Assembly: GCA_025611195.1 (NCBI GenBank) | Contig: GCA_025611195.1_4718.2 | Source: a phage | DNA: 64,000 nt | Direction: 5' to 3' (one strand) | In this document: positions 1 through 64,000 of the stretch, one piece after another | How the letters are laid out: every line of letters begins with the position of its first letter | Numbering within the stretch: the stretch's first letter is position 1 | The notes under the pieces: model-generated | The model's database searches: none | What the model was told of the DNA's origin: nothing | Seen by the model: the letters and a program-made list of their open reading frames with translations, nothing else | Program-made: the position numbers and the translations under genes

Positions 1-196
1 TTCCATACACGCTCGCCACGTAAATTCGAAGTTCTTTTAAACGATCAAGTAACAACTGTGCGATTTCCAGAGCTTCTTCTGTGGCGGTCTGTGTGTTGCA
101 ACCACGTAACTTGTGCTCTAACAGCGAAGTCGCGGCATCGAGCATGGATGTGTATTTACGATAGTTATAAATATCAATTATAGCTGTCTGATTCAT
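1..196 (-). CDS. hypothetical protein, partial (C-terminus beyond window edge)
   Basis: ATG at 196-194 (minus); frame open to position 1 with no stop; no clear RBS seen. Confidence 0.3.
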   Translation of the reverse strand, partial: MNQTAIIDIYNYRKYTSMLDAATSLLEHKLRGCNTQTATEEALEIAQLLLDRLKELRIYVASVYG

Positions 197-207
197 ATAC
201 ACGTTGT

Positions 208-900
208 TTATTTGTTAGGGTCAGGTAATACTAGGTATTGCCGGTAAAGAGAGTCGATCGCTTTCCTAATATGGCTTGCTTGAAGACGACGCCCGAGAAA
301 AGTCTTATAAAAGGGGTTACGGTCCATGTACAGATCATAATTCCATCTCATCACGACTATGACGTTTTTTATAAACAAACGACATTGCATAATGACTGGA
401 TCGTTATCTTGAGTGTACTTACTCGCGCTACCGATACCACACCTCTTATTAACTTCCCTTAACCGTATTATCACTTTCACGAATTTAATCAGTTCAACCA
501 ATTGGCGTAAATTACGTCGAAACCAATATTGTCGCCAACCTCTCAATGTTTTATGAAAAGGGCCGAAGAGAGTTCTATACCCACACGCATAAAAACTTAA
601 TGTAGATTTCGTATAGCTTGTATATACCCTCAGGCTCTTTTTGGCGCTCTCTTTGTCGTAGTAAACAACACGACCAGGTTTATAATTACGGTTATATAAC
701 TGATCAACACATTCGCCGATTAGACCCACGGTCGACAAACAATCGGTCATGGCTTTAACGGTTTCCGTGTCGTTATACAGTTCTCCTAGCCAGCGAAGCT
801 GTTCTGCTTTTTCCCGTAAACGACGAATACGTTGCTGCCACCAAAACCATCGAATATCCCGAATAGGTTTCTCTGTCCCTGTATTAGAGTTTGTCGTCAT
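208..900 (-). CDS. hypothetical protein (230 aa)
   Basis: ORF track; part of compact minus-strand gene tiling; basic, W/R-rich. Confidence 0.5.
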   Translation of the reverse strand: MTTNSNTGTEKPIRDIRWFWWQQRIRRLREKAEQLRWLGELYNDTETVKAMTDCLSTVGLIGECVDQLYNRNYKPGRVVYYDKESAKKSLRVYTSYTKSTLSFYACGYRTLFGPFHKTLRGWRQYWFRRNLRQLVELIKFVKVIIRLREVNKRCGIGSASKYTQDNDPVIMQCRLFIKNVIVVMRWNYDLYMDRNPFYKTFLGRRLQASHIRKAIDSLYRQYLVLPDPNK

Positions 901-1531
901 TAATACCCTCTATTAGTTGTACGGCAACTTCTCTTTCGGTGTTATAAAAGAACTTACGGTGAAACTGAACAAGAAGTTTTTCGAATTTATGTTGAACGAT
1001 CTTTTTGCGTTCAATATGACCCAGGGAGAGCAAAGCGCCCATGCAACGTACCGCTTGTTCGAGAACTTGTTTCGCGGTATCGTGATCGTCCGGCAACGGT
1101 AAATCTTCCTCGTCATCTTTCGCGATAAGGCGTCTGATGATGTTATCAATACGTATCTCATCACCGTTAATGAAAGCGCCTTTCTCCCATTCATCAAATC
1201 GTTGATGGATTCGACGTTGTAAGTTGGCCCTGTCTTCCATTAACTCTTTCAACTGTTTTTCTAAGTGGGATACGGTACGGCGGTCGGTATCAGTGAAGTT
1301 TTCCGATTCTTTATACCACCAATCATTACGCGCTTGTAGGTCATTGATGCGAGATATTATCCGACGACACTCGTTAACAAACGCATCACCGTTCGATAGC
1401 TCCGTACCGAAATAGCATTTGTATTTATAACGCATAACACGGATTAAACGTTTCGCTAGAAAACCTTGTTTCTCCAGTTTCTTCTTCAGTTGTGCGTATT
1501 TCTCTTCTTTTGTTTCCGCGATATCTTTCAT
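884..1531 (-). CDS. hypothetical protein (215 aa)
   Basis: ORF track; charged, helical-looking sequence; small overlap with neighbours. Confidence 0.5.
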   Translation of the reverse strand: MKDIAETKEEKYAQLKKKLEKQGFLAKRLIRVMRYKYKCYFGTELSNGDAFVNECRRIISRINDLQARNDWWYKESENFTDTDRRTVSHLEKQLKELMEDRANLQRRIHQRFDEWEKGAFINGDEIRIDNIIRRLIAKDDEEDLPLPDDHDTAKQVLEQAVRCMGALLSLGHIERKKIVQHKFEKLLVQFHRKFFYNTEREVAVQLIEGINDDKL

Positions 1532-1878
1532 GTCATATTCTCCGCTATATGCTTTAAACTGTTGCGTATACTTTTCAATCGATGGTTAAATCCGGAACGA
1601 TAACATTTCCGTACAACCCTTGGCGCTCGCGCTTTATTCGCCTGATGAAGCTGTTCATTCACCTGCGACGCTATACGTAAACGTTCTAATAAAGACCTCA
1701 ACCGAACGACAACCAACGGTTGTTCTTTCACCTTCTCTAGTTTGAGTAAAGAGTCAATACGAAACTTTATATCGATAATCTGATTCCTGTTTTTGCGGTA
1801 CTGATGAATATACCAGCATCGACGAAAATAGGTGATGCTAAGCATAGGGTAGATCCTCTTCAACGCTATCTCCAACAA
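1528..1878 (-). CDS. hypothetical protein (116 aa)
   Basis: ORF track; 4-nt overlap with downstream gene start (ATGA-type coupling). Confidence 0.45.
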   Translation of the reverse strand: MLEIALKRIYPMLSITYFRRCWYIHQYRKNRNQIIDIKFRIDSLLKLEKVKEQPLVVVRLRSLLERLRIASQVNEQLHQANKARAPRVVRKCYRSGFNHRLKSIRNSLKHIAENMT

Positions 1879-2081
1879 TACATCGGATTAGGTGCTTTAT
1901 GGCATTTATAAATACCTACTTTCTTCTGTCTACCTTTACCTGGGCCTCGTTTAACGCGTTTGTTATAAACACGACCAAAATATCGTGTGGCGATAAATCG
2001 GGATGTATACATCGGGTCGATATATTCTAGCGTACCTGCTTCTGTCACTTCGAGACATTGCATGCGTAACCTCTCTTTCAT
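1866..2081 (-). CDS. hypothetical small protein (71 aa)
   Basis: ORF track only; short. Confidence 0.3.
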   Translation of the reverse strand: MKERLRMQCLEVTEAGTLEYIDPMYTSRFIATRYFGRVYNKRVKRGPGKGRQKKVGIYKCHKAPNPMYCWR

Positions 2082-2088
2082 CTAAAAG

Positions 2089-2295
2089 TCAGTCCAACAT
2101 AAGCCATGGCATCGCTTTCGCGATAGAATCCACCGCAGCATTTGCGATCCTTCGTTCAGTCGTTGGTACCACGTGCGCCACGAACCGTTTCCCTTTATTG
2201 CAACCTTTCTTGTGTTTTCCTTTGACTAAACGAACACCAATCATGTCGTTGATAACATGATTTAGTATGTGGCGCTGTAGAGAATTAATCATCAC
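2089..2295 (-). CDS. hypothetical small protein (68 aa)
   Basis: ORF track only; short. Confidence 0.3.
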   Translation of the reverse strand: MMINSLQRHILNHVINDMIGVRLVKGKHKKGCNKGKRFVAHVVPTTERRIANAAVDSIAKAMPWLMLD

Positions 2296-2461
2296 TTTTA
2301 CTCCAGGCAGAGAAGATTCTCGGTTTTAGTTCTATCTGTCCGCAAATCCAGGTGTATCGCCATTTACCTTTACGAGGACCTTTCTTATTTTTAACGCCTA
2401 TCAGAATACGATAGGGGTATGACCAAGCCATTCTAAACTCCTAAAATAAATCTCGATATTC

Positions 2462-2788
2462 TTAATGCAATTGCTTCTTAAAACCTAATTTAAGAAGCGT
2501 CATTCTCTTGTCGATGGTATCCAAGGCTTCCAGCAAGGATTTACGCTGCTCCTTTGTAAGCATATCGACGCGTAGACGTTCGTTAATTTCTGCTTTAAGC
2601 TGTATAGGAAGGGTTTGTGTAAGTATGCTATCAGCCTCCATCTCGTAACTATTTTTCGGTATGGGTAATGCTTCAGTAACACCAGTGAGATAAAAACCGA
2701 TAGTGGTTACTCGCTCATCCATTGCTTCTAACAGTTCAGAACTTACTTCATCCACGATAGTTCTCCGTATTAGGGTGGGCGTACCCAC
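2462..2788 (-). CDS. hypothetical protein (108 aa)
   Basis: ORF track; acidic protein. Confidence 0.45.
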   Translation of the reverse strand: MGTPTLIRRTIVDEVSSELLEAMDERVTTIGFYLTGVTEALPIPKNSYEMEADSILTQTLPIQLKAEINERLRVDMLTKEQRKSLLEALDTIDKRMTLLKLGFKKQLH

Positions 2789-2802
2789 CCCCAGTTGTTA
2801 AT

Positions 2803-3822
2803 TTACACCGCCACCTTAGCCTTGATAGCCGGATGTGATTGATATCCGACGAACACAAAGTCTTCGTAACGGTAATCCGTAATACTTTCCGGTTTACGTA
2901 CGATTGTTAGCTTCGGTAATGGATACGGCTCACGGCTGAGCTGCTCTTTAACCTGTTCGAAGTGGTTGTGATAGATGTGGCAATCTCCACCCGTCCACAC
3001 GAACTCACCAACGTCCATATTCAGCTGTTGGGCAAGCATATGCGTCAGCAACGAATATGATGCGATGTTGAACGGTTTCCCGAGCACTGCGTCGCACGAA
3101 CGCTGGTAAAGCTGACAGGATAAGGCACGTGTTGGTACGTTATGCGCATTCAACCAAAGTTCTGTTTCACTGTGTCGTACATCATCCGTAACCCACTGGG
3201 TTCTTAATACGTCATTGCGTTGAACATAACCAACGCGTTCATCGATGGTGAGCTCGTGGGTATAGAACTGATAAAATGAATGGCACGGAGCGAGATGCAT
3301 ATCGTCTAAATCACCTACGTTCCACGCGCTAACGATGATCCGTCGAGAATCGGGGTCTTCTTTAAGCTGGCGCATCACGTTTGCAATCTGATCGTGATGT
3401 CTAACATACACGAGGTGTTTTAGCATACCGTCATTAAGAATGCCGCAATACTCATAGCCGCGTTGCATCAACTCACGAGTACGTTCTGTATCGTGCGGAA
3501 CAACCACTTTGTAGTCGATCCATTCCCGCCATTGTTTGCCGTAAATCGGTCCTAGATTCCCTTCTTCGTCAGCCCACTCATTCCAAATACGAACACCGTT
3601 ATCTTGAAGATAAGCAACGTTTGTGTCGCCGTTAAGAAACCAGAGCAGTTCGTGGATAACGCTCTTAAGGTGAATCTTCTTGGTGGTTACCAGCGGGAAC
3701 CCTTTCTTCAAGTCAAAACGCATCTGACGTCCGAATACAGAACGGGTCCCGGTGCCTGTACGATCGGCTTTATCACGGCCGTTATCCATGATGTCTTGCA
3801 AAAGGTCCAAATACTGTTTCAT
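2803..3822 (-). CDS. thyA: thymidylate synthase (ThyA family) with two insertions relative to E. coli ThyA
   Basis: Translation has the ThyA signature: [53 protein letters not shown], catalytic [22 protein letters not shown]; ATG at 3822. Confidence 0.9.
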
Positions 3823-4178
3823 TTTAATCCTCTAAGTGTTTCAAGTAGTTCCTGAAATTTGTAACGATATTTAGAATCACTTAACGTGTAACAGCAACCA
3901 CGTAACACGTTATGCGCGTAATCAGCTTGTAAACCACGAACCTTCGGATCCAGTGATAGATTCAATGACGCGTCATCAAAAATCCACGCTTCAATGTTCT
4001 TCTTAGATTCCTTCGTTAACATCGTTTTCACCTCGTAGTAAAAGTAAATAGAGTTTTGTCGAGACGCCCTAATTACATACAACGTAGGTTCTCCTGGCTT
4101 CAGAGAATTCTTAAAATCCGTTAGTTTTGATGGACAGGATAAGACAGCATAAAAGCCTCCCATTACGGGAGGCTTCAT
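3819..4178 (-). CDS. hypothetical protein (119 aa)
   Basis: ORF track; stop overlaps thyA start (ATGA at 3819-3822). Confidence 0.5.
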
Positions 4179-4186
4179 TAATCAGC

Positions 4187-4735
4187 TTATTTCACAAGAA
4201 CAGCGAATTCGAGAACGTAAATAGCTTCATCGTCCATCGGATTTGTTGTGGTATAGCCAACGAAGCAATAACCCATATCCACGATAAACTCGCTAAGTTT
4301 ATCGATGACTGATGCCTCGATGCGATCATCAACAGACAGACGACATTTACGGGTTATGTTTTGCCCGCGAGGAACACCAGCCAACACGGATAGAAAATGT
4401 ACGATCCGATTATTGGTTGTGAACTGCACGTAATCATCGTAGTGCTTAAGGTCTTTCATCGCAGACTCTACCGTCATCCGGCGACCAGGTGATACATACT
4501 CAGAATAAGAATAAGCTGCAATCGTGCGGCGGTCTTCAGTGAGGTAAGTATTCCCTTCGGGATGATAGCTCTCGATTGTTCCGTCTTCATAGGCGACGGT
4601 TACAACAGGTGCGCCGTACTCGTCGCGACCGAAATCAATCTTACATTTATTCGAAAGCGGTAGAACTGTACAAGGCTTTGCATTGTTCTCATCGGGGAGA
4701 TCGTAACCACTCATCATTTTCAAGAACATAGACAT
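4187..4735 (-). CDS. hypothetical protein, paralog of 4822..5355
   Basis: Shares M..NNAKP.T..F.RD..G.P...G..P.GN.Y..D..TIA.Y.YS pattern with the adjacent gene. Confidence 0.55.
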   Translation of the reverse strand: MSMFLKMMSGYDLPDENNAKPCTVLPLSNKCKIDFGRDEYGAPVVTVAYEDGTIESYHPEGNTYLTEDRRTIAAYSYSEYVSPGRRMTVESAMKDLKHYDDYVQFTTNNRIVHFLSVLAGVPRGQNITRKCRLSVDDRIEASVIDKLSEFIVDMGYCFVGYTTTNPMDDEAIYVLEFAVLVK

Positions 4736-4787
4736 AATAGAACCTCATGATAATAGATAATAGAAATGATAGATAGTACAACAAATT

Positions 4788-4811
4788 GAGGGGGTATTAT
4801 CCCACCCCCTC
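4788..4811 (-). terminator. GC-rich hairpin (GAGGGGG / CCCCCTC) after gene 4822..5355
   Basis: 7-bp inverted repeat with 10-nt loop just downstream of the minus-strand stop. Confidence 0.5.
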
Positions 4812-4821
4812 GCAGGGATTA

Positions 4822-5355
4822 CTACTTAACGATCGCGATGATTTTGCCGCTCGCACCGGCGTAATATGCTGTTAATTCACCAGTAAACAACTCTTGTAAA
4901 AGACGATTTACGTGACTAACAAAGTTAGGATTGTCTGATTTTACAAACTCGATATTGCGCGTTTGTTTTATATCACGATCGATTAAACGGATTTCCAACA
5001 ACGCACAAATAAGGCGATCGTCGAGTTCACCACTCGCATCCAGCACTTCCCCATACTTCGTAGCACGGACGTCCGCATACATACGGTCAACATCATCCTT
5101 CCCAAAACCACAGGAATAGGCATACGTTGCGATGGTGTTACCATTGTCCATCACATAAACGTTACCACCTGGGTAATCGATAAATCGTTGATCCTTATCA
5201 CCATGAGCGACGAACTCCAGTGTCGGTCTACCCATCGAATCACGGTTGAATTCAATTGTGGTCAAGCGATCTGGTACCACATGCAACGTAAATGGTTTCG
5301 CATTGTTACGATCGCTAGTATCGCAGTTGCCCATTACTTTTACAATAACACTCAT
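4822..5355 (-). CDS. hypothetical protein, paralog of 4187..4735
   Basis: Tandem paralogy visible in translation (see 4187..4735). Confidence 0.55.
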   Translation of the reverse strand: MSVIVKVMGNCDTSDRNNAKPFTLHVVPDRLTTIEFNRDSMGRPTLEFVAHGDKDQRFIDYPGGNVYVMDNGNTIATYAYSCGFGKDDVDRMYADVRATKYGEVLDASGELDDRLICALLEIRLIDRDIKQTRNIEFVKSDNPNFVSHVNRLLQELFTGELTAYYAGASGKIIAIVK

Positions 5356-5429
5356 GTTTTATTCCTTAGTAGTCCTAGTAGTAGTATTGAGGAATAGCAC
5401 CTCATTAGATAGTCTATTTTGGTAATGAT

Positions 5430-5729
5430 TTACTGAAACAGGACATTAAACTCGACGAGATACCCATCGGATCTATCACCACGATATCTGTTGCAGAAAA
5501 CACCGAATTTCATCAAGAACTCACATAACTCTTCGGCTTTGTATAACGGAATACGATTTTCGTCGAGCAGAGGACACATATGGCTAACCAGCTCCGACGA
5601 ATCAACGCAACACAAATAAAGAAGGAACCGAACAATAGCTCGGTTCTTAGTGAAGCTCTCGAATTCACCTGCGGTTCTGAACTCATCGAGGAGCTTTGTC
5701 GTTTTCTTCAATCGTTCACGATCAAGCAT
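5430..5729 (-). CDS. hypothetical protein (99 aa)
   Basis: ORF track; ATG at 5729. Confidence 0.45.
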   Translation of the reverse strand: MLDRERLKKTTKLLDEFRTAGEFESFTKNRAIVRFLLYLCCVDSSELVSHMCPLLDENRIPLYKAEELCEFLMKFGVFCNRYRGDRSDGYLVEFNVLFQ

Positions 5730-5751
5730 GTTAACCTCAATACGAACATAA

Positions 5752-5783
5752 CCCTCCTCCGACCCATCAGGGAAGGAGGAGGG
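5752..5783 (-). terminator. CCCTCCTCC / GGAGGAGGG hairpin between minus genes
   Basis: 9-bp inverted repeat 5752-5760 / 5775-5783 just downstream of the stop at 5793. Confidence 0.5.
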
Positions 5784-5792
5784 AATATGCTG

Positions 5793-6107
5793 TTATTTTG
5801 TTTTAGGTGTTGAACCGTTCTTCTTGAAGTCGGATTCGTATTTCACGTTAGAATCGAGAACCTCACGAACGGTTTTATCCGTACAGCCACGAGCGATGTA
5901 TGCATTAAGATCATCACGTAATTTACGCATTGTTGTTTTATCCGCATCAGAAATATCTGACTTGGTAAGACGGAATGCAATTGCGTCACGGATTTTATTC
6001 AGCGTCGCTGGGTTAATACGCTGTTCTGCAAATACCGCTTTGATGAACTTATCGCTATCTTTCGAAGCGACGGCAGCATCAAGAATCTCAATATGCTTTT
6101 CAGACAT
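5793..6107 (-). CDS. hypothetical protein (104 aa)
   Basis: ORF track; basic/acidic mixed small protein. Confidence 0.45.
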   Translation of the reverse strand: MSEKHIEILDAAVASKDSDKFIKAVFAEQRINPATLNKIRDAIAFRLTKSDISDADKTTMRKLRDDLNAYIARGCTDKTVREVLDSNVKYESDFKKNGSTPKTK

Positions 6108-6163
6108 CTTCTTTCCTTTAATAAACGATCATCGTCATATTCATTGCGCAGGGTACTATCACT

Positions 6164-7387
6164 TCAGTAGCTTAGACATCCCGTGCTACGCGCCAACGCA
6201 ACGTCATATGCATCCATGATCGCATCACCGATAGCGGTATGACGAATCAACGGAATACCCATGTCTGGATACTCTTTGGTACCTAAGATGGATACCGGTT
6301 TGTCTTGATACGCGGCAATCATCGAACGGATATCCTGAACCTGGTTATAACGACAAACTGGCTTAAAGCCTGCTTTACGGAACCAATGTTCTAATTGAGG
6401 CCAATCTGTTTCACCGCGAGCAAGATAATAGAAGGTATCCTTACCGTAGTATTCGGTCATCTCATCACGGATATTGTTAACAAATGCATTTACTGTAGCA
6501 ATGGCTTCTTTATAGTCCATCACTCCGACATGCTGAAAACAATAGTCGCGCGCTTCCTTCGGTGCTTTGGTTTGCCACCATTCTACCGTGGACTTACTAA
6601 TATCACCGCCATCAGCGATTTGACCGTAAACGTCAGGGAAGATATCTATACGTGGACCGTTAATAACAGATTCTGGATTAGCTAGATCAAAGAACAAGAT
6701 GCCGATTTCCAGCAGTACCCCGTTCTTTTCCAGACTGAGATTCTCCACATCCAGGCAAAACGCAGGTTTCTCTACCGCTGAAAAATCAAAATATTCTTCG
6801 AGGCGCGGCGTTGGTTCGGCGGCGAAAAACGTCTCATGAATGAACTGGGCGAATGTCTTATTCTCTGCTACTAAGTCAATACCCAATTTACTTAGCAGAG
6901 GTATAATTGCACGGTCGTTGTACTCCATTACCACCAACTCTTGGCTTTTGATAGAACGACCAATTGAGTAAAAAAGATGAACGATATCTAACGGTTTGTA
7001 CGGAGCCTCAAAAGTTGTTCCCTGGAACGACTCAGCCAGCGCCTTATGCGTTTCTTCACGATGATTCATCAGTTGGAAAATAGCACAGCGCAGATAATGC
7101 CGTAATGTTATCTCGTGAAGGTGTGATGTATCTTCCTGAAATAACGTCATGAAACCGTGATATGTATAATACTCGCCTCTTTGAATTTCTTCGAGGAGTT
7201 CTTTGTCCCCATTTATTTCCTCTGGTGTTATCGGTTCGATTTGATCATGGATAATATTGAGCAGGTCACTGCCGTGTACCTTAAACAGTTTTTCAACGCT
7301 AAAATCGGGTAATGTCGCAATTGCTGCGTACATTAATGTTTCTGCGGGATTAAGTTCTTTATTGTCAATTGTGATGGTTAAAGCCAT
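6164..7387 (-). CDS. putative DEDDh (DnaQ-like) 3'-5' exonuclease domain protein
   Basis: C-terminal part has FCLDVENLSL (D.E) and HTAIGDAIMDAYDV (H.A..DA) motifs; start moved to ATG at 7387 (MALTITID) with GAGGT RBS. Confidence 0.55.
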   Translation of the reverse strand: MALTITIDNKELNPAETLMYAAIATLPDFSVEKLFKVHGSDLLNIIHDQIEPITPEEINGDKELLEEIQRGEYYTYHGFMTLFQEDTSHLHEITLRHYLRCAIFQLMNHREETHKALAESFQGTTFEAPYKPLDIVHLFYSIGRSIKSQELVVMEYNDRAIIPLLSKLGIDLVAENKTFAQFIHETFFAAEPTPRLEEYFDFSAVEKPAFCLDVENLSLEKNGVLLEIGILFFDLANPESVINGPRIDIFPDVYGQIADGGDISKSTVEWWQTKAPKEARDYCFQHVGVMDYKEAIATVNAFVNNIRDEMTEYYGKDTFYYLARGETDWPQLEHWFRKAGFKPVCRYNQVQDIRSMIAAYQDKPVSILGTKEYPDMGIPLIRHTAIGDAIMDAYDVALARSTGCLSY

Positions 7388-7412
7388 TTTATTATACCTC
7401 ATCGAAATCAAA

Positions 7413-7754
7413 TTAGTTAAATTCAGGTTTATCAGCAGCCAGACCAAGTCCAGCCAGTATTACGTAATCATACCAAGCTTTTACTTTTGCTTTCGCTTCA
7501 TCTAAACTATCTGCGTTGATGTGCGGAAACTCATCGTTGACTGGGAAAGGTAAATCGCAGTCGTAGCTTGTATAGTCTTTCCAACCTTTCCATTCGATAG
7601 TTAGAGAACCAAAAACGGTCTCAGCAACAACGTGGTTATAGCGACATTCTTCACATGGCGTACGCTCTTCCGACCAAACAAGCTCGTGCTGTGCTAAAAG
7701 TTGTTGTACGACCGATAATGGTTGCTCTTCATTAAGTTCGATACTGTCTATCAC
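7413..7754 (-). CDS. hypothetical protein (113 aa)
   Basis: ORF track. Confidence 0.45.
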   Translation of the reverse strand: MIDSIELNEEQPLSVVQQLLAQHELVWSEERTPCEECRYNHVVAETVFGSLTIEWKGWKDYTSYDCDLPFPVNDEFPHINADSLDEAKAKVKAWYDYVILAGLGLAADKPEFN

Positions 7755-8347
7755 TGTATACCCTCCTTTTCCTTATCGTAATTACTACACATATTGACAA
7801 ACGCAGTATTATCAGACAGCATGCTAACCATCTGACGGATTGCGTCCAACGGTTCAAGTTTAGGATTGATTGATTCACCGGTCAACGCGCTTATTGCTCG
7901 TGTGATCTCAGCCAAATCAACGTTCGGGTCTTTATCATCAATGATGAGCAGACTCTTCGCCGGTTTCTGACGACGTTTGATGATTAACAAATACGTGACA
8001 AGGTTCTCACGCCAAGCGTCAGAATCCAGATTGCGTATCAGGGTTAACGCACGACGTTCTTCCGCCCATGATGGTTTCTCACGGATAACGGGCATGTAAG
8101 ATAATTGCTCAGCAAGCCCTTTCAAACTGACACGGTTGGTGCCACCAGGATGCTCACTAATCCGCAACATCTCGGTTAACAGACGGACATATGCGGTTGT
8201 TGTAGAAACACCCCGCAGCGGCAGGAACAAATTATGTCCCGGAACCCCATCATGACTCAGCGGTGCGATATACGCCATGAATTGACGGATATCGTCATCG
8301 GTCTGTTCTCCAGCAACGAACTTAAACGCTTCACGTAGAACGCTCAC
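7751..8347 (-). CDS. hypothetical protein (198 aa)
   Basis: ORF track; 4-nt overlap with downstream gene. Confidence 0.5.
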   Translation of the reverse strand: MSVLREAFKFVAGEQTDDDIRQFMAYIAPLSHDGVPGHNLFLPLRGVSTTTAYVRLLTEMLRISEHPGGTNRVSLKGLAEQLSYMPVIREKPSWAEERRALTLIRNLDSDAWRENLVTYLLIIKRRQKPAKSLLIIDDKDPNVDLAEITRAISALTGESINPKLEPLDAIRQMVSMLSDNTAFVNMCSNYDKEKEGIQ

Positions 8348-8633
8348 TACGAAGTCTCCTTAATGTTTCTTTTATATGCAATCTCTTCGGCAAGTACAGA
8401 CGTTTGTACAGATCAACTAACAGATAACGCATAACGGAAGCAACCACCAGGTATTCGCCTTCAGCTTCCGAATAGCGTATCATGTTAATCGGGTAATTCA
8501 AATAAGAATAAGAAAAGAGATCATCATTGGTGAGGCGATGATCTTCAAGATACTGACGAAACAATTCTGCTAAGGCATCGTACTCCATTCCGTAGTAACA
8601 CAACGATACCTGTCTTACCGACAGTCGTTTCAT
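8331..8633 (-). CDS. hypothetical protein (100 aa)
   Basis: ORF track. Confidence 0.4.
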   Translation of the reverse strand: MKRLSVRQVSLCYYGMEYDALAELFRQYLEDHRLTNDDLFSYSYLNYPINMIRYSEAEGEYLVVASVMRYLLVDLYKRLYLPKRLHIKETLRRLRSERST

Positions 8634-9472
8634 GCTGAGTTACCTTTTAGTTTTCCGCGTATCATGTCAACAACGCGTGAGGGATCAGAAATAACATTAG
8701 CGATAAGATGATCGATAGGTAGGTCGAGAACGATTTTCTTCAGCTGGAAAGTCGTATCTTTACGACGCACGCCGTAGAACACACCATCTTTAAACACAAC
8801 CTCGTACGAAATTGGTAGCTGACTGATAATCGTGTTAGCGTAATCACCCAACCACATCGACCCCGCCATCAAATGCGCACAAACCGCATGACTAATACGC
8901 ACATCTTTGTTCTTCTGGCTAACGTCTTTGATTTTCGACATGGTGACCAGAAGTTCACCGATCTTACTGAGCATATCGTCGTATACCCCAAAGAACTTAA
9001 TCAGTTGTCGGGCACCTAACGATATATATGTTTCTCGCGGTAAGACACAACACACCTGCGGTAACGTCCCAACCCCATAGACACAACTGTGGGGTGACAA
9101 TGGGAGCAAATCAGCAACCGCGTTCTTGATGTTGTTATACTCAACGATATCGTTGAACGGCGAAAGCCCTTTCGTAATCGGTTTATCAATCGCCACATCA
9201 AACTCCGCGAACGTCCATGCTGCTTTACGGGGTTCCCCTTTCTTGTACGGTGGGGCCAGTATCGCAACAACACGAAGTCGATACTCATGTGTATCGCGTA
9301 GCTTAAGTTGGATACCATCATCATCGCCTTCACGCACAAGTGAGTAGCGGCTCGCGCAACCATCACAGACCACCGTTGGTTCGTGTTGACCGTATGCTGC
9401 AAGCATCGGTTTACTAAGATCTTTATCACAGTGTTTACAATGATGATCCTGTTCCTGATAACTGATTTTCAC
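8630..9472 (-). CDS. hypothetical protein with N-terminal Cys-rich (zinc-ribbon-like) segment
   Basis: N-terminus HHCKHCDK...VVCDGCASRY suggests CxxC..CxxC metal binding. Confidence 0.5.
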   Translation of the reverse strand: MKISYQEQDHHCKHCDKDLSKPMLAAYGQHEPTVVCDGCASRYSLVREGDDDGIQLKLRDTHEYRLRVVAILAPPYKKGEPRKAAWTFAEFDVAIDKPITKGLSPFNDIVEYNNIKNAVADLLPLSPHSCVYGVGTLPQVCCVLPRETYISLGARQLIKFFGVYDDMLSKIGELLVTMSKIKDVSQKNKDVRISHAVCAHLMAGSMWLGDYANTIISQLPISYEVVFKDGVFYGVRRKDTTFQLKKIVLDLPIDHLIANVISDPSRVVDMIRGKLKGNSA

Positions 9473-9487
9473 ATCAGGGCTCCTTTG

Positions 9488-10444
9488 TTAATGTAATACG
9501 CGATCTACTGGAATTGTCGACGCGTTGCTGGCGGACAGATTCGTTGCTTTACGATCAGGACTGAATCGACGAGCGTTCTCTTCATGGTAGTTAACCGGGT
9601 TATCCTGTTTCAGCAATTCTATTGCTTCATCAAACGCTAATTCCCTATAACCCTTTGGATATAGGAACAGGGGTTCGTCAATATCCAACCCTTTAACAAA
9701 CTCATGCGACAACCAAACGCTACCATCAGCACTGTAAAGAACAGGCTCAACATCATAATCCAAAACGTATTGATACCAGTAATTAAACAGTTGGGCGATC
9801 CATCGATTACGTAATAAATAATCGATTACAACCGCACTACGCACGCTATGGCACCAGCCGATCTTACCGTCAACTCTCTGCAACAACGTACCGTCATTTG
9901 CTTGGTGGATGACAGCATTAAATAACCAGGCAAGATCGGTTGCGAAAAGTGCCGCTTCTTGAATATCGCTAATGTAGCGCACAGGTATCGTCAGATGAGT
10001 GCGGTAATGCGCCATCGCTTCTTCGTAGTTGTCTCCTTCGATACAGAGAATACCATTTGACGACAGATGCCCCTGATTCAATGACTGACTGATATAAAGA
10101 TCAGCGATCGCGTTAATATGTTCGACGGTACCCAAGGTTAATTCAGACATAAAACGATCAACGTCAACGGACATCGATGTACCGGAAATGAACGGATTGG
10201 CTGGGCGAGCCGTATTAGAGAAAATAATCGACCAGATCGCTTCGTGTTTTTCATCCGATGGGACAAACGAAATATGGCGTTCTGCACTATTAGCATCAAC
10301 AGATACTTCTACTGTTTTCAAGCAGCTAGTACAAACATAACACGTGTTCGGCAACGGCATATCCGAAAACATATCGTAACGAATTGTCGCAATTGAAATA
10401 TCATGTCCGCAGTGAGGGCATGTGGTATCAATAAGTGTTCTCAT
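9488..10444 (-). CDS. hypothetical protein with N-terminal zinc-ribbon-like motif
   Basis: TCPHCGH ... CYVCTSC at N-terminus. Confidence 0.5.
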   Translation of the reverse strand: MRTLIDTTCPHCGHDISIATIRYDMFSDMPLPNTCYVCTSCLKTVEVSVDANSAERHISFVPSDEKHEAIWSIIFSNTARPANPFISGTSMSVDVDRFMSELTLGTVEHINAIADLYISQSLNQGHLSSNGILCIEGDNYEEAMAHYRTHLTIPVRYISDIQEAALFATDLAWLFNAVIHQANDGTLLQRVDGKIGWCHSVRSAVVIDYLLRNRWIAQLFNYWYQYVLDYDVEPVLYSADGSVWLSHEFVKGLDIDEPLFLYPKGYRELAFDEAIELLKQDNPVNYHEENARRFSPDRKATNLSASNASTIPVDRVLH

Positions 10445-10710
10445 TGTTGAATTCCTTTTGATAAGAATAACTGTATATCGGTAAACTGTTCTTTAGGAAC
10501 ATCGTCGGCAGCCGTTAGAACCTCAGGACCGTGTTCGTTGAGGTAAGCTTCTCGTTGAAGATGATAAAGTCGATTGGCTTCTTGGAACTCAGTGTCCGTC
10601 ATGTAAACCAACTTAAACTTCGAACGTTTATTCGGATTATATCTCTTATTACGTTTCTTTGGTTTCTTCGCCATAATAGCCTCGTGAAGGTGGATGGTAC
10701 ACCCATCCAC
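10441..10710 (-). CDS. hypothetical small basic protein (89 aa)
   Basis: ORF track; 4-nt overlap with downstream gene. Confidence 0.4.
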   Translation of the reverse strand: MDGCTIHLHEAIMAKKPKKRNKRYNPNKRSKFKLVYMTDTEFQEANRLYHLQREAYLNEHGPEVLTAADDVPKEQFTDIQLFLSKGIQQ

Positions 10711-10721
10711 CTTCCTCCATG

Positions 10722-11243
10722 TTAAAGTGCGTTCATTTCTTCAGGTGTGCGTACAGTGCGCGTGTTGGGATCGACCATTGCTGGTACGCCCGCAGGACAT
10801 TTACGGACATCAATCCGCATCTCAGGCTCGATCGGACGAACGCGATACGTTTTACCGTCGTCGGTTAACACCGAAATGGTCAACGCTTGGTTCAATTCAT
10901 TAACGAAGTTCACCAAACGCTGCTGCCCGCCTGCCGACCAGAAGTTGAGATCGGTTTCTCCGCTGAAATAACTGATTCCTTCGGCGGTCCCAATCGTGAT
11001 TTTAACGATGCCCGGATAGTCACGAAGAAGGGGTGCCTGATAACCTTCATCTTCCGTATCCAATTTTACCCACGCGCCTCCCGTAGACAAGCAGTTAACT
11101 TCCAAGGCGGTTGGCGCACTGACTTCTGCCGATGACCAGGTATACATCGTGCCTAGTTTAGCGTGTCCGGTTTCCAGCTCGCTGTAATCCCAAGCGTGTG
11201 CTGATGCCGTAATAAAGAGGGCTGCAAGAAACAACTTTTTCAT
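10722..11243 (-). CDS. putative secreted/periplasmic protein with Sec-type signal peptide
   Basis: N-terminus MKKLFLAALFITASAHA-WDY (n-h-c regions, AHA cleavage site); ATG at 11243 with AGGAAT RBS. Confidence 0.55.
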   Translation of the reverse strand: MKKLFLAALFITASAHAWDYSELETGHAKLGTMYTWSSAEVSAPTALEVNCLSTGGAWVKLDTEDEGYQAPLLRDYPGIVKITIGTAEGISYFSGETDLNFWSAGGQQRLVNFVNELNQALTISVLTDDGKTYRVRPIEPEMRIDVRKCPAGVPAMVDPNTRTVRTPEEMNAL

Positions 11244-11298
11244 TCTTTTCGATTCCTATTAAAAGTGACCGATTTCTGTGGTCAGGATTGCTAATACA

Positions 11299-11760
11299 TT
11301 AAATCTGGTTTTGTTTCCGTATTGCACGGTTACGTTTACGTTCTTGGTCTTTGACAGTACCAAGAAACTTCCTTAATTCTGACGGTTCGAGCGTACCCTC
11401 ACGTACCACGCCGTTTTGTTCGATATGGTACGACCAATAACCAACTTCAGCTGTTAAAGATAACGTTGTTGGTTGCGCATCAGGCAACGATCGGGGTGAG
11501 AAAATAAAGAGTAATTCAAAAGGCGTTTCTCGGCTGATGGTGGGACGGATACTAACGTCAAGCCCCTCCCATCGCTGCGGCTTAAATATTCCTCCGGCGG
11601 CGACGATTGTCTCCGAGCGTTGGTCTACAAGCTCAGCTAATTCACGATCGTCATTGAAATAAATATCGTGAAGGATATCTGTGTCGATAAAAAACCCGCG
11701 CTCCAAATCGTGACGAACAATTGAATTCTTCATTCTAACGCCTTTGTTGTTTGTTTTCAT
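11299..11760 (-). CDS. hypothetical protein (153 aa)
   Basis: ORF track. Confidence 0.45.
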   Translation of the reverse strand: MKTNNKGVRMKNSIVRHDLERGFFIDTDILHDIYFNDDRELAELVDQRSETIVAAGGIFKPQRWEGLDVSIRPTISRETPFELLFIFSPRSLPDAQPTTLSLTAEVGYWSYHIEQNGVVREGTLEPSELRKFLGTVKDQERKRNRAIRKQNQI

Positions 11761-11807
11761 GTCCTATACGAACACGAAAAACCGTTAATTTTTACCTTGA
11801 TTGCGTG

Positions 11808-12095
11808 TTAAAATTCCACACCGCGACCGGTCATCGACGAAGGAACCGTGCGATAATAGAAGTAGATGTAATGGTCACGATGGCTAAAATAGTTTTTGCA
11901 AGCATAGAACTCTCCAGATCCAATGAATGATTTAATACGTGTAACTTGAGGGTGTCGTTCGATTAGCGCTCGTAGGACGATTTCCATTTGGTGTGCGCTC
12001 AAGCCTGGTCGAGCTGCGACATGATAATGAAGCTCCTTAAGAAATCGTTTCCAGGGTTCGGGTTGTGTCGACGATCGAGACATCGTTATCTCCAT
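11808..12095 (-). CDS. hypothetical protein (95 aa)
   Basis: ORF track. Confidence 0.4.
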   Translation of the reverse strand: MEITMSRSSTQPEPWKRFLKELHYHVAARPGLSAHQMEIVLRALIERHPQVTRIKSFIGSGEFYACKNYFSHRDHYIYFYYRTVPSSMTGRGVEF

Positions 12096-12121
12096 AGCAG
12101 GTACCGGTAACGCGGCATAAA

Positions 12122-12139
12122 CCCTCCCCGAAGGGAGGG
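12122..12139 (-). terminator. CCCTCCC-CGAA-GGGAGGG hairpin
   Basis: 7-bp perfect stem, 4-nt loop, immediately downstream of the stop at 12150. Confidence 0.5.
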
Positions 12140-12149
12140 CGGTTAATGA

Positions 12150-12707
12150 TTACTCCATCCATACTTCTTCGTCGTAATGATTTTCTATCGCATTACGCCA
12201 AAAACGTACGGTGTCCAAACTAATCGGTGCGTAAAAATGTTGGTCAACGCCTACATTAAGTCCGTTGGCCTTCGCTAACATACAGCGATGAATATGCCCG
12301 AATAGATTGAAGTAGCCCGGGTTTCTTTCGCTGGGTTTATGGCATAGCCAGTAGGATTCGTCATTGCTAATCGGCAATACCAACGGATGTTCATAAACAG
12401 CAGCAAACCCCATACCGAGCAGTTTATCACGCCACGCGTCGAAGCTTAATCCTGTCGCTTTGTATGCGTCTTCGTCCCAATTCCCCATTACCAATTGAAC
12501 CTGGATATCAGAACGAATGGCTTCCACGAACTCGAACTTACCCCAATCACCTAAATGCCACAACACACTGTTCTTTGGAAGATTGTTGATGGCTTTCAGC
12601 ATATGTTGGTTCATATCGGCGACGCTTGCGAACGGACGGCGTGAATACGTCCATGTACGCTCGCTATCGAAATGGGTATCCGATGTAAAGAAGATGGGTG
12701 GGGTCAT
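12150..12707 (-). CDS. calcineurin-like metallophosphoesterase
   Basis: SDTHF, GDWG, GNWD and GHIH motifs in order. Confidence 0.65.
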   Translation of the reverse strand: MTPPIFFTSDTHFDSERTWTYSRRPFASVADMNQHMLKAINNLPKNSVLWHLGDWGKFEFVEAIRSDIQVQLVMGNWDEDAYKATGLSFDAWRDKLLGMGFAAVYEHPLVLPISNDESYWLCHKPSERNPGYFNLFGHIHRCMLAKANGLNVGVDQHFYAPISLDTVRFWRNAIENHYDEEVWME

Positions 12708-13186
12708 TGATCTAATTGCTCCAGAAATGCGCGACCCGATTTACTTGCTTTTAAATGCTGTTCTGCGGAAGTAAGCAGAAGATCGGTTGGTGTGAATGCA
12801 GCGCTACCTTTCCACGCCGTTTTCAGTTTACCCTTTTCGATACTGAACTGAATCAGTTGTTGGGTACCGAAGTTAAGCGTGTTCGTCGCGGCGCTAAATA
12901 CACCACCCATCATGCTGTAACCAAAGACTTTCACATTTTCCGTGTAGAAGTCATTGTCGATCAATTTGTTCTGGAGCTCGAGTTGATCGGACGGCAGCAA
13001 TCCCCCATCAAAGACACTTAAAATACCAGCCAGGCGATACATACTCACCTTCCCTGCAACGCCCACCACGTAATTGCCATACACGGTTTCTTCCAGTTTA
13101 GCAACAACGGTGCGATCGTCGGAGGTTTTCATCGAAACCTCAATACCATCACCAACTTCTGTCAACGTTAAATCAACGATACTCAT
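12704..13186 (-). CDS. hypothetical protein (160 aa)
   Basis: ORF track; ATGA overlap with 12150..12707. Confidence 0.45.
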   Translation of the reverse strand: MSIVDLTLTEVGDGIEVSMKTSDDRTVVAKLEETVYGNYVVGVAGKVSMYRLAGILSVFDGGLLPSDQLELQNKLIDNDFYTENVKVFGYSMMGGVFSAATNTLNFGTQQLIQFSIEKGKLKTAWKGSAAFTPTDLLLTSAEQHLKASKSGRAFLEQLDQ

Positions 13187-13208
13187 TCATCATTCTCCGC
13201 TTTCATGT

Positions 13209-13895
13209 TTAACACATGATTTCACCATGTTTCTTTTCAACATACGTATAAACATCATCCAAATAAGCAATGAGTTTATCCCGATTTGCACAAAGCGATT
13301 TAATCACCGCAATCTCTTTCATATAAAGCTGCTGACCTAACGCCGGATAAGTAATCCAAGCATAGCCGTCAGGCGCAAATTTAGAAATAAGATAATCGGC
13401 GGTTTCCTGTAGTGCGAACTCTTTACTCATCTGACCGTAACGATGTTCGATTGCACGGATACCAAAACGTTCGCTATCCAGACGACCCATATCCGCCAAA
13501 CGAAGCACCTGAGAAGCAACCGAGCTACGTGGACCGGAGTATGAGGCGCGGTGTTCAGCAATAAGTACACGTATCTCCTCGATGTCTTCTGGTGTGAAAA
13601 TATGTTGCTCGTTACGAAGCAGGATAACCGATGCACGAATACCTCCGATAAGGTGGTGGTACGTTCTGTTTTCGTGGCATGCAATATCATGCATAAAAGC
13701 GGCAGTTAATAGACGACGACGTTCCGTGGGTCTGATGATGCCAACCACATCGGCAAGTTCATTTGCCAATTCGACAACAGCAAGCACGTGTTCTTCTTGA
13801 TGAGCAAGATCATTTTTACGAATATTATCAATTACTTCAGTGCGTGTTTCCTGAGATAAGAAATTTAGACAATCCAACGAATATAAAGATTTCAT
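13209..13895 (-). CDS. putative HD-domain phosphohydrolase
   Basis: H..H ... FMHDI motif pattern; ATG at 13895 with AAGAGGT RBS; TATATTAC promoter motif upstream. Confidence 0.5.
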   Translation of the reverse strand: MKSLYSLDCLNFLSQETRTEVIDNIRKNDLAHQEEHVLAVVELANELADVVGIIRPTERRRLLTAAFMHDIACHENRTYHHLIGGIRASVILLRNEQHIFTPEDIEEIRVLIAEHRASYSGPRSSVASQVLRLADMGRLDSERFGIRAIEHRYGQMSKEFALQETADYLISKFAPDGYAWITYPALGQQLYMKEIAVIKSLCANRDKLIAYLDDVYTYVEKKHGEIMC

Positions 13896-13943
13896 CGCAC
13901 GTACCTCTTTGAATCGGTAGATAGATTAATAGATATTGATTAC

Positions 13944-13968
13944 TCACGTAAGTAATATAGCCGTGAAA
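13944..13968 (-). promoter_or_regulatory. candidate phage early promoter (minus-strand TTTCACGGCTATATTACTTACGTGA)
   Basis: One of four near-identical 25-nt motifs with invariant TATATTAC, 50-70 nt upstream of the minus-strand ATG at 13895. Confidence 0.5.
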
Positions 13969-14048
13969 GGATTTGTGTTGGTCCGTTTCGATGCCCATCG
14001 TATTTTATGGATTGTCGAATGACGTCATTTTTAAGGGACATCCCCGAC

Positions 14049-14077
14049 CTCCTCCCCACACCTTTCCTGGGGAGGAG
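14049..14077 (+). terminator. 10-bp hairpin (CTCCTCCCCA / TGGGGAGGAG) followed by TTTTAT, in the 5' leader of the helicase gene
   Basis: Perfect inverted repeat with 9-nt loop then T-run on plus strand; no plus-strand gene upstream. Confidence 0.4.
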
Positions 14078-14111
14078 TTTTATCATACTTTCTATTAATT
14101 CGAGCGCGATT

Positions 14112-16193
14112 ATGTTGGATAGAATCAATCGTTTAATGAACCGAATGACGGTTAAAAATCAGAGTAACAATACCGTGCATATCGGGGGTATCGATGCGTG
14201 GCGTCTTTCAGATGACATTCAGCGTATATGGGGTACCTCCCGATTTATGAAACACATGTTTCGTAATTTCTCTTCTAGTGGACTCAGTCTCCACAACTTT
14301 TACCTTCCCGATTTCGTTTATATTCTCGAAACGATCATCGAAGCAAAGAATACCCGTAGTAACAAACGCATGCTGAAACACCTTATCGAGATACTACTGC
14401 AGGAAACATGGTTGCAAAATACCACCATCGAGCAGCCTGCAATCCTCGATAAAGCACGCATGAACAAAATGCTAACGCTCTCTTTGTTCGATTATCAAGA
14501 TGAGTTCATCGACATCTATAACCGTAATGTACCTAAGTATCGACTGAAAGGATACGTGTGTGCGATGGGTGCTGGTGCTGGTAAAACGATCACAGCATTG
14601 GCATTAAGCGCCGCAATGAACGTCGATGTATTTGTGGTCTGCTGCCCTAAGAACACCATGCGTTCAGCATGGCAATCCGATGTAAACAAAGCCATCGTTG
14701 ATCCTGCAACAGAAACCGCGTTCTGGTCGGATACAATGCCACCATCACAGCTGCAGAAAAGCGATAAATACTATTTTTTACATTACGAATCGATGGGCTT
14801 ATTAAACGATGTGATGATCAAGCATAAACGCACAGCGAAGCGCGTTCTTATTGTTGTTGACGAAAGCCATAACTTCAACGACAAGAACAGCCAACGTTCC
14901 CAGCGACTGGTTGATCTTGTACAGACAATGCGTCAAACCATGAATGCGGATGTGCACGTCTTGTTTATGTCGGGTACGCCTGTTAAACAGATGGGTTCTG
15001 AGATGATCCCATGTTTAGGTTGTATCGATCCGATGTTCCAAGGACAGGTGGTCGATAGCTTCAAAGCAATTTACGGTTTAACCAGCAGCCGTGCTAACGA
15101 TATCCTCAGACATCGTCTTGGGTTCATGATGCATGTCGTACCTAAAGAGGCTTACCGTAAAACCCGTCCGGAAGTTCAGGACGTTTACGTGAAGCTCCCT
15201 AACGGTAGCGATTATACCATCTCGAGCATTCGTGACGACATGGCGATATTTGTACGCGATCGGGCGAAGTATTACAAGGATAACTGGGGACATTACCGAA
15301 AGATTTTTGATGATGCCTTGGACTACTATCGTAAGACTATTCGTACCGACGGAGAACGTAAAGAGCTATCTCGATACGAATCGATTGTTGCGCGTTTCCA
15401 GAAAGGTTACGATCCCGTCAGAGACAAAGAAGATGCGATGTTCTGCAACGCGTTTGAAAAACGTTCCATCATGCCAGTTCTTCCTTCTGATTTAAGGGTT
15501 GCTTTCAAAGACGCCAAGAGCGTCATCAAGTACGTTGGGTTGAAAATTCAGGGTGAAGCGTTGGCGCGTGTTCTGGGCGCAGCGCGCATTCGGTGTCATG
15601 TCGACATGGTGGAATACATCGACTTCGAAGAGTACATCAATAACGCCGAAGCCAAAGTGTTGATCTTCACATCGTACGTTCAGGTGGTTGAACGCGTCGA
15701 TAACATGCTTCGTGATGCGGGCTTCTTACCGGAACCCATTTACGGGAAGACCAACAAAAACATCAACCAAATACTTGCCCGTCTACGCGACGATCCTGAC
15801 AGCGGTCCCGCTATCGCAACATTTGATAGCTTAGCTGAAGGGGTTCCGATGCTGATGTGTAATGTGGGTCTTTTCCTGAACAACCCGTGGCGCTCATCCG
15901 ATGAAATCCAAGCCATCAGCCGTCTCGATCGTGTAGGGCAAACGCAACCTGTTCGGATTTATCGTTTCATGTTAGATACAGGAAGCGAAGGTAACGTTTC
16001 TACACGTAGCCACGAAATCATGGAGTTAAGTCGGCAGCTTGTTGAAGAAATCACGGGCGTCAAATACGTGGTGAACAAGCAAGATGATGTTAACTTGCAG
16101 GAAACGTTAGCGATGGAAGGATACGATCAATACGTTACCGTAAACACCTCGGAATACGATATTAAACCACGACCTGCGTTCTTGGAATGGTAA
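14112..16193 (+). CDS. SF2 helicase / SNF2-like ATPase
   Basis: Walker A GAGAGKT, DESH (motif II), SGTP (motif III), C-terminal helicase domain; start set to first ATG after the leader hairpin (ORF track 14007 is probably too long). Confidence 0.65.
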   Translation: MLDRINRLMNRMTVKNQSNNTVHIGGIDAWRLSDDIQRIWGTSRFMKHMFRNFSSSGLSLHNFYLPDFVYILETIIEAKNTRSNKRMLKHLIEILLQETWLQNTTIEQPAILDKARMNKMLTLSLFDYQDEFIDIYNRNVPKYRLKGYVCAMGAGAGKTITALALSAAMNVDVFVVCCPKNTMRSAWQSDVNKAIVDPATETAFWSDTMPPSQLQKSDKYYFLHYESMGLLNDVMIKHKRTAKRVLIVVDESHNFNDKNSQRSQRLVDLVQTMRQTMNADVHVLFMSGTPVKQMGSEMIPCLGCIDPMFQGQVVDSFKAIYGLTSSRANDILRHRLGFMMHVVPKEAYRKTRPEVQDVYVKLPNGSDYTISSIRDDMAIFVRDRAKYYKDNWGHYRKIFDDALDYYRKTIRTDGERKELSRYESIVARFQKGYDPVRDKEDAMFCNAFEKRSIMPVLPSDLRVAFKDAKSVIKYVGLKIQGEALARVLGAARIRCHVDMVEYIDFEEYINNAEAKVLIFTSYVQVVERVDNMLRDAGFLPEPIYGKTNKNINQILARLRDDPDSGPAIATFDSLAEGVPMLMCNVGLFLNNPWRSSDEIQAISRLDRVGQTQPVRIYRFMLDTGSEGNVSTRSHEIMELSRQLVEEITGVKYVVNKQDDVNLQETLAMEGYDQYVTVNTSEYDIKPRPAFLEW

Positions 16194-16198
16194 TTAAG

Positions 16199-16227
16199 AA
16201 GCTCTGCCTGATGTCAGGCAGAGCTTT
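16199..16227 (+). terminator. rho-independent terminator after helicase gene
   Basis: AAGCTCTGCCTGA-TG-TCAGGCAGAGCTTT: about 12-bp stem followed by T-run, 6 nt after the stop. Confidence 0.6.
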
Positions 16228-16292
16228 ATGCTGCGTTCGCTGCAAAATCGTATGACGTATATGCGTTGTACTTATTAAATAGGACTGAATAC

Positions 16293-17744
16293 ATGAAACT
16301 CAAACAAAGCTGGAAAGACGAACTTCTTGCGTTAGTAAATAGCAAAAACAGTTTACAGCTGACATTAGACGACGTAAAATTTGAACTAACTGAACCGGTA
16401 AGCGAAGTGCCCGGAACGGTTACTGTCACGATCAAACCGAACGATGATAGCCGTTACTTTAACGAGCAGTCTCTGACCTACGTTCGTCGAGACATCGCTA
16501 AAAACTTCACCGGGATCCCGTTACGGGTTATCGTTAAAAATGATACCGCCGTAAAGGATATCATCAACACGATCGCTGAACGTTACGGATTGGTATTTGA
16601 CACAACCGTCGACTTCCTCGAATCCGAGCTGAATAAACAAATTACGTTCGCAGACACCGGTATTAAAGACATCACGGTTCCGGTTGCAAACACGTCTTAT
16701 GTTTGGGCTGGTAATCTTCAGTTCAACATTGCTAACGATACGTTAAGCTTGATTACGATCATCAAGAAAACCGATCTTACGAATCTGGTTTATCTGGATG
16801 GTGTTGAAGCTGATACAACGGGATCGTTACTATTAGCAACGACCTCGGTTATCGACGAAAACGGAAATACCGAAACAACTGAAGGTGTCCTTGACGCCGC
16901 GCACTTCCAGAATGTCCTGAACGTCATGGTTCGTTATGGTGATATTACCAACGAACAAATGCAACAAGCAATGCAGACAATTAACCAAAGCGAAGACGTT
17001 CGTAGAGTAGAGGTGAGATCATACGGTGACGCCGAATTACTGGTAACCACCAAGAAAGATTGGGCTATCGGTAGCCTTAAGGGTGCTATGGCTGTTGGAC
17101 GCGCTTCACCTAAACCGATCCAATACGTTCTTAAAACAAAAGGCGGCAGCATTATATTATCATTAAATGGTTGGACAAATGTTTCCATCGATTGGGGTGA
17201 TGGGAATAAGACGACGGAGGACTCAGTCGATAATGAATATCGGCACAATTATACGGACACTACAGAACGTACGATCGTCGCTACGGGTACCCCTACCAAC
17301 GTTGAAGATACAGAGGTACAGCAAAGCTTCACCGGTGGTAACATTACAGAAATCGTTGACTGGAACAACGGATTACCTAAGGCCCCATCATTACTTGCGG
17401 CGAACAGTTTAACTAAGGTTCCTAATTATATCCCGGCATACTGGACATCGTTAGAAGGTATGTTTACGAGATGTAGCGTTATTAACGACGTGAACATCAC
17501 CAAATGGAACACCCGCAACATTACTTCAATGAAGGACCTCTTCTACGGTTGCGCTGCGTTCAACCAACCGATCGGTTCGTGGGATGTTTCGTCTGTTAAG
17601 AATATCGACAATATGTTGTCTGGATGCTTCGCGTTCAATCAGGATCTGAGTGGTTGGACATTCCCGGCAGGCACTTCACACATTAACTACGACGCCATGA
17701 CCGCCGTGTGGAGTACTGAACACAAACCACACTTCACCGAGTAA
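16293..17744 (+). CDS. putative virion/surface protein with C-terminal DUF285 (BspA-like) repeats
   Basis: C-terminal repeats of the form MF..C..FNQ.I..WDVS.V.N...M; ATG at 16293 with AGGA RBS (ORF track start 16266 is a TTG). Confidence 0.55.
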   Translation: MKLKQSWKDELLALVNSKNSLQLTLDDVKFELTEPVSEVPGTVTVTIKPNDDSRYFNEQSLTYVRRDIAKNFTGIPLRVIVKNDTAVKDIINTIAERYGLVFDTTVDFLESELNKQITFADTGIKDITVPVANTSYVWAGNLQFNIANDTLSLITIIKKTDLTNLVYLDGVEADTTGSLLLATTSVIDENGNTETTEGVLDAAHFQNVLNVMVRYGDITNEQMQQAMQTINQSEDVRRVEVRSYGDAELLVTTKKDWAIGSLKGAMAVGRASPKPIQYVLKTKGGSIILSLNGWTNVSIDWGDGNKTTEDSVDNEYRHNYTDTTERTIVATGTPTNVEDTEVQQSFTGGNITEIVDWNNGLPKAPSLLAANSLTKVPNYIPAYWTSLEGMFTRCSVINDVNITKWNTRNITSMKDLFYGCAAFNQPIGSWDVSSVKNIDNMLSGCFAFNQDLSGWTFPAGTSHINYDAMTAVWSTEHKPHFTE

Positions 17745-17762
17745 AAAAAATAGTTAGCATAT

Positions 17763-17795
17763 CTTCCTCCCTACCCATAACGGGCGGGGAGGAAG
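17763..17795. terminator. bidirectional hairpin (CTTCCTCCC / GGGAGGAAG) between convergent genes
   Basis: 9-bp inverted repeat between the plus-gene stop (17744) and minus-gene stop (17813). Confidence 0.55.
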
Positions 17796-17812
17796 GTTTA
17801 TGTGGCTATGAC

Positions 17813-18151
17813 TTAGAACCAGAGTTCTTTCATGAGGTAGGCTTCCATATCGTAGATAAGCCACTCGTCAGGAATTTCTAAAGGATCGTCTTCGGTTAAG
17901 GTCAGCATGTGCAGGGCGAACGCACGCTTAATATCGTTCAGCAGTTTCTCGTCGTCGTAACCTTCAGGTAACTTACGGTCTACCAGTTGGGTTTGTTTAT
18001 AGACAGCACAGAACGCTTCTGGGCTGTGTTTGTCCATCGGAAATTGTTCAGCAGCCTGAACCATCGTCAACGTCCAGCTTACAACATTGTAGCGCTCACC
18101 GTTAATTTCACTGAACTGATCATCGATTAAACAGATTTGTTGTACGTTCAT
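17813..18151 (-). CDS. hypothetical protein (112 aa)
   Basis: ORF track; ATGA overlap with upstream gene. Confidence 0.45.
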   Translation of the reverse strand: MNVQQICLIDDQFSEINGERYNVVSWTLTMVQAAEQFPMDKHSPEAFCAVYKQTQLVDRKLPEGYDDEKLLNDIKRAFALHMLTLTEDDPLEIPDEWLIYDMEAYLMKELWF

Positions 18152-19041
18152 TCATTTTCTCCATTCTTATCTTGGTCGCAATCACACTCTTCGACGTCTT
18201 TCTTACTTAAACGCAAGACACCAAGTGCGGCATGCTTGAGTTCTTGCAACGCGCTTTTCAGCTGACCTTCTTCATCGAAATCAAAATACTTCTCGTTGTA
18301 GCTTAATGCTGGAATCATATTTACGAGAGGCTCGATGGCAGGCATCAACATTTCAATAACAACCTTAGGATCAACAAAGCGTTCAAACCCTTCAGGAAGT
18401 TTGCTCGCCACAACCTTATCGTTCTTGATGAAGAATTTGTTCTTGAATAAATCGTCAAGAATAGCGTTCTCTTCATCCGTACGTTTTGCGTGAGGACGAT
18501 CGATCATCTGCACAAACACATCACTCAACGCTTCAGGCAGGGTCGGATTTTCACGAAGAGAAGTTCCAGCCGGAATTTCAATATCGATCTTTGCCCACTC
18601 AACAACCTGGTGATCTCGTGTGTAGATAACATCGACTTCCCACGCCAGGCCGTCCGGACTTTCCACAGTGTAACGTGTTTTCGCTTGACCTTCCGGAGCC
18701 ATACGCTCAATGGCATCAAACATCTCGACTGGGATTTCGACTTCGCTTTCCGTTGCATCGCCTGGACCACGATACACCTTCGTGGTCATGATGTATTTCG
18801 GTTCTTCGTTATCGATCTGTATCGCACGTGCGCGTACCTGACCTTTCACACCACCAACGGCCGTGTTATCAAACAACCATTGATGTTGCACCATATGTTC
18901 GATTTTTGATGCGACTTGACGAAGACGTTCAACACCGTCCTCAGCCAGTTTACCAAAGAAGACCAGCTCACGTTCCTGCTGTGTCTCACCACTTAACATC
19001 ATTAAATTGGCGATTTGTTTCACGCCTCTTACTTTTGACAT
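18148..19041 (-). CDS. hypothetical protein (297 aa)
   Basis: ORF track; acidic C-terminus. Confidence 0.5.
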   Translation of the reverse strand: MSKVRGVKQIANLMMLSGETQQERELVFFGKLAEDGVERLRQVASKIEHMVQHQWLFDNTAVGGVKGQVRARAIQIDNEEPKYIMTTKVYRGPGDATESEVEIPVEMFDAIERMAPEGQAKTRYTVESPDGLAWEVDVIYTRDHQVVEWAKIDIEIPAGTSLRENPTLPEALSDVFVQMIDRPHAKRTDEENAILDDLFKNKFFIKNDKVVASKLPEGFERFVDPKVVIEMLMPAIEPLVNMIPALSYNEKYFDFDEEGQLKSALQELKHAALGVLRLSKKDVEECDCDQDKNGENE

Positions 19042-19056
19042 ACATGCTCCGGTTAT

Positions 19057-19078
19057 AAGGGCCTGCTTCGAGGCCCTT
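19057..19078. terminator. hairpin AAGGGCC / GGCCCTT with T-run on plus side
   Basis: 7-bp inverted repeat, 8-nt loop, followed by TTGATTTTTTGATT. Confidence 0.4.
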
Positions 19079-19110
19079 CATTGATTTTTTGATTCCACCA
19101 AACGCTATCG

Positions 19111-20685
19111 TTACAATTCAAAATCTTCATCGATAACGCGCTGGGTAAGCACTTTGTCGCTGAAGAACTCCACCTTGCGCTGATGGTATTTACGATGCGC
19201 TTCGATAGAAGTACATACCAGATACCAGAAGGTTGGCGTCATTCCTTCAAACTTCCCTTTCAGCTGACGCAGTCGCCCCAACACCTGAATGTTACCGGTT
19301 CGTGACCCCATCGCTAACGTCATGAACGCCATCACCAAGTCAGGAAGGTCGATACCCGTACCTGCCGATTTCACCGTCGTAACGCTAATATCGTTATCCA
19401 ACAAGACCATGAAATCTTCTTCAGCCGTATAAGGACCGATCTCTAACTCAGGAATACGTTCACTAAGGTAATGCGACAACGACTTACACATATCGACGGT
19501 TGCACAATACACCAGCATCTTCATACCTTCCTGATACTGGTTCATGAAACCTTTGATGATAACCGTATAGATGAAGTTAAAATACGCGAGTTTGAGTTGC
19601 TTGTTCTTCATGATAGACTGTTCGAATATCGTGTGAGAATAAGAACCCCCAAACCCTTTATATCTGACTTTATCTGTACTGCGTAGTCGATACGTCACGG
19701 CATTTACCGCAATGTATTTCTTGTATTCGCCTTTCGCATAACGGGCTTCTTTCGGATACATCAAATACAACATCCGCTCGATGAACGGATCATCGGACAC
19801 CGCCGTTGCTGACAGATAGATGATTTCCGGAATACTAGCGTAACACTTGACCTTAAACAAGAAATGCAATGCTTCATGGCACTCGTCATGAATCAGAAGG
19901 CCTATGCCGGTCTTTTCCCAAAACTCAGCGGGATGGAAGGCATATGGCGCAACGCAGTTATTCTTCTCGTAGTCCGCAATATAACGTTGGAACATGTTCA
20001 AGGAGAACAATGCGATTTTGAAGTCGAGTTCGCCTTGTTCAACCAAGGTTTGAAACTCCAACATACTGTAACGAGGAATGTCAGGATGCGGTGGATCCTC
20101 CTTAGCGTTCCCGCGTATCTCGATAACATCCCCTGGTTCCATCCCGAAGAAGTTCAGTAGTGAGCTTCGCCAACCTGGCATGTATCTCGGCGACAGAATG
20201 ATACCCGTCCGCACACCGCGTCGGAAGGTAATCTCCTGCGACATGGCCGTTTTTCCCGACCCCGTTTGAGCGGTGTTTAGGCTCATTCTGAAGGGGGTAT
20301 CCTTACCCCCGTCCATGTACTCCAACCATTCTTGCTGATCTTCACGCCATGGGAACTTCCATTTCTTTACGAACTCCACTTCTTTACCTGGTGCCGGATC
20401 GTGGTAAACGATTTCCAACCACTCTTTTCGTATCCCTCGGGAAAAGATAAAATCCAAAAACGATTTCAACTGTTCGCGGAGTAAGTATACCTCACTATAA
20501 TCGCTTCTTGCCGCGGCATACGTGTTTATGGTATCGGTAACCATTCTCCGTGTACGAGGGTCGCGCCGTTTCCTCAGATGCAAACAACGGTCTCGAAGGT
20601 AATGGCCGATAAGATGGGCAAATCGAAGTCCGTATCCGCTCAGCCTCATGCCGTGCGAGAAGACATCGATACGAGCTAACTTCAT
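19111..20685 (-). CDS. DExH-box SF2 helicase
   Basis: Motif I AQTGSGKT, motif II LLIHDECHEA, motif III LSATAV, motif V TVKSAGTGIDLPD, motif VI QVLGRLRQ; start overlaps stop of beta-prime-like gene (ATGA). Confidence 0.7.
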   Translation of the reverse strand: MKLARIDVFSHGMRLSGYGLRFAHLIGHYLRDRCLHLRKRRDPRTRRMVTDTINTYAAARSDYSEVYLLREQLKSFLDFIFSRGIRKEWLEIVYHDPAPGKEVEFVKKWKFPWREDQQEWLEYMDGGKDTPFRMSLNTAQTGSGKTAMSQEITFRRGVRTGIILSPRYMPGWRSSLLNFFGMEPGDVIEIRGNAKEDPPHPDIPRYSMLEFQTLVEQGELDFKIALFSLNMFQRYIADYEKNNCVAPYAFHPAEFWEKTGIGLLIHDECHEALHFLFKVKCYASIPEIIYLSATAVSDDPFIERMLYLMYPKEARYAKGEYKKYIAVNAVTYRLRSTDKVRYKGFGGSYSHTIFEQSIMKNKQLKLAYFNFIYTVIIKGFMNQYQEGMKMLVYCATVDMCKSLSHYLSERIPELEIGPYTAEEDFMVLLDNDISVTTVKSAGTGIDLPDLVMAFMTLAMGSRTGNIQVLGRLRQLKGKFEGMTPTFWYLVCTSIEAHRKYHQRKVEFFSDKVLTQRVIDEDFEL

Positions 20686-22688
20686 AACGTGAATACATCC
20701 TCCGGTTTAGGTTCTTTGCGCGGTAAAAGCATGTAGTCGATCGGATGATCCGGCTTCATGGTTGGGATATAACTGTTCGGGTTTTGGAACGCATCCAGTT
20801 GCTCTTGGTGAGCGAACTTCATACTCAAGGAGCGCATGTTCATGTTCTTCTTGAAGGTGCTGAAGTATCGTGTTGTTCCCTGTTTCGGCATGCGATAATC
20901 TTTCGTGTGTGGCGAACGAATCATGCTGGCGTAGAGAATAACATCGAGATGCGAAAGGTTCATTCGCAGACGCTGTGCGCACAAGCGATGCCAATAGTAC
21001 AGCACGTTTGCAACTTCTTCCGGTGTTGCTTCGTCTTCCGAGAGGAACCCGGCACTGAAAGAACCTTTCCCGAATTTGAACTCACGTTCGATTTCTTTTG
21101 CGTATTCCATCATGTTTTTGTGGATTAACGGCATCTGGAATAACGTACGTGAATTGTCCCAATGTTTCAAGTCGAAAATCACAATCCCGTCAGACGTCAC
21201 TTCCCAGCTATGGCGTTTAAGATAACGGATAAACGCTTTACTCGGTACAACAGGACGTCCGCAGAAATCGAAATTGACTTTGAGCTTACGATAGCTTTCA
21301 TCTTTCCTGTCGTAAATCTCCATATCGCAAAGCGTCATGTTAAACAGACGCTGTGGTATCAGCGAACTGATTTCTTCCGCTTCGGCTACATCGTACAACA
21401 TGTTCGCAAGACCTAACTTCATCTTAATCAGCACGTGTTTACCTTTCAGCTCACGTGCGAGTTTGATGTCGTTCATGTTCTGGCTGTAACGAAGGATATG
21501 TTGATATTCCGGTGGGATTGGTGCTGTAGAGACCGTTGACGAACCGTCGTGGTGTTTGGTAGAAAGAATGTTCTGCGTTACCTGTTGCGAGCAGGTACGC
21601 GCTGCGCCATCGCCGACATTATCGGTTAATGCGAAGTTATGACTTAATTCACCATAACACGTTGTGCATACCCCAGCAGGATCGGGATGATGACAATAGT
21701 TAACGGAGCGCATACGCACTGTGGTGCCGATCAATTCTTTCATATGTGGTTGTATCGCTACCAACGAACCGTCATCACGAATAATGAATCGGCCGTGGAA
21801 GCCACGCAGGTCGGTCTCATCACGGATTGGCATCGGGATGGTCTCTCTACTACCACAATCACCAGGATGTAGTCGTTGCACAACCGCTGTCGCTATCTGA
21901 AGTTCACGACCGAAATATTCAGACTTTTTAATCTGCTCTTTGTTGAACAGCAACGATTTCGCCGCAGAACGACTTTCTTTCAAGCTGTCGGGAAGAGAGA
22001 TCAAACCTGACGCGTACGACCGCATTACTGGATCACGGAATATCTCGGAGTTAATATCGGTCAAGAATCCACGCATCCCAATACACTGCAGCACCTGCCC
22101 AATCGAAACGTGTTCGGTTCTTACCGCACGTGCAATAGGGTTTGCATGTAATGTTTTATCGGTGCTCAGTACCTTTGTCAGTTTCTTGTATGCGCTTTCG
22201 ATACCTTCGCGGGTGGGTTCCGCTTCAGCGATGATTTTCTTAACTTCGGGGTGTACGGTAATCTGATAAAAATCATCCGCACAAATAGTTGTTACGTATT
22301 CCTCCAACGCATACGTAAAGAAGTTATACACGTTGTTAAACATATCGAACAGTGCTTTCCAGAGAACCTCACGATTCTCTTGTGGGTAAGCATACATGCA
22401 TTGACGATACGCTGCGCTTTGCAACGCTACCGATGAACCCGCTGTAAACTTACGTTTATCAACCAGGTTCTCTTTTGTCAATGGTGTCTCAGGATACATG
22501 CGATGTACAGACCAGTGCATGTAACTAAAGAAAATGCGTCGCGCACGTAATTCATGAACGCCATCGTCCATCTCGATATATACACGGTCATTAGGCTGTG
22601 CCCACTCGAATACCTCATCAACCGGCCAGTGCATAAGCTCGCGTGCCCTCACACGACGTTTCGTGGTGGTCGTCTGTGTTGTAGTCAT
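20682..22688 (-). CDS. RNA polymerase beta-prime subunit, C-terminal portion (split multisubunit RNAP)
   Basis: QVLQCIGMRGF aligns with beta-prime AGMRGLMA region; VRMRSVNYCHHPDPAGVCTTCYG...TQNILSTKHHDG aligns with E. coli [21 protein letters not shown]...TQLTMRTFHIGG. Confidence 0.65.
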   Translation of the reverse strand: MTTTQTTTTKRRVRARELMHWPVDEVFEWAQPNDRVYIEMDDGVHELRARRIFFSYMHWSVHRMYPETPLTKENLVDKRKFTAGSSVALQSAAYRQCMYAYPQENREVLWKALFDMFNNVYNFFTYALEEYVTTICADDFYQITVHPEVKKIIAEAEPTREGIESAYKKLTKVLSTDKTLHANPIARAVRTEHVSIGQVLQCIGMRGFLTDINSEIFRDPVMRSYASGLISLPDSLKESRSAAKSLLFNKEQIKKSEYFGRELQIATAVVQRLHPGDCGSRETIPMPIRDETDLRGFHGRFIIRDDGSLVAIQPHMKELIGTTVRMRSVNYCHHPDPAGVCTTCYGELSHNFALTDNVGDGAARTCSQQVTQNILSTKHHDGSSTVSTAPIPPEYQHILRYSQNMNDIKLARELKGKHVLIKMKLGLANMLYDVAEAEEISSLIPQRLFNMTLCDMEIYDRKDESYRKLKVNFDFCGRPVVPSKAFIRYLKRHSWEVTSDGIVIFDLKHWDNSRTLFQMPLIHKNMMEYAKEIEREFKFGKGSFSAGFLSEDEATPEEVANVLYYWHRLCAQRLRMNLSHLDVILYASMIRSPHTKDYRMPKQGTTRYFSTFKKNMNMRSLSMKFAHQEQLDAFQNPNSYIPTMKPDHPIDYMLLPRKEPKPEDVFTL

Positions 22689-22833
22689 TATTGCTTTCCG
22701 ATTTAAATGGTTTTATCATACGGTTTACCAAATCCGTTGGACTTTACTATCGTTGTGATAGCATCGGGAATCCCTTCCCTTAGGTTATGTAGGTGTTAAT
22801 ATATCTCCACTGCTGTCGTAAAGGTCAGCAGCA

Positions 22834-23319
22834 TTATCCAGCTTCCTGTTGTATAGCGTATGGATCCATAGCGTCTGACATATTCGCAAAAACGGTGAGA
22901 ATAAACCCCTTTATCTGTCTCACCTCGGTTACACGAAGCCCTTTATCATTACGGTATACGTTTTCTTCACCAACCAACTTCGGCCTGATAGCATAAACCC
23001 CATCAACAAACGGGAATGTCGGATACGGATAAATACCGATACGAATGATGTTTGGATGATCGCCTAGAAGGTCACGCCCAAATGTATCTACTCTACCGTA
23101 AACCGTTCCATCCACACCCTCCACTTCAATGAGATCATTTCGAATATCCTGAAATAGCTGCTCTAATGTGTCGGCGGGGTACGTATATGCGACACCTAAC
23201 GCTGGGTCCTCAATGGTTTTGACACTGAATCCGTTAAGCCAAACAATCTGTTCATCCGCCCATGTTTCTTCATATACCGTTAATCCATCGCCGTATATGT
23301 TGGCGCGTGCTATCTCCAT
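22834..23319 (-). CDS. hypothetical protein (161 aa)
   Basis: ORF track; ATG at 23319 with AAGAGGAAA RBS. Confidence 0.5.
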   Translation of the reverse strand: MEIARANIYGDGLTVYEETWADEQIVWLNGFSVKTIEDPALGVAYTYPADTLEQLFQDIRNDLIEVEGVDGTVYGRVDTFGRDLLGDHPNIIRIGIYPYPTFPFVDGVYAIRPKLVGEENVYRNDKGLRVTEVRQIKGFILTVFANMSDAMDPYAIQQEAG

Positions 23320-23433
23320 AATCTCATTTCCTCTTATACGTTCGGATAGATGACATGTTGGATATACGTTGCCTTTGCATATATTGCTTTATTTCCGTCA
23401 GAAATAACGGAAAATAAAAACAACGACATAGTT

Positions 23434-23463
23434 CCCTCCCACCTCCACATGGGAGAGGGAGGG
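23434..23463 (-). terminator. CCCTCCC / GGGAGGG hairpin
   Basis: 7-bp stem (extendable with mismatches), downstream of the stop at 23477. Confidence 0.5.
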
Positions 23464-23476
23464 CTATTCGTGTTTA

Positions 23477-23842
23477 TTACTCTATGCTGTCTTCTTCAAC
23501 ACAATCCTCTTCGGAACCGTCGAACGTTTTCTGCACCGCAGTGGTATCCCAGTTGGCAGCGTAATCAGCCATCGCTTCGCGCAACGCTTCTTCACCAGCA
23601 TCGCCAGCCAGATCAAGCACAACCAAACCTTGCGCGACGTTTTGAGCGACAGTATCAATAACGGTTGCATCTTCTTCAAAACTACGTACCGGTTCAATGG
23701 TGCCTACATCAACAGCATAGTTCGTGGTCGCTGTAAGCACGGCGACTTGTAGTGCATCGCTATTATCATCATCATGCAGTGCTGCTTCAATACCGATTGG
23801 ACGGGCCAGTTCTTGCAGTGTTAATTTGCGAATTAAGTTCAT
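23477..23842 (-). CDS. small acidic protein (121 aa), member of a local 3-gene family
   Basis: Shares LTLQELAR and VLDL.G..G segments with 23866..24216 and 24335..24748. Confidence 0.45.
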   Translation of the reverse strand: MNLIRKLTLQELARPIGIEAALHDDDNSDALQVAVLTATTNYAVDVGTIEPVRSFEEDATVIDTVAQNVAQGLVVLDLAGDAGEEALREAMADYAANWDTTAVQKTFDGSEEDCVEEDSIE

Positions 23843-23865
23843 TATGTTTTTTCCTCAGGTGAATG

Positions 23866-24216
23866 TTAGCAATCGTTTAAAACTTTTTCGATACGATGGT
23901 TGACGAGTTCATTGAACGACTCTTCAACTTGTTCGATAATTTCATCAACGTCGATATCTAATTGTTGGGGTTGGATAACATGCTCTTTCATGGTTTCTAA
24001 CCAGTATTCGGCTTTAACCATAACGTTAGCTACTTGTTCGACCTGGCTGCGTATGTCGACGATCTGGCAGTCAGGATTTTTAATATCGATGATGTGTCCG
24101 TGCTGATTGATAAAGCCTAGTTTATTCGACGCCTTTACCGCATCGCGGGCAAGTTCTTGCAAGATTAAATTATTTACGTAGTTCACTGCTACGGAACGAT
24201 TTTCTTTATCACTCAT
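23866..24216 (-). CDS. small acidic protein (117 aa), member of a local 3-gene family
   Basis: Start moved from 24381 to ATG at 24216 (MSDKENR) with AAGAGGA RBS; the longer ORF would read through the hairpin at 24295-24323. Confidence 0.45.
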   Translation of the reverse strand: MSDKENRSVAVNYVNNLILQELARDAVKASNKLGFINQHGHIIDIKNPDCQIVDIRSQVEQVANVMVKAEYWLETMKEHVIQPQQLDIDVDEIIEQVEESFNELVNHRIEKVLNDC

Positions 24217-24294
24217 ACCAGGGATCCTCTTTAAGTCTTCACATTCTAGTGTTAAGCAGTTAAAATAAACCGTCCCTTTAATCAGCATAAACAT

Positions 24295-24323
24295 CCTCCT
24301 CCTACCATGCGGGCAGGAGGAGG
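24295..24323 (-). terminator. CCTCCTCC / GGAGGAGG hairpin
   Basis: 8-bp inverted repeat between stop of 24335..24748 and start of 23866..24216. Confidence 0.5.
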
Positions 24324-24334
24324 CGTAATATGCA

Positions 24335-24748
24335 TCAGAAAGGTGTGCGATTCTTATATTCGAATAATGTCTGAAGGACACATCGTGTTAACGAGTTTTG
24401 TAATTCGATACGTCCTTGTTCTCCGAACAGATCCAACACCATCATCCCTTTTGCTGTTTTCTCTGCCACTTCTTCACAAATCTGTAAATTGTACATGTCG
24501 TCATTGCCGAGTTCCTTTCGACCGATCGAACTGACACGCATCAACTCACCTTTACTATCGCGAACATCGGAGAATGCATCATAGACCGCATCGATGTTCG
24601 CAGAACGCGTCAAACCCTCCGCTTCGCGCCACTCTCGATATGTACCATCAAGCGTTTGTTCCTCGCCCGAGGTTGTTGATTCGCTGTTGGTGGTTGGGCG
24701 AATTAAATGGGGTGTTATCATCGCGATCACGCTGTCGTAATGGTCCAT
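24335..24748 (-). CDS. small acidic protein (137 aa), member of a local 3-gene family
   Basis: MMVLDLFGEQGRIEL resembles GLVVLDLAGDAGEEAL of 23477..23842. Confidence 0.45.
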   Translation of the reverse strand: MDHYDSVIAMITPHLIRPTTNSESTTSGEEQTLDGTYREWREAEGLTRSANIDAVYDAFSDVRDSKGELMRVSSIGRKELGNDDMYNLQICEEVAEKTAKGMMVLDLFGEQGRIELQNSLTRCVLQTLFEYKNRTPF

Positions 24749-24759
24749 CGTTTACCTCG

Positions 24760-26928
24760 TTAGCTTTCGCAGTCATCTGCGTCGATGATTTGTCCGCCAG
24801 CAACGTTCAGTTGATGATACAGAATCCTCAACGCACGGTTGCCACCAATGGGATACTTCTCGAAGTTGGTCGCAATAGGAATCGCTGACGGCTTATCGGT
24901 CGCATAGATGCTTTCAGTGATGCTATCCACCTGTTTTGGATTGTTCGCATAGTCCATAAAGACGCTCGCAAACCATCCGCCAGCGAAGGCGGTAACTTCG
25001 CGATGTTCAGATTCGCCACAGTAACGAGTCGGTTGCTCTTTACCGGGAGAACTGTATTTATCGCTATTACTGAGTTTCGACGGTAATCCATGCGCTTGCA
25101 ATTTAGGGATACCCACAGCCGACCAATCGTTCGCCGTCTTCTCCAACATCATGATGTACGTGTCACCGATCGCAATATCGTTCTTGGTTGTCCGCCACTG
25201 TCCAGAACGCCCGCGGTACCGTACAGGACCTTTCTTCAACGGGAACTCACGAATCAGATTCTCCATACGTTCTGAACCTGCTGCGATACTGTCCGTCGGG
25301 ATATAAACTTCCGTACCGTGGCGCTGTACGTACCGTAAATGATCCCATTTATCCTCATTCGTGATACAGTATTTTTCAACAACCTGTTCCACGAACTCAG
25401 GACTGACGATATAGTAATAGCGCATCAGTGTGTTCCAGGCGGTCTCCAGATCGCCTGCATCCATCACTGGTTTCAGTTCACGCATGATCTGATCACCAAC
25501 GCCGTTGATGTATGGCGCATTAACACGACTTAAACTCATCCTTTTAATTACCGTGCTATCGTCAAACATAAAGTCCGCAACGTTACCCCATTGGTCAACC
25601 GGCATTTCATCGTCTTCCATGATGTCGGTTACGACGAATTTATCGCCTGCCATACCGGTGAATTTAAACCCGATGCCTGGAACAACGTCATACGTGTATG
25701 TGATGGTCACACGCCAATCATCAAGATTCTCTTTACGGTAATCGCGGGTCGGTAACACATGGCGTAGCTGTCCGTTAGGATTGCGGATATCAATACCGTG
25801 TTCAGCGTCAGCCAGGTTCAACCACCACATCACCGTTTGATGATGACGTATCGGCGTACCAACGCGTTCACGTTCGTACTTACGAACAGCATCCTGAATT
25901 CGGGTGTAAAGCAAACCGATTGCGTTCTCGTATTTCAGGAATTGACGATACGGAGGACGCATCTTCTCTTCCATCATAATCGCGCGCTCGCGGGCTTGAC
26001 GTCCAGAACGACGATGTCGATCGCTGACAACATCGATATCCGTTACACGCGCATTCGGTTCAGCGTAAGTGAGATCATCGTAAACATAATCCACACGCTG
26101 AAGATTACACGTCATCATGTCAACAACGCTGAGGATAGGATCTATTTCGCGTGTTGCTGCAAGTAACCCATCCTTACGAATACGCTCACCGTTCTCGGGT
26201 ATCGCTTGATATACCTCATCATCGCCGTAGAGATTAATTGGATATCGTGATTTACCTGATGTGATCGTTCGCTTCTCAATGCCGGTACTGGTGAAATGCT
26301 TCAATACACCACGACGGGCAACGCCACCATCTTCAATACACTGGTAGAAGCTACCGAAACACACCTTGCAATCGCGACCGTAACCCCACTCACGTGTTTC
26401 TTGATTGATCGCTGGGCTTTCCATCAAACGAGAATATCGCGGTACGATCTGGCCTCGACGAAGGGAATGGAACAAGTTGGTTGGTCGAAAACGGAAACCG
26501 TACTGCTGATGCATGATGTGATGCTCAGGCACTTCAAGCAAGCGTAGCTCGTGACGGTTACCATCCTCTTGGTTTTCGTACAGCACGTAATGCATCGTGT
26601 TTGTTTTGATGCTGTTTGCTGTATGTCCTGGTTGAAACCGTGGAATGATATCTATGATGCGAGATTCAACTGGAAACTCTACTGACCAAGTGTTCTGTCC
26701 GTACTGGTATTCAATCCCCGTCGTTAGTCGGGACGGCTTCGCATCTTTGATAACCAACGCTTGGCTAAGATGTCCACCAAACATCGCAGCGCGCTGTGCT
26801 GAGTTATAATGCAATAGCCCGTTAAGTCCAGTCCCTACGCCAGTATACTCCTGTTTAATGGGAATGATTTTACCTTCAGCGATTGCCTGCTTCACAGATT
26901 CATAAAGAGGTTTTTCTTTATAATGCAT
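24760..26928 (-). CDS. RNA polymerase beta-subunit-like protein (C-terminal catalytic region)
   Basis: GDKFVVTDIMEDDEMPVDQWGNVADFMFDDSTVIKRMSL resembles the beta GDK..RHGNKGV..EDMP..DG.P.D..NP..VPSRM region; start moved to ATG at 26928 (MHYKEKP), since the track ORF overlaps the divergent plus gene. Confidence 0.5.
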   Translation of the reverse strand: MHYKEKPLYESVKQAIAEGKIIPIKQEYTGVGTGLNGLLHYNSAQRAAMFGGHLSQALVIKDAKPSRLTTGIEYQYGQNTWSVEFPVESRIIDIIPRFQPGHTANSIKTNTMHYVLYENQEDGNRHELRLLEVPEHHIMHQQYGFRFRPTNLFHSLRRGQIVPRYSRLMESPAINQETREWGYGRDCKVCFGSFYQCIEDGGVARRGVLKHFTSTGIEKRTITSGKSRYPINLYGDDEVYQAIPENGERIRKDGLLAATREIDPILSVVDMMTCNLQRVDYVYDDLTYAEPNARVTDIDVVSDRHRRSGRQARERAIMMEEKMRPPYRQFLKYENAIGLLYTRIQDAVRKYERERVGTPIRHHQTVMWWLNLADAEHGIDIRNPNGQLRHVLPTRDYRKENLDDWRVTITYTYDVVPGIGFKFTGMAGDKFVVTDIMEDDEMPVDQWGNVADFMFDDSTVIKRMSLSRVNAPYINGVGDQIMRELKPVMDAGDLETAWNTLMRYYYIVSPEFVEQVVEKYCITNEDKWDHLRYVQRHGTEVYIPTDSIAAGSERMENLIREFPLKKGPVRYRGRSGQWRTTKNDIAIGDTYIMMLEKTANDWSAVGIPKLQAHGLPSKLSNSDKYSSPGKEQPTRYCGESEHREVTAFAGGWFASVFMDYANNPKQVDSITESIYATDKPSAIPIATNFEKYPIGGNRALRILYHQLNVAGGQIIDADDCES

Positions 26929-26959
26929 AGGACTTCCTATTATCGAATTGAGGTACGTC

Positions 26960-27313
26960 ATGTCTAACACGCCCCTGAACGACTTTCTTAAGACAAACCC
27001 CGATGACCTCATCCACGATCTTGATTTCAGGAACGTTGTTGAGATGCATCTGGAATATTTCAAAAATGCCGGACTGGTCTCTACGATAGACATACCACCC
27101 GAACGCGCCTACGAATTCGATGGTAACTTTTATGGATTGTGTCGTGTTCTGCTCGGCGAGGGCAGTGAATCAATGCACTGGATCACCATGAGACTCAATG
27201 GTTATCGCGACCCTACGGAATACACGGCCGATGTTCTAACCATGAAGATTGTCGATACAAGCGCAATCAACACATTAAAACAGCAGTACCGCACAATCCA
27301 CTACAGCGCTTAA
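26960..27313 (+). CDS. hypothetical protein (117 aa)
   Basis: ATG at 26960 preceded by GAGGT; followed by a bidirectional hairpin. Confidence 0.4.
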   Translation: MSNTPLNDFLKTNPDDLIHDLDFRNVVEMHLEYFKNAGLVSTIDIPPERAYEFDGNFYGLCRVLLGEGSESMHWITMRLNGYRDPTEYTADVLTMKIVDTSAINTLKQQYRTIHYSA

Positions 27314-27318
27314 GATAA

Positions 27319-27347
27319 CCCTCCCACAGCGTAAAGCGTAGGGAGGG
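27319..27347. terminator. CCCTCCC / GGGAGGG hairpin between convergent genes
   Basis: 7-bp stem with 15-nt loop between plus stop 27313 and minus stop 27379. Confidence 0.55.
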
Positions 27348-27378
27348 CATTTATGCCGTCGTTCGTTGGCTTAGCACA

Positions 27379-28659
27379 TCAGAAACGATTTACAGTACGT
27401 CCTGTCCACGCACTCAGGATGTTGTTACGTTCCATCTCAGCCCGACGACGTAAACCGTTTGGCGACTGCGGTGCTGGCGGCATCCCCCACCCAGCAGGCT
27501 GCATACCCATACCAGGCCAAGCGGTATTATTGAACATCGTGCCGTTACGTTCCGCGACACGATTCATCAACGCATCAAACGTGCTATTACCTGCCGGTTG
27601 GTTACCACCACTTTCCCACTGATTAGGTTGAACAGGTGCGGTTTTACCTAACAGGTTATCAATCACGTTACTTGTTGCAGCAGGACGCGGTTGCATACCT
27701 TCATGTGCAGCTGCTGATGGATTTGGCTTAACCGTCGGCTGCGGACGACTGTTCAGCGTTACACCCATGTTGTATTTCGCTGGTGGAATCTGACCACGAT
27801 GTTGGGTAATCGGCTCAAAATCCTCGACCCAGGTAACATCGCAATAACCGTTCTCTTTACCGTCGTACTTATCACCAAACAGTTTGATGAGATTGTTCAG
27901 CGGTTCCATCAGCTTCGCGAAGCTGTGGATAAGACAATCGAAATAGGGAGCATGAGGATCGCTTGACCCAGCATTATACGTTTCACTTACTTCACCGGAG
28001 TGAGGGATAACGTACTCAACCAGGTTTCTCAGCATGTTAAGATCTTTCTTGGAAATCTCAACACCACACCAGTACGTTTTCTTATCTTTCGTGCTGATGT
28101 GTTCCTCTTCCATGAACGGGAAAGTAACTACCGCAACACGGGTCATCTTCTTACCCATGTAGGTTGCGCCGGTACGACGAAGATAAATTTTAGACAGCGT
28201 ATACGGTGTGTCGCGTTTCAACCAAACGGTAACCAGTTTGCCCAGGGTCGTTAATGTTTTATCGCTGGCGTCCGCAAGGATGTTGAAGAACTCTTTTTGC
28301 TTCGGTCCGAAACGTTTTGCTTCTTTAGGGTTGATTGCGGTTTCAACCATCCAAATCAGCATAGAACACAGCGTGGCGTTAAAACGAACAACCATCGCGC
28401 GACGCAGGAACTGAAGTACTTCCGATTCGCCGTTCATCACGTCTTCACTTAACGGATGGAACAACACGCGTTCAGCTAACTGGTTTCCGGTACGAACTTC
28501 GGGAACCGGCATCAGCAACGGCATGCTTTCCACGGTAGCGGCAACTGCAACAACTTTACCATCCCCATCCGTAAAACGATATTCTAATTCGTGGGCATCA
28601 TTCTCAAAATAGTTAACGCTTTGCAGCGCTTTGCGATAAGCTTCAATAAGCTTCGACAT
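27379..28659 (-). CDS. hypothetical protein (426 aa) with Pro/Gly/Met-rich low-complexity C-terminus
   Basis: ORF track; C-terminal GMGMQPAGWGMPPAPQ low-complexity tail. Confidence 0.5.
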   Translation of the reverse strand: MSKLIEAYRKALQSVNYFENDAHELEYRFTDGDGKVVAVAATVESMPLLMPVPEVRTGNQLAERVLFHPLSEDVMNGESEVLQFLRRAMVVRFNATLCSMLIWMVETAINPKEAKRFGPKQKEFFNILADASDKTLTTLGKLVTVWLKRDTPYTLSKIYLRRTGATYMGKKMTRVAVVTFPFMEEEHISTKDKKTYWCGVEISKKDLNMLRNLVEYVIPHSGEVSETYNAGSSDPHAPYFDCLIHSFAKLMEPLNNLIKLFGDKYDGKENGYCDVTWVEDFEPITQHRGQIPPAKYNMGVTLNSRPQPTVKPNPSAAAHEGMQPRPAATSNVIDNLLGKTAPVQPNQWESGGNQPAGNSTFDALMNRVAERNGTMFNNTAWPGMGMQPAGWGMPPAPQSPNGLRRRAEMERNNILSAWTGRTVNRF

Positions 28660-28687
28660 ATTACGTTTCCTTTTCTTTTACGTCAAC

Positions 28688-28708
28688 GGTCCCCCACAAC
28701 AGGGGACC
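28688..28708 (-). terminator. GGTCCCC-CACAACA-GGGGACC hairpin
   Basis: 7-bp perfect stem, 7-nt loop, just downstream of the stop at 28715. Confidence 0.55.
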
Positions 28709-28714
28709 TATGGA

Positions 28715-30301
28715 TTAGAAGTTGCCTTTGGTAGTTACCGCATCCACCAGGTTAAACAAATCAACACTCAGCTTGTAAACCTCCTGCTGGCTACGGTTGA
28801 GCAGTGGGCTGTACGCGGACGGGTTGATGTTCGGCATGGTGTACGGAATCGGTGAAGAGCCGTCAACGCTGATCTTGAACTGGCTGTCCAGGAACAGGTT
28901 GATTGCGCCACTCACCATAACCGCGTTCGGGTTGTTACCCAACATGGAGGGCAGGATATTGGTAATCATGTCAGAGCGCATCTGTTCAGCAGCGCGGTTA
29001 CAATCATACCCTTTAATGAACGGTACAGCGTCAGTAACCGCAACCGCCCATTGCCCAGGCATGATACCTAGTTCTGGATGGCCGTGGTTATCAGCAATGA
29101 AACGGAACGATTCCAACATGCGATACGTCATCGCAGCAGGCATCATCGCAGCAAGCGACGAACAGTACAATGTTGGGTAATCGATAACGTCCCAGCTCTG
29201 GCTATCGGTCGGCATCCAGCCAAACTCAGTGGTTGCTGATGTACCGCGACGAGCTTCCACATACGGGAATAACGTTAATACGTCACGGATATGTTCGCCG
29301 AACATCCGTTTCATGTCTACCCAACTCATGCTACCGCTGAAGGCGAATCCCTCATCACGCATGATCGCACCGAATACCGGATGTGCAACCAACGGTTCTT
29401 CACGAACAGCTTGAGCTGCTTCTACGTAAATATCCTCATTCTCTGCGCTACCTGGATGAGACCCGCTTTCGTACGTCTGACGAATAGCCCCGACGTTATC
29501 GAAGGCTTTTCTTAGATAGATGGTTGGGATGTTCGTATCAGCACTCGCTGGTTTGATTTTCTCCGTTGCGAAACACATTGCTGCTTCCACACCACGAAAA
29601 ACCGGTTCCGGTTGCGATTGATAGGAAGAGCGATGGACCACATCAGCGTAGGCTGGATCGAACTGCTGCATCACGTTCTGCATGGCTGGGTCCATGAACT
29701 GGTTATCAAAACCACCATTGCCTACCCAACGTGCTGTCGACGCATAAGTCAGCGTATCCTGAACACGAGTACTGAACTGAACATCACGATTAACAGGGTC
29801 GTATGCGCCAGTCAAAAGGTTCGTTGCGTCCATCGGGGTCGCGCGAACGATTTGCTTACCGAACATATCCGTTGTGGTTGTTTCGGTTACCTGGATTACA
29901 TTCGTGAAGAAGAACACCAGTTCGTTCGGTAGATCGATAGAACGCGTTGTAAACGCATCGAGGCTTACCGAATGGTCGGTGTATCCAGAAATGTAATGGA
30001 CGCGCTTGGTTCCTGGTGCAAGGGCCAAGGATTCTTCCACAGCCATCATGAAATGGAAACGACGTGTGCCCCAACCATTCGCAATCTCCGAAACCCCCTC
30101 AGGTTCTGCAGACTGCTGTAACAAACCGGTTGCAAGCTTATTGATTGCTGATGGGGTTGTTGCCGTACCGAACTTCGTCGTGTTAATAAAGTCTTCGATG
30201 CTACGCATGCTATCTGCATGGAATCGTAGTGGACGACGTTGTACGTTGTTGTACGGTGCGGTTTCAACCATCAGTATTTCACGAACATTCATCGGGATCA
30301 T
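28715..30301 (-). CDS. hypothetical protein (528 aa), possibly virion structural
   Basis: ORF track; followed by a terminator hairpin; no recognisable enzymatic motif. Confidence 0.55.
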   Translation of the reverse strand: MIPMNVREILMVETAPYNNVQRRPLRFHADSMRSIEDFINTTKFGTATTPSAINKLATGLLQQSAEPEGVSEIANGWGTRRFHFMMAVEESLALAPGTKRVHYISGYTDHSVSLDAFTTRSIDLPNELVFFFTNVIQVTETTTTDMFGKQIVRATPMDATNLLTGAYDPVNRDVQFSTRVQDTLTYASTARWVGNGGFDNQFMDPAMQNVMQQFDPAYADVVHRSSYQSQPEPVFRGVEAAMCFATEKIKPASADTNIPTIYLRKAFDNVGAIRQTYESGSHPGSAENEDIYVEAAQAVREEPLVAHPVFGAIMRDEGFAFSGSMSWVDMKRMFGEHIRDVLTLFPYVEARRGTSATTEFGWMPTDSQSWDVIDYPTLYCSSLAAMMPAAMTYRMLESFRFIADNHGHPELGIMPGQWAVAVTDAVPFIKGYDCNRAAEQMRSDMITNILPSMLGNNPNAVMVSGAINLFLDSQFKISVDGSSPIPYTMPNINPSAYSPLLNRSQQEVYKLSVDLFNLVDAVTTKGNF

Positions 30302-30302
30302 T

Positions 30303-31889
30303 TTATTTTTTTCCTCTTAAATTTACTACATGTTCATTTAATCGAACAACTAATTGCACAAGCTGCTGACGGATATCTGCTGGACAAAGCATCAATCCTT
30401 TACGATCAGCTGGGACTTTCTCAAGGATTTCCGGACCTGCTGCGGAAACATCCCAATCCCATTCACAAAACGCATCAGCCACCATGTTAATACCGACAAC
30501 CGGTAAAGTTGTACGTTCATCTTCATACATGGCATGCGGATACAATTTATTGACGGTAATGACCTCCTGTGGTTTTAACTGATGGATAATCTGGTAAACG
30601 TCGTCGCGTTTAACCTGGATACCTACGGTCAGCGCAGCCAGTTGAGGAAAACCCCAATGGTCTAATAAACACGCTGCGATCGCTAACGCTTTTGCCTGAT
30701 GTACGGCTTCAATCGGTGATAGACTTCTCGCTGGAAGATGGCTATCAAGCAACCATTGTGCCAATGCTCGGCATCCACGGTTGATTGGTTTTAACTCAAC
30801 GCTGTCATCATGTTTAGCGTAGGTGTATCCGTCGTAACGTTTTGCGATACGCGCATACATGTCTTCAACTTTACCGTAAGGTGCCGTTTCATCGATGTCG
30901 TGCAGCACCCGTTCCATCTGGGTAAGATACGCGATGTCGAGAATGAGTACGCGCGGTGAACGTTTATCTTTCACCATCAACGCATCGATCACGCCTTGGC
31001 TATCTTCGTCTTGCGCGTTCCCTCGCGGGGTTTTCTCGCGAATCGGTCCGCTGAAACGTCGTTCCGTACAAAGGTTATTCACATAGCTAAAGATCAACGT
31101 TACCAGGTGCGTACAACTTACCAACACCCCATCTTTAACGACAGGCTGTACGGCTTGGTCCAAATCGCGTACTGCGAGACGGCGAACGATGGCTTGTGAA
31201 CGCAACCAACCGGGTACTTTCTCCGTCGACATGTAATCCACTGTCATCGACAGCGTGATCTTTTTATCACCTGTCTGCGCACGGATATAATCTTCCAGTC
31301 GGTCGTAAGCAGCGATATCATGAATGCGTGTTTTATACATTAACGACATAGCTACTTCTTCTTTACGTACCGTCCCGTACGTTTTCCCTGCGTCAATCAG
31401 AAACTCCGCCCAAATCGGCACCATCAGACGGACGTAGATCGCTAACGCCGTTAACTCAACGTAATCATTTCGTAAATAGGTTTTCTCGGGTATATCATCC
31501 TCACCTAATGTTGTTTTCATGTCCGGCGGTAATTTTACCCAACCTGGGGTATTACACAACGCCAGAATCTCTTCATACACAACCGGTTTGTAAATTTCAC
31601 CAACAGCGCGGCTCAACTCCTCCATTTGTTGTTGTGGAGCAATGTAGTTATCCATCGCTTCACGTGCTTTAACGAACCCTTCGAAGATGTCGTCGATTCG
31701 ACGTGGGTTCTTTTGTTCTATCCAGGCGAGATACTTGTTAATCTCCCGCATCTGATTGCTAGCCATATCCCCATCAATCTTGATGTAACCCTGGCCTGAA
31801 AATTCCACGGTACGTCCGTCACGATGTTTGATGAGATAGTGATCCAGCTTTTCTTTGCCTTGCGTCGTAATGACGGGCACTATGTGCAT
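30303..31889 (-). CDS. hypothetical protein (528 aa)
   Basis: ATG at 31889 with AAGAGGTTG RBS; TATATTAC promoter motif about 90 nt upstream. Confidence 0.55.
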   Translation of the reverse strand: MHIVPVITTQGKEKLDHYLIKHRDGRTVEFSGQGYIKIDGDMASNQMREINKYLAWIEQKNPRRIDDIFEGFVKAREAMDNYIAPQQQMEELSRAVGEIYKPVVYEEILALCNTPGWVKLPPDMKTTLGEDDIPEKTYLRNDYVELTALAIYVRLMVPIWAEFLIDAGKTYGTVRKEEVAMSLMYKTRIHDIAAYDRLEDYIRAQTGDKKITLSMTVDYMSTEKVPGWLRSQAIVRRLAVRDLDQAVQPVVKDGVLVSCTHLVTLIFSYVNNLCTERRFSGPIREKTPRGNAQDEDSQGVIDALMVKDKRSPRVLILDIAYLTQMERVLHDIDETAPYGKVEDMYARIAKRYDGYTYAKHDDSVELKPINRGCRALAQWLLDSHLPARSLSPIEAVHQAKALAIAACLLDHWGFPQLAALTVGIQVKRDDVYQIIHQLKPQEVITVNKLYPHAMYEDERTTLPVVGINMVADAFCEWDWDVSAAGPEILEKVPADRKGLMLCPADIRQQLVQLVVRLNEHVVNLRGKK

Positions 31890-31976
31890 AACAACCTCTT
31901 TTCGCGGTTCCCTGTTAAAACGTCTTCGGCGACGTCTACCACAAAGGTAACATTTATGTCGCCTCTATGACTTTGT

Positions 31977-32001
31977 TCATAGAGGTAATATAAGCGTGAA
32001 T
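31977..32001 (-). promoter_or_regulatory. candidate phage early promoter (minus-strand ATTCACGCTTATATTACCTCTATGA)
   Basis: Fourth instance of the TATATTAC-core motif, upstream of the minus gene starting at 31889. Confidence 0.45.
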
Positions 32002-32131
32002 AATTTTGGATTCCGGCTGAGTTATCGCTCAGCATGCAAGGCATCCCGCCGAAGCGAGACACCTTGCACTAACGGAAGATATTCGCGTTACCTTCTGAGT
32101 CTTCGATTCAGAATGCGAAGCTGAAGCATTA

Positions 32132-32920
32132 TTAGAACGCTAAGCCATCAAAGGCTACCGACGGATCATCGTCGTCATTTGCGCTTGGTGCATCCCAACG
32201 GGTATCTGGGGCTGCTGGAGCCGAACGCGATGCGTTAGAGTTACCGTTGTACTGGCCGTTACCAGCATTACGGTTACCGCCGCCGTTATTGTTGTTACGA
32301 TTATAGCTATTATTGCCATTGCTTACGCTACGGCTTTCACCATCGAAATTGGTCGCGAGGATGCTTGGCAACACCGCACGATGAATACGTACGAATTCCA
32401 GCGCGCAAAGCGGTGAAACAACCCCGATCTGTAAAGGTTGTCCAGACTCATCAACCAAAGAGTGGAAACGTGGCGGCTTGAATACGAACTGGATGTTCGG
32501 TTTTTGGTACGCAGTTACGGCGATATATACCGAACCATCATCATTCTTACCAACCCATGTTGTACTTTCGGTAATCTGTTTCTTCTTACCTGGGTTATTG
32601 CGATCATCAATAACCTTTTCGTTCTTCATCGCAAAGCGTTGACCTGGTTTACCCTTAGCAACCTGCTCGAGGATCGCAAGCAGGTTATAGAACGCATATG
32701 AACTCATGCGTGCCCAAATGCTTTCAGCGCGACCCTGCTGGTCCTTACGACCTGTATAAACCGTGATACGCGGTTGATTCTTAGCAACGCTAATTTTCAA
32801 TGAGGGGACTGAATTGCCGCCCTCAACTTTTTCGTCCGCCCACAGTTTCCAGTTGTTGTCGTCGTAAGCCGTAGGAATAATGTTTCCTTGTGGTTTACTG
32901 CCCGAATTCCAATTGCTCAT
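32132..32920 (-). CDS. putative ssDNA-binding-like protein with disordered Asn/Gly-rich linker and acidic C-terminal tip
   Basis: C-terminus ...NNNNGGGNRNAGNGQYNGN...SANDDDDPSVAFDGLAF resembles the SSB-type acidic tail ending in F; N-terminal fold not recognisable by eye. Confidence 0.35.
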   Translation of the reverse strand: MSNWNSGSKPQGNIIPTAYDDNNWKLWADEKVEGGNSVPSLKISVAKNQPRITVYTGRKDQQGRAESIWARMSSYAFYNLLAILEQVAKGKPGQRFAMKNEKVIDDRNNPGKKKQITESTTWVGKNDDGSVYIAVTAYQKPNIQFVFKPPRFHSLVDESGQPLQIGVVSPLCALEFVRIHRAVLPSILATNFDGESRSVSNGNNSYNRNNNNGGGNRNAGNGQYNGNSNASRSAPAAPDTRWDAPSANDDDDPSVAFDGLAF

Positions 32921-32993
32921 TTTCAGCCTCGTTACGTAGTGTGAATCAATTTCTGGTTCAGATGATAGTTAATATTAGTTAAAAATTACAGCC

Positions 32994-33827
32994 TCAGCGG
33001 AACATGTCCAACAGAAAACGTTTTGCGAAGGGGTCGCGTAACTGGTTGACGCCAAAGCGTGTACGGTCTTCCGTTGTTAACGGATTCCACTGACTCTGTT
33101 TCGCAAGATCTAACAGCATCCTTTTTATTTTCACCGGCCCGCTGTTAAACTGTACGGCTTGGTCGCCGAACGTTCCCAATGTCATCTTTGTAAATGGGAG
33201 GTTCGCAACCTCTGGACGATCTCCACCAGTAAGTTTGGTCGACCACTGATGTTTTCGTTTCAAAGTTCCGGTATGACTCTCTACCAAAATAAGTTCACCA
33301 AAACCGGTTCTTGCCAACAAGTCAGAAACATAGTGCGTAGTGATATACGACGTTTTGGTTATCGTGGGTAATTTACAATCCATCGATTCGATATTGGGGA
33401 GTCGATCTACAGACGCCATCAACCCACGATAAAGTGTGGCGAGTCCTTTTTGTTTTTCGGTGTGTGGCTCCTTGTGTATAGCGTGCGGATAAACACGCTT
33501 TATTGACGCATAGGTTGGCGCATATATCCGCAAACGAATATGGGGAACGAGTTCATTCACCAACTGCCTTAGCTGCAGCAACTCGTTTTGAAAATCCCCC
33601 GTTATCATCGATAATGGTAATTTATGCTGTTCGACGTCTTCAAAGCTTTCAACAAAATTGCGCGCTAAAGTACGCAGGTTGAACAACCAATCCATCGGCG
33701 TTTCTGGCTGTTGCTGCACGGCTGATAATGTTGCTGACGTCCCCACCGATAAAGGATAATCACCTAACGTGCGGGCGTACATATCGCTCATACCCCACAA
33801 CTCCTTCTTATCATGGCAACGTATCAA
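32994..33827 (-). CDS. hypothetical protein (277 aa)
   Basis: ORF track. Confidence 0.5.
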   Translation of the reverse strand: MIRCHDKKELWGMSDMYARTLGDYPLSVGTSATLSAVQQQPETPMDWLFNLRTLARNFVESFEDVEQHKLPLSMITGDFQNELLQLRQLVNELVPHIRLRIYAPTYASIKRVYPHAIHKEPHTEKQKGLATLYRGLMASVDRLPNIESMDCKLPTITKTSYITTHYVSDLLARTGFGELILVESHTGTLKRKHQWSTKLTGGDRPEVANLPFTKMTLGTFGDQAVQFNSGPVKIKRMLLDLAKQSQWNPLTTEDRTRFGVNQLRDPFAKRFLLDMFR

Positions 33828-34953
33828 GCCAAGCAGAAACCTTTAAGGCATCAACGTTCGGGTATTTATTACGGATGCGTTCGACCAGCAAACGCTTAAC
33901 GTTGTCCTTTGTCAAGTCCCCGCCTTTCTCGATAACGTTATTGACAAAACTGTTCTTTAATAACGACTGGTTGTTCTTGGCGTCCGTTTTAATTGTCCAG
34001 ATAAAACCTGGATACAAAGAAGGGATAGAACGAAACGTTTTCGCTGCGTCGTCTTCCTTATCACAACGTATTCGGATGTGATCGCCCTTCTTCAATGAAG
34101 CCAATTCCCGTTCCAATACACGAATGATTTCATCTCCAACAAGACCGTGCAGTTTTATCGTCTTGTAGACATCTGCTTTCTTGTTCTCAACAAATTCCCA
34201 TTGGTCGTTAAACGATTCTGTTAACGTATAACGGAGGTACCCCTTTGGACCTTCTTCGCCATGCGACAAGCGACCGAACGAACCGCCAACCATGATACGT
34301 CCTTTCTGGGATTGTAAGTGGATATGCCCACTCACGACCCACCCTTGGGTCTTCTCTACCATTGCGTTATACGCATCGCTGCTATGAACACATGTCGCTT
34401 TTAACGCTTCTGGTGGAAGCTGATATTCAAACGCGCCGTGCATCAGAATGAAGTCCGGCGATCCCTTCTCATCAATAAGTCGGTTCACAGCCGACAACGT
34501 CACATCCGGATCGTGGCTGTAGTTATCTGGAAGATAGAGCACTTTTAAACCAAAGTCTTCATCAACCATGCAGAGATCATCGTAATAACGAACTTTCGCT
34601 CCTATCTCCATGACCTCGTTCTGTTCAACGAACCACTGGCTTTGCTTCTGGTCATGTAAATTGGTACCTTCAAGAAAGATCAACGTAATATCGTGTTTTC
34701 TCGCATACCGTAACAACCAGGTACCCCAGGCACGAACAGCAACCACGTCACTCGTTACAAATGTCGTAATACGATCGAAGACATCACCACTGAATGTAAT
34801 CACGTCAAGCAGCGCAGGATCTTCTTTTGTGATATAATAACGTAGCTGGCTAATCAGATTCACTGTCGGTGTTTGACGATGGATAAAGTGAATATCCGAC
34901 AAGTTGATTCCTCGTAATACCCCAGGCGTTTTATTTCGACTGAAGTCTCGCAT
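33811..34953 (-). CDS. Mre11/SbcD-like metallophosphoesterase nuclease
   Basis: Calcineurin-like motifs: FSGDVFD, EGTNLHD, ILMHGAFE, SGHIH. Confidence 0.55.
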   Translation of the reverse strand: MRDFSRNKTPGVLRGINLSDIHFIHRQTPTVNLISQLRYYITKEDPALLDVITFSGDVFDRITTFVTSDVVAVRAWGTWLLRYARKHDITLIFLEGTNLHDQKQSQWFVEQNEVMEIGAKVRYYDDLCMVDEDFGLKVLYLPDNYSHDPDVTLSAVNRLIDEKGSPDFILMHGAFEYQLPPEALKATCVHSSDAYNAMVEKTQGWVVSGHIHLQSQKGRIMVGGSFGRLSHGEEGPKGYLRYTLTESFNDQWEFVENKKADVYKTIKLHGLVGDEIIRVLERELASLKKGDHIRIRCDKEDDAAKTFRSIPSLYPGFIWTIKTDAKNNQSLLKNSFVNNVIEKGGDLTKDNVKRLLVERIRNKYPNVDALKVSAWLDTLP

Positions 34954-35735
34954 CAGAATTCCTCTAAGTTACTGCTGCTAATAGCCCCCGTCGTAGACGA
35001 CACGTTTTTACTGCTCGCCGACGCTGTTGTTGAAGAAGTTCTGGCTAGATTCAATCCGTTTAATAACCCACGCTCTTTTACCGTACGACGCGAACCATCA
35101 CGAACGTCGTAAAGGGGTACGTTATAATGGTCAAAAATCCGAAGCCATTGCACGTAATCAGCAACAACATGGTCTTTGCTTTCATTCGGAGCAAAGCGAT
35201 CAAGCTGATGGTCAACGTAAGCTTTAGCGCTTTCAGGATTGAAGTTATACTGTCGACGTGCTTTATCCACCATCGCGAGGAAACACGTGTTGGGGTCACG
35301 ATTGATGTATGAACGCGTCCGGATAAAGATAGCCGGTACCGTAAACAGAACCTTGTTGTTATTCCCGTCAGTGACAATATTAACGGCACGATGTGGTTGA
35401 CCTGCTATCTTACACCAATCGTGAACAATGGTACTGTTACTCAGCATCTCCGCGTATTCAGGATCCTGAGAAAACATACCCGCGAACGGATACAAGAAAT
35501 GTTTAACAAACAGCGATTCGGGCAGGATGTTGGGACGCGTCATCTCCTGTAAACCTTTTCGTAGAAGCTCGCTGTTGTCTACCAGCTCCTGCCACATGTC
35601 CGGTCGTGTTTTCGGGATGGACGGATCCTGAGCGCGACGAATGCGTTCTTCCTCATTTACAACCACTACCCCAGCCGGATACCCCAATAAATCCGTTCCT
35701 TCGCTAACGTTGCTGTTAGTTTGGCGCGCCTTCAT
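34953..35735 (-). CDS. hypothetical protein (260 aa)
   Basis: ORF track. Confidence 0.5.
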   Translation of the reverse strand: MKARQTNSNVSEGTDLLGYPAGVVVVNEEERIRRAQDPSIPKTRPDMWQELVDNSELLRKGLQEMTRPNILPESLFVKHFLYPFAGMFSQDPEYAEMLSNSTIVHDWCKIAGQPHRAVNIVTDGNNNKVLFTVPAIFIRTRSYINRDPNTCFLAMVDKARRQYNFNPESAKAYVDHQLDRFAPNESKDHVVADYVQWLRIFDHYNVPLYDVRDGSRRTVKERGLLNGLNLARTSSTTASASSKNVSSTTGAISSSNLEEF

Positions 35736-36123
35736 TTACTTCCTCCTGCCACTTGACAAAATTACCACGCTCGGATCGCAGAACACCACCCAGATCGTAC
35801 GATATACCTTTCTCTGTGACAATCCCACCAATCTGGAGATCGACACGTTCCGTCGTCGGATCGATATACTTGACACGGACTTTCAATTCCACACGATCGT
35901 AATAACGCATTAAATAATCATACAACATCCGGTATGTCGCATCTTCCAATTTGGGTGCGCTATACTGCGATGTTGCAATGAGGTACGGTAGTGAAACGAT
36001 GGAACCTTGATAGCAATACGACTGGGAATAATTCGATATTGCGAAATTGGTCATTAACCCATCCAGCTTTTTTCCCGACGCGGTTAAAAAGCTCGACAGC
36101 CCAGGTAACGGATTCGATGCCAT
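35716..36123 (-). CDS. hypothetical protein (135 aa)
   Basis: ORF track. Confidence 0.45.
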   Translation of the reverse strand: MASNPLPGLSSFLTASGKKLDGLMTNFAISNYSQSYCYQGSIVSLPYLIATSQYSAPKLEDATYRMLYDYLMRYYDRVELKVRVKYIDPTTERVDLQIGGIVTEKGISYDLGGVLRSERGNFVKWQEEVNEGAPN

Positions 36124-36136
36124 GAGGAACTCCTCT

Positions 36137-36586
36137 TTAAGCGTAATTCATTCCAACCAATCTATCGTAGTTAGGCATATGCCCTAACTTCAGTTCGACA
36201 GGCACGGATACATTGGTACGCGGTGCGTAAAATGTTCGCGTATGCATATCGATATACCCACAGTCCAAATAAACAATATCAGACAACTCTGCCGGATGTT
36301 TAGGTGTGGGAATCTTTAGTCGATTATAACACTCAAGCTGCCACCAGGCATGAAAAAAGTTATTGTAGGCGTACGATTTACTGTTGGCAACTTTAAGTCC
36401 GTAGACAACCCATAACGTCGCCATGAAGTTGGTTGCGTTAATTCGCATCGGTTGTTCATTATTGAGCATGTGCGTGTAGGTAAACAGCGGTGTGTTACCA
36501 TCGCCGAAACGTCCGACCAGGGTATTGTTCGTACGTTCGACCTCAAAGGAAAAATGCTGGCTGCTATTGCCATCAAAATGGATCAT
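36137..36586 (-). CDS. hypothetical protein (149 aa)
   Basis: ORF track. Confidence 0.45.
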   Translation of the reverse strand: MIHFDGNSSQHFSFEVERTNNTLVGRFGDGNTPLFTYTHMLNNEQPMRINATNFMATLWVVYGLKVANSKSYAYNNFFHAWWQLECYNRLKIPTPKHPAELSDIVYLDCGYIDMHTRTFYAPRTNVSVPVELKLGHMPNYDRLVGMNYA

Positions 36587-36662
36587 TCTGTTCTCCTCAA
36601 GCTTTTCATTTCATAGAGTGGTGGAAATTCGTAGAAAGTTACAAAAATAAAAAGAATGGGTA

Positions 36663-36692
36663 GTCCCTCCCCACCCGAAGGTAGGGAGGGAC
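36663..36692 (-). terminator. GTCCCTCCC / GGGAGGGAC hairpin
   Basis: 9-bp stem, 12-nt loop, downstream of the stop at 36704. Confidence 0.55.
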
Positions 36693-36703
36693 CACAGATG
36701 TAT

Positions 36704-37168
36704 TTAAACCAATGCCGCGATAACGTCGTTAACATTACGACCGCGCAACTCTGCCGCCAAACGAATAACTTCATCCAGGGAACGGTTTGTACGAATCTTA
36801 GCTACTTTCCAATTTTCAGGATACTGTTCGAAGTTAAGTAACCAAGTCATTACCTTTGCTTGTTCCACACCGTTGAGTTTGATTGTCGTGCGCGGATTGG
36901 CTTTGAACCACTTCTTGCTCAGCTGTGCCATACGGCGAACAGGGTAAGCGTAAGCGCGAGTCCAATCTTTGGACAGATTGTCGAGTAACTCACGGTAGCT
37001 GCTATCGTAGTCTTTGTTGATACGACGTAATAACCAGTTGGCGGTCATCTGATAGAGTTTATCATCTTCACGTAACCGCATCCCTGCTACTGCTAAATAA
37101 ACGATAAGACCTGCACCCATGATGAGAGACAGGATAAACAGAACTTGGGTTTCTTGTGCTAAAGTCAT
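36704..37168 (-). CDS. putative membrane protein with one N-terminal transmembrane helix
   Basis: N-terminal VLFILSLIMGAGLIVYLAVAG hydrophobic segment; TATATTAC promoter motif upstream. Confidence 0.5.
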   Translation of the reverse strand: MTLAQETQVLFILSLIMGAGLIVYLAVAGMRLREDDKLYQMTANWLLRRINKDYDSSYRELLDNLSKDWTRAYAYPVRRMAQLSKKWFKANPRTTIKLNGVEQAKVMTWLLNFEQYPENWKVAKIRTNRSLDEVIRLAAELRGRNVNDVIAALV

Positions 37169-37254
37169 TTTTACTATCCTCGGATTTCGTTAGGATTTGA
37201 TTTCCAATATAAGGACAATGTGATATGCCTTATACAGTCGATTGATGTTGTACA

Positions 37255-37279
37255 TCACTTAAGTAATATAGCCGTGAAA
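37255..37279 (-). promoter_or_regulatory. candidate phage early promoter (minus-strand TTTCACGGCTATATTACTTAAGTGA)
   Basis: Near-identical to the motif at 13944..13968; 90-110 nt upstream of the minus ATG at 37168. Confidence 0.5.
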
Positions 37280-37288
37280 AATGTTGGA

Positions 37289-38104
37289 TTAACGTGTTCT
37301 CCTATCACGATGCGTATACGACTGAAGACCGATGTCCATATGCGGTAACGTCAGCGTCTGCCAGATCTGTCGTGCGTAGCGATCGAGTGTATGGTCGTCA
37401 GTAACACAATCGACTGGTTCGATGAGGTGAGTCGTATACTGGCTTTTCTCGGAGAAAGGTTCGATGTTAGCGGTGTCCCCTAATCCGCTTTTCACCGTGA
37501 AGACGAGACGGGTAATTATCATCGCCTTATGCTGCTGTTCATTATAGCGAAGGCTACGATATACAGCATAGCTCCCCCCTTTTAGGCTTCGGGTATAACG
37601 AAGGTCGGAGGTCGTCTCGGAAATCTGATACAACATCCAATCCAACGTATCACGCCAGTACGCATCATCCACATCAGGAACCGTGATGCCATAACGCGTA
37701 GGCAGCAGTTCTAAAAGCAGTTTATAAAGTCCACGACGCAGACCATGCTCTTCTGTTTCAGACAAACCGTTTCCAACGTAACGTGAGATACGCGTACGTA
37801 AATACGTACGGATGAACATATTTGTCATCAGTGATTTCGCGCTACTACTGTTATCCTCAAAGCGATCAACACTGAAACTCGTTTCAATCAGCTGCCCATT
37901 AAAGTACAATGCGGCAACATACATCGCATTACTGCTATCTCGTTCAATGTTTAAACGCCCGCAGATATTGGCTGCGTCGTTCATGGTAAATTCTAACTTA
38001 TCGTGTTCGATACGGTAAATAATATCCTCTTGGGTTGCTAAGCTCGCAATGCGACGATAACCCGGAGAAGTGCGTTTTACACCCATGATTGTCCTCGTTT
38101 TCAA
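37289..38104 (-). CDS. hypothetical protein (271 aa)
   Basis: ORF track. Confidence 0.5.
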   Translation of the reverse strand: MKTRTIMGVKRTSPGYRRIASLATQEDIIYRIEHDKLEFTMNDAANICGRLNIERDSSNAMYVAALYFNGQLIETSFSVDRFEDNSSSAKSLMTNMFIRTYLRTRISRYVGNGLSETEEHGLRRGLYKLLLELLPTRYGITVPDVDDAYWRDTLDWMLYQISETTSDLRYTRSLKGGSYAVYRSLRYNEQQHKAMIITRLVFTVKSGLGDTANIEPFSEKSQYTTHLIEPVDCVTDDHTLDRYARQIWQTLTLPHMDIGLQSYTHRDRRTR

Positions 38105-38126
38105 TTTAAGATTGCGTGCGGCATAG

Positions 38127-38153
38127 ACCCTCCCCGCCTTATGCAGGGAGGGT
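38127..38153 (-). terminator. ACCCTCCC / GGGAGGGT hairpin
   Basis: 8-bp stem, 11-nt loop, downstream of the stop at 38168. Confidence 0.55.
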
Positions 38154-38167
38154 AGCCATTAAATGGA

Positions 38168-38806
38168 TTAACCTAATTTACCACCGGCGATATTGGTGAA
38201 ATCTTCGCCATCAGGAACTTGCAGTAGAATACGTGCCATGTCCCAGTTGGTTAATGTGATTGCTTTATCATCGATACTCAGTTCTGGTAGGTCGAGTTCA
38301 TGATCATCAAACTCGTAGGAAATACTCCACGTTTCATCTGTTTTAGGATCTGTCATCAATACACCGTCTGTCACACGCATGTAGTCCGGATGCAGTTCAT
38401 TACTGAACGTACTGAACGGATCGGTGTAACATTCAGCATACCCTTCGATCTGCTGACGCTGTGCCTTCGTACGTAATTCAGGGCATGCCATAATCAGTTG
38501 TCGAGATATGCCGTTTGCAGCACGGAAGTCTTCCACGGTGTTACATGGCATAACCACATCGTCATGGAAGATGTTCTCCGATTGTCTCAACAGCGTCTTA
38601 CGGAGTTCAGCATAGTTTATCTGATTGAACGCATCGAACGTTGCTAACGATTCAGCGTAAAAATGCTTTACGTGTTCGCTTGCGCCGCCGAGGCTATTCA
38701 TCAACTTGTGACCATACTCCATGAAGCTTTTATCGAGACCGGAGGACATTTCTCCGAACCTCAGTGCACGATAACTGTCTCGTCCACCTGTAAATATTTG
38801 CGCCAT
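38168..38806 (-). CDS. hypothetical protein (212 aa)
   Basis: ORF track. Confidence 0.5.
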   Translation of the reverse strand: MAQIFTGGRDSYRALRFGEMSSGLDKSFMEYGHKLMNSLGGASEHVKHFYAESLATFDAFNQINYAELRKTLLRQSENIFHDDVVMPCNTVEDFRAANGISRQLIMACPELRTKAQRQQIEGYAECYTDPFSTFSNELHPDYMRVTDGVLMTDPKTDETWSISYEFDDHELDLPELSIDDKAITLTNWDMARILLQVPDGEDFTNIAGGKLG

Positions 38807-38821
38807 TACAGGCGTCCTCCT

Positions 38822-39061
38822 TTAGCAATGGTTGTTAGTTGCTTCTATTTCATCAAGATACGGTTCTACGTCATCGCCCTCCACGAATTCGTTGAACCAA
38901 CAGTCAATGGTAGAAATAACCGGTGACTGGTGTTCACATTTCTTAGATACCTTAAAAGGTACGTTATTATCCATCATACCGAGTTCGGGTCGAAAACGCC
39001 CGAAATGTTTCGCAGTCCAAATGTCTGGGACGATATGGTTGTTCATCGTGGTGTTCAGCAT
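38822..39061 (-). CDS. small ORF immediately 3' of the intron region; possible downstream exon of the beta-prime-like gene
   Basis: ATG at 39061 with GAGGT RBS; MNNHIVP and LGMMDNNVPF weakly resemble the beta-prime segment following the catalytic loop (MAVHVP, LMMSTNNILSP). Confidence 0.35.
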   Translation of the reverse strand: MLNTTMNNHIVPDIWTAKHFGRFRPELGMMDNNVPFKVSKKCEHQSPVISTIDCWFNEFVEGDDVEPYLDEIEATNNHC

Positions 39062-39064
39062 GAG

Positions 39065-39740
39065 TCGCTACCTCATACCCGCAGCTTTACCTGCAGCTTC
39101 CGGTGTTACCGGAATGTCCAGAATACATCTTATCCATATTCCAAATGGAACGTAGGACTTCCGCGCTGGATCTCGCTTGAGACCACGTATTCGTTGAACG
39201 TTCTCCTGAACGGAGCTTCGCTGCTGATCGAACATTGTCGTGTACGGTAGGCATCCCCGAAGGGATTGTCATTGAAGCCGCGTACATCCGCTACCTTGTT
39301 TCTACCTTATCGGTTCCTCTTACGAGGCGTAGCGGCCTTAGCCCTTCCCAGCAATTCACGGAATCCAAGCTCTTCCTTTCGGAAGGCAGGGCCTATGATT
39401 AAGCATCCCCGTCGCTGTTATCGACTATATCTTCATCCTCGTTGCGAGGAGTCTCCCGTTTGGGTCTGTGTTTAACAGAGCCTACTCTACTCAACATCGC
39501 GTCTTTCGATAGTCTGTGAGCACACATCTTAACGAACATTCGTGGATTCCTAAACAGGTGAACGTTCTTGTTGAGATGCTTCGCTGCGGATTATTCCCGT
39601 CCTACCTCTTTTACCGTACCCAGTTCATTACGCTGGCCCTCATCTATGTCACCATGATGAGTTGGTGTGTAGTCCGATTACAGAAACTTCCCGTCAATTA
39701 GAGAGTTTTAACTACGTTCCTGTTACCAGAAACCAGATCC
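39065..39740 (-). ncRNA. group I intron-like element B (approximate boundaries)
   Basis: Minus strand carries Q-like AATCCGCAGCGAAG (39592-39579), R-like GCTCACAGACTATCG (39521-39507) and S-like GAAGATATAGTCG (39433-39423); no long ORF. Confidence 0.5.
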
Positions 39741-39814
39741 CGACGGTATCAATAAATCAACGTAAGTTATTGATTTAATTGAAAAACTGAAATCTGCATT
39801 ATCTAAATCTTCAG

Positions 39815-40185
39815 TATGGTTCGCTACTCCATACCCGTACCTCATGTACTGCTTACGTCTTTCACGTAAGGATAGACTATATCTTTCACCCTCAGCATTA
39901 TCTGGTCGGGGCTCCCATTTCGGCGGTCAGATGACCGGTGGTTTCCCACGCCGCTTGGCCCTAACGCCCGTAAGCGATAGTCGTTGAGCACATCTCCGTT
40001 CTGGAGACTTCGCTGCGGATTCCCCAATCCTTGCCGCTTTTACCGTACCTGAATGATTAGTTCAGCCCCACGCTCTGTTCCCAGGCATGGTTGGTGGACG
40101 AGGCTCTAAGTAGGTTCCCGCATTAGAGAGTTCCTCGTAACAACATTTCTGCGTTACTGGGCCTAACGACCCTTTCAAGATCATC
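39815..40185 (-). ncRNA. group I intron-like element A (approximate boundaries)
   Basis: Minus strand carries P/Q-like GGTAAAAGCGGCAAGG...AATCCGCAGCGAAG (40044-40008), R-like GCTCAACGACTATCG (39987-39975), S-like AAAGATATAGTC (39885-39875) and a P9-like hairpin CTTACG-TGAAAGA-CGTAAG. Confidence 0.55.
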
Positions 40186-41411
40186 ACGCTTAACCCGATG
40201 GTGTTATCCTGCGGATCGCGTTTAACCTTGGTGATTTCAAGACATTGGTTACTGCTTCGGTCAAGTGATGGGTTTCGAACAAAGCCGCACACAATCCCAT
40301 CGAACGGTGTATCAGCAATAAGCTCATCATGCAGCTCGCTCATCATCGGATGATAATTACGGACATGTTCCGCAACGAACGCACGTGCTGCTCTCGGTGA
40401 ATAACCGCGATGGAATAACTTGGATTGGATATGTTCTTTATTGGTTAAAGTAAATGGTGCGTATGGGAAATGCAGATGATAATAACGATGGTTCGCTGTT
40501 ATCGAACTGATTACGGTACGCGTGGTGAATGGATGTAATGTACCTAATATGTTTTTACGCGTGATACCTTTCTTCTTACCGATGAACTCATCGAAAATCG
40601 CCGCGTGGTATTGCAGCAGCTTCAATTGCACTTTCGCCATCCAGTTTTCTTTCTTTCTGGCGCTCAAAGGTGTTGTTGGATGATAGATACTATTCAGTGT
40701 ACCAATAGCATCGATCGCACCTTCCATTTTGCTATCTGCATAACGGCCGGTCGGTGTATTTTCGATAACGAACATCATGGCCGCAGGAAAGCTGATATAC
40801 TGACTGAAGAACTTATCACGATGGATACGGATGAATTCTCGTAGCGTGTCAACTTTCTCTGTGTTCTTCGGTCCACGTAATGTGGGTCCTTTATACAAGA
40901 TCTCCATGATGCGATCGAAGTTCTGTATAAAGCTATTTACACCACGCCGTATCCCGAATACATCAAATTGCTGCTCCAGATAGTTCTTGAGTTCAATGGG
41001 TCGTTTTACATTTGGACGGTAACTGGCATCAATGAGCCACGTCATCGTTTCGAAGCTTTTGATATTCAACTCGCTTGCCAGCACGAGATGGACCAACGGG
41101 TTAATGAACGCATCGATTCCTTCAGGGACACGCGCCCAGACCGTCGAACGAATCTCCTGTTCTGCTGGGTAGGTTACAACCGTTTTACAGTTTGGACACA
41201 CCGTGCCGAGCAACTCACCGCGATTGTAGAAACCACAACCACATTGTGGCGTGATATCCAACGTATCGCTGGAGTAAACACGGGTGATAAAACTGTTTAA
41301 TTTCTTCTTCTCTTCGACGACTTTTGTATCGTAATCGTTCAACAAAATCGGCGTAAAGGGAAGTTCTGCGAGCTGTCTATCGAAACTCACGATATCGAGC
41401 ATGATGGCCAT
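40062..41411 (-). CDS. RNA polymerase beta-prime subunit, N-terminal portion; 3' end of this ORF probably reads into intron A
   Basis: Zn-binding CGCGFYNRGELLGTVCPNC; GKKKGITRKNILGTLHPFTTRTVIS aligns with beta-prime [24 protein letters not shown]; ORF ends before any DFDGD catalytic loop. Confidence 0.6.
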   Translation of the reverse strand: MAIMLDIVSFDRQLAELPFTPILLNDYDTKVVEEKKKLNSFITRVYSSDTLDITPQCGCGFYNRGELLGTVCPNCKTVVTYPAEQEIRSTVWARVPEGIDAFINPLVHLVLASELNIKSFETMTWLIDASYRPNVKRPIELKNYLEQQFDVFGIRRGVNSFIQNFDRIMEILYKGPTLRGPKNTEKVDTLREFIRIHRDKFFSQYISFPAAMMFVIENTPTGRYADSKMEGAIDAIGTLNSIYHPTTPLSARKKENWMAKVQLKLLQYHAAIFDEFIGKKKGITRKNILGTLHPFTTRTVISSITANHRYYHLHFPYAPFTLTNKEHIQSKLFHRGYSPRAARAFVAEHVRNYHPMMSELHDELIADTPFDGIVCGFVRNPSLDRSSNQCLEITKVKRDPQDNTIGLSVMILKGSLGPVTQKCCYEELSNAGTYLEPRPPTMPGNRAWG

Positions 41412-41453
41412 GGGACATCTCCTACAAATGAAAAAGAACGTTAGGACGTATAA

Positions 41454-41477
41454 GGGAGGGAGGTTGCCCTCCCTCCC
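41454..41477 (-). terminator. GGGAGGGAGG-TTGC-CCTCCCTCCC hairpin
   Basis: 10-bp perfect GC-rich stem with 4-nt loop downstream of the stop at 41504. Confidence 0.6.
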
Positions 41478-41503
41478 GTCAGATTACATCGAACGTTCTT
41501 CCA

Positions 41504-43399
41504 TTAGAACAGGTTGAATGCTCCACCCATGTTGTTACCACCAACATTCGGACGATCGCTACGTGCATAGATGTTGCCGGAGATGTTACCCAGACCACGA
41601 GCACGTGCTGCTGTGTTACCACGAACGGCGGTACCTGCCAGATGCTGGATGTTCTCAGGACGGATGGTGAAGCCAGCTTCGGCAGCCGCTTCAATCAATG
41701 CCGCAAGCGCATTCGGTTCGAAATCGTAACGCATTGCCCAACCGGTTTGTTCCCAGCTACCAGACAGAACGCGATCGATGATTTCGTGACGAGCAACAAC
41801 ACGCTGAGACATCGACATATCGGTACGGTCGAAGCTGTCTTCCCAAGCTTCTACGGTATCCGGGTTAGTGATGTTCATCATGTACAGATCGTCCATATCA
41901 CGAATATCGTGACGGTTACCGTCCTGGTGGTTGTAGTGACCCAGCGGGATACGGTTACCAGTAGCGTAGACTAACGGTTGGCCGTATTGATATTTCTTGC
42001 TGAAGCAACCCAGGGTGGTATCATCGAATGCACGATAGAGTGCTTTATAGCCTTCGGAGATTTCTTGAACTTTACCGTCAACGTTGCCCGTAAAGATCTT
42101 CTCAGCTGCAGGGATCATACGCAGCAACCAGCTATATTCGCCTTCTTCCGGTACGTCGATAGAAATCAGCAGAGACGGATACAGTACCTGTTGCAGGAAC
42201 TTGTAAATCTGCTCGTTGGTTTGAGTAGACAGATCCAGCGGTGCAGTAACTTCCGGATCCAGTACCATCGCCAGAGCACCCGGGTTATGCGGACCAATAC
42301 CACGAGCAGCGTTGCTGATTAAAGACTGCGCCCACGCCATACCGCTGTTCAGCGTAGCGATGGTACCAATCAGACCCAGCACAAACGTGTTCGGAGTGAA
42401 CGCATCCAGCTCCAGCGGGTAGGCGCTGGTCATCACGTAACGCGGTTGGTACTGTACAGTCGGCGGTACCGGATAACCGTTAACCAGAACAGGACCTTGG
42501 TTGAAGGTCGGGTTCTGCGGGCTGTAGGTCAGGTCAATGTAACCAGTGGTTGCGACCAGGCGCTGTTGACTATCGTAATCGCTCATCGCTTGACGGATAC
42601 GGTTAGAGATAGTTACAGTGATGTCAGAACGCACTGGGTTACCGACGATATCGCTGTCCTGCATACCGCTGGTGTTGTACTGAACGCTGCTGATCGGCTG
42701 ATCGCTTGCCATCATGCCCAGGTTGAACTGCGGCAGACCCAGTTTATCGCCGAGACGGATTTCGATCGCGGTTTGGATTGCGTTATCTGCAGCAGACAGC
42801 AGGGTGGTTGCCAGATGCGCAGATTCAGCAGTGATTTCATTGGTCACCACAGCCAGACCGGCGATACGAACAGTACCGTTAGCCTTACCGCCAATAGCCG
42901 CATACATTGCCGCCATGACTTCGTTGATGAACGTGCCGTTCAGGTTATCAACCCAGGTACGCGGTACCAGAATGTTACCATGCGGACCTTGTTCTTCACG
43001 ACGCGGCAGCGGAGCCAAACCGGCAACCAGCGGAAGCACATAACCGAAGAAGTGGTTATGGTCACCAACTTTTGCACCGCTCATAACAACCAGGGTCGGA
43101 TACGGTACACTGTACTGGTTAGGATCGACGGTCACCATGATGAAGTCGTCTTTGAACCCTTTATCTTCCAGTTCTTTCTCCATCAGACGACGGAGATTCA
43201 GTACCTGCTCGGAGCCAGTATTACGGCTAATACGACGGCTCAGTGTACGGTTGATCGTACGCATCGTATGAGTTACTTTAGGCTGGCCAGCAAAATCTGC
43301 AGCGGTTTCCAGCGCCTCATCAGCACGTTGTGCGGTGCGGGTTTCAGCTGCACGAATTTCTACATTATCGTTACCGTTATTACGTACGTCTAAGCCCAT
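41504..43399 (-). CDS. candidate chimallin (ChmA) phage-nucleus shell protein; alternative: major virion structural protein
   Basis: 631 aa with low-complexity N- and C-terminal tails; AAGAGGAA RBS; TATATTAC early-promoter motif upstream; strong terminator downstream; PhuZ encoded 8 kb away. Identity not verifiable by eye. Confidence 0.4.
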   Translation of the reverse strand: MGLDVRNNGNDNVEIRAAETRTAQRADEALETAADFAGQPKVTHTMRTINRTLSRRISRNTGSEQVLNLRRLMEKELEDKGFKDDFIMVTVDPNQYSVPYPTLVVMSGAKVGDHNHFFGYVLPLVAGLAPLPRREEQGPHGNILVPRTWVDNLNGTFINEVMAAMYAAIGGKANGTVRIAGLAVVTNEITAESAHLATTLLSAADNAIQTAIEIRLGDKLGLPQFNLGMMASDQPISSVQYNTSGMQDSDIVGNPVRSDITVTISNRIRQAMSDYDSQQRLVATTGYIDLTYSPQNPTFNQGPVLVNGYPVPPTVQYQPRYVMTSAYPLELDAFTPNTFVLGLIGTIATLNSGMAWAQSLISNAARGIGPHNPGALAMVLDPEVTAPLDLSTQTNEQIYKFLQQVLYPSLLISIDVPEEGEYSWLLRMIPAAEKIFTGNVDGKVQEISEGYKALYRAFDDTTLGCFSKKYQYGQPLVYATGNRIPLGHYNHQDGNRHDIRDMDDLYMMNITNPDTVEAWEDSFDRTDMSMSQRVVARHEIIDRVLSGSWEQTGWAMRYDFEPNALAALIEAAAEAGFTIRPENIQHLAGTAVRGNTAARARGLGNISGNIYARSDRPNVGGNNMGGAFNLF

Positions 43400-43463
43400 T
43401 TGGGATTCCTCTTTTCTTAAACTTTATTAAATGACGTCATTGAATCAGCTTCTACTCGCTCAT

Positions 43464-43488
43464 TCACCTAGGTAATATAACCCTGAAA
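43464..43488 (-). promoter_or_regulatory. candidate phage early promoter (minus-strand TTTCAGGGTTATATTACCTAGGTGA)
   Basis: TATATTAC-core motif 65-90 nt upstream of the minus ATG at 43399. Confidence 0.5.
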
Positions 43489-43653
43489 TTTTTTTCAATA
43501 TTGGTGTAACCACATTGAACGATATAAACCCCTAGGCGAACGCTGCCGAGAAGCAACATTCTTTCTACATATAATCAGGATATGTCTGTAAACTTTTACT
43601 TCTCTTATTGAGAGTAATGTCATATCCGTTTACCATCTTCTTACGGAGTTCGT

Positions 43654-44748
43654 ATGTTTCGTGTTTTAAATAACCTCCCGCGAACATCATCGGGTGTGCA
43701 ACCCGTCCCTCAGAAAGACTATCTAATACGCGAAGTTCAAAGAAACCTACAGACAATCCAGAACCACTATCAGGGTTTTACCTTCGCGGTTCAGAGCGAT
43801 CACATCCTTGCGTTGCTGCTCGCACAGCTCCCTATGAGATACGACATCTCAGTACAAACTTACTACGACATGATTCTCGATCTCACTCCAGAATTGGGTA
43901 ATCGTGTTAAGTTGACAACATCAAGATACGCGGGTAAGTTATTCGACGGTGCTTTCTATCCAGGATTGCATGAAGCTATTATCGCAACCGGTGAAAGTCG
44001 TCTTATTTCACGTGACGTTCTTGACAACTGGCGTAATTGGTCACCAGTTAGAATCGTGACGCACCCATACGCAAATCTTCGTTACATTCCTCTTCACCAA
44101 AAGCAGGTTGAGGAAGGACGAGGTTTTGCGGTCATTATGGTTGATGTACCATTATTAGCACTACAGTATCGAATGTGGTCTTTGGTCATGGGTCATAACG
44201 TCGACGGTAAATGGGTGGTTAAAGAGCCGGTTACAAGCTTCCTTGCGAGTTTTCCGTTGGTTAACGCATTATACTCACACAACGATATTGTTATACGTAA
44301 CCGTTGTTTGTGGGTGTCTCCGGCTAAGAATCCACTCAAATCACCAATTTACGTTAACGACCTTGATAACGTATTCGACCAAGTCGTTCTGTCCGTACAG
44401 CATCATTTATTACGAAGAAGACGAAGCTACACCGACATGCTTAAACAGATACCGAGTTTATACGGAGATCAGTACCAAGCGACCCGAATGGGCTACACTG
44501 TCGATCTTCGACAAACGCGATGGGCAAGAGATCTGGGTTGTCTGTCATTATGGCAACAACTCGTCACATTGCAAAACGTATCCGAAAGCGTCGGGTTCAG
44601 CAGCCAAATCGATAACGACCTGTACCGTGCTGCCGACCGGAGTCTAAAAGAAGGTAACTGGGAATCTTCTCCGTTACCTGGCGATTTAAGACGTGAAGTT
44701 ATTGCACAGGTTGCCGACCTCTTAAAAATTCTTCCTGCTGGTGCATAA
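43654..44748 (+). CDS. hypothetical protein (364 aa)
   Basis: ATG at 43654 with GGAG RBS; divergent from the chimallin-candidate gene. Confidence 0.5.
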   Translation: MFRVLNNLPRTSSGVQPVPQKDYLIREVQRNLQTIQNHYQGFTFAVQSDHILALLLAQLPMRYDISVQTYYDMILDLTPELGNRVKLTTSRYAGKLFDGAFYPGLHEAIIATGESRLISRDVLDNWRNWSPVRIVTHPYANLRYIPLHQKQVEEGRGFAVIMVDVPLLALQYRMWSLVMGHNVDGKWVVKEPVTSFLASFPLVNALYSHNDIVIRNRCLWVSPAKNPLKSPIYVNDLDNVFDQVVLSVQHHLLRRRRSYTDMLKQIPSLYGDQYQATRMGYTVDLRQTRWARDLGCLSLWQQLVTLQNVSESVGFSSQIDNDLYRAADRSLKEGNWESSPLPGDLRREVIAQVADLLKILPAGA

Positions 44749-44767
44749 CCACCTCCTTCTTTCCACG

Positions 44768-44799
44768 CATCCTCCCAACCCGTAAGGGAAGGGAGGATG
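44768..44799. terminator. CATCCTCCC / GGGAGGATG hairpin between convergent genes
   Basis: 9-bp stem between plus stop 44748 and minus stop 44815. Confidence 0.55.
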
Positions 44800-44814
44800 G
44801 GGTGGTGGGTTATG

Positions 44815-46968
44815 TTATTCTGCAGTTTCTTGCTTCGGTAAATAACTTGCTGCGATGTCTTGGGCCAACAATGTATTGTTTTTATTCGAGATGAAAATAC
44901 CGTAACTTTCCATTAACGCATAATACGAACGAACGAGCGTAGAGATCAGTCGACGAATATCCATACCTTGAATAAAGATATCAGGAAGCCCGGAGGCTTC
45001 GATCACTGGTAATGGTATCGTTAAGTTGCTTATCGTTTTCTTATCGTTACGTACAATCCAATCACGGAAACGTTGTTGTAACCCTTTATCCTCCCAGGAA
45101 TCAATCCAATCATTAAGAAGCGTTTTGTTCTTCGTCGCCAACGGTACACGAACCCCAACATAAGGTGGTTCGGGGCAATGGCCGTACGATTGAGCAAACA
45201 CTTCTTCCCACATATCGTAAGACTGTTTCGTTACCGCAACATGTGGTTTCACTTTAACACGTGTTAAGAAATCCGGATCGCCACGTTTCATTGATTCAAC
45301 GATTTCGTTCTCTAGTGAGATAATATCGTCAAGAACCAATCGAATGCTGATCTTCTCATTACGTAACAGCTTATCCATTATACCACACATCATGCGTTCA
45401 ACACGTTGGACGATTATTTTTGGTGCTGACGCATCACGCATAACAGGACCTTTCAACTCCAGCTTCGGTGGGTTGATGGGAACCCCTTCACGCATGGTCA
45501 TGTATCCGTAATAGTTTTTACCCATCGAGGTTAACGACAGAATTAAGAACATATATTCGTTCTTCATTTCCATTACGTACATATGCTCTTTCGCTACACC
45601 GATATTACCAGAACACATCGCCATCAGATGAACCGTAATCTGCGTAACCAGATAGATAAGCGTGTTTGCTAAGCGCGTCGAAATCGGATTGATCTCCATA
45701 TTTCCAAATCGCCACTGAACCCACTCCTGGCAGGTAAACACCGTCGAGTCGGTATCAGACAACACACCCACTTCACGGATTGCTGACGGAAAAGCATAAA
45801 CACCAGCCGGTTGGTTCTCGGTACGCCAGAACGCCTTAATTAAATCAGCGTAGCTTTGGATGCGTTGCAACATTAATTTTGTCGTTGCTGCAGTAAGACG
45901 ATAACCAAGTTCATTTCCTTTTTCTAGCGCTACGTAAATCGCTTCCCCGTTCAAGAACTCCGTGCATTGTGCTGTAATCCAAGCGACCGTGTTGTTATCC
46001 ATGGAAGCAATAATGGCTTTAGCCTCTTCCATCGTTTCAACAGGCTCGGATGCCAGTTCACATAACGAGTCAAGAAAATCTCGAACAAATTCAGGATTAA
46101 GCTCACGTAACGAGTACAGGTTATTGCTGTACATGTAGCAGGCGCGTTCCAACGGCGTTAAACCGGTAATTAGCTCCCGGATGGTCAGTTCTTTCTCTGG
46201 GTCGAAAATATATCGATGCAAGCATTTCGATACGTTAGCCCAAACCTCTTCCGGTGTAGGGTAATGCAGTTTGTATTTTACCATTACCTGCTCAATGGCT
46301 TTACGATCGCTGTTACGGACAATGCTCACAATGTTTTCAATTGCGATATCGCAATCGTAATAATGGAAATTACCCGCAAGGAAGCGTTCGTTGTTCGCAT
46401 TGGCTGAACCTGAAGCACAGCGACATGTTGTCGTTAAACTTGGATGCGCGATCGGATTATAAAAAGGGTTAAACTTGGATGCCTGTGTTCCTGATAAACT
46501 GTTGTTGTCTAACTTGGTGTTGGTTTGTCGTTTATCGTGTAACTCAGCTTCGTCTTTACGTCCATGGGCTTGCGCTATCGACATTTGTTTCTTTTGTTTC
46601 TTACGCAACTTACCGTTTTCAACCGCAAAGTCGCTTAGCACACTGGAACGTGTTTCACGCGGATAACAGTTAGCCCATACCGGCGTGATAATTAAATTAT
46701 TTTCTTTAATATCATTGAAGTATTGGCTGAACTTGATGACTTCTTTTTCTCGGTTTCCTTCAGTACGCTGTGTTAGTACAAGGCAGTCGGGATCAACCAT
46801 CCCGTATTTTCCACCAGGACTAACCGTATCAAGAACAAACTGCAACGCTTCCCGCTGAGAAATCCCACGCATGCGCATTAAGAACAGGGTATAATCCTGT
46901 ACCGCTTCTTTGGTCATATCCAACGTACGACCATATCCGTTTTCATCGTAAAAGAACGGATTTTCCAT
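44815..46968 (-). CDS. hypothetical protein (717 aa)
   Basis: ORF track; contains an SDTDS segment but no other polymerase motifs could be confirmed by eye. Confidence 0.55.
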   Translation of the reverse strand: MENPFFYDENGYGRTLDMTKEAVQDYTLFLMRMRGISQREALQFVLDTVSPGGKYGMVDPDCLVLTQRTEGNREKEVIKFSQYFNDIKENNLIITPVWANCYPRETRSSVLSDFAVENGKLRKKQKKQMSIAQAHGRKDEAELHDKRQTNTKLDNNSLSGTQASKFNPFYNPIAHPSLTTTCRCASGSANANNERFLAGNFHYYDCDIAIENIVSIVRNSDRKAIEQVMVKYKLHYPTPEEVWANVSKCLHRYIFDPEKELTIRELITGLTPLERACYMYSNNLYSLRELNPEFVRDFLDSLCELASEPVETMEEAKAIIASMDNNTVAWITAQCTEFLNGEAIYVALEKGNELGYRLTAATTKLMLQRIQSYADLIKAFWRTENQPAGVYAFPSAIREVGVLSDTDSTVFTCQEWVQWRFGNMEINPISTRLANTLIYLVTQITVHLMAMCSGNIGVAKEHMYVMEMKNEYMFLILSLTSMGKNYYGYMTMREGVPINPPKLELKGPVMRDASAPKIIVQRVERMMCGIMDKLLRNEKISIRLVLDDIISLENEIVESMKRGDPDFLTRVKVKPHVAVTKQSYDMWEEVFAQSYGHCPEPPYVGVRVPLATKNKTLLNDWIDSWEDKGLQQRFRDWIVRNDKKTISNLTIPLPVIEASGLPDIFIQGMDIRRLISTLVRSYYALMESYGIFISNKNNTLLAQDIAASYLPKQETAE

Positions 46969-47042
46969 AAATCCTCCAAAAGTTATTTAGTCTGTCTACA
47001 TCATCTCGTATATCTGTTAAAAAAGAAGGACGGCATAAAAAG

Positions 47043-47070
47043 AACCGATCCAGCCGAAGCCAGATCGGTT
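47043..47070 (-). terminator. AACCGATC / GATCGGTT hairpin followed by U-tract on minus strand
   Basis: 8-bp stem, 12-nt loop; minus-strand downstream sequence CTTTTTATGCC...CTTCTTTTTT; lies about 195 nt beyond the stop at 47265. Confidence 0.45.
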
Positions 47071-47264
47071 TAAAGGATAATAACTGACAGAAAGATATCG
47101 ATGATGTTCGTGAAACAAGATCTTCTCTCGTGTACAATGATGCCAGATCAGAGGGAGGTTGTAACACGAGAGGTGGTTCGCCAAAGAAGGAATAAAAACA
47201 CGAACCTATCTTATTTCACTGATGGCACTAACCACTCAAAATATATAGTACTGTATGTAAAAGT

Positions 47265-47678
47265 TTACTGATTAATCAAGTCGTTAGCAACAATCTTGGT
47301 GTAACCTGCCTGATTAAGAATTTGATTAATTTTTGTCATGTCGGTTGCATCCTCGATAACGATGCTGGGTTTATAGATCAGCGTCTTGGTAACAACGATT
47401 GTACTCTCCTTAATCCAAGGAATCCCTAAAATTACATACTCGCCATCAGCTGTGATGACCTCGACGTAATTGTACTTCGTCGGATCGTTCGGTACACTCG
47501 ACGGGAGCCGGGAATAAATCTGTTGGTGAATGGCGTCCACATCACGGCCGTTACGTACAGCGGTACGATAATTGTACACCGCGCTAATTTCTACTCCGTT
47601 GAAGTTAACCCCAAGTTCTGGGGCGTACACATCAAAACTCACAACAGAGCCAATCTTTTCTAAATCAGAAGCTGGCAT
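47265..47678 (-). CDS. hypothetical protein (137 aa)
   Basis: ORF track. Confidence 0.45.
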   Translation of the reverse strand: MPASDLEKIGSVVSFDVYAPELGVNFNGVEISAVYNYRTAVRNGRDVDAIHQQIYSRLPSSVPNDPTKYNYVEVITADGEYVILGIPWIKESTIVVTKTLIYKPSIVIEDATDMTKINQILNQAGYTKIVANDLINQ

Positions 47679-47689
47679 AATAGCATCCT

Positions 47690-48211
47690 TTATTTAAAAA
47701 TGTATTCATACCCGAAAGTCGTCGCCGACCAGACCCGGATAGATGATAGTGTTCCACCACGATAAAACGTTTTTGTGAACTCCATATCCTGGACAACACG
47801 ATAATAAACACGTCCGATAATACGCACGATAAGATATCGTGATAACGATCTCTCCTCGCAGTACTCATCGATAAAGTCATCGTCGATATCTGATAAGACA
47901 ACGTCTGCGATTTCTTGCAGTAGATTCCTCATCAGCATCTGCCTTCCTTCGGTACCCCACCCAGACAAACAGTAGTCGTCTTCTGCTTGACTATAGATGT
48001 CGTTAACCGCCTGTTCGAGCAGTTGCTCAAGATAGTAGTCATCGCGCTTTATAACGTGGCGACGGCGCTCAGAGGCGTATTTTTCCATCCTGTGTTTCTC
48101 TTGTTCGGCGTATGTATTAACGACGCCACAGTCTTTTCTGGATCGTCCCACAATGCGCGACGAAAACTGGATACTACCATAACGGTAGGATAGATTTGTA
48201 CGACCTCCCAC
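47690..48211 (-). CDS. hypothetical protein (start uncertain)
   Basis: ORF track; N-terminal 40 aa overlap the upstream ORF in another frame, so the real start is probably internal. Confidence 0.4.
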   Translation of the reverse strand: MGGRTNLSYRYGSIQFSSRIVGRSRKDCGVVNTYAEQEKHRMEKYASERRRHVIKRDDYYLEQLLEQAVNDIYSQAEDDYCLSGWGTEGRQMLMRNLLQEIADVVLSDIDDDFIDEYCEERSLSRYLIVRIIGRVYYRVVQDMEFTKTFYRGGTLSSIRVWSATTFGYEYIFK

Positions 48212-48537
48212 CCGTAACGATGTGTGTTAGTCGTACGTCCGACATTGAACAGACATAACTGATTTAAGAAACAGAGCTGTATCTTTGTAAACAACACTGT
48301 GTCTTCACGTTTAACGTATCCGAGGATATAGGCATTCTCGAACGCCTCGCGTGACAAGACGGGGCGATTAAGGTACCGCAACGCTAATACCAGCAACGTT
48401 GTTATACGCAACGGATCTTCTGGGTCATTCATGGTGCTCAGCTCTGCTTGTAACCAGTCGGGGATAGTAACCGTCAGACGATAGGTATCTGTTCCACGAT
48501 CAACCACATTCAACGTTGAAAAAGGCAACATATCCAT
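48049..48537 (-). CDS. hypothetical protein
   Basis: ORF track; overlaps neighbours in different frames. Confidence 0.4.
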   Translation of the reverse strand: MDMLPFSTLNVVDRGTDTYRLTVTIPDWLQAELSTMNDPEDPLRITTLLVLALRYLNRPVLSREAFENAYILGYVKREDTVLFTKIQLCFLNQLCLFNVGRTTNTHRYGWEVVQIYPTVMVVSSFRRALWDDPEKTVASLIHTPNKRNTGWKNTPLSAVATL

Positions 48538-49075
48538 GAATTCCTTCTATCTCGAGGTTGTTCTCGCAGGTCTTGGGTAATAACCCACTGGCCGTTAACA
48601 TCTGTGTCATCGAGTAATCAAAGCACGGAAATATAAGGTTAACGGTTTCCTGGATCGCGTCAACATAACTATAAATGGCTTCATAATACTCACCATCATG
48701 ATCTACGCTAACCAGTTCCTGACACAGTTCTTCGCTTATCATTTCATATACCGGCGGATACCACGATTGAAATGGTCGCTGCATACGTAACGACCAGTAC
48801 TCGTACGTCGTATACTGAAGCACGTCATAAGCCGATACGTTAATGCGGTCGAAGAAAGCATACTTGTCCATATGCTGATACAACATCGCCAGTACGGTTT
48901 CCAAGCACACCGATATCCGCACGCCACCATCTTTCCCGTTAAGAAAATTAGGTTTCTGCCGATAACGCACAAATGCCGACGGCTTTGATTGTATTATTCC
49001 ACCACCAACCATAACGTCATACTCGTATCTAACGTAAAATTGAAATGCCACCAATCTTCTACACGTGGGATCCAC
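48500..49075 (-). CDS. hypothetical protein (start uncertain)
   Basis: ORF track. Confidence 0.4.
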   Translation of the reverse strand: MDPTCRRLVAFQFYVRYEYDVMVGGGIIQSKPSAFVRYRQKPNFLNGKDGGVRISVCLETVLAMLYQHMDKYAFFDRINVSAYDVLQYTTYEYWSLRMQRPFQSWYPPVYEMISEELCQELVSVDHDGEYYEAIYSYVDAIQETVNLIFPCFDYSMTQMLTASGLLPKTCENNLEIEGIHGYVAFFNVECG

Positions 49076-49479
49076 GTACGAAGAATCTGGTTAACTTCGC
49101 TTCGCATCACCGATAAACGACAACGAAAGTCGAACTTCTCATCATGACCGTAGTCTTCATGCATGAAAACTTCGTCCAAAACGAACTCAAGTTGCGTGTC
49201 TACATCACGACCGGAGATATTTCGTTTGTACAGATACAGTTCAATCGTGTCATAAAGCAACGTATGAATATCATAATTTCCGTTCGGCGAGAAATAAGGT
49301 AATCGCTCATCGAACATCGAAAACAGATATTCACTGTAGTTTAATAACGGGATGATGTACCGACGTCCGGTCTGTGGTGTGCGAATATGTATCGAAACCT
49401 GACTTGGACGCGGAATAGCCGACGGCTTAGAATCGTCTCTCTGAAATTGCTCTAAAGATCGCAACAAAGGTGGCCGCAT
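48994..49479 (-). CDS. hypothetical protein (start uncertain)
   Basis: ORF track. Confidence 0.4.
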   Translation of the reverse strand: MRPPLLRSLEQFQRDDSKPSAIPRPSQVSIHIRTPQTGRRYIIPLLNYSEYLFSMFDERLPYFSPNGNYDIHTLLYDTIELYLYKRNISGRDVDTQLEFVLDEVFMHEDYGHDEKFDFRCRLSVMRSEVNQILRTWIPRVEDWWHFNFTLDTSMTLWLVVE

Positions 49480-50056
49480 TGTAACTCTCCAACGCCCAAT
49501 TGTAAGGCCCTTCTAACATGTGTTCCCATACGTGAATAAACTCACTACCGAAGACAGGCTCCAGCGCCATGGTGAGATTCGTAAGTTCTGACGCGGCCGC
49601 ATGGTAAGCATCAACGTGTCTTTCCATTGACGGATCGTCTTCATTGAAAATACGTTCTGTGTCGCCAGCCCGTTCAATAAGTTCGGTAATGAGATCTGTC
49701 CATGTTTCGTGGCACGTCATCATTTCCTGTTCTCGACTTAGTATTCCGATGTCTGCGTGTACGCTGGACTCGAACCGGTCGAAAAGGACCCGAAGAACAT
49801 GCACCTTGTCGATGTATCTCACCGTTATCCAAGAAAGCGGTTGCCATCGACTCAGCGTCCATCCGGTACTCGGGAACCCCAAACTCATATAGTACGGGTT
49901 GCACGGGACCGAAGACGGAGCGACGCTGTTTAAATCGTTCCTTAATGGCAATGCCCTGTTTAATGTAAATGGGTTCATTGGCGAGTCGTTTCGCTTTTTG
50001 TTTTGCGTGAGCCAATCGAAGTTCTTCCAATTGCCCAAGCCATTCAAATTGTTCAT
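49427..50056 (-). CDS. hypothetical protein (start uncertain; 383-nt two-frame overlap with 49674..50651)
   Basis: ORF track; both frames are open across 49674-50056. Confidence 0.4.
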   Translation of the reverse strand: MNNLNGLGNWKNFDWLTQNKKRNDSPMNPFTLNRALPLRNDLNSVAPSSVPCNPYYMSLGFPSTGWTLSRWQPLSWITVRYIDKVHVLRVLFDRFESSVHADIGILSREQEMMTCHETWTDLITELIERAGDTERIFNEDDPSMERHVDAYHAAASELTNLTMALEPVFGSEFIHVWEHMLEGPYNWALESYNAATFVAIFRAISERRF

Positions 50057-50651
50057 CTGTTAGCTCCTGGGGACGTTCAACAATCGCGCCAGACGGGCAG
50101 ACATTGATCGTGATGTTAATTGATGGCATCGCCATCACTTGAGGGTTGCTATTACGTACGCGGACAACATGTTCGGTTGCTGATTTACGATCAACGCAAT
50201 ACTCTGTTTCTTGGAACTCAAATGCTTTTAACGGCGTTGGTTTTGTTTGACGTTTCTTAACACGACCAAGATCAACAATATAGGCATAATCACAAACACG
50301 TTCTATTCCGTAAATACGGTTATCCGACCAGTTCTTACCAAACAGCTTGTTGTGATGATAAGACAAATATTCGGTTACCATACCCTGAACAACATCGAAG
50401 TCTTCTCGAAAATCAGGTTGATACCAAATCGGACCGAGAATATCTGCGAACGATTCATGACGATATCGAGGATCATGTCGAGTCCAGGGCATTCTCTGAT
50501 TAAGATCGAAATCCACCAACAATTCCGTTAATTGCAGTTTTTCCTTCGGAGAAAGCTGGCGTTGATGATGCAAACTCAAGCAATCGATAAGTGGTAATGA
50601 AACCCACGATGCTAATGTGTACAAATCGATCCTGGCTAGTCTCTTGGTCAT
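49674..50651 (-). CDS. hypothetical protein (325 aa; C-terminal about 45 aa look non-coding-like)
   Basis: ORF track; Arg-rich low-complexity tail suggests read-through past a real stop or a frameshift. Confidence 0.45.
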   Translation of the reverse strand: MTKRLARIDLYTLASWVSLPLIDCLSLHHQRQLSPKEKLQLTELLVDFDLNQRMPWTRHDPRYRHESFADILGPIWYQPDFREDFDVVQGMVTEYLSYHHNKLFGKNWSDNRIYGIERVCDYAYIVDLGRVKKRQTKPTPLKAFEFQETEYCVDRKSATEHVVRVRNSNPQVMAMPSINITINVCPSGAIVERPQELTDEQFEWLGQLEELRLAHAKQKAKRLANEPIYIKQGIAIKERFKQRRSVFGPVQPVLYEFGVPEYRMDAESMATAFLDNGEIHRQGACSSGPFRPVRVQRTRRHRNTKSRTGNDDVPRNMDRSHYRTY

Positions 50652-50742
50652 ACTCTTTTCCTAAGTCCCCATTGTTTATACACACGATATCTGGGAATAG
50701 TTAAAATATACGGCGTAAAACGAAATAGGAGAGTTTCTGGCA

Positions 50743-51063
50743 TCATTTTCTCCCTCTTCGAATACCACCGATACCTCTTCGATCCAAGACGTCCCAAGCA
50801 CGCTTTATTTCCTCCTCCGTCGCTCTGGTATCTGGAGGAACAACCATAACACAATCGTGCAACGGCCAATGCGCGGGTCTGGGGTCAGCGAACAGATTAT
50901 CCCATTCAAGCGTCCATTCTTTCTTTGAACGATTATAGTAGAGCGTAAGATACGTGTTGGTATATGCTGGGTAACCACGCATAACTTCAATATTCTTACG
51001 ATCCTGGCGTTCCTGATTCCAGTCGTTAAATCGTTTTCTTATTTTATCCCACCACTCTCCCAT
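50743..51063 (-). CDS. hypothetical protein (106 aa)
   Basis: Start moved to ATG at 51063 (MGEWWDK) with AGGAGA RBS; the track ORF extends through the upstream terminator. Confidence 0.45.
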   Translation of the reverse strand: MGEWWDKIRKRFNDWNQERQDRKNIEVMRGYPAYTNTYLTLYYNRSKKEWTLEWDNLFADPRPAHWPLHDCVMVVPPDTRATEEEIKRAWDVLDRRGIGGIRRGRK

Positions 51064-51086
51064 GCTTTCTCCTACGCGGCATAAAA

Positions 51087-51106
51087 GCCTGCCCCGAAGG
51101 ACAGGC
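51087..51106 (-). terminator. rho-independent terminator (stem GCCTGTCC, UUCG loop, then UUUUAU on minus strand)
   Basis: Minus-strand GCCTGTCC-TTCG-GGGCAGGC-TTTTAT directly after the stop at 51117. Confidence 0.6.
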
Positions 51107-51116
51107 TCGATAGAAC

Positions 51117-51317
51117 TTAATAACCATCCAATTTCAATGAAGGATGGTTGACGATATGTGCGTGTTTTGCTGGGTCGTATGGCTGATATGGAAAATAGCC
51201 ATGCCACTGACGACCTTGGCATTTCGTACACAAGAACCGACCATCGCCACGCTGATTCTCGTAAGCGAGTTCAGTACTATCAACATGACCGCAACGTTCG
51301 CAGATAAACAGCGACAT
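51117..51317 (-). CDS. small zinc-ribbon protein (66 aa)
   Basis: CERCGH ... CTKCQG double CxxC. Confidence 0.45.
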   Translation of the reverse strand: MSLFICERCGHVDSTELAYENQRGDGRFLCTKCQGRQWHGYFPYQPYDPAKHAHIVNHPSLKLDGY

Positions 51318-51354
51318 AGCGCATCTCCATTCACTTGAACTTTTTGGTTCGGTG

Positions 51355-52335
51355 TTAGAAAAGCAAGAAACCGCTGTTCTTCGCTTCCGCTACAGTTTCG
51401 TCACCAACTTTCGGTGCCTGTTGACGCGCGTTACGATGTTCGATGTAACGTTTCGCTTCGTCAGCGATTTGTTTGATAATACCCCCTAAACGATCGGTAC
51501 TTAAAACAAACGACGTCGCTTCACGAATCGGGCTGCTTTCAGGCACAAAACCATCACAGCTGTAAATAGCGTTAACACCCATGACTTTAGTCGCGTCTTT
51601 CGGATAAAGCGTACAGAAAGCAATAGGACTATCGTTCTCTTTCGTCCAATCGTATCCCATGAACGTATTCAGTTCGGTGATCGTTGGTTCCAAACCGGTA
51701 ACACGCGGATGGTTTAAGAAGTTTTCCAGGTCGGCGCTGTCAAGACGACGGTTCTCGCCAGAAAACAGAACACAAAGCTGGCTAATAACAACCTGCACGT
51801 CCAGGTTGACATCCTGCTCCGATTTCCCATTTTCGCCATTCATGTGATAGCTAACAATCACCGGACGTTTCAATCCTTCTGCAGCTGCCATCAGTCCTTT
51901 AAAGGTACGATCGGCGTTGATCGTTTGACGCTCATCATCGAACGAGGCAACGATGCAACACACCACACGTTCACCGCGTTCCAGCAGGTTAGCAACCAGC
52001 GCAGGACCTGCAACAGAACCTGAACCACCGCTCAGACTAAAGACCACGATATTAAATTTACCTGGTGTATGCTTATTCAGAATACCTGGGATTTGTGAAC
52101 AGATCAGTTCAGCGTTCTCATCACGCTTCTTACCAGAACCGTCTAACTCACGACCCGCCGCATCTTTAAAGATGTAGATATGATCGTCGTCCAGTGCGCT
52201 ATCGCGTAGGTTAGCCCGGCTGGTATCAACATACGTCATGCTGTGTAATCCTTTCGCGACTTCGCCTTCAAACGCTGAGCCGATTTCGCCACCACAACCA
52301 CCAACAGCCCAAATATGTACTTGGTTCTCTTGCAT
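51355..52335 (-). CDS. phuZ: PhuZ-like phage tubulin/FtsZ-family GTPase
   Basis: N-terminal WAVGGCGGEIGSAF (tubulin T1-like GQCGNQIG) and FSLSGGSGSVAGP (T4 GGGTGSG-like) motifs; 326 aa; ATG at 52335 with AGGAG RBS. Confidence 0.75.
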   Translation of the reverse strand: MQENQVHIWAVGGCGGEIGSAFEGEVAKGLHSMTYVDTSRANLRDSALDDDHIYIFKDAAGRELDGSGKKRDENAELICSQIPGILNKHTPGKFNIVVFSLSGGSGSVAGPALVANLLERGERVVCCIVASFDDERQTINADRTFKGLMAAAEGLKRPVIVSYHMNGENGKSEQDVNLDVQVVISQLCVLFSGENRRLDSADLENFLNHPRVTGLEPTITELNTFMGYDWTKENDSPIAFCTLYPKDATKVMGVNAIYSCDGFVPESSPIREATSFVLSTDRLGGIIKQIADEAKRYIEHRNARQQAPKVGDETVAEAKNSGFLLF

Positions 52336-52399
52336 GTGAACTCCTAATTTAATATGTATTTAACGTACAATGAATCTTTCTTTGCTAAAGGGGTGACCC

Positions 52400-53242
52400 A
52401 TGGGTGCTATTGACCACAGTGTAGATCGTATCTGTCGTACAATACCGGCAGATATCCTACAGTATTGCTATATCGATCGTTACGACTGGCGTAATCGCTA
52501 TCCTCGTTCCGTAGAAGACATCATTACCGATTGGGTAATCCGTAAACGGGTTATCGGCGACATCGATATCTACGGGGGACTACAAACCGTTATTCCCCTT
52601 GATGATGCAGGTGTCACTATCGAAGAAGTCACCATTAACTGTTATGTTTTCCACATTCCGTTGGAAGCCACGCAGGGGCGTTATATCACGTCCGCATTAT
52701 CCATTATTTCAGGGAGCGTGAACAACTACGGAATAAACTATAACGGGCAATGGGGTGCTTTCAACCAAACCCAGTTTCAACGTCAGCTTTGTGGATGGAA
52801 CCCCGCAAGCAACGCGTTACAGCAAGGGATGAACGCTTTCGGTCCTATGAACGTTCTTAGTACAGCTAACGTTGATATCATCGCCCCTAACACCATCATG
52901 GTGAACAACGTCACGCCTGTACAATTTCCCCTGAGTCTACGTTGTTTCCTTGCCCACGATCCGGAACTTACTAACCTCAGCATGGAGGTTTGGAACGACT
53001 TCTACAAACTCTGTTTATATGCCACGCAAAGTGACATCTACAACAGAACCGTTATCCGTCTCGATAGAGGTGTTACAGCACAAGGACAAGAAGTCGGTGC
53101 ATTCAAGGAATACATCGATCGCTTTGCTGATGCTGAAAACACATATCAGGAATTCCTGAACGAAACGTGGGCAGGCGTTGCTGCGTGGAACGATCCGCAA
53201 ACTAAACGTCGCGCCATTCGACTACAAACCGGCTACTTCTGA
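52400..53242 (+). CDS. hypothetical protein (280 aa)
   Basis: ATG at 52400 with AAAGGGG RBS; divergent from phuZ. Confidence 0.5.
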   Translation: MGAIDHSVDRICRTIPADILQYCYIDRYDWRNRYPRSVEDIITDWVIRKRVIGDIDIYGGLQTVIPLDDAGVTIEEVTINCYVFHIPLEATQGRYITSALSIISGSVNNYGINYNGQWGAFNQTQFQRQLCGWNPASNALQQGMNAFGPMNVLSTANVDIIAPNTIMVNNVTPVQFPLSLRCFLAHDPELTNLSMEVWNDFYKLCLYATQSDIYNRTVIRLDRGVTAQGQEVGAFKEYIDRFADAENTYQEFLNETWAGVAAWNDPQTKRRAIRLQTGYF

Positions 53243-53769
53243 TTAACGACAGCTTCCTCCCTCGGTGTTTTCGAGGGAGGTATTTGCCGTTTGAACACTT
53301 TCAACACGTTCGCAAAATCAGCGGCAATAATACAGGCCGAGGTTGATAGCTTATTGCTGAAAATGAGATCGTCCGGTAAACAATCGAACTGAATACCATA
53401 TTGCGTCTTTGTCTCATCAACGATCAGTGACGGTGTCGATCCTGTCTTCGCAATATCGGTGATGTACAAACGTAAAAATAATTCACCATCTTCGCTATCG
53501 ATAAAACGATAAGCGTTACCGGAAAACGCAGCATACGGCGTAACGATAAATTGAACACGATCGTCGGTCGGGTGGATTTGTAACCAACGTGCGATATCAC
53601 CGTTACTCACATTTTGCATACGTAACACCGTGAATGCGAACAGTGTATCGTGATGCTTGGAATAATGCAGCACATACGCCGCATCTTTCTTTCTGTGAAT
53701 CCCTTCAATGTATTCTATTGTCGTGTAGCCTGATTTATATAGCTTTACTTGCGGTTTATCACTCATCAT
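53233..53769 (-). CDS. hypothetical protein (178 aa)
   Basis: Start moved to ATG at 53769 (ATGA coupling with upstream gene); 3' end overlaps the plus-gene end and contains the hairpin 53256-53280. Confidence 0.45.
   Translation of the reverse strand: MMSDKPQVKLYKSGYTTIEYIEGIHRKKDAAYVLHYSKHHDTLFAFTVLRMQNVSNGDIARWLQIHPTDDRVQFIVTPYAAFSGNAYRFIDSEDGELFLRLYITDIAKTGSTPSLIVDETKTQYGIQFDCLPDDLIFSNKLSTSACIIAADFANVLKVFKRQIPPSKTPREEAVVNQK
53256..53280. terminator. CCTCCCTCG / CGAGGGAGG hairpin at the overlap of convergent genes
   Basis: 9-bp stem, 7-nt loop, 14 nt after the plus-strand stop 53242. Confidence 0.45.
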
Positions 53770-54065
53770 AACAACCCTTCCCGTTTCATCGCGGCACGCA
53801 TGCTTGCGTAAAGCGCATTCTTCATTGCCCCTGGACGCAACGGATAACAAATCTCATACCGACGTCCTTGTTTTACAGCAATTTTCCTTCCGTTCAAAAA
53901 CAGTGTACCATTATCCAGCAGCAACTCACCTTGTAGTACCATGAGTCCTGCTTTAACATGACATCCTTCTTCTTTAGTTAAGACCTTATAGCCGTGTTTA
54001 TCCAATAACCACAATTCGTAGATACCATGCGCAGCCTTCGGCATTACTTTCTTCTTCGTCGTCAT
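53766..54065 (-). CDS. hypothetical protein (99 aa)
   Basis: ORF track. Confidence 0.45.
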   Translation of the reverse strand: MTTKKKVMPKAAHGIYELWLLDKHGYKVLTKEEGCHVKAGLMVLQGELLLDNGTLFLNGRKIAVKQGRRYEICYPLRPGAMKNALYASMRAAMKREGLL

Positions 54066-54077
54066 GGAAGATCCTCC

Positions 54078-54452
54078 TTAAACTCCTTGTCGGATCATCA
54101 CCAACCGGAGCATGTTGTATTCCAATGTAGCGCTTTCTAATTCGAATTCATATCGATACCAGAAATTCGGCTCTAATTGACCTACAACACATTTACGAAC
54201 GTCTGTCTGCACCTTCCTCGACAATCCCTGTAATAGTTGCGTTATCTCCGGCTTGAAGTAATACGCCAAACCTAACTGGTCAGAGTAAAACAGGCCACAA
54301 TCAAAGATGGCCTGTAAAATAACATATTCAACCATCAGGTGACGCGCATCAGGTTCAGGGAATGGCGAACGTAACGCGAGGTCTAACACATCGACGATTG
54401 GGCCGACATAAATGGCGGCACGGTACTCACGAATAACGCTGATGTTATCCAT
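54078..54452 (-). CDS. hypothetical protein (124 aa)
   Basis: ORF track. Confidence 0.45.
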   Translation of the reverse strand: MDNISVIREYRAAIYVGPIVDVLDLALRSPFPEPDARHLMVEYVILQAIFDCGLFYSDQLGLAYYFKPEITQLLQGLSRKVQTDVRKCVVGQLEPNFWYRYEFELESATLEYNMLRLVMIRQGV

Positions 54453-54465
54453 GATAACCTATTCG

Positions 54466-55290
54466 TTAACTATCGCTTTCTGATGTATCAACGTAGTTGA
54501 AAATACGATCCCGTAAACACTCGTAACGAGGCAATGCGCTAAGAATGATCATCTTCAGCTGCATCGCGATCGATACACGTTCTTCATCCGACGCGTCGTC
54601 TCCCCATTTACCTGGCTTAACCTGAATAGGTTCATGCGGATCCTGCGGAAATATGAAACTTAACAGCAGATAATCCGTACGGAACTCCCACACTTCTCGA
54701 CCGTCGTTATCGGTTTCTTTACGCAGCGTGAAGAGTTGACGTTCGGTGGTTGGATCCAACATCAGCGGTCGACCACGAACAATCTCCAGTTTACGTGGGC
54801 TGACGAACGTCGTACGTTCAGGAAGGTATTTTTCAACATCATCTGTATCCAACAAGAACAAAATGATATCGTCGAAATACTTCGGTGCGTACGTGTGTAT
54901 CGGTTCGCCATCGCTATACGAAGAGATCTCTTGGAGTATTGGCGTCTTAGACGAAAAGTTCTGGCATGAACCACGGGTGATCGGTAATGTGTCCCACTGA
55001 TGTTCTGTAGACAATTCGACAGGCACCAACGGATAATCATCGATGAAAACCACGCACGTTGTGTTGACGGGTATTCTTCCGTCATTGCCGGGTTCAAAAA
55101 CCAAACGTATTTTACCGGTAATCAGCGCCATCTCATCCGGCATTAAATGGCCTGCTGACCGAGCGAGTCTGAAACCGCTCGCCTGTTTATAAGGTTCGGG
55201 TTTATAGCCACGGACAATAAGAGAGATATCCGCAAGTTCAACGCTCACGAATGCATCTTTGGTGTCTTCATTGTTCGTCGTTAACGTCAT
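54466..55290 (-). CDS. hypothetical protein (274 aa)
   Basis: ORF track; ATG at 55290. Confidence 0.5.
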   Translation of the reverse strand: MTLTTNNEDTKDAFVSVELADISLIVRGYKPEPYKQASGFRLARSAGHLMPDEMALITGKIRLVFEPGNDGRIPVNTTCVVFIDDYPLVPVELSTEHQWDTLPITRGSCQNFSSKTPILQEISSYSDGEPIHTYAPKYFDDIILFLLDTDDVEKYLPERTTFVSPRKLEIVRGRPLMLDPTTERQLFTLRKETDNDGREVWEFRTDYLLLSFIFPQDPHEPIQVKPGKWGDDASDEERVSIAMQLKMIILSALPRYECLRDRIFNYVDTSESDS

Positions 55291-56305
55291 TGTTCATTTT
55301 CTCCGTTACAACAAATCGTTCAAGTTCACGTAATAAACGCTCTTTTAAAGCAGGATCAACTTCCGGAGCATGTTTATCGCGATACCATTCTGTCCCGTTG
55401 TATTGCAGGCTAACATGCCATGTTCCTAACGGGCTTTCCTCCGCAGCGGCGATGAAATTCTTAACGCCGGTTTTGGTAGGATACTCCATGATAGGAACAG
55501 CCTGCTTCGGATCCATTACGGTAAGATCCTGGAAGTTATAGTCCAGGAGCGTTAACGCGCGTTTGTCGCGTAGCAGTAATCCGCAATCCAAGATAGTGAA
55601 ATCGATACCCCAAAATTGTAGCTTACCGCCTGTACTGATAGGAATATGACCACGATAAACCGCGAGATAGATCTCCCCCTTATCGGTTTCTTTATTGTAC
55701 CCGGCAATGAATGCTGCGGTAATTAACGGCTGATCGCCTTTCGCAAAGAAAACAGGATGTGTACGATAAAGCCAATCATTACGGATTAAATCCGATACCT
55801 GGCCTAAACGTGCCGTGGGCACCATTGTCGATCCTAAGTCACTATTACTAACTTCGAATTGGTAATATTCAAACAGAACACCGTCGACTTCTTCTTTAGC
55901 GTATGGCTCACGAGCCGGATTAGCGAGTAAGTAACGTAACTTGCTATCGATTTCGGCTACGCGTTCCTCATGGGTATCCATACGACTAGCGACGACGAAA
56001 GCAGCCAGATTACGTACGCTAAGGAACACGTCGTCTTTCTCTTGGTCACTTAGTCCTTCTTCATCCGCTAACGTTGTCCAATGCAGTGGTCCCTCCACCA
56101 TCTTTAACCATTTGTCTTCACGCTCTGGGTAAACAAAGGGCTTGTGTACAGGAACGCTGGTATGCTGTACACGCAATAGTAACGAACAAGGGGATTGCGT
56201 TATCAACTCCCGCGGTACTATACCACTCGTGACAGCGATGACGTGACGATTAAGAACAAGAGAAGCTGAATAAGTGATATTATCTAATCCTGGTAATTGA
56301 TCCAT
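55268..56305 (-). CDS. hypothetical protein (345 aa)
   Basis: ATG at 56305 with AAGGA RBS; preceded by a 305-bp AT-rich intergenic region. Confidence 0.5.
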   Translation of the reverse strand: MDQLPGLDNITYSASLVLNRHVIAVTSGIVPRELITQSPCSLLLRVQHTSVPVHKPFVYPEREDKWLKMVEGPLHWTTLADEEGLSDQEKDDVFLSVRNLAAFVVASRMDTHEERVAEIDSKLRYLLANPAREPYAKEEVDGVLFEYYQFEVSNSDLGSTMVPTARLGQVSDLIRNDWLYRTHPVFFAKGDQPLITAAFIAGYNKETDKGEIYLAVYRGHIPISTGGKLQFWGIDFTILDCGLLLRDKRALTLLDYNFQDLTVMDPKQAVPIMEYPTKTGVKNFIAAAEESPLGTWHVSLQYNGTEWYRDKHAPEVDPALKERLLRELERFVVTEKMNNDVNDEQ

Positions 56306-56560
56306 GATAGAAATCCTTAGTATGTTTGATATGTTGTTTAATTGACATATTAAGTTTAAAAGAGGTTATGTTTTACGTATTGTTAATAACGTATTCTTAT
56401 CTCTATTAAGCTATGTTCTATCTAAAGATAGTAAACAGATATAATGCTCCCCACCTCCCCATTCTCCCAAGTAATACTGGCCTACCGGCCCTCTCCTTTT
56501 TAAGGGAGAGAGTAAGCATTCAGTATTGCTCAAATGAATAAGCAAAACAGTATAAACTTA

Positions 56561-56584
56561 CCGTCTCGAGACAACTCGAGACGG
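56561..56584. terminator. perfect 10-bp palindrome hairpin CCGTCTCGAG-ACAA-CTCGAGACGG with T-rich flanks on both strands
   Basis: Located 27 nt after the minus-strand stop at 56611. Confidence 0.6.
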
Positions 56585-56610
56585 CGTAGTGTCTGTTTAT
56601 CTCTTTTATG

Positions 56611-56949
56611 CTAACAACCTATTTCTGCATAAACCTTTAACGATTCGAATACATCTCCCTTCTTTATCATCGTCTTGTACAAACGTGATTGAGCAATGAT
56701 CTTTATCCATTGTTGCGGATCGTGTAAATTCACATTTTCAAAACGGGGTGGGGTATTATCTCCGTCGAGTCGGATATACCCTAAGAGCAATCCTTCATGG
56801 TGTCCTCGACGGATTTCGATATGTGGTTTGAGGGAGGTATGATTGTCTGGTGGATACCAGCTTACGGTGTAATAATGGTTTCCTGAAACAACGATTTCGT
56901 GAACGGTTTTTGTTTCATCGTCAATGATCGCGTTTACGCTGGGGATCAT
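56611..56949 (-). CDS. hypothetical protein (about 112 aa)
   Basis: Start moved to ATG at 56949 (MIPSVNA), overlapping the upstream stop (TAATG); the track ORF extends 100 nt into the upstream gene. Confidence 0.4.
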   Translation of the reverse strand: MIPSVNAIIDDETKTVHEIVVSGNHYYTVSWYPPDNHTSLKPHIEIRRGHHEGLLLGYIRLDGDNTPPRFENVNLHDPQQWIKIIAQSRLYKTMIKKGDVFESLKVYAEIGC

Positions 56950-57548
56950 TAATTTTTGAAGCATGGGACATAAACCTCCATCAACATCGCATAAAGCGCA
57001 CCAAGCCCATGCAGGACTCGGTCGGGTGCAAAGGTTGGTGTGTAACATACTTGTTCGGTTGGTGCTTGTTGACGTAAGTCTAACGGATCTCCGTTGATAA
57101 GCATCTGCAGGAGATCAACATCATCTTGCAATGTATCCTCATCGATGTATGCATCAACAAAAAGCAATCGGTGTAACTGTTCCGGTTTAATCGAAATACC
57201 TACAACCATGCAGTTGTTGTAGGTGGCGTTGTCCAGAAAGAAGTGAATGACGCCCGCTTGTGGATCGCCGTTGTAATGCAGCCATCGCGTAAAGCCAGCC
57301 GACATCATCCACAGTGGATTGTGTTGTAGCGCACTGACGACACGGGTCTCGAATTCCAAACCAAACTTCTGGAAGATTGCGCCCATCTGGAAACGATCTT
57401 CATCGAGACGGTAACGGAATATACAAGCATCCGATCCCGTTGAGTTGTCGTACACCGAAAGATACCCGCGATGGATTTCCACGGTAACATTGTTGTCGTC
57501 AAGCGTGGCGCTCGCAACGCCGTTAGAAAAGGTTGGAACAAAGCTCAT
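56949..57548 (-). CDS. hypothetical protein (199 aa)
   Basis: ORF track. Confidence 0.45.
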   Translation of the reverse strand: MSFVPTFSNGVASATLDDNNVTVEIHRGYLSVYDNSTGSDACIFRYRLDEDRFQMGAIFQKFGLEFETRVVSALQHNPLWMMSAGFTRWLHYNGDPQAGVIHFFLDNATYNNCMVVGISIKPEQLHRLLFVDAYIDEDTLQDDVDLLQMLINGDPLDLRQQAPTEQVCYTPTFAPDRVLHGLGALYAMLMEVYVPCFKN

Positions 57549-58096
57549 CTTGTAATCCTTAATTTACCTGAATGAATTATCGTTGATGGGTCCACGACGC
57601 GACCGTATTTCGCATTACGTAGTACACGATGCCCAAAGAAGTCAGCGGTTTCCAAAACAACTGTATAACAACCAAGCTGATGTTGGTGTCCCCAAAACCG
57701 TTCAATGGGAATCCAGCATGGCGTCATGCCTTTGTGTCGCCAATCCGTAACACAGCCGAATTCAGCAAACTGTTCAGTAAACCACTCATCAATGTCGGTA
57801 TCCGTAAAGAGAAACACGTGGTTTTTAACCAGATAAGCGAACCCTGGATAAAAAAGCTGAGGGTCATCTGGGTCACGTAGATAAACACGAAGTTTGTCTA
57901 GTGTGCCCTCGATAACGATTGTATCGGGTAATCCTGGTGGTGTGAACCGAAGTTGGAAGTTATCCTCGTTTGCCGAGGCGTTAACCAAATACCCCAATTG
58001 AAGGGGTCGATGCAATTCGAAAAGGTTGAACGTTAATGCATATTCGATATACTCTAATCCTATATTCATGTCTGACCTATGTGGTATGGATGACAA
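57545..58096 (-). CDS. hypothetical protein (start TTG at 58096 or ATG at 58069)
   Basis: ORF track; GGAAGG upstream of the TTG. Confidence 0.45.
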   Translation of the reverse strand: MSSIPHRSDMNIGLEYIEYALTFNLFELHRPLQLGYLVNASANEDNFQLRFTPPGLPDTIVIEGTLDKLRVYLRDPDDPQLFYPGFAYLVKNHVFLFTDTDIDEWFTEQFAEFGCVTDWRHKGMTPCWIPIERFWGHQHQLGCYTVVLETADFFGHRVLRNAKYGRVVDPSTIIHSGKLRITR

Positions 58097-58207
58097 CGCT
58101 TTGCCTTCCGCGAGTGTAATCAGGAAGGTAATGTAGGTTTATTTTAATCTCCATTTCGCGATGATATGACAGTCTTTATTACGTTTACCATCTGAGGGAG
58201 CATGCTC

Positions 58208-59446
58208 ATGTCTTCTATTTTACAGGTGTTTAATGCGCATGCGGAAGGCATTGACATCGACGAGTATTTTGTTAATCAGGTTATCCGTTACGCGACACGC
58301 TTCCGCACGCAAGACCAAGAACACATGCGTTTTTTCGGTGGGGTTCTGTTAGGCGTGCAGAAAATCCGATTCACAACAAGACATAACGATATGTGGTTTT
58401 CCGACGTCTTGATGATGGATGAAGAAAGCTTACGACGCGATTTGAGTAAACTGCCCTTTTACAATACGCAGACCAACCGTGTTGCCTCAAACGCATTTAA
58501 CCTAAGTTGCTGCTGGTTGCTTTATGCGATTTTCCATAGCAAACAAATCAAAAAAGAAAAGGTTCGTGAGGCCGGGATGCTTGCTGCAATGCAAGTCCTT
58601 CATTATAAATTCATTTGCGGTCTGGTAGCGCGGCGTTATCCTTATAACGCCGATCCGGCTATCGCCATTAAGGCGTACGATGAGTTAACGCTCAAATCAG
58701 GTATCAAACGCATGAATAGCTGGAATGAGTACATTGACGAACGCTGTAATGCCATCATTGCGCGTAATAGTACACATTTCAGTCGTTGGTCAACCCTGGA
58801 ACCAGATAGTGTCGCCGAACGTTTTGTACGTGATGTGAATACCGGAATTCGTAAAGTTATCAACCGTATCACCGATACGTACTACGCGATGTACGAAGAA
58901 GGTAAGAAGATCGGCACGTCCTCTCAAACTGTAGAATTAGACGACGGCCTCGCTGTCCGCGATATTAAACGCAACGAAACCACGTATCGTCAATATCTGT
59001 TCGAAATCGCTTATGACCGAACAAGTTTCGTTAAACGTGAACTCATGGTCGTCATCCTCGACGTGCATCATACTACCAATCTCCTATCCCTTGAGCGAGC
59101 GTTAAGTTATATCAGCGCTAACGTAGAGCGGCCAACAAAAGACGGAAAGCAGGTCTCTCAGATGTTGCGGCTTGTAATGGAACATGCTATCGAGTATATC
59201 ATCTTGAATAAGGTCGATATGCGCGATCTTACGTTCTTATTCTACATGCGTAACGTGTATACGTCTAACCGTACCAGCAACCCGAAACTGTTAGAACTGC
59301 GTAAACTTGGCTCTGAAGTCATTAAGAAAGCAACCAACGCGAGAAACGACGCTGAAGCTGCAGCGACACGCACAGGTGTCTTTCTGTATATCCTGCTTCG
59401 GGTGTTTAGTCGCAACTATTACGTTCGTCGCGCGATGTCTCGCTAA
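58208..59446 (+). CDS. hypothetical protein (412 aa)
   Basis: GAGGGAG RBS 7 nt upstream of ATG at 58208 (first ATG at 58202 is too close to the RBS). Confidence 0.5.
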   Translation: MSSILQVFNAHAEGIDIDEYFVNQVIRYATRFRTQDQEHMRFFGGVLLGVQKIRFTTRHNDMWFSDVLMMDEESLRRDLSKLPFYNTQTNRVASNAFNLSCCWLLYAIFHSKQIKKEKVREAGMLAAMQVLHYKFICGLVARRYPYNADPAIAIKAYDELTLKSGIKRMNSWNEYIDERCNAIIARNSTHFSRWSTLEPDSVAERFVRDVNTGIRKVINRITDTYYAMYEEGKKIGTSSQTVELDDGLAVRDIKRNETTYRQYLFEIAYDRTSFVKRELMVVILDVHHTTNLLSLERALSYISANVERPTKDGKQVSQMLRLVMEHAIEYIILNKVDMRDLTFLFYMRNVYTSNRTSNPKLLELRKLGSEVIKKATNARNDAEAAATRTGVFLYILLRVFSRNYYVRRAMSR

Positions 59447-59598
59447 CAATGTAACAGTAAAACTTTACTGATGTTGGTTATTATTTGAAGCATAGGGCTT
59501 CACCCAGGAGTACCATCCCTGTAAGTCGTTTGTCCTCTCCTGGTTAACTGTCGTTCTCTCACAGTGCTCGACAGACCAAAAATGCTCAAGCCTCATAG

Positions 59599-59627
59599 CC
59601 TCCTCTGGGAATGGAACCCAGAGGAGG
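59599..59627. terminator. 11-bp hairpin CCTCCTCTGGG-AATGGAA-CCCAGAGGAGG between convergent genes
   Basis: Perfect inverted repeat, 13 nt downstream of the minus stop 59640. Confidence 0.55.
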
Positions 59628-59639
59628 ACTATGTTTGCT

Positions 59640-59960
59640 TTAAAATTCAATGCGACCCTTAGTTGTAAACAATACACCTCTTTGCCAACAGAAAAGATCC
59701 TCCGATTGAGCGCAAACACGAATACCCGCATCGAATAGATGTTTTGTTCTGGCGCTTAAACAATCTGGATCTTCTACATACAACAGAAGACGTTGGCATT
59801 TATTTTGAATGCGCTCGACAAGGATGTTCTTATCGCTTAAAATAAAATGCGCGTTATCTGTTAAGTTATCGTCGGTTTCCAGCTGCCCGACAAGTTTGAT
59901 TAAAATACGTAATTGCTCAAGTGTGTCATGATCAAATGAATCGCCCATGGCGTACCTCAA
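59640..59960 (-). CDS. hypothetical protein (106 aa)
   Basis: ORF track. Confidence 0.4.
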   Translation of the reverse strand: MRYAMGDSFDHDTLEQLRILIKLVGQLETDDNLTDNAHFILSDKNILVERIQNKCQRLLLYVEDPDCLSARTKHLFDAGIRVCAQSEDLFCWQRGVLFTTKGRIEF

Positions 59961-59993
59961 CGTTATACGTCGTTAGTATTATAATACGTTATA

Positions 59994-60021
59994 GTCTCCC
60001 CGCCGGTATTAACGGGGAGTC
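59994..60021 (-). terminator. CTCCCCG / CGGGGAG hairpin after the terminase gene
   Basis: 7-bp core stem with flanking pairs, downstream of the stop at 60034. Confidence 0.45.
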
Positions 60022-60033
60022 TGCGGACTACTC

Positions 60034-62265
60034 TTAGAAAAAACCCCCTGGTCTGTATTGGCCCATCGTCATCCACGCGTTACGAGAAATATTCCGTTCG
60101 TTCGAAGAGCGACTTATTTGACGATACGTATTCGCTCGTTCCTCCCTTGCTTTCGTAATCATTGCGTCGATAGAGACAGACGCTGAATCCTCCCCACGTA
60201 TTTTTCCTTTATAGGTAAGAAGCTCCGCCTCCAACCGATCCAAGATAAGGCCATTGGTTTCGGTCTTAAGCAGCTCATAGATTTCAGCAACGCGTTGACG
60301 TAGCTTCGCCTGCTGTTGGTTAAGATAAGCTTCATACGGATCTATTTCACCCGTCACAGATGCCGGTAAACGACTCATGACTTTAAGCGGATCGATACCG
60401 TAATGAATCTGTTTCTTAGCGCGCTTGATAAACCACATCGCTAACATCCATGCGAACGTCATGTCATCGTGCATTCCATCCTGGTGGTCGACACGCCCAT
60501 CTTTGATAACCAACCCAAGAATCTCGGAACACAGCATCTTATCGCGTAACTGCCCGCGGGTTTCTACGATACCTTCCATCAAGATGTCGGAATACAACTC
60601 CATGCGTTTGCGTGCATCCGTCGTGAAGCCCAAATGCCGTTTACGCTGAGCGTACCAACTTTCATCACGCATGCTCAACGGCAGTTTCAGGTCTTCGAAC
60701 ATTGCTGGATTATCGGCATGTCTGTCCACAATCGTGTTGTATACACGTTTGAATACGTCGATGCCTGCTTGCCGCAAGAACTCTTCAATTGCGTCTAACA
60801 ACATGATCGCACTGCTCTTACGTTCGGGAATCAACGTAACGTTCTTATAACGCATCATGAAGTTGGCCATCCAACGAGCAAAAGAAAGCAGACTCAGTTT
60901 ATTAAAACGTCCTGTCGCAACAACTTCTGCTGTTTCCACATCCACCATCACCAAACCGATCGCGTCACGACCAATCGCGTCACTGGTATCTAAACCAGCA
61001 ACCACCTTATTGTTCTGCATGTATGTCTCGATTTGACCTCGAGGTATATACCAGTTAATGCAGTAGCCTTCAGGTGAGATCTCGATATGGTCGATTTCAC
61101 GTTGTCCTGCCATGATCATCTCAACCATCTCAGCGGTTAACGGGCTTTCTGCTGAACCGTTGGTCCAAATGTTCATGTAGTCACGGTCTTTCTGAAGTTT
61201 ATCACCTTCCGTTTCGTTCATGGTTTTTGCTAACCATTCGTCACTGAATCCCAATTGAGCATGGTTCCATTGTGCCCCGATCCTGACGGTCGCTTTGCTG
61301 AGCTCGCATGGTACGTTGTTCAATACCGTCTGATGCAGATGCTTTTCGTTACGGCAGTCAAAGAAACTTTCAGAAAACGGCGCGGAACGCATGAAAACTT
61401 CATAAGCCCATTTACCCTCGCGTTTATCCAATTCACCTGCTGTTGTCGTATAGATGATACTTGTCAGGTCGCCGTTGCTTAATGCTTCATCGCGTGCTGC
61501 ACCCATCGCACCGATACCAGCAGGGACAATGATTTCGATGTATTTCGTAAACGCGGTTTCGTCGCTATGGAATATCGGGGTTGTTAGACCACGACCGATG
61601 TTTGTTGCTTGTTTCTTATCCGAACGTGGAATCTTTACCGATAACTTGTTCTTGAAACGCGTGTAGGTTACGTTCTCTTTGTTCGATGAATCACGGCTAT
61701 CCAGCGTCCAGAGATACGCAGGCAGTAGATCGCGTATACTACGCACATCTTCTACTGTTTTCGTACGGGCGTCACCGTCTTTTGTTAACTGAATAACCTC
61801 GGTGTTTCGACTACGAACATAGGTTAGATAGCAGAACAATCCTAACATGGTCATGGATTTACCCGTCTGACGTATCTGTATCTGATACCAGTTCGTTCGG
61901 GTAAATATTCCCCAGAGCATCGGAATGTTACCGCGGTTAGCACGGAACGAGATCTTGTTATCACCCGCTTTAGCCGGAACACGCATCACTTCACGGAAGA
62001 AGTACCACGGATTAAGATAGCATTCCGCACTGATCATCTGAATCTGTTCTGACGTCAAATTCGGTGCGTGGGGGTCAACACCGATTAATCTTGGGTTTAA
62101 TAACGCCATGAAAAACGCAGAGTTTCGGACACCGAATTCACGACGATACAAGATCGCTAAATCACGCCAACTTGTGTTTGTTGTTTCCCAGTGTGGAACA
62201 GCTTGAGGAAAATAATCCCAATCTTCCTCAAACAAGATGATTTTCTTCGGATCGACAATCGACAT
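60034..62265 (-). CDS. terminase large subunit (ATPase + nuclease)
   Basis: Deviant Walker A IRQTGKS (compare T4 gp17 SRQLGKT); C-terminal GLDTSDAIGRDAIGLVMVD RNaseH-like nuclease motif; 743 aa; GGAGGAG RBS. Confidence 0.6.
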   Translation of the reverse strand: MSIVDPKKIILFEEDWDYFPQAVPHWETTNTSWRDLAILYRREFGVRNSAFFMALLNPRLIGVDPHAPNLTSEQIQMISAECYLNPWYFFREVMRVPAKAGDNKISFRANRGNIPMLWGIFTRTNWYQIQIRQTGKSMTMLGLFCYLTYVRSRNTEVIQLTKDGDARTKTVEDVRSIRDLLPAYLWTLDSRDSSNKENVTYTRFKNKLSVKIPRSDKKQATNIGRGLTTPIFHSDETAFTKYIEIIVPAGIGAMGAARDEALSNGDLTSIIYTTTAGELDKREGKWAYEVFMRSAPFSESFFDCRNEKHLHQTVLNNVPCELSKATVRIGAQWNHAQLGFSDEWLAKTMNETEGDKLQKDRDYMNIWTNGSAESPLTAEMVEMIMAGQREIDHIEISPEGYCINWYIPRGQIETYMQNNKVVAGLDTSDAIGRDAIGLVMVDVETAEVVATGRFNKLSLLSFARWMANFMMRYKNVTLIPERKSSAIMLLDAIEEFLRQAGIDVFKRVYNTIVDRHADNPAMFEDLKLPLSMRDESWYAQRKRHLGFTTDARKRMELYSDILMEGIVETRGQLRDKMLCSEILGLVIKDGRVDHQDGMHDDMTFAWMLAMWFIKRAKKQIHYGIDPLKVMSRLPASVTGEIDPYEAYLNQQQAKLRQRVAEIYELLKTETNGLILDRLEAELLTYKGKIRGEDSASVSIDAMITKAREERANTYRQISRSSNERNISRNAWMTMGQYRPGGFF

Positions 62266-62276
62266 ATAAACTCCTC

Positions 62277-62305
62277 CGATGGAGGGTGCCGAGCACCCTC
62301 CATCG
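62277..62305 (-). terminator. 13-bp perfect hairpin CGATGGAGGGTGC-CGA-GCACCCTCCATCG abutting the terminase RBS
   Basis: Between stop of 62316..64000 and the terminase start; its 3' side adjoins the GGAGGAG RBS. Confidence 0.55.
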
Positions 62306-62315
62306 TTGTATTACC

Positions 62316-64000
62316 TTATGCGACTTTACTAATAACGACTGCGGTGATACCAAGATGTAGGTCAACGCCATTCTGTACTTTAATCCAGCGGATATACAGG
62401 TTAGCGTTATCCTGTCCCGTACCACCTGGGACGTTATTGTTCTTATTCCATTGTGAGATTTCGAAACGTTTCTGCACGTTAGGACCAACCATGATTTCAA
62501 AATGGGTCGGTTCTGGCGCTTTCGATTCCGTCTTCTCAAGATAGAGTGGATGCGTCGCGTAGTAAAGCTGGTTCAACCATTCACCCAGATCTGAGTGTTT
62601 GTTCGTCAAGTCAACATACGCGTTACCAGCAACATCATAAGTAAACAACGCTTTCGTGTTACGGCCATACACGTCCGTTGTCGTCGGCGTTGTTTGCGAG
62701 CTGAACGTTACTGTCCAGTAATCACCGGATGTTGCCGAACCTGCTTGCAGCAACGTCATTCGAATAGTCTGCGTATGACGTACGCGCTTGTAAACGGTAG
62801 GATCGACTTCATCTAACCAGATGTTGTACGCAAATTCCTGAGGTTGTCCGTATTTCTTCGGATTAAACTCGGGACTGTTCAGTGCCAATTGTACTTTATC
62901 GGTTACGTTGTAGTATCGCTCACGGTCAACGTTGTACAACCAGAATACCAGCTCATACCCCACCGCATCAGATACCCATTGCGGATAGCAGAACAGTTTA
63001 ACACTGTATGCCCCTTTCGCTTCTTTAGAAACAACGGTATAAGGGACACTAATATGTTTCACTGCACCAGGTAACGCGTAGGATGTGTCCTCATCGTCGT
63101 CCAGGTAGTAGTGTAACGCCAGCGGATGTTTGCTGTTGATGACCTGGGACGTGAAGACGTTAAGACCATCCAATACAACCTTGTTACCAGTAACCGGCCA
63201 GTGTTTAATGGAGCCGTCACTGTAGGTGACTTCAGCCTGAAGGTCAACGGAGTCCAGGTTGACGTTGATCGGCAACTCAAGCAGTTTGGTATCGCTGCTG
63301 CTCAGCCACGTTGACTTCAGTCGTACCCCGTCTTCCAGAATATATTTAATACCCTGGTCTGGAGTGCGTACGTAGTCAGTGATACGAACGATCATGCGCT
63401 TCATGGATAGCGGCTGCGGACCGTCACCATAACCTACTACCATCACCTGCTCAAAATCTTCGACGGGCTTAATGCAGTAACCTTCGCGGGGTGCCCAGAT
63501 GGCTTTGTTCGTTCCGTCTTTGTAAGCGATAAGCTGACACGGAATGAAGTCACTGATCTTATTTCCGCTGTTGTCATACATCGCACTGATGATTTCGCCT
63601 TTGGCGCTAATATCAGAACCACGGAACACCGCGATACGTCGAATATCCGAACCATGTAGATGGAAACGACGATCGATATTCATCGTAGCTGGGATCGTGT
63701 TCGTATTAATCAATACACGCCACGTGTCGTACGACCACGTCGGATCGATACCTTCAAAGGTTGTCGTCCCATCGCCCTGACCGTCGAACGGAGCAGATAA
63801 TTGACCAATGAGTTTAAGGGTACTTAGTTTAGTGCGATCATCTACAGCGATAACACGGTATACCGCATTCGTATCCCAGTCTTCAACCTTATCATCCACG
63901 TTGGGAACATAAAGTTTCCAGTCTTCTTCAACGCCATTATAGATCTCTTTATACGCATAGGTGGTATAGCGTCTGTCGAGATCCTGAATAGCGAGTTTAT
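62316..64000 (-). CDS. hypothetical large protein, partial (N-terminus beyond window edge); possibly virion structural
   Basis: Frame stays open from 63899 to the window edge at 64000 (no stop in 33 codons); the track start at 63899 is an internal GTG. Confidence 0.5.
   Translation of the reverse strand, partial: KLAIQDLDRRYTTYAYKEIYNGVEEDWKLYVPNVDDKVEDWDTNAVYRVIAVDDRTKLSTLKLIGQLSAPFDGQGDGTTTFEGIDPTWSYDTWRVLINTNTIPATMNIDRRFHLHGSDIRRIAVFRGSDISAKGEIISAMYDNSGNKISDFIPCQLIAYKDGTNKAIWAPREGYCIKPVEDFEQVMVVGYGDGPQPLSMKRMIVRITDYVRTPDQGIKYILEDGVRLKSTWLSSSDTKLLELPINVNLDSVDLQAEVTYSDGSIKHWPVTGNKVVLDGLNVFTSQVINSKHPLALHYYLDDDEDTSYALPGAVKHISVPYTVVSKEAKGAYSVKLFCYPQWVSDAVGYELVFWLYNVDRERYYNVTDKVQLALNSPEFNPKKYGQPQEFAYNIWLDEVDPTVYKRVRHTQTIRMTLLQAGSATSGDYWTVTFSSQTTPTTTDVYGRNTKALFTYDVAGNAYVDLTNKHSDLGEWLNQLYYATHPLYLEKTESKAPEPTHFEIMVGPNVQKRFEISQWNKNNNVPGGTGQDNANLYIRWIKVQNGVDLHLGITAVVISKVA

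Follow-up and report, generated by a model that had tools for sequence, protein, structure and literature searches.

A group I intron together with an endonuclease has been predicted at the gp55/gp56/gp56.1 locus of phage phiKZ (Mesyanzhinov 2002 and Ceyssens 2014, as cited in PMC10914365 and PMC11512511). In PhiPA3, gp210 is an intron endonuclease in the gene of the virion RNA polymerase beta-subunit (RpoB homolog), and it attacks the allele that lacks the intron in a co-infecting relative (PMC11620839). Three group I introns are present in orf142 of Staphylococcus phage Twort, where two IA2 introns similar to each other flank a 23-nt exon and exon skipping takes place (Landthaler and Shub 1999, as cited in PMC10136302). 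In Escherichia phage vB_EcoM_Goslar (NC_048170; Goslar below), an Intron_gpI ncRNA is annotated at 169269-169645.

Here we describe a locus on the minus strand of a 64-kb stretch of phage DNA (the window). This DNA very probably belongs to a Goslar-like nucleus-forming jumbo phage whose gp55-ortholog gene is split by three tandem ORF-less group I introns (A, B, and C), predicted to be spliced to a 497-aa beta-prime protein. The orthologous phiKZ gene has its intron beside the same catalytic motif, but it is alone, occupies another site, and carries a 386-aa endonuclease gene, while the window has three introns at three other sites. The Goslar intron shares both gene and insertion site with intron B; however, its 14-bp P9 stem holds the gene of the HNH endonuclease gp186 (336 aa, HNH_3 and NUMOD1 domains; stem and gene form a 1065-nt insert), and the window has neither. 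The Goslar record marks this one intron, leaves C unmarked, and gives the exon 1 and exon 4 ORFs as separate proteins. Twort orf142 is similar in having tandem related introns (there of IA type) in one phage gene with a very short exon between them, whereas the window has two consecutive 13-nt exons inside an active-site motif. The PhiPA3 case likewise concerns the RNA polymerase gene of a chimallivirus, interrupted at conserved residues by a group I intron, but the polymerase, the subunit, and the site are different, and the introns in the window encode no endonuclease; any competitive role of theirs would therefore be passive, via target-site protection.

Results

Exon 1 (41411..40169, minus strand, as are all features below) belongs to the gene for the N-terminal beta-prime subunit of the non-virion RNA polymerase, the ortholog of phiKZ gp55. 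It matches phrog_2987 at residues 1-414 and PDB 7ogp_A (phiKZ gp55) with an E of 1.1e-74, is collinear with Goslar as far as its final base, and is adjoined by the chimallin gene, the same arrangement as in phiKZ. Its ORF is the beta-prime N-terminal homolog, ending ahead of DFDGD, that had been recognised from the sequence earlier. The exon ends in ..ATC TTG AAA GGG T, the final T being the first base of a Tyr codon. No long ORF was present in the 1.1-kb gap that follows. Intron A (40168..39803, 366 nt) is followed by exon 2 (39802..39790, 13 nt, AT AAT GCA GAT TT), which encodes (Y)NAD(F). Intron B (39789..39415, 375 nt, lacking P9) is followed by exon 3 (39414..39402, 13 nt, C GAC GGG GAT GCT, CGACGGGGATGCT), which encodes (F)DGDA and holds two of the three catalytic aspartates. 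Intron C (39401..39047, 355 nt) precedes exon 4 (39046..38822, ATG AAC AAC CAT .. TAA), which encodes MNNHIVPDIWTAK.. through the stop codon. None of the introns has an ORF, and all three sites fall within 27 nt coding for GYNADFDGDAM, the Mg-binding catalytic loop.

The original prediction had not found the DGD codons in any exon candidate; they are present as GAC GGG GAT at 39413..39405, and the exon model was solved because the 13-nt exon 3 was recognised. Once it is included, a continuous beta-prime frame with DFDGD is restored. The downstream ORF (38822..39061) had been noted to resemble the beta-prime segment after DFDGD; its start falls 15 nt inside intron C, and exon 4 proper begins at 39046. 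Exon 4 matches phrog_2987 positions 424-475 and aligns continuously with phiKZ gp55 and with the closest intron-less homolog, P0002.

The predicted 497-aa protein reads ..ILKGYNADFDGDAMNNH.. / ..MILKGYNADFDGDAMNNHIVPD.. and agrees over all three junctions with P0002, which reads ..LILKGYNADFDGDAMNHH... At the level of mRNA, the predicted junction is AAAGGGT-ATAATGCAGATTT-CGACGGGGATGCT-ATGAACAAC (joined, AAAGGGTATAATGCAGATTTCGACGGGGATGCTATGAACAAC), and the junction-spanning peptide expected from splicing is GYNADFDGDAMNNH / GYNADFDGDAMNNHIVPDIWTAK. An intron-less relative (L089) has GAC TTT GAT GGT GAT GCC ATG at the motif. Alignment of the spliced product with phiKZ gp55 (7ogp_A, likewise E 1.1e-74) had no gaps at any junction, and the phrog_2987 score rose on splicing from 380.6 to 445.6 bits, the match then being continuous over 1-474. 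An intact NADFDGD loop lies in a continuous frame only once all three introns are removed; residues N416, A417, D418, D420, G421, and D422 are invariant among 47 homologs. Each 5' exon has U as its last base, and each intron has G (A ..UUUAG, B ..AACAG, C ..CCACG). An alternative 3' splice site of intron C after GCUG, giving DGDA-NTT-MNNH, was rejected because no homolog has an insertion there and P10 fits AUGA only.

RF00028 was the sole Rfam family with E<0.05 in the entire window. Intron B scored 46.9 bits (E 8.5e-9 window-wide, 2.8e-10 locally), with the end of the model coinciding with 39415, and intron A scored 29.6 bits (E 4e-5 locally, 1.3e-3 window-wide); both matches are significant and agree with the earlier view of the gap as group I introns splitting a beta-prime-like gene at its catalytic loop. 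Intron C by itself gave a partial match (16.7 bits, with an E of 0.055 when 381 nt were searched), and two of its relatives in contig L005 gave full-length matches of 28 and 26 bits. Searched at the Rfam gathering threshold, the whole window returned no match, and the introns surfaced in E-value mode only. That all three scores are below the RF00028 gathering score of 50 bits, and that C is nearly undetectable with this model alone, counts against a three-intron model.

The core motifs listed previously were recovered on the minus strand, either exactly in place or at most 2 nt away: Q-like AATCCGCAGCGAAG at 40021-40008 and 39592-39579, R-like GCTCAACGACTATCG at 39989-39975 and GCTCACAGACTATCG at 39521-39507, S-like AAGATATAGTC at 39885-39875 and 39433-39423, and a shared upstream element, AACTCTCTAAT, at 40132-40122 and 39707-39697. 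A third Q-like element, ATCAGCAGCGAAG, lies at 39228-39216. The 3' segment GGGTATG..GTAGCGA does occur twice (39836-39821 and 39080-39065), but its second copy is part of intron C and not, as had been proposed, of intron B. A 42-nt P5/P4 pattern had two occurrences versus none in 100 shuffles. Introns A and B align over ca. 160 nt with 65% identity (E 1e-9; nhmmer E ca. 1e-7), in line with the mutual homology suggested earlier; in the rest of the window, nhmmer found no additional paralogs of any of the three introns. The core helices P3-P8, in canonical order, and the P3/P7 pseudoknot were located and paired in all three introns. Extra hairpins (P7.1/P7.2) that mark subgroup IA (td-like phage introns) would sit between P7 and the 3' P3 strand; insertions of ca. 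60, 50, and 22 nt occupy this position in the three introns.

In intron A, the internal guide sequence (IGS) consists of GUUA (40167-40164), which pairs with UAAU (exon 2 bases 2-5) in a 4-bp P10, and GCCC (40162-40159), which pairs with exon GGGU in a 4-bp P1; the P10 pairings of introns A and C were taken from the sequence itself. P3 (40130-40126/39916-39912), P4 (40122-40117/40019-40014), P7 (39982-39978/39879-39875), P9 (39870-39852), and P9.1 (39835-39813) precede the terminal G at 39803. Intron A of IMG/VR contig L006 is 95.9% identical, and the changes retain the P2, P3, P10, and P9a pairings.

The intron B guide has two adjoining parts: CCGUCG (39746-39741) pairs with CGACGG of exon 3 (39414..39409) in a 6-bp P10, and GGAUCUG (39740-39734) pairs with CAGAUUU, bases 7-13 of exon 2, in P1. 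A P1-loop hairpin lies at 39782-39749, P2 at 39733-39716, P3 at 39705-39701/39457-39453, P4 at 39696-39690/39590-39585, P7 at 39514-39510/39427-39423, P8 at 39450-39436, and the terminal G at 39415. When the window, Goslar, and L006 were compared, all 237 cells (100%) of the 79 pairs were paired, versus 35-46% in slid controls. Two P1 pairs are changed on both sides, matched to synonymous exon changes; the Goslar guide sequence is GGAGUCGG.

Only two introns had been proposed, with a ca. 280-nt insertion in the second, possibly an endonuclease remnant. Three were found, since the segment 39401..39047 itself has a full group I fold with covariation and the insertion is the complete intron C. 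Its IGS contains UCAU (39398-39395), pairing with AUGA of exon 4 (P10, 4 bp), and GGC (39393-39391), pairing with exon GCU (P1, just 3 bp); the guide region GGCCC is a better fit to a GGGU exon than to its own GCU exon. P2 (39385-39372), P3 (39363-39357/39165-39159), P4 (39353-39348/39227-39222), P7 (39192-39188/39125-39121), P7.1 (39184-39169), P8 (39157-39133), P9 (39114-39098), P9a (39096-39079), P9.1 (39078-39058), and the terminal G (39047) were assigned. Over the five-member intron C family, 98.6% of cells were paired and 28 of 90 pairs were changed on both sides under the group I topology, which was itself partly derived from the alignment scored; this number of double changes was seen in 0 of 500 shuffles, while slid controls were 36-43% paired with one or two such pairs. 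The P7-P3 insertion of intron C is a covarying hairpin (6/6 pairs changed on both sides). P3, P4, and P7 differ from those of A and B through compensatory changes, and at P7 position 3 all four Watson-Crick pairs are represented among A/B, C, C', and D. Helices proposed by RNAalifold in intron C (IGS region with P5; J5/4 with the 3' tail) were set aside, being incompatible with P1 or not maintained in relatives. One L005 relative has C, not U, at the 5' splice site (C-G replaces U-G); this, the P1 lengths of 4 bp in A and 3 bp in C, and the missing P9 of B also count against the three-intron model.

Goslar lacks intron A precisely at the predicted junction, reading AAAGGTTATAATGCC (KGYNA); its Intron_gpI is 97.3% identical to intron B, and its copy of intron C is 99.4% identical. 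In contig L005 there are two introns of the C type, and one occupies a fourth site. Near-identical phages differ only in the occupancy of four sites within 27 nt and in the presence of the endonuclease gene. For this gene, introns had been described before in phiKZ and are annotated in Goslar; what is new is the triple arrangement, the micro-exons, and the presence among related phages of at least eight insertion sites within ca. 33 nt. A related-locus search keyed on the pattern NADFDGD returned uninterrupted genes almost exclusively and is therefore no measure of site occupancy.

When each intron was compared with GenBank phages by blastn, B and C matched Goslar, and short core matches linked A and B to introns in Bacillus and PhiPA3 phages. 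Intron A alone also had short core matches in Escherichia, Vibrio, and Enterococcus phages, and intron C otherwise had just two marginal ca. 40-nt matches. These blastn matches were of no use for covariation. A DNA pattern search of viral contigs gave one match only, an unrelated phage intron (L003). Comparison of two endonucleases with the introns (39047..40168) by tblastn revealed no endonuclease similarity and no endonuclease ORF.

Discussion

Ribozyme cores, splice-site rules, guide pairings, compensatory evolution, presence/absence polymorphism, and frame restoration all support the three-intron model. According to this model, the pre-mRNA would contain three independent ribozymes, with the splice sites of each aligned by its own IGS. 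Within both 13-nt micro-exons, the bases that pair in P10 with the preceding intron are distinct from those that pair in P1 with the following one, and the three reactions would therefore be independent and could occur in any order. The splicing chemistry that we infer is guanosine-initiated splicing at U|..G|, which would join four exons in one 497-aa frame with NADFDGD intact. Introns B and C must presumably be removed in vivo, because the gene is essential in these phages and the cultured isolate Goslar carries both. Endonuclease-driven homing or reverse splicing may have brought the introns to these sites (P9 of Goslar intron B still has its HNH/NUMOD1 gene), and occupied sites may shield the phage from such endonucleases of co-infecting relatives. 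A more far-reaching, and rather doubtful, proposal is that the stacked ORF-less introns act as armour that destroys all nearby endonuclease recognition sites, and that micro-exon skipping or ordered splicing gates the amount of active non-virion polymerase. If so, intron endonucleases of co-infecting relatives would be contending over the catalytic-loop codons of Goslar-like phages, and the density of introns would not be mere parasitism.

Loss of splicing in one or more of the introns (A or C being the likeliest), in a defective variant or an assembly of a non-viable genome, is improbable: although A and C both score low against RF00028 and have a short P1, the same three-intron layout is found in the independent 183-kb IMG/VR contig (L006) and in a Logan contig, differences among copies keep pairing, the cultured Goslar carries intron C, and 159 sequences belong to the protein cluster that contains the exon 1 read-through ORF. 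It is more improbable still that nothing is spliced and that the 449-aa and 79-aa ORFs yield separate polypeptides, with spacer or decayed intron DNA between them. In that case, DGD of the invariant NADFDGD would be missing from either product, the ORF tails (SLGPVTQ.. and MLNTT) are without counterpart in homologs, and compensatory evolution indicates selection on RNA structure. Jumbo-phage polymerase subunits are, admittedly, naturally divided over several genes, GenBank and RefSeq list the Goslar pieces as separate proteins, and the analogous introns of phiKZ were not seen spliced under the conditions of one long-read transcriptome study (PMC10914365), but a chain in the phiKZ polymerase structure is named PHIKZ055 plus PHIKZ056.1, which we read as the joined product. 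A single long intron B (39789..39047) holding a 280-nt decayed endonuclease, with DNADF joined to the downstream ORF, is hardly credible even though only two RF00028 matches are significant at window scale and Goslar does have an endonuclease gene between the B core and downstream sequence, since such a splice is unable to yield DGD, whose codons sit between the terminal G of B and a U|..G| intron, the RF00028 alignment and the 6-bp guide pairing both place the end of B at exon 3, and the downstream segment is a complete covarying fold that coexists in Goslar with the intact endonuclease gene.

The three-intron model corrects the structure of a gene for an essential polymerase subunit in the lineage of a model E. 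coli jumbo phage; the Goslar RefSeq record divides it between a truncated protein and a "hypothetical protein" and leaves one intron unannotated. Differences in occupancy between these phages amount to a natural experiment suited to the study of intron homing, endonuclease gene loss, interference between co-infecting nucleus-forming phages, and ectopic transposition to sites whose short match to the guide is similar. Very short exons have been reported in organellar genes. Leaving those aside, the cases that PMC10136302 cites, of 23 nt in Twort and 34 nt in Coxiella, are both longer than the 13-nt exons here. Two such 13-nt exons in succession probe the minimal exon for a group I ribozyme.

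Transcription in nucleus-forming phages takes place within a protein-walled nucleus, apart from ribosomes, and in T4, translation assists intron folding. Three ribozymes in a row spliced in the phage nucleus would be an interesting contrast with T4. The blastn comparison of the introns with GenBank phages revealed no similarity to T4; the T4 td intron (IA2) is one that we take to be similar in its 5' guide region (UAAUUGAGGCCU), R and S elements, P7-P3 hairpins, and 3' tail (..CUGAACAUAAUG). In the phiKZ-like contig L029, an intron is located directly after NADFDGD| and scores 74.8 bits with RF00028.

Predicted exon structure of the interrupted beta-prime gene

By sequence, the region belongs to a Goslar-like nucleus-forming jumbo phage. 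Over the 4 kb around the introns it shares 96.8% identity with Escherichia phage vB_EcoM_Goslar, the match being broken into three blocks by two differences in length; the gene upstream (41504..43399, minus strand) encodes chimallin, which forms the shell of the phage nucleus (PF25677, E 4.8e-28; phrog_4795). ORF 40062..41411 matched residues 1-414 of phrog_2987 ("RNA polymerase beta subunit") and the small ORF 38822..39061 matched its end (positions 424-475); the best relative of known structure is 7ogp_A (phiKZ gp55, the beta-prime N-terminal subunit in the non-virion RNA polymerase).

The original prediction placed two tandem group I introns between these ORFs. All of the motifs on which it was based were present on the minus strand, displaced by at most 2 nt, and the 42-nt P5/P4 pattern common to both copies occurred twice, versus 0 in 100 shuffles. 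No Rfam family matched the window at gathering threshold; in E-value mode, RF00028 (group I intron) alone reached E<0.05 anywhere in the 64 kb, with minus-strand matches at 39415..39781 (intron B; 46.9 bits, E 8.5e-9) and 39853..40189 (intron A; 29.6 bits, E 1.3e-3), both below that threshold. A third, partial match lay at 39159..39363, minus strand (intron C; 16.7 bits; E 0.3, falling to 0.055 when 381 nt were searched). The motifs, the shuffle test and the RF00028 matches thus confirm the observation, save for the statement that no exon candidate contained the DGD codons: GAC GGG GAT was found at 39413..39405, directly following the point at which the alignment of intron B to RF00028 stops, the G at 39415. 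The idea of tandem group I introns stood, but their number did not. We conclude that the finding is real and that its anatomy, as predicted here, is three introns (A, 40168..39803; B, 39789..39415; C, 39401..39047) and two micro-exons, the exons being, all on the minus strand, exon 1 (41411..40169), exon 2 (39802..39790, ATAATGCAGATTT), exon 3 (39414..39402, CGACGGGGATGCT) and exon 4 (39046..38822).

Positions 40170..39803 are missing from Goslar, which reads ..ATC CTC AAA GGT TAT AAT GCC GAC TTC.. (ILKGYNADF) there, and the sole boundary giving KGYNA is exon ..AAAGGGT / intron CGTTAGG...GATTTAG / exon ATAATGCA; the comparison fixes intron A. Joined in silico, the four exons form a single 497-aa frame (..MILKGYNADFDGDAMNNHIVPDIWTAK..), a continuous beta-prime with DFDGD restored. 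The closest intron-less homolog, protein P0002 (65% identity), has ..LILKGYNADFDGDAMNHH.. at the same stretch, encoded by ATC CTG AAA GGG TAT AAC GCT GAC TTT GAT GGT GAT GCC ATG AAC. The spliced protein aligned to phiKZ gp55 gap-free through all three junctions (E 1.1e-74), and joining the exons raised the phrog_2987 score from 380.6 to 445.6 bits, with the match continuous over 1-474. At the junctions, set by protein homology alone, 5' exons end in U and introns end in G in three cases out of three. No full-length homolog that keeps the motif carries extra residues behind DGD, which rules out the other in-frame 3' sites of intron C.

Guide pairings and covariation

P1 with its internal guide sequence, P2, P3, P4, P6, P7 and P8, and P9 where present, were placed in each intron and their pairing was checked. 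The guide of intron B, CCGUCG-GGAUCUG, has the textbook form: CAGAUUU, the seven bases that close exon 2, pairs with its 3' part, placing a U-G pair at the splice site, and CGACGG, the six bases that open exon 3, pairs with its 5' part. Goslar exon 2 carries two synonymous changes relative to the window (GCA GAT to GCC GAC), and the guide is changed to match (GGGAUCUG to GGAGUCGG). In the window, Goslar and L006, an IMG/VR contig of a relative, the 79 proposed pairs of intron B were 100% paired, versus 35-46% with the partner slid; in three pairs, including two in P1, both partners had changed.

Intron A has P1 GGGU/GCCC and P10 UAAU/GUUA. The L006 copy is 95.9% identical and differs where pairing is kept: G-C becomes G-U in P2, U-G becomes U-A in P10, CUCUC/GGGAG becomes CUCCC/GGGGG in P3, and GUAC..GUAC becomes GCAC..GUGC in P9a.

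Intron C is weak against RF00028, yet its core is complete, with compensatory differences from A and B in P3 (CCGUG/CGCGG for CUCUC/GGGAG), P4 (UGCUGG/UCAGCA for UGCGGG/UCCGCA) and P7 (GAAUA/UAUUC for GACUA/UAGUC). Two more divergent family members (85% and 72% identity) occur in L005, another contig of a relative, both with full-length RF00028 alignments (28 and 26 bits). In the five-member alignment, 98.6% of cells were paired in a group I topology with the P3/P7 pseudoknot (slid controls, 36-43%), and 28 of 90 pairs were changed on both sides (slid controls, 1-2; 0/500 shuffles reached 28), the structure tested having come partly from RNAalifold on the very same alignment; RNAalifold independently found 32 such pairs. 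The intron C guide region, UCAU-A-GGC, forms P10 with AUGA of exon 4 and a P1 of 3 bp only with GCU of exon 3. The C-family guide GGCCC (UAGGCCC in intron C, 39395..39389; L005, 5259-5265) would fit perfectly a GGGU exon end, which is that of the intron A site, while the actual C exon ends in GCU; a GGGU site may be where the family arose.

Partner bases do not overlap in either micro-exon: bases 2-5 of exon 2 serve P10 of intron A and bases 7-13 P1 of intron B, while bases 1-6 of exon 3 serve P10 of B and bases 11-13 P1 of C. Because of this, the three reactions could run independently in any order; splicing of A, B and C is what we infer.

Intron A looks like a mosaic of B-like and C-family-like parts. 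Its P2-P6 half is similar to intron B (E about 1e-7 to 1e-9) and the part from P6 to the 3' end to the C family (profile E 1.4e-8), with no detectable similarity between B and C. One explanation could be that adjacent introns recombined. The guide region of intron A, UAGGCCC, also resembles that of the C family. No further intron paralogs were found in the window by nhmmer.

Intron layouts in close relatives

Goslar (L001/L004) lacks A and has C and an intron B whose P9, a 14-bp stem (UUACGUGCACCGAC..GUCGGUGCACGUAA), surrounds the gene of a 336-aa HNH_3 + NUMOD1 endonuclease. The window, L006 (183 kb) and a 3-kb Logan contig have A, B without P9 or endonuclease, and C. L005 (237.5 kb) has neither A nor B; a C-like intron, D, follows AAC GCT (NA|DF), then come an 18-nt exon, GACTTTGACGGTGATGCC, and C' at the C site. 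By these layouts, this one lineage uses four predicted sites within 27 nt. The 3-nt guide GGC matches GCY, the end of both the D and the C' target, which suggests ectopic spread of a C-type intron to a nearby look-alike site in L005. The two C-type introns of L005 (IMGVR_UViG_3300011560_000001) span 5252..5976, and the last exon base before C' is C, not U.

The P9 stem and endonuclease gene of Goslar intron B (L001 3719..4783, 1065 nt) are cleanly absent at window 39417/39416, leaving GAUAACAG ahead of the splice site, and are likewise absent from L006; the difference may reflect loss in the window or gain in Goslar. The original prediction gave intron B an insertion of roughly 280 nt, possibly an endonuclease remnant; this idea is wrong, the segment being intron C, and tblastn with the Goslar endonuclease and one of phiKZ type detected no similarity in the window's introns.

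For the region 3355-5378 of L001 (NC_048170), which corresponds to window 39789..38822, the Goslar GenBank/RefSeq records annotate a single intron; they treat the truncated exon 1 ORF (423 aa) and gp185, an 80-aa 'hypothetical protein', as two genes, and mark neither intron C nor the 13-nt exon 3 nor the fact that gp185 starts inside intron C. Intron B is already annotated in Goslar, and each element by itself is an ordinary phage group I intron; what makes the locus interesting is how the introns are arranged, their natural polymorphism and the hot spot with its many sites.

The same hot spot in other phages

Group I introns with endonucleases have been predicted in phiKZ polymerase genes, including gp55/gp56 (PMC10914365, PMC11512511), and PhiPA3 gp210, an intron endonuclease in the virion polymerase beta-subunit (RpoB-homolog) gene, interferes with phiKZ (PMC11620839). 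A chain in the PDB phiKZ polymerase entry is named PHIKZ055 plus PHIKZ056.1. Introns at this polymerase spot are not new in principle; our literature search turned up no description of the Goslar introns and no paper tying DFDGD to group I introns.

In related phages, introns were located at the DNA level at LKA|PNADFDGD in Xanthomonas phage LucasX (L008; RF00028, 54.7 bits), at PN|ADFDGD in Pseudomonas phage T2P (L007; 80.4 bits), at DFDG|D, with an HNH gene, in L090, and at DFDGD|Q, with a 386-aa endonuclease gene, in the phiKZ-like contig L029 (74.8 bits). With A, D, B and C, this gives eight DNA-verified sites in about 33 nt. At least eight positions around the NADFDGD codons are occupied in chimallivirus non-virion beta-prime genes, many of the introns having HNH endonuclease genes; the site differs even between the phiKZ-like T2P, classified in Phikzvirus, and L029. 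Metagenomic homologs (among P0025-P0065) that end after NA, NAD and DFD, with an HNH gene called just downstream of those ending at NAD and DFD, suggest further sites beyond the eight. So many sites around these codons fit the accepted view, reviewed in PMC12908238, that the codons colonised by homing endonucleases and their introns are the best conserved ones in essential genes.

Exons 2 and 3 are consecutive and 13 nt each. Very short exons between group I introns have been reported in organellar genes. The micro-exons predicted here are shorter than the 23-nt exon of Twort orf142, which has three group I introns and undergoes exon skipping, and the 34-nt exon between two introns of the Coxiella 23S rRNA gene (PMC10136302).

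In an unrelated phage (L003, IMGVR_UViG_3300000233_000006, 128 kb), a canonical group I intron at 945..1270 (RF00028, 94.4 bits) carries the exact GGTACGGTAAAAG..AATCCGCAGCGAAG motif and splits a 347-aa ORF ending in ..KHYNMADHNARK.

Follow-up and report, generated by a model that had tools for sequence, protein, structure and literature searches.

The closest described relative of the DNA analysed here is the well-studied E. coli jumbo phage Goslar, in which ChmA (chimallin) was shown by cryo-EM and ET to form a square lattice enclosing the phage DNA (Laughlin et al.). The same work defined the domains of chimallin and the role of its tail segments, of which CTS2 is shorter in the Goslar protein than in the chimallins of 201phi2-1, phiKZ and phiPA3. 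ChmA is essential for Goslar, since its knock-down lowers plaquing at least 10^4-fold (bioRxiv 10.1101/2023.09.20.558163). The filaments of the tubulin PhuZ form a vortex around the Goslar shell and drive its rotation, rather than forming a bipolar spindle (PMC9891218), and residue D202, the putative GTP-hydrolysis site, was mutated as PhuZ(D202A) by Birkholz et al. (PMC9891218). Within the family, PhuZ is not essential and is missing from some chimalliviruses (PMC11724907). Goslar gp176 has been described as ChmC (bioRxiv 10.1101/2023.09.22.559000) and gp174 as PicA (bioRxiv 10.1101/2024.03.21.585822).

The window (the whole 64,000-nt stretch of DNA analysed here) is colinear with Goslar, with a DNA identity of 92.9–95.8% over 97–100% of three queried stretches (50 of the 64 kb). 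The chmA–phuZ region is colinear at 95.8% with Goslar positions 170499–182501, and the gene content between the two genes is unchanged (none gained, none lost). Chimallin is accompanied by core-genome blocks in the conserved order (split RNAP, divergent DNA polymerase, ChmC and PicA), as in Chimalliviridae, genus Goslarvirus. We put a probability of about 0.97 on the reading, made from these similarities, that the window belongs to the genome of a lytic jumbo phage of this genus that forms a nucleus, and that chmA and phuZ are correctly assigned. A previous sequence-only reading had picked out two ORFs about 8 kb apart, accompanied by RNA polymerase subunit genes, as a candidate chimallin and a PhuZ. 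Both ORFs were found, 7,956 bp apart on the minus strand, and the nvRNAP beta' gene and three further genes make up four nvRNAP subunit genes in the window (Table 1). The two genes are the chimallin and PhuZ of a close Goslar relative. This identification was correct but already known, because the shell, the PhuZ vortex, ChmC and PicA of Goslar have been experimentally characterised.

Table 1. Features of the window, with positions and supporting matches.
Feature	Position	Strand	Evidence
split RNAP beta-type subunit (Goslar gp165 orthologue)	20682..22688	-	PHROG 3015 9e-170; 99.4% identical to gp165
split RNAP beta-type subunit (Goslar gp171 orthologue)	24760..26928	-	PHROG 3295 3.5e-180; 99.9% identical to gp171
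picA, nuclear protein-import factor (Goslar gp174 orthologue)	28715..30301	-	98.5% identical to gp174
nvRNAP fifth subunit (phiKZ gp68 homologue)	30303..31889	-	PDB 7ogp_B, 2e-28, residues 23-518
chmC, nucleus-associated RNA-binding protein (Goslar gp176 orthologue)	32132..32920	-	98.5% identical to gp176
nvRNAP beta' subunit 1, last exon (predicted)	38822..39046	-	Goslar annotation 'hypothetical protein gp185'
predicted group I intron C, 355 nt	39047..39401	-	partial Rfam match, 16.7 bits, E 0.18; covariation
predicted 13-nt exon 3, CGACGGGGATGCT	39402..39414	-	restores (F)DGDA
predicted group I intron B, 375 nt	39415..39789	-	Rfam RF00028, 46.9 bits, E 2e-10
predicted 13-nt exon 2, ATAATGCAGATTT	39790..39802	-	unique splice solution restoring YNADF
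predicted group I intron A, 366 nt, without ORF	39803..40168	-	Rfam RF00028, 29.6 bits, E 2e-5, under gathering score 50
nvRNAP beta' subunit 1, exon 1 (ends ...ILKG + T)	40169..41411	-	PHROG 2987; colinear with phiKZ gp55 (PDB 7ogp_A)
G+C-rich 10-bp hairpin GGGAGGGAGGG-CAA-CCTCCCTCCC	41454..41477	-	just past chmA stop
chmA, chimallin, major phage-nucleus shell protein, 631 aa	41504..43399	-	PDB 7sqt, Pfam PF25677, PHROG 4795
ribosome-binding site AAGAGGA	43407..43413	-	read from sequence, 7 nt before chmA ATG
early-promoter-type motif TTCAGGGTTATATTACCTAGGTGA upstream of chmA	43464..43487	-	one of four copies of 24-nt consensus; 0 expected
conserved chimallivirus protein (Goslar gp245 orthologue)	43654..44748	+	PHROG 3938 4e-54; 99.5% identical to gp245
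divergent family B DNA polymerase, 717 aa	44815..46968	-	Pfam PF20286 680 bits; 98.9% identical to Goslar gp244
phuZ, phage tubulin, 326 aa	51355..52335	-	PDB 9pm9, 3zbp, 3r4v; PHROG 4733; T1/T4 loops, D202

The exact ChmA and PhuZ sequences of the window are recorded as 'hypothetical protein' of Escherichia coli, Salmonella or Shigella (NCBI holds the exact ChmA under E. coli). The sequence might accordingly be bacterial, an E. coli chromosomal island or prophage in which the module survives in domesticated or defective form. However, the contigs that bear the exact proteins are 231–260 kb in length, the size of a whole phage (237 kb in Goslar), and some of them are metagenomic. A search of 5,426 complete E. 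coli genomes gave no match, which argues against a prophage. All genes checked were intact and under purifying selection, a scan of the window found no tRNA, and no integrase was noticed in the minority of ORFs scanned for one. Lytic phage genomes do appear in bacterial assemblies (PMC12768965), and we consider a bacterial origin very improbable compared to a lytic Goslarvirus genome. (An exact look-up of the window ChmA in the contig index returned nothing, and related loci were fetched via a neighbouring 212-aa protein instead.)

The PhuZ of the window matched Goslar gp234 (PDB 9pm9) at 5e-218, with 322 of 326 residues identical (98.8%), phiKZ gp39 (3zbp) at 4e-29 and 201phi2-1 PhuZ (3r4v/3j5v) at 8e-15. 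No tubulin besides phage PhuZ proteins was listed in the PDB search at E ≤ 0.01, and PHROG 4733 ('tubulin PhuZ') was matched at 2e-68 over positions 1–321 of 323. The nucleotide loops are GGCGGEIG at residues 12–19 (T1) and SLSGGSGSVAGP at residues 100–111 (T4), and D202 is kept within RRLDSADLEN. The PhuZ call made from these loops is supported by the matches to three solved PhuZ proteins, and the outcome that would have refuted it (no tubulin fold) did not occur. Compared to Goslar PhuZ (RefSeq gp234, GenBank gp201; PDB 9PM9/9PMK), the T1 and T4 loops, D202, the C-terminal tail and the length of 326 aa are identical, and there are four substitutions (T47A, G49D, E229D and S255N). From this similarity, the window PhuZ would be expected to form filaments and rotate the nucleus.

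The Pfam match was to the generic Tubulin/FtsZ GTPase domain only (PF00091, E 6.7e-7), at 30.2 bits slightly under the gathering score of 33, as is usual in the divergent PhuZ clade, and phiKZ gp39 was itself first named TubZ (PMC3678025). The protein could thus be a TubZ-type DNA segregation or FtsZ-like division protein instead of a nucleus-positioning PhuZ. However, the best matches were all phage PhuZ proteins, the near-identical Goslar protein forms the vortex that rotates the shell (PMC9891218), and no TubR/tubC-like partner was noticed beside phuZ. A segregation or division protein is hardly to be expected here, and we refer to the tubulin as PhuZ.

The 631-aa protein matched Goslar chimallin (PDB 7sqt, gp246) at E = 0 along residues 1–631, of which 609 (96.5%) are identical, and phiPA3 PhuN (8fne, 4e-21) and 201phi2-1 chimallin (7sqq, 9e-12), both over residues 62–599. 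It scored above the Pfam cut-off for PF25677 (Chimallin_Phikzvirus; 98.1 bits vs. 27, profile positions 11–591 of 627) and matched PHROG 4795 at 1e-54. The homology spans both the N-terminal alpha+beta domain and the GNAT-like C-terminal domain. Residues 1–61 and 582–631 show a gap-free alignment with Goslar ChmA in which only positions 596 and 621 are changed, and both termini are rich in Gly, Asn, Ala and Arg, as the low-complexity tails described previously. Thus, the chimallin assignment, which had been considered the weakest link in the module, is in fact the strongest. The alternative named in the earlier reading is a capsid (HK97 fold) or tail sheath protein of the virion that resembles chimallin by size and context only. 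Nothing was found in its favour, and it is refuted by these structure, Pfam and PHROG matches, full-length and near-identical for the cryo-EM Goslar chimallin and joined by two other chimallins, with no capsid or sheath family matched in Pfam or PHROGs; its probability is negligible.

Goslar ChmA (RefSeq gp246, GenBank gp189; PDB 7SQT/7SQU/7SQV) and the window ChmA have the same length of 631 aa, and both possess the core domains and a tail at either terminus. The 22 substitutions between them fall in linked blocks (76–90, 436–445 and 561–574), apart from M596T and V621G, which lie in the region of the C-terminal tail. (The Goslar orthologues are labelled 'nuclear shell protein', gp246, and 'tubulin PhuZ', gp234, in RefSeq.) Both proteins are under strong purifying selection, with a dN/dS of 0.11 for ChmA and 0.04 for PhuZ; the ChmA value is 3–25 times that of other core genes. 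We considered positive selection on ChmA but did not adopt it, since a dN/dS of 0.11 is still low and a few recombining haplotype blocks account for the variable sites. Based on its identity to Goslar ChmA, the window protein would be expected to self-assemble into a shell.

The motif upstream of chmA matches the published early-promoter consensus of phiKZ, 201phi2-1 and OBP (PMC7058600 Table 2), with its core 8-mer TATATTAC at 43479–43472. By itself, the 8-mer is not significantly enriched in the window (4 found vs. 2.2 expected; 13 of 100 shuffles reach 4). In contrast, the 24-nt consensus TTCACGGYTATATTACYTANGTGA was found four times vs. 0 expected, always on the minus strand, in intergenic DNA, 57–96 nt before a start codon. 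Enrichment is thus confined to the extended 16- and 24-nt motifs, and the early-promoter-like motif reported previously stands in its 24-nt form, but not as the 8-mer. The ribosome-binding site that had been noted is present. The 71-nt region of the hairpin beyond chmA has a folding energy of -33 kcal/mol (z = -5.4), and none of 200 shuffles was equally stable. The hairpin lacks a U-tract and was therefore absent from the list of the terminator scan. Of the strong terminator proposed for this site, the stable hairpin is thus real, but the U-tract is missing; the hairpin is probably a transcript boundary and a putative terminator. In the whole window, terminator-like sites were barely enriched (15 found vs. 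12.1 expected) and sigma-70-type promoter sites were not (20 found vs. 25.4 expected). This is what would be expected of a phage that works without the host polymerase, yet is no evidence for it.

Pfam gave no match for ChmC, PicA, the gp68-like protein or the beta-type subunits, and these proteins were identified via PHROGs, PDB and published work. The window shows sequence identity to Goslar, the same gene order, membership in the expected families and the key residues, and the module would be predicted to work as follows. A phiKZ-type early promoter would drive early transcription of chmA, and ChmA would self-assemble via its N- and C-terminal tail segments into a square lattice around the replicating phage DNA. 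GTP-dependent PhuZ filaments would wrap the shell and rotate it, the Goslar form of this arrangement being the vortex. ChmC would handle mRNA at the shell, and PicA would provide selective protein import. The nvRNAP subunits and the divergent DNA polymerase would work inside the shell, as would ChmC and PicA.

Just downstream of chmA, the nvRNAP beta' gene is interrupted by three predicted group I introns, all without endonuclease genes, inside the catalytic YNADFDGD motif, leaving two exons of only 13 nt. This intron-cut polymerase gene is a more unusual feature than the nucleus genes next to it. Intron A is absent from Goslar, relative to which it is an insertion, and has a U before the 5' splice site and a G at its 3' end. 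Intron B is 97% identical to the Goslar intron minus a 1,065-bp HNH segment (of these two copies, only that in Goslar has the HNH endonuclease gene) and is labelled Intron_gpI in Goslar's own record. Intron C is present in Goslar too, but unannotated. None of the three reached the RF00028 gathering score of 50, the E-values being from a local search, and at gathering thresholds Rfam found nothing in the whole window. The group I assignment of introns A and B is made from their Rfam scores and that of the C/D family from covariation (86 pairs, 28 with compensatory changes, among seven paralogues of the C/D family only). On these grounds, the three insertions are predicted to be self-splicing group I introns.

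After removal of the three introns, the predicted exon junction sequence is AAAGGGTATAATGCAGATTTCGACGGGGATGCTATGAAC, and the spliced 497-aa product covers positions 1–474 of 478 in PHROG 2987 (445.6 bits) and aligns with phiKZ gp55 without gaps to residue 476. A start of the last exon at ...RLMLNTT was rejected in favour of ATGAACAAC, because the latter leaves exactly 25 residues from DGD to (L/M)D(M/L/N), the spacing seen in RAY and Eowyn, and introns A and C have a homologous 3' hairpin. In 12 Goslar-like genomes, a U before the 5' splice site and a G as the last intron base were seen in 22 of 24 introns, and the splice solution was unique in 10 of the genomes. Across these genomes, introns are inserted at five sites within 27 nt, three different and unrelated HNH homing endonucleases occur there, and the paralogous introns sit after the same ATGCT pentamer. 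The RefSeq model of Goslar nvRNAP beta' is wrong, as it ends inside an intron and the last exon is called a separate hypothetical protein.

A tentative explanation, to which we give somewhat less than even odds, is that Goslar-like phages engage in an intron arms race, in which every intron would disrupt the site that an endonuclease of a relative recognises. The triple-intron allele would therefore be immune when co-infecting relatives share a nucleus, and the insertion of paralogous introns after ATGCT would suggest that they spread via relaxed homing or reverse splicing. As a weaker companion to this reading, selection for shell incompatibility between the same competitors may be reflected in the surface blocks of ChmA, which are mosaic and evolve faster.

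The signature genes of a nucleus-forming jumbo phage were thus recognised correctly from raw sequence, and being near-identical to characterised Goslar proteins they add very little. Public enterobacterial assemblies commonly contain Goslar-type phages that are not labelled as such; the 90% cluster of ChmA has 249 members filed as bacterial 'hypothetical proteins', a ready-made panel of natural ChmA and PhuZ variants. With the intron cluster at the polymerase active site, the 'weaponised intron' story would reach beyond phiPA3 and phiKZ to E. coli phages, in a form with multiple introns and endonucleases.

The neighbours of chmA are as in Goslar, with gp245 and the DNA polymerase on the 5' side and nvRNAP beta' on the 3' side, and the order chmA–nvRNAP beta' is also found in Erwinia phage RAY. 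The chimallins 201phi2-1 gp105, phiKZ gp54 and phiPA3 gp53 and the PhuZ proteins 201phi2-1 gp59 and phiKZ gp39 belong to the same families as the window proteins and share their overall architecture, and the early-promoter core is common to these phages. Similarity to their ChmA and PhuZ is only distant, however (E 1e-11 to 1e-29). The intron cluster resembles the phiPA3 gp210 intron endonuclease in a vRNAP gene (Science 2024, PMC11620839), likewise a case of a group I intron, which may or may not bear an HNH gene, inserted beside the conserved catalytic aspartates of a chimallivirus RNAP subunit. Here, however, it is the beta' subunit of the non-virion polymerase that is targeted, a single gene has as many as three introns, the insertion sites number five within 27 nt, and the three introns in the window are without an endonuclease gene and separated by 13-nt exons.

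The sequence-only reading had proposed a 631-aa candidate chimallin and a 326-aa PhuZ tubulin, and both ORFs are present on the minus strand, 7,956 bp apart. The 631-aa protein matched the Goslar chimallin structure (PDB 7sqt/7squ/7sqv) over residues 1–631 with E = 0, as well as the chimallins phiPA3 PhuN (8fne, 4e-21) and that of 201phi2-1 (7sqq, 9e-12). The full-length 7sqt match, Pfam PF25677 (Chimallin_Phikzvirus, 98.1 bits vs a cut-off of 27) and PHROG 4795, “nuclear shell protein” (1e-54), establish it as ChmA. It is identical at 609 of 631 positions (96.5%) to gp246 of Goslar, a closely related nucleus-forming jumbo phage of E. coli, labelled “nuclear shell protein” in RefSeq, and M596T and V621G are the only differences in the tails.

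The tubulin loops quoted for the 326-aa ORF are exact, with GGCGGEIG at residues 12–19 and SLSGGSGSVAGP at residues 100–111. Its top PDB match (5e-218) was 9pm9, “Tubulin/FtsZ GTPase domain-containing protein”. This chain is Goslar PhuZ, since residues 2–326 differ from the window protein at the same four positions as gp234, the Goslar orthologue labelled “tubulin PhuZ” in RefSeq (322/326 identical, 98.8%). Together with matches to phiKZ gp39 (3zbp, 4e-29), 201phi2-1 PhuZ (3r4v/3j5v, 8e-15) and PHROG 4733, “tubulin PhuZ” (2e-68), this confirms the PhuZ assignment. The generic Pfam tubulin domain scored 30.2 bits, slightly below the gathering score of 33, as is normal for the divergent PhuZ clade.

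Of the signals previously described around chmA, the RBS is present (AAGAGGA, 7 nt 5′ of the ATG). As for the terminator, a 10-bp G+C hairpin (GGGAGGGAGGG-CAA-CCTCCCTCCC) lies immediately 3′ of the stop codon, and the 71-nt hairpin region has a folding energy of −33 kcal/mol (z = −5.4, with 0 of 200 shuffles equally stable), but the hairpin lacks a U-tract and is therefore absent from a simple terminator scan. The strongest canonical terminator in 40000–54000, at 47070–47043, is in the same place as the Goslar-annotated terminator downstream of the DNA polymerase gene. The early-promoter-like motif, TATATTAC, lies 73 nt 5′ of the chmA start codon; as an 8-mer it was not significantly enriched in the window (4 copies vs 2.2 expected), but all four copies are intergenic, on the minus strand and 57–96 nt 5′ of a start codon, and they have in common an extended 24-nt consensus, TTCACGGYTATATTACYTANGTGA, that was enriched (4 observed vs 0.00 expected). 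It agrees with the consensus published for early promoters of phiKZ-like phages (phiKZ, TATATTAC; 201phi2-1, TTTRARR-BTATATTACDWHDGTG; OBP/N1M2, TTTCARRYAKATATTATYWAAGTG; PMC7058600 Table 2). Sigma-70-type promoter matches were not enriched in 40000–54000 (20 observed vs 25.4 expected).

Window 41000–53000 aligned with Goslar 170499–182501 as a single block of 95.8% DNA identity, with no gene gained or lost in the chmA–phuZ interval. Window 1–25000 (92.9% DNA identity) and window 39001–64000 (95.6%) are also colinear, as is 25001–39000, judged by gene-by-gene comparison with the Goslar annotation. Protein identities to Goslar reach 98.9% for the DNA polymerase, 99.5% for gp245 and 99.3% for gp233. 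The window also encodes the orthologues of Goslar gp176, the nucleus-associated RNA-binding protein ChmC (bioRxiv 10.1101/2023.09.22.559000), and gp174, the protein-import factor PicA (bioRxiv 10.1101/2024.03.21.585822), additional subunits of RNA polymerase (RNAP), and a divergent family B polymerase (PF20286, 680 bits). Thus, the description of this region as the hallmark set of nucleus-forming jumbo phages was correct. The genes for PicA, the gp68-type subunit and ChmC, unlisted in the sequence-only reading, are clustered ~10 kb from chmA. A 325-aa ORF between the DNA polymerase gene and phuZ (49674–50651, minus; Goslar gp237 orthologue) is the most divergent module protein (95.1%, dN/dS 0.15), and no Pfam or PHROG family was found for it.

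Features of the nucleus module, early promoters and nvRNAP β′ gene in the window
Feature	Position	Strand	Details
24-nt early-promoter copy	13944-13967	minus	upstream of HD-domain gene
beta-type RNAP subunit	20682-22688		
beta-type RNAP subunit	24760-26928		
PicA (gp174 orthologue)	28715-30301	minus	98.5% identical to Goslar
phiKZ gp68-type nvRNAP subunit	30303-31889	minus	7ogp_B, 2e-28
24-nt early-promoter copy	31977-32000	minus	upstream of gp68-like nvRNAP subunit gene
ChmC (gp176 orthologue)	32132-32920	minus	98.5% identical to Goslar
24-nt early-promoter copy	37255-37278	minus	upstream of small unknown gene (gp182 orthologue)
nvRNAP β′ exon 4 (predicted)	39046-38822	minus	225 nt
Intron C (predicted)	39401-39047	minus	355 nt, no endonuclease; Rfam match 39159-39363, 16.7 bits, 0.18
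nvRNAP β′ exon 3 (predicted)	39414-39402	minus	13 nt, CGACGGGGATGCT
Intron B (predicted)	39789-39415	minus	375 nt, no endonuclease; Rfam match 39415-39781, 46.9 bits, 2e-10
nvRNAP β′ exon 2 (predicted)	39802-39790	minus	13 nt, ATAATGCAGATTT
Intron A (predicted)	40168-39803	minus	366 nt, no endonuclease; Rfam match 39853-40189, 29.6 bits, 2e-5
nvRNAP β′ exon 1 (predicted)	41411-40169	minus	1,243 nt
chmA (chimallin)	41504-43399	minus	631 aa
24-nt early-promoter copy	43464-43487	minus	upstream of chmA
phuZ (phage tubulin)	51355-52335	minus	326 aa

With dN/dS values relative to Goslar of 0.11 and 0.04, respectively, chmA and phuZ are both under purifying selection. The ChmA value is 3–25 times higher than those of the polymerases, PhuZ, ChmC, PicA, gp245 and gp233 (0.004–0.04), and by this measure ChmA is the fastest-evolving core protein among those compared. 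Among 16 Goslar-like ChmA alleles, the 40 variable columns are grouped in linked blocks, 76–90 (EKGDMT or YT[RQ]DFA), 436–445 (FNDGKQ, YKEGER or FNEGER) and 561–566 (ENA or DLQ). The blocks are combined differently among the alleles, a pattern indicating that a few allele classes have recombined with one another and not amounting to demonstrable positive selection.

A mechanism for the window proteins may be taken over from their near-identical Goslar counterparts. The ChmA core has two domains, α+β at the N terminus and GNAT-like at the C terminus, and the NTS, CTS1 and CTS2 tail segments of ChmA dock onto neighboring protomers, giving a square lattice that is flexible (Laughlin et al.); such docking would build the shell here. 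Knock-down of Goslar ChmA stops infection at the vesicle stage and lowers plaquing at least 10^4-fold (bioRxiv 10.1101/2023.09.20.558163). Goslar PhuZ forms a filament vortex that surrounds the shell and drives its rotation, which is abolished in D202A (PMC9891218). D202 is kept in the window protein, whose filaments would likewise rotate the shell.

NCBI lists the exact window ChmA as HCP6916053.1 (“hypothetical protein [Escherichia coli]”), from a contig of 102,688 bp. The 90% cluster to which it belongs comprises 249 sequences, drawn from assemblies of E. coli and Salmonella and from metagenome collections, and most of the contigs that carry them are 235–260 kb long. The exact PhuZ, likewise filed as “hypothetical protein”, is found on 75 contigs, and Shigella records also fall in its cluster. 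There was no match among the 5,426 complete E. coli genomes searched, and the Goslar-like sequences in bacterial assemblies are therefore free lytic phage genomes, not prophages. Such phages are common in metagenomes and in assemblies of enterobacteria, where they go unlabelled. The nucleus module itself is already known: the Goslar shell, PhuZ, ChmC and PicA are published, and structures have been solved for ChmA and PhuZ. The item most deserving follow-up is an intron cluster beside chmA.

The phiKZ gp55-type non-virion RNAP (nvRNAP) β′ gene (38822–41411, minus) lies directly downstream of chmA, an order common to Erwinia phage RAY and the window. Its ORF 40062–41411, which the sequence-only reading would have counted among the split RNAP genes, runs into non-coding sequence past “...GLSVMILKG”, the point at which the uninterrupted homologues RAY gp223 and Eowyn RpoBC have NADFDGD and ~60 further residues. 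Goslar differs here, having a 1,065-bp segment with the HNH endonuclease gene gp186 that is absent from the window, and lacking the window's 366-bp insertion. A local Rfam search gave three group I intron matches, A, B and C, all under the gathering score of 50. In our gene model, the three introns lie within the YNADFDGD catalytic motif, the last base of every 5′ exon is U and the last base of every intron is G. Splicing would yield a 497-aa product reading ...ILKGYNADFDGDAMNNHIVPD..., which covers positions 1–474 of 478 of PHROG 2987 with 445.6 bits (1–414 and 380.6 bits for the unspliced ORF) and matches phiKZ gp55 of the solved nvRNAP structure (7ogp_A, 1e-74) over residues 21–476, gap-free over all three junctions. 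Parts of intron A (39803–40168) have ~70% identity to sequences of coliphages Av-05, 18-1-2 and TH18 that overlap HNH and DNA polymerase genes, and to Bacillus phage sequences (SIOphi, SBSphiJ); an 88-bp piece (about 39934–40021) is 84% identical to Av-05.

Since the spliced product matches both PHROG 2987 and phiKZ gp55, the RefSeq annotation of Goslar seems to be wrong at this locus (L001, from NC_048170). The “hypothetical protein” gp185 (L001 124–363; NC_048170 167622–167861) would be the last β′ exon, to which 225 of its 240 nt correspond, the first 15 nt lying inside intron C. The gp247 “RNA polymerase beta subunit” model (L001 2141–3412; NC_048170 169639–170910) extends into an intron and would be truncated, and a second Goslar intron (L001 349–703) is not annotated.

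Ten further Goslar-like genomes were fetched via the neighboring 212-aa protein (loci at about 2400–6000 in each), giving 12 with the window (38822–41411) and Goslar (L001 349–3412). An exhaustive splice search, requiring U before the 5′ site, G at the intron 3′ end, an intron of at least 250 nt and a restored peptide, gave a single solution in 10 of the 12. In the other two, L013 and L015 (5404–5760), the predicted site-1269 intron follows GCC rather than GCT, so that the base preceding its 5′ splice site is C and not the near-universal U. Removal of the predicted introns gave an identical 1,509-nt CDS in all 12 genomes. The five insertion sites fall within 27 nt, after mature-CDS positions 1243, 1251, 1254, 1256 and 1269, and one to three introns per genome make up seven architectures.

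Predicted intron architectures of the nvRNAP β′ gene (sites as mature-CDS positions)
Genomes	Introns
window, L009, L010	1243 + 1256 + 1269, no endonuclease
L014	1243 (HNH, 326 aa) + 1254 + 1269
Goslar, L008	1256 (HNH, 336 aa) + 1269
L011	1256 + 1269
L012	1256 only (different HNH, 320 aa)
L013, L015	1251 + 1269
L006, L007	1251 only

Pairwise identity among the three HNH proteins is only 27–33%. The site-1251 and site-1269 introns both follow the pentamer ATGCT and are paralogues, with 72% identity over their full length. Folding seven members together with RNAalifold gave a consensus of 86 pairs, of which 28 show compensatory double changes and hardly any are broken. No description of a Goslar-type multi-intron cluster was found in the searchable literature. 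Chimallivirus RNA polymerase genes with HNH-bearing group I introns beside the codons for the catalytic aspartates are themselves known, for example the phiPA3 virion RNAP gene that holds the intron endonuclease gp210 (PMC11620839), and the phiPA3 nvRNAP gene gp65-66 is a further example. The cluster described here would extend these known chimallivirus polymerase introns.

Follow-up and report, generated by a model that had tools for sequence, protein, structure and literature searches.

Why should a phage keep, with hardly a change, 296 nt that separate two functionally linked replication genes and that appear to encode no protein? The locus in question belongs to a 64,000-nt stretch of phage DNA (assembly GCA_025611195.1, contig GCA_025611195.1_4718.2), referred to below as the window. 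The two genes that border it are the following.

47265..47678, minus strand: SH3DP gene, homologue of Goslar gp243 (Pfam PF20287, E = 1.3e-36; Goslar annotation).
44815..46968, minus strand: polymerase gene, 'Divergent Family B DNA polymerase' (Pfam PF20286, E = 4.5e-204), homologue of Goslar gp244 and phiKZ gp50.

The SH3DP gene ends with a TAA at 47267-47265 and the polymerase gene starts with an ATG at 46968, and the gap, read on the minus strand, thus spans 46969-47264, confirming the 296-bp untranslated stretch between stop and start that the first-pass annotation had described. PF20287 is described as an 'SH3 fold domain associated with phage DNA polymerases'. The SH3DP gene closes an operon of about eight genes, and downstream, beyond the polymerase gene, the Goslar annotation places a divergently transcribed gene and the nuclear shell protein chimallin. 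Between 44500 and 48500 the window is 95.9% identical to the Escherichia phage vB_EcoM_Goslar, a nucleus-forming jumbo phage of the Chimalliviridae and the E. coli model of nucleus-forming phages. The only non-coding RNAs annotated in Goslar are two introns.

The gap is under strong purifying selection across its full length. Four of its 296 positions (1.4%) differ from Goslar, while about 38 differences would be expected at the rate of third codon positions; in coding sequence, the window diverges from Goslar by 12.7% at third positions and by 2.2% at first and second positions. Few intergenic regions of the window are comparably conserved, one of them being that upstream of chimallin. No copies of the gap sequence were found elsewhere in the window, where 9-mer recurrences are at chance level, and blastn returned no match among 5,426 E. 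coli genomes. Natural variation was assessed in nine natural Goslar-lineage haplotypes, eight of them from metagenome and virus collections.

Transcripts entering the gap from the SH3DP operon meet an intrinsic terminator.

47030..47070, minus strand: intrinsic terminator with tail; hairpin 47070-47043, U-tract to 47036, tail TTATGCCGT at 47038-47030.

The stem-loop, AACCGAUCUGGC-UUCG-GCUGGAUCGGUU, has 12 pairs and an energy of -17.8 kcal/mol, and CUUUUUAU comes after it. The gene is thus followed, on its transcribed strand, by a stem-loop and then a U-tract, as in an intrinsic terminator, with transcript ends that are predicted. On the plus strand no U-tract follows the hairpin. The first-pass annotation had placed a terminator about 195 nt past the stop, and the hairpin indeed begins 194 nt after the stop codon. 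Its hairpin and U-tract (47043..47070, minus strand) are also real, as the Goslar annotation marks the same site as a terminator and the orthologous gaps of two relatives, L006 and L007, carry a hairpin of different sequence at the equivalent place. Matches to a loose terminator pattern are no more numerous in the region than chance would give (6 found, 5.6 expected); the one at 47070-47036 is by far the strongest of these matches and is present as a single copy in the window. Since no terminator lies between the SH3DP stop codon and 47070, operon transcripts must contain this stretch, and the sequence up to the terminator is certainly present at the 3' end of the upstream mRNA as well.

The phiKZ-like phages share a conserved terminator motif, BCCYCCCCHWWDGGGRRGGBYTTATKYYGT, and the tail TTTATGCCGT (47039-47030) matches its YTTATKYYGT portion (PMC10914365). 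The likeness lies in a hairpin followed by TTAT-G-CC-GT, TTATGCCGT being an exact fit to TTATKYYGT, whereas the stem here is AACCGAUCUGGC/GCUGGAUCGGUU and not CCYCCCC/GGGRRGG. Stems of the CCCTCCC type occur in other terminators of the window. Tails like TTATGCCGT are also found in L007, in the IMG/VR phages L037-L045 and in Ea35-70, a conservation across genera that is explained by its membership of the known chimallivirus terminator signature (PMC10914365). Being a terminator tail, TTATGCCGT calls for caution against taking its internal TATG as a promoter.

At the other end, the gap opens with caG-TAA-ACTTTTAC, making a palindrome that overlaps the stop codon and heads a promoter-like motif.

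47257..47268, minus strand: palindrome GTAAACTTTTAC, candidate upstream promoter element at about -31 to -20, overlapping the TAA stop.
47238..47256, minus strand: 19-nt spacer, variable ATACAGTAC and then invariant AT-rich TATATATTTT.
47237, minus strand: predicted transcription start, the G of TTTG-AG, placed by the motif class T(T/A)TG(A/T).

From its sequence we infer that the motif at 47268-47237 is a promoter of the non-virion RNA polymerase (nvRNAP) type, with the palindrome possibly bound by a dimeric factor. None of the nine haplotypes differs in the palindrome, in the AT-rich stretch or in the first 10 bases of the predicted transcript; within the motif, variation is limited to spacer positions 47252-47254. 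The complete Goslar genome holds 8 exact sites of GTAANNNTTTAC, against 0.95 in shuffles; 7 of the 8 are intergenic in a genome that is 92% coding, the eighth being the gap site, and they precede the genes of the major head, the tail sheath, several virion proteins, gp144 and chimallin/gp245. The relaxed form TT(T/A)AC-N-(A/T)3-TG(A/T) adds further intergenic Goslar sites, for example at ChmC gp176, with the G located 26-35 nt before the start codon. The spacing of N18-19 recurs as well, at six Goslar sites and at four sites in L006 and L007, and positions 47268-47236 fit the palindrome class that we define here, GTAARNNTTTAC, N18-19 ending AT-rich, and G(A/T). The motif was missed in the first-pass annotation. 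The predicted start at 47237 corresponds to Goslar 176,738 (NC_048170), and an RNA-seq time course of Goslar has been published (10.1101/2023.09.20.558163).

In phiKZ, the nvRNAP promoter consensus is T(-3)ATG(+1), and every single substitution of TATG strongly lowered transcription in vitro (PMC4666361). The middle promoters of this phage have a weak AT-rich -24 element, and its nvRNAP promoters are stated to be without a clear upstream consensus (PMC4666361, PMC7598289). The gap motif resembles them in the initiating G after T/A residues and in a T-rich element ending in TTTAC at about -24 to -20. It differs in the start tetramer (47240-47237), which is TTTG and not T(-3)A(-2)T(-1)G(+1), and in its well-defined 12-bp palindrome, which is undescribed in PMC4666361 and PMC7598289. 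The tetramer is TTTG also in L006, ATTG in L007 and TATG in a distant IMG/VR family. Two other promoter types were considered and rejected: the early-promoter motif GGCTATATTACTTANGTGA occurs three times in the window but never in the gap, the motif of which is a degenerate relative only, and sigma-70 matches are at chance level and on the wrong strand. Phages of the phiKZ type are independent of the host RNA polymerase (PMC7598289).

Between predicted start and terminator, the sequence is predicted to fold into the following parts.

47036..47237, minus strand: predicted ncRNA of about 200 nt (MFE -64.8 kcal/mol), also the 3' end of the operon transcript.
47222..47235, minus strand: P0, small 5' hairpin GUGGU/GCCAU (RNAalifold consensus and covariance-model structure).
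47110..47219, minus strand: three-way-junction domain, P1 closing P2 and P3 (consensus fold of the haplotypes).
47219-47208 with 47121-47110, minus strand: P1, 12-bp stem (consensus fold).
47206-47200 with 47181-47175, minus strand: P2 hairpin (consensus fold).
47172-47160 with 47136-47125, minus strand: P3 hairpin (consensus fold).
47071..47109, minus strand: single-stranded linker of 39 nt, with GAACAUCAUCGAUAUCUUUC invariant in all haplotypes.

The 206-nt stretch that begins shortly before the predicted start and takes in the terminator scores z = -5.3 against dinucleotide shuffles, and the body minus the terminator scores -3.5 in sense and -2.4 in antisense. In a minus-strand scan with 200-nt windows, the segment 47101-47300, in which the terminator is not included, scores z = -4.8 and comes seventh among 639 segments, in the top 1%. 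The three-way junction displays two invariant CU-rich loops, UUAUUCCUUCUUUG and ACCUCCCUCUGAUCUGGCAUCAU, and the L026 haplotype has a 19-nt insertion in the linker, 3' of GAACAUCAUCGAUAUCUUUC.

The haplotypes vary in a manner congruent with this fold. Changes affect 11 of 105 paired columns versus 22 of 97 unpaired ones (Fisher p = 0.02), and pairing is kept by 9 of the 10 stem substitutions that could be evaluated (binomial p = 0.011, null 0.5). Seven of the pairing-preserving substitutions do so via G·U, equal to A·C on the complementary strand, and because they pair in this way the fold resides on the minus-strand RNA. One true compensatory change is present, G-C to A-U in P2, and four further changes in P2 are wobble-compatible. 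Strict covariation is weak, with this one compensatory pair and a shuffle control that matches the observed value in 100 of 500 cases; the structural support is therefore the pattern of tolerated changes rather than double changes. Taken with the selection on the gap and its want of coding potential, the minus-strand structure and the stem-preserving substitutions support the first-pass reading of the stretch as a small RNA or a structured 3' UTR.

The invariant CU-rich loops (UUCCUUCUUU, ACCUCCCUC) resemble anti-Shine-Dalgarno sequence, a lead by resemblance only. L006 carries CCUCCUUA, which is identical to the 3' end of 16S rRNA. Searches for described RNA families gave no match in Rfam at gathering score or at permissive thresholds (best 18.5 bits against a cutoff of 46.9), and ARAGORN detected no tRNA in the gap. 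Thus, no described aptamer or leader family in Rfam identifies the gap as a riboswitch or other curated cis-regulatory leader.

The same organization recurs in relatives. In L006 and L007 the polymerase is 64% and 58% identical and the gap 303 and 312 nt long, respectively. Both have a promoter-like motif at the SH3DP stop codon (GTAAGAGTTTAC-N18-G and GTAAAGCTTTAC-N18-G), a terminator that differs from that of the window in sequence but not in place, and the same T-rich tail, and their gaps are equally structured (z = -5.2 in L006, -4.9 in L007). MAFFT yielded no alignment of their RNA bodies with that of the window. A covariance model of the Goslar-lineage RNA matches only itself in the window and Goslar, and with filters off it found nothing in L006, L007 or five other phages. 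Searches of metagenome, genome and viral collections for more relatives at 50-90% polymerase identity gave none beyond L006 and L007; the scans otherwise yielded more Goslar-lineage copies and distant phages.

Further afield, the IMG/VR phages L037-L048, with a polymerase that is 36-37% identical, present the succession of motif, body and terminator, and in L038-L048 the palindrome is found at the corresponding place after the SH3DP stop. In this family GTAAAGTTTTAC or GTAAACTTTTAC is followed by N21 ending in the canonical TATG, then by a body of about 105 nt with three hairpins that is conserved within the family, and by a hairpin and TTTTATGCCGTC-TTTCTTTTTT, with the polymerase ATG about 65 nt further. 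Ahead of the polymerase gene, phiKZ and PhiPA3 have a first terminator, TTTAC-N18-G (TATG or AATG), about 60 nt, a second hairpin and a T-rich tract. The equivalent place in 201phi2-1 is occupied by an early promoter, an unannotated 107-codon ORF and a second terminator, and Ea35-70 and Viktualia have a terminator and the T-rich element only. Thus, a terminator and then a T-rich tract before the polymerase gene are common to all chimalliviruses examined, and in several lineages a putative promoter is situated upstream of this pre-polymerase terminator. On these comparisons the layout is old, and the RNA body is not conserved between lineages.

How, then, is the gap best explained? We give a probability of about 0.5 to the reading that it yields a discrete, structured ncRNA of about 200 nt that is itself under selection. 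An nvRNAP-type promoter overlapping the SH3DP stop, made up of the palindrome, the AT-rich stretch and the G at 47237, would drive transcription, which would stop at the intrinsic terminator 47070-47036 and so release a discrete RNA. That RNA would consist of the 5' hairpin, the three-way junction with its two invariant CU-rich loops, the single-stranded linker and the terminator hairpin. The shared terminator would end the upstream operon as well, the same sequence doubling as an mRNA 3' end. The RNA would be the selected product, as a regulatory or protein-binding small RNA presumably acting in trans. In favor of such an RNA, the candidate promoter motif is conserved independently of the RNA body. 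On the other hand, a function in trans must tolerate complete turnover of the body between lineages, the start tetramer is TTTG where phiKZ requires TATG (PMC4666361), and the compensatory pair is a single one. A target search also gave no convincing candidate: compared with all Goslar translation-initiation regions, three invariant unpaired segments performed no better than shuffled segments, with the exception of an 11-nt complement, UACAACCUCCC versus GGGAGGUUGUA at about Goslar 177,700, which falls inside a coding region.

The alternative that fares best, although on balance we consider it unlikely, is that the motif is the promoter of the polymerase gene and the 200 nt its 5' leader, with premature and possibly conditional termination. 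The terminator would then set or regulate read-through into the polymerase gene, the short RNA would be a by-product, and the control would need to operate without ribosomes, given that the phage forms a nucleus. The arrangement of promoter, hairpin and polymerase gene is widespread, since a TTTAC-N18-G(TATG)-like motif and a hairpin precede the polymerase in phiKZ, PhiPA3 and the IMG/VR family, and the terminators in phiKZ 5' UTRs are bimodal, giving a short RNA or full read-through, in 34 of 42 cases (PMC10914365). Moreover, the sequence of the terminator's 5' arm recurs in loop 2 (CUGAUCUGGC), which can pair with the 3' arm (-15.0 versus -17.4 kcal/mol; 1.7% of shuffled bodies pair equally well), and both natural variants of loop 2 preserve this pairing. 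An equivalent anti-terminator pairing is however absent from L006 and L007, the body lacks the conservation between lineages that a sensor domain should show, and the lack of a riboswitch or leader match in Rfam also speaks against a leader.

The region next to the polymerase gene bears on the same issue.

46969..47029, minus strand: polymerase-proximal region, with T-rich CCTTCTTTTTTAAC at 47029-47016 and a possible start G at 46999.
46977-46972, minus strand: Shine-Dalgarno GGAGGA.

The T-rich element is kept in L006, L007, 201phi2-1, phiKZ, Ea35-70 and the IMG/VR family, and TTATGCCGT-CCTTCTTTTTTAAC is conserved across genera, its first part being the chimallivirus terminator signature (PMC10914365). 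In Ea35-70, 201phi2-1 and Viktualia this element directly follows the terminator without any leader, and the polymerase gene can therefore be expressed from downstream of the hairpin. A polymerase promoter after the terminator, as proposed in the first-pass annotation, is plausible, the T-rich element being a putative part of it and the candidate start G at 46999 a weak match.

We regard it as improbable that the gap is a plain structured 3' UTR of the SH3DP operon, in which an internal promoter is missing and the fold stabilizes the mRNA or is processed. Operon transcripts do include the stretch, the TTTG departs from the TATG needed in phiKZ (PMC4666361), and RNAs processed from phage 3' UTRs are known, such as ncRNA1 and ncRNA2 of PAK_P3 (PMC10914365). 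Yet the palindrome, the AT-rich stretch and the G are kept at the exact spot in phages where the bodies cannot be aligned, and the promoter-like motif also precedes ordinary genes, 26-35 nt from the ATG. A stability element would, in addition, leave the selection on nearly every position of 200 nt unexplained. The presence of the promoter-like motif at the stop codon makes a discrete transcript likelier than a plain 3' UTR.

A bolder proposal, a long shot in our estimation, treats promoter, RNA and terminator as one module that forms an ancient, ribosome-free control device of nucleus-forming phages, or else lets the CU-rich loops act in trans on cytoplasmic translation. In the former version, a dimeric phage factor on GTAAANNTTTAC would drive the leader RNA, and the RNA fold (e.g. 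loop 2 versus the terminator 5' arm) or a bound protein would decide on polymerase transcription. In the latter version, loops resembling the anti-Shine-Dalgarno would exert the effect on translation. If either were true, it would represent the first defined function of a jumbo-phage ncRNA and the first defined upstream promoter element of a non-virion RNA polymerase.

That the gap acts as DNA, whether in packaging, in protein binding or as an origin of transcription-primed replication, appears highly improbable. With replication genes next to it, a palindrome, inverted repeats and a T-rich tract, it is reminiscent of oriF and oriG of T4. However, the seven stem substitutions noted above fit only G·U pairing on a minus-strand RNA, the sense strand folds better than the antisense strand, and Goslar's cumulative GC skew does not inflect near 176.5 kb. 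Least credible of all, to the point of being negligible, is an unannotated small protein gene, for although sense frames of 17, 33 and 55 codons with GTG or TTG starts are open in the gap, the body has no ATG, these frames have no Shine-Dalgarno and the longer ones continue through the terminator, haplotype L005 has two non-synonymous changes within the 17-codon frame, and the orthologous gaps of L006 and L007 have no peptide in common with this one, all congruent with the first-pass claim that the gap holds no credible ORF.

The preferred reading, a discrete ncRNA, can be compared with two known kinds of RNA. In bacteria, type I 3'-UTR-derived small RNAs such as DapZ and MicL have their promoter at or just after the end of the coding sequence and share the terminator of the upstream mRNA; they are host RNAs, dependent on Hfq, with defined seed regions and targets. 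The gap has a promoter-like motif at the end of the upstream coding sequence and a terminator shared with the upstream mRNA in the same manner. In contrast, neither a seed nor a target was found here, and the polymerase would be phage-encoded.

A closer parallel is offered by the same virus family. ONT-cappable-seq mapped 17 short RNAs in phiKZ and 11 in 201phi2-1, derived from 5' UTRs and intergenic regions, made by premature termination and running from a start to a terminator less than 250 nt downstream, and two of those of phiKZ were confirmed by Northern blot (PMC10914365, PMC11512511). As a class these short ncRNAs are defined by start-to-termination distances below 250 nt, a position upstream of a gene and no ORF of at least 10 codons with a Shine-Dalgarno; from the predicted start at 47237 to the predicted terminator end at about 47036, the gap RNA measures 201 nt and has no Shine-Dalgarno ORF. 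The likeness extends to a phage promoter, putative in the gap, an ORF-less body below 250 nt and a family-type terminator before a gene, and to sequence conservation within the genus. The ends of the phiKZ and 201phi2-1 RNAs are mapped, whereas those of the gap RNA are predictions; the gap RNA is also longer (about 200 nt), and its promoter would overlap the upstream stop codon.

By this analogy, the gap is most likely a further example of the short terminated RNAs of chimalliviruses, a kind already mapped in related phages. It stands out by strong constraint, which few non-coding stretches of the window match, by its occurrence in a model phage, and by a tie to a palindromic element common to distant family members, in which the layout recurs. 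The palindrome may contribute to a definition of the middle and late promoters of nucleus-forming jumbo phages, which are poorly understood, and the predicted gap RNA is a concrete candidate with which to address the role of the numerous short terminated RNAs found in jumbo phages.

The 12-bp palindrome GTAA(A/G)NNTTTAC, one copy of which overlaps the SH3DP stop codon ahead of the predicted ~200-nt RNA, is enriched in Goslar, with 8 exact sites against 0.95 expected, and lies there almost exclusively between genes, those downstream encoding the major head protein, tail sheath and chimallin, among others. Often, a T(T/A)TG start-like motif is found 18-19 nt downstream of the palindrome. The palindrome may represent an upstream element or factor-binding site of middle/late promoters; a comparable upstream palindromic element is described in neither of the phiKZ promoter papers PMC4666361 and PMC7598289. 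The sites are as follows.

Window 43587-43600: palindrome
Window 47257-47268: palindrome
Window 56550-56561 (-): palindrome variant GTAAGTTTATAC
Window 59456-59469 (+): palindrome GTAAAACTTTAC, directly 3' of the stop codon of gene 58202-59446 (+)
Goslar 15706, 16758, 45746, 81200, 134255, 173087, 176758, 188961 and 197141: palindromes

A second palindrome-body-terminator unit, of the same design as that at 47036-47268, was observed at 59456-59645 (+). Here GTAAAACTTTAC is followed by N18 and a G at 59487, after which ~159 nt lack an ORF and are well folded relative to shuffled sequence (z = -4.6), and the 3' end is formed by the following element.

59598-59630: bidirectional terminator

As the unit faces a convergent gap, a role as 5' leader of a gene is ruled out. 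The variant GTAAGTTTATAC, at 56561-56550 (-), similarly precedes N18 and a G at 56531, within a 643-nt stretch (56306-56948, minus strand) where ORF calling with ATG starts only returned no genes; part of the matching Goslar region is covered by annotated gp227 (186115-186468). With z = -5.8, 56501-56700 (-) is among the most structured regions in the window.

A separate motif, GG(C/T)TATATTAC(T/C)TANGTGA, is present in three copies in the window against 0.04 expected by chance; it is the TATATTAC promoter of phiKZ type for early (virion polymerase) transcription.

13944-13962 (-): early promoter
37255-37273 (-): early promoter
43464-43482 (-): early promoter

One of the three is located upstream of chimallin, and degenerate copies occur in the gaps 31890-32131 and 58070-58201. 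An early-promoter motif was also recovered in 201phi2-1 (L009 2061-2384, plus strand), between gp81 and the polymerase gp83, together with a 107-codon plus-strand ORF and a terminator. The annotated gp82 occupies the same stretch on the strand opposite this ORF and has possibly been called in error.

Directly 3' of many terminator hairpins, (C/T)TATG(T/C/A) was detected.

Window 5730-5895, 23320-23476 and 59447-59639: hairpin, then (C/T)TATG(T/C/A)
201phi2-1 (L009), L010 and L037-L045 (the last among distant IMG/VR phages): the same

Since this tail matches the phiKZ terminator motif, a post-hairpin TATG is not automatically a late promoter.

Elsewhere, 39159-40189 (-) holds two, perhaps three, group-I-intron-like elements in tandem, all below the Rfam gathering score.

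39415-39781 (-): group-I-intron-like element, 46.9 bits
39853-40189 (-): group-I-intron-like element, 29.6 bits
39159-39363 (-): possible third element, 16.7 bits

Goslar gp186 (168217-169281), an HNH endonuclease gene, has no counterpart in the window, and ~368 nt at 39803-40170 are absent from Goslar.

Returning to the predicted RNA, its invariant hairpin loops (47182-47199 and 47137-47159) are CU-rich, and in sequence UUCCUUCUUU and ACCUCCCUC resemble anti-Shine-Dalgarno elements; the counterpart in sister lineage L006 (about 4762-4775) carries CCUCCUUA, identical to the 16S rRNA 3' end. Loop 2 (47137-47159, minus strand) includes GAUCUGGC, the exact sequence that the terminator (47043-47070) has in its 5' arm, and could form 10 pairs with the terminator 3' arm (-15.0 kcal/mol), equalled by 1.7% of shuffled bodies. 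The 5' segment UGCCAUCAG is in turn able to pair with loop 2. Sought in L006 and L007 and found in neither of these sister lineages, this three-element arrangement of UGCCAUCAG, loop 2 and terminator 3' arm resembles an attenuator.
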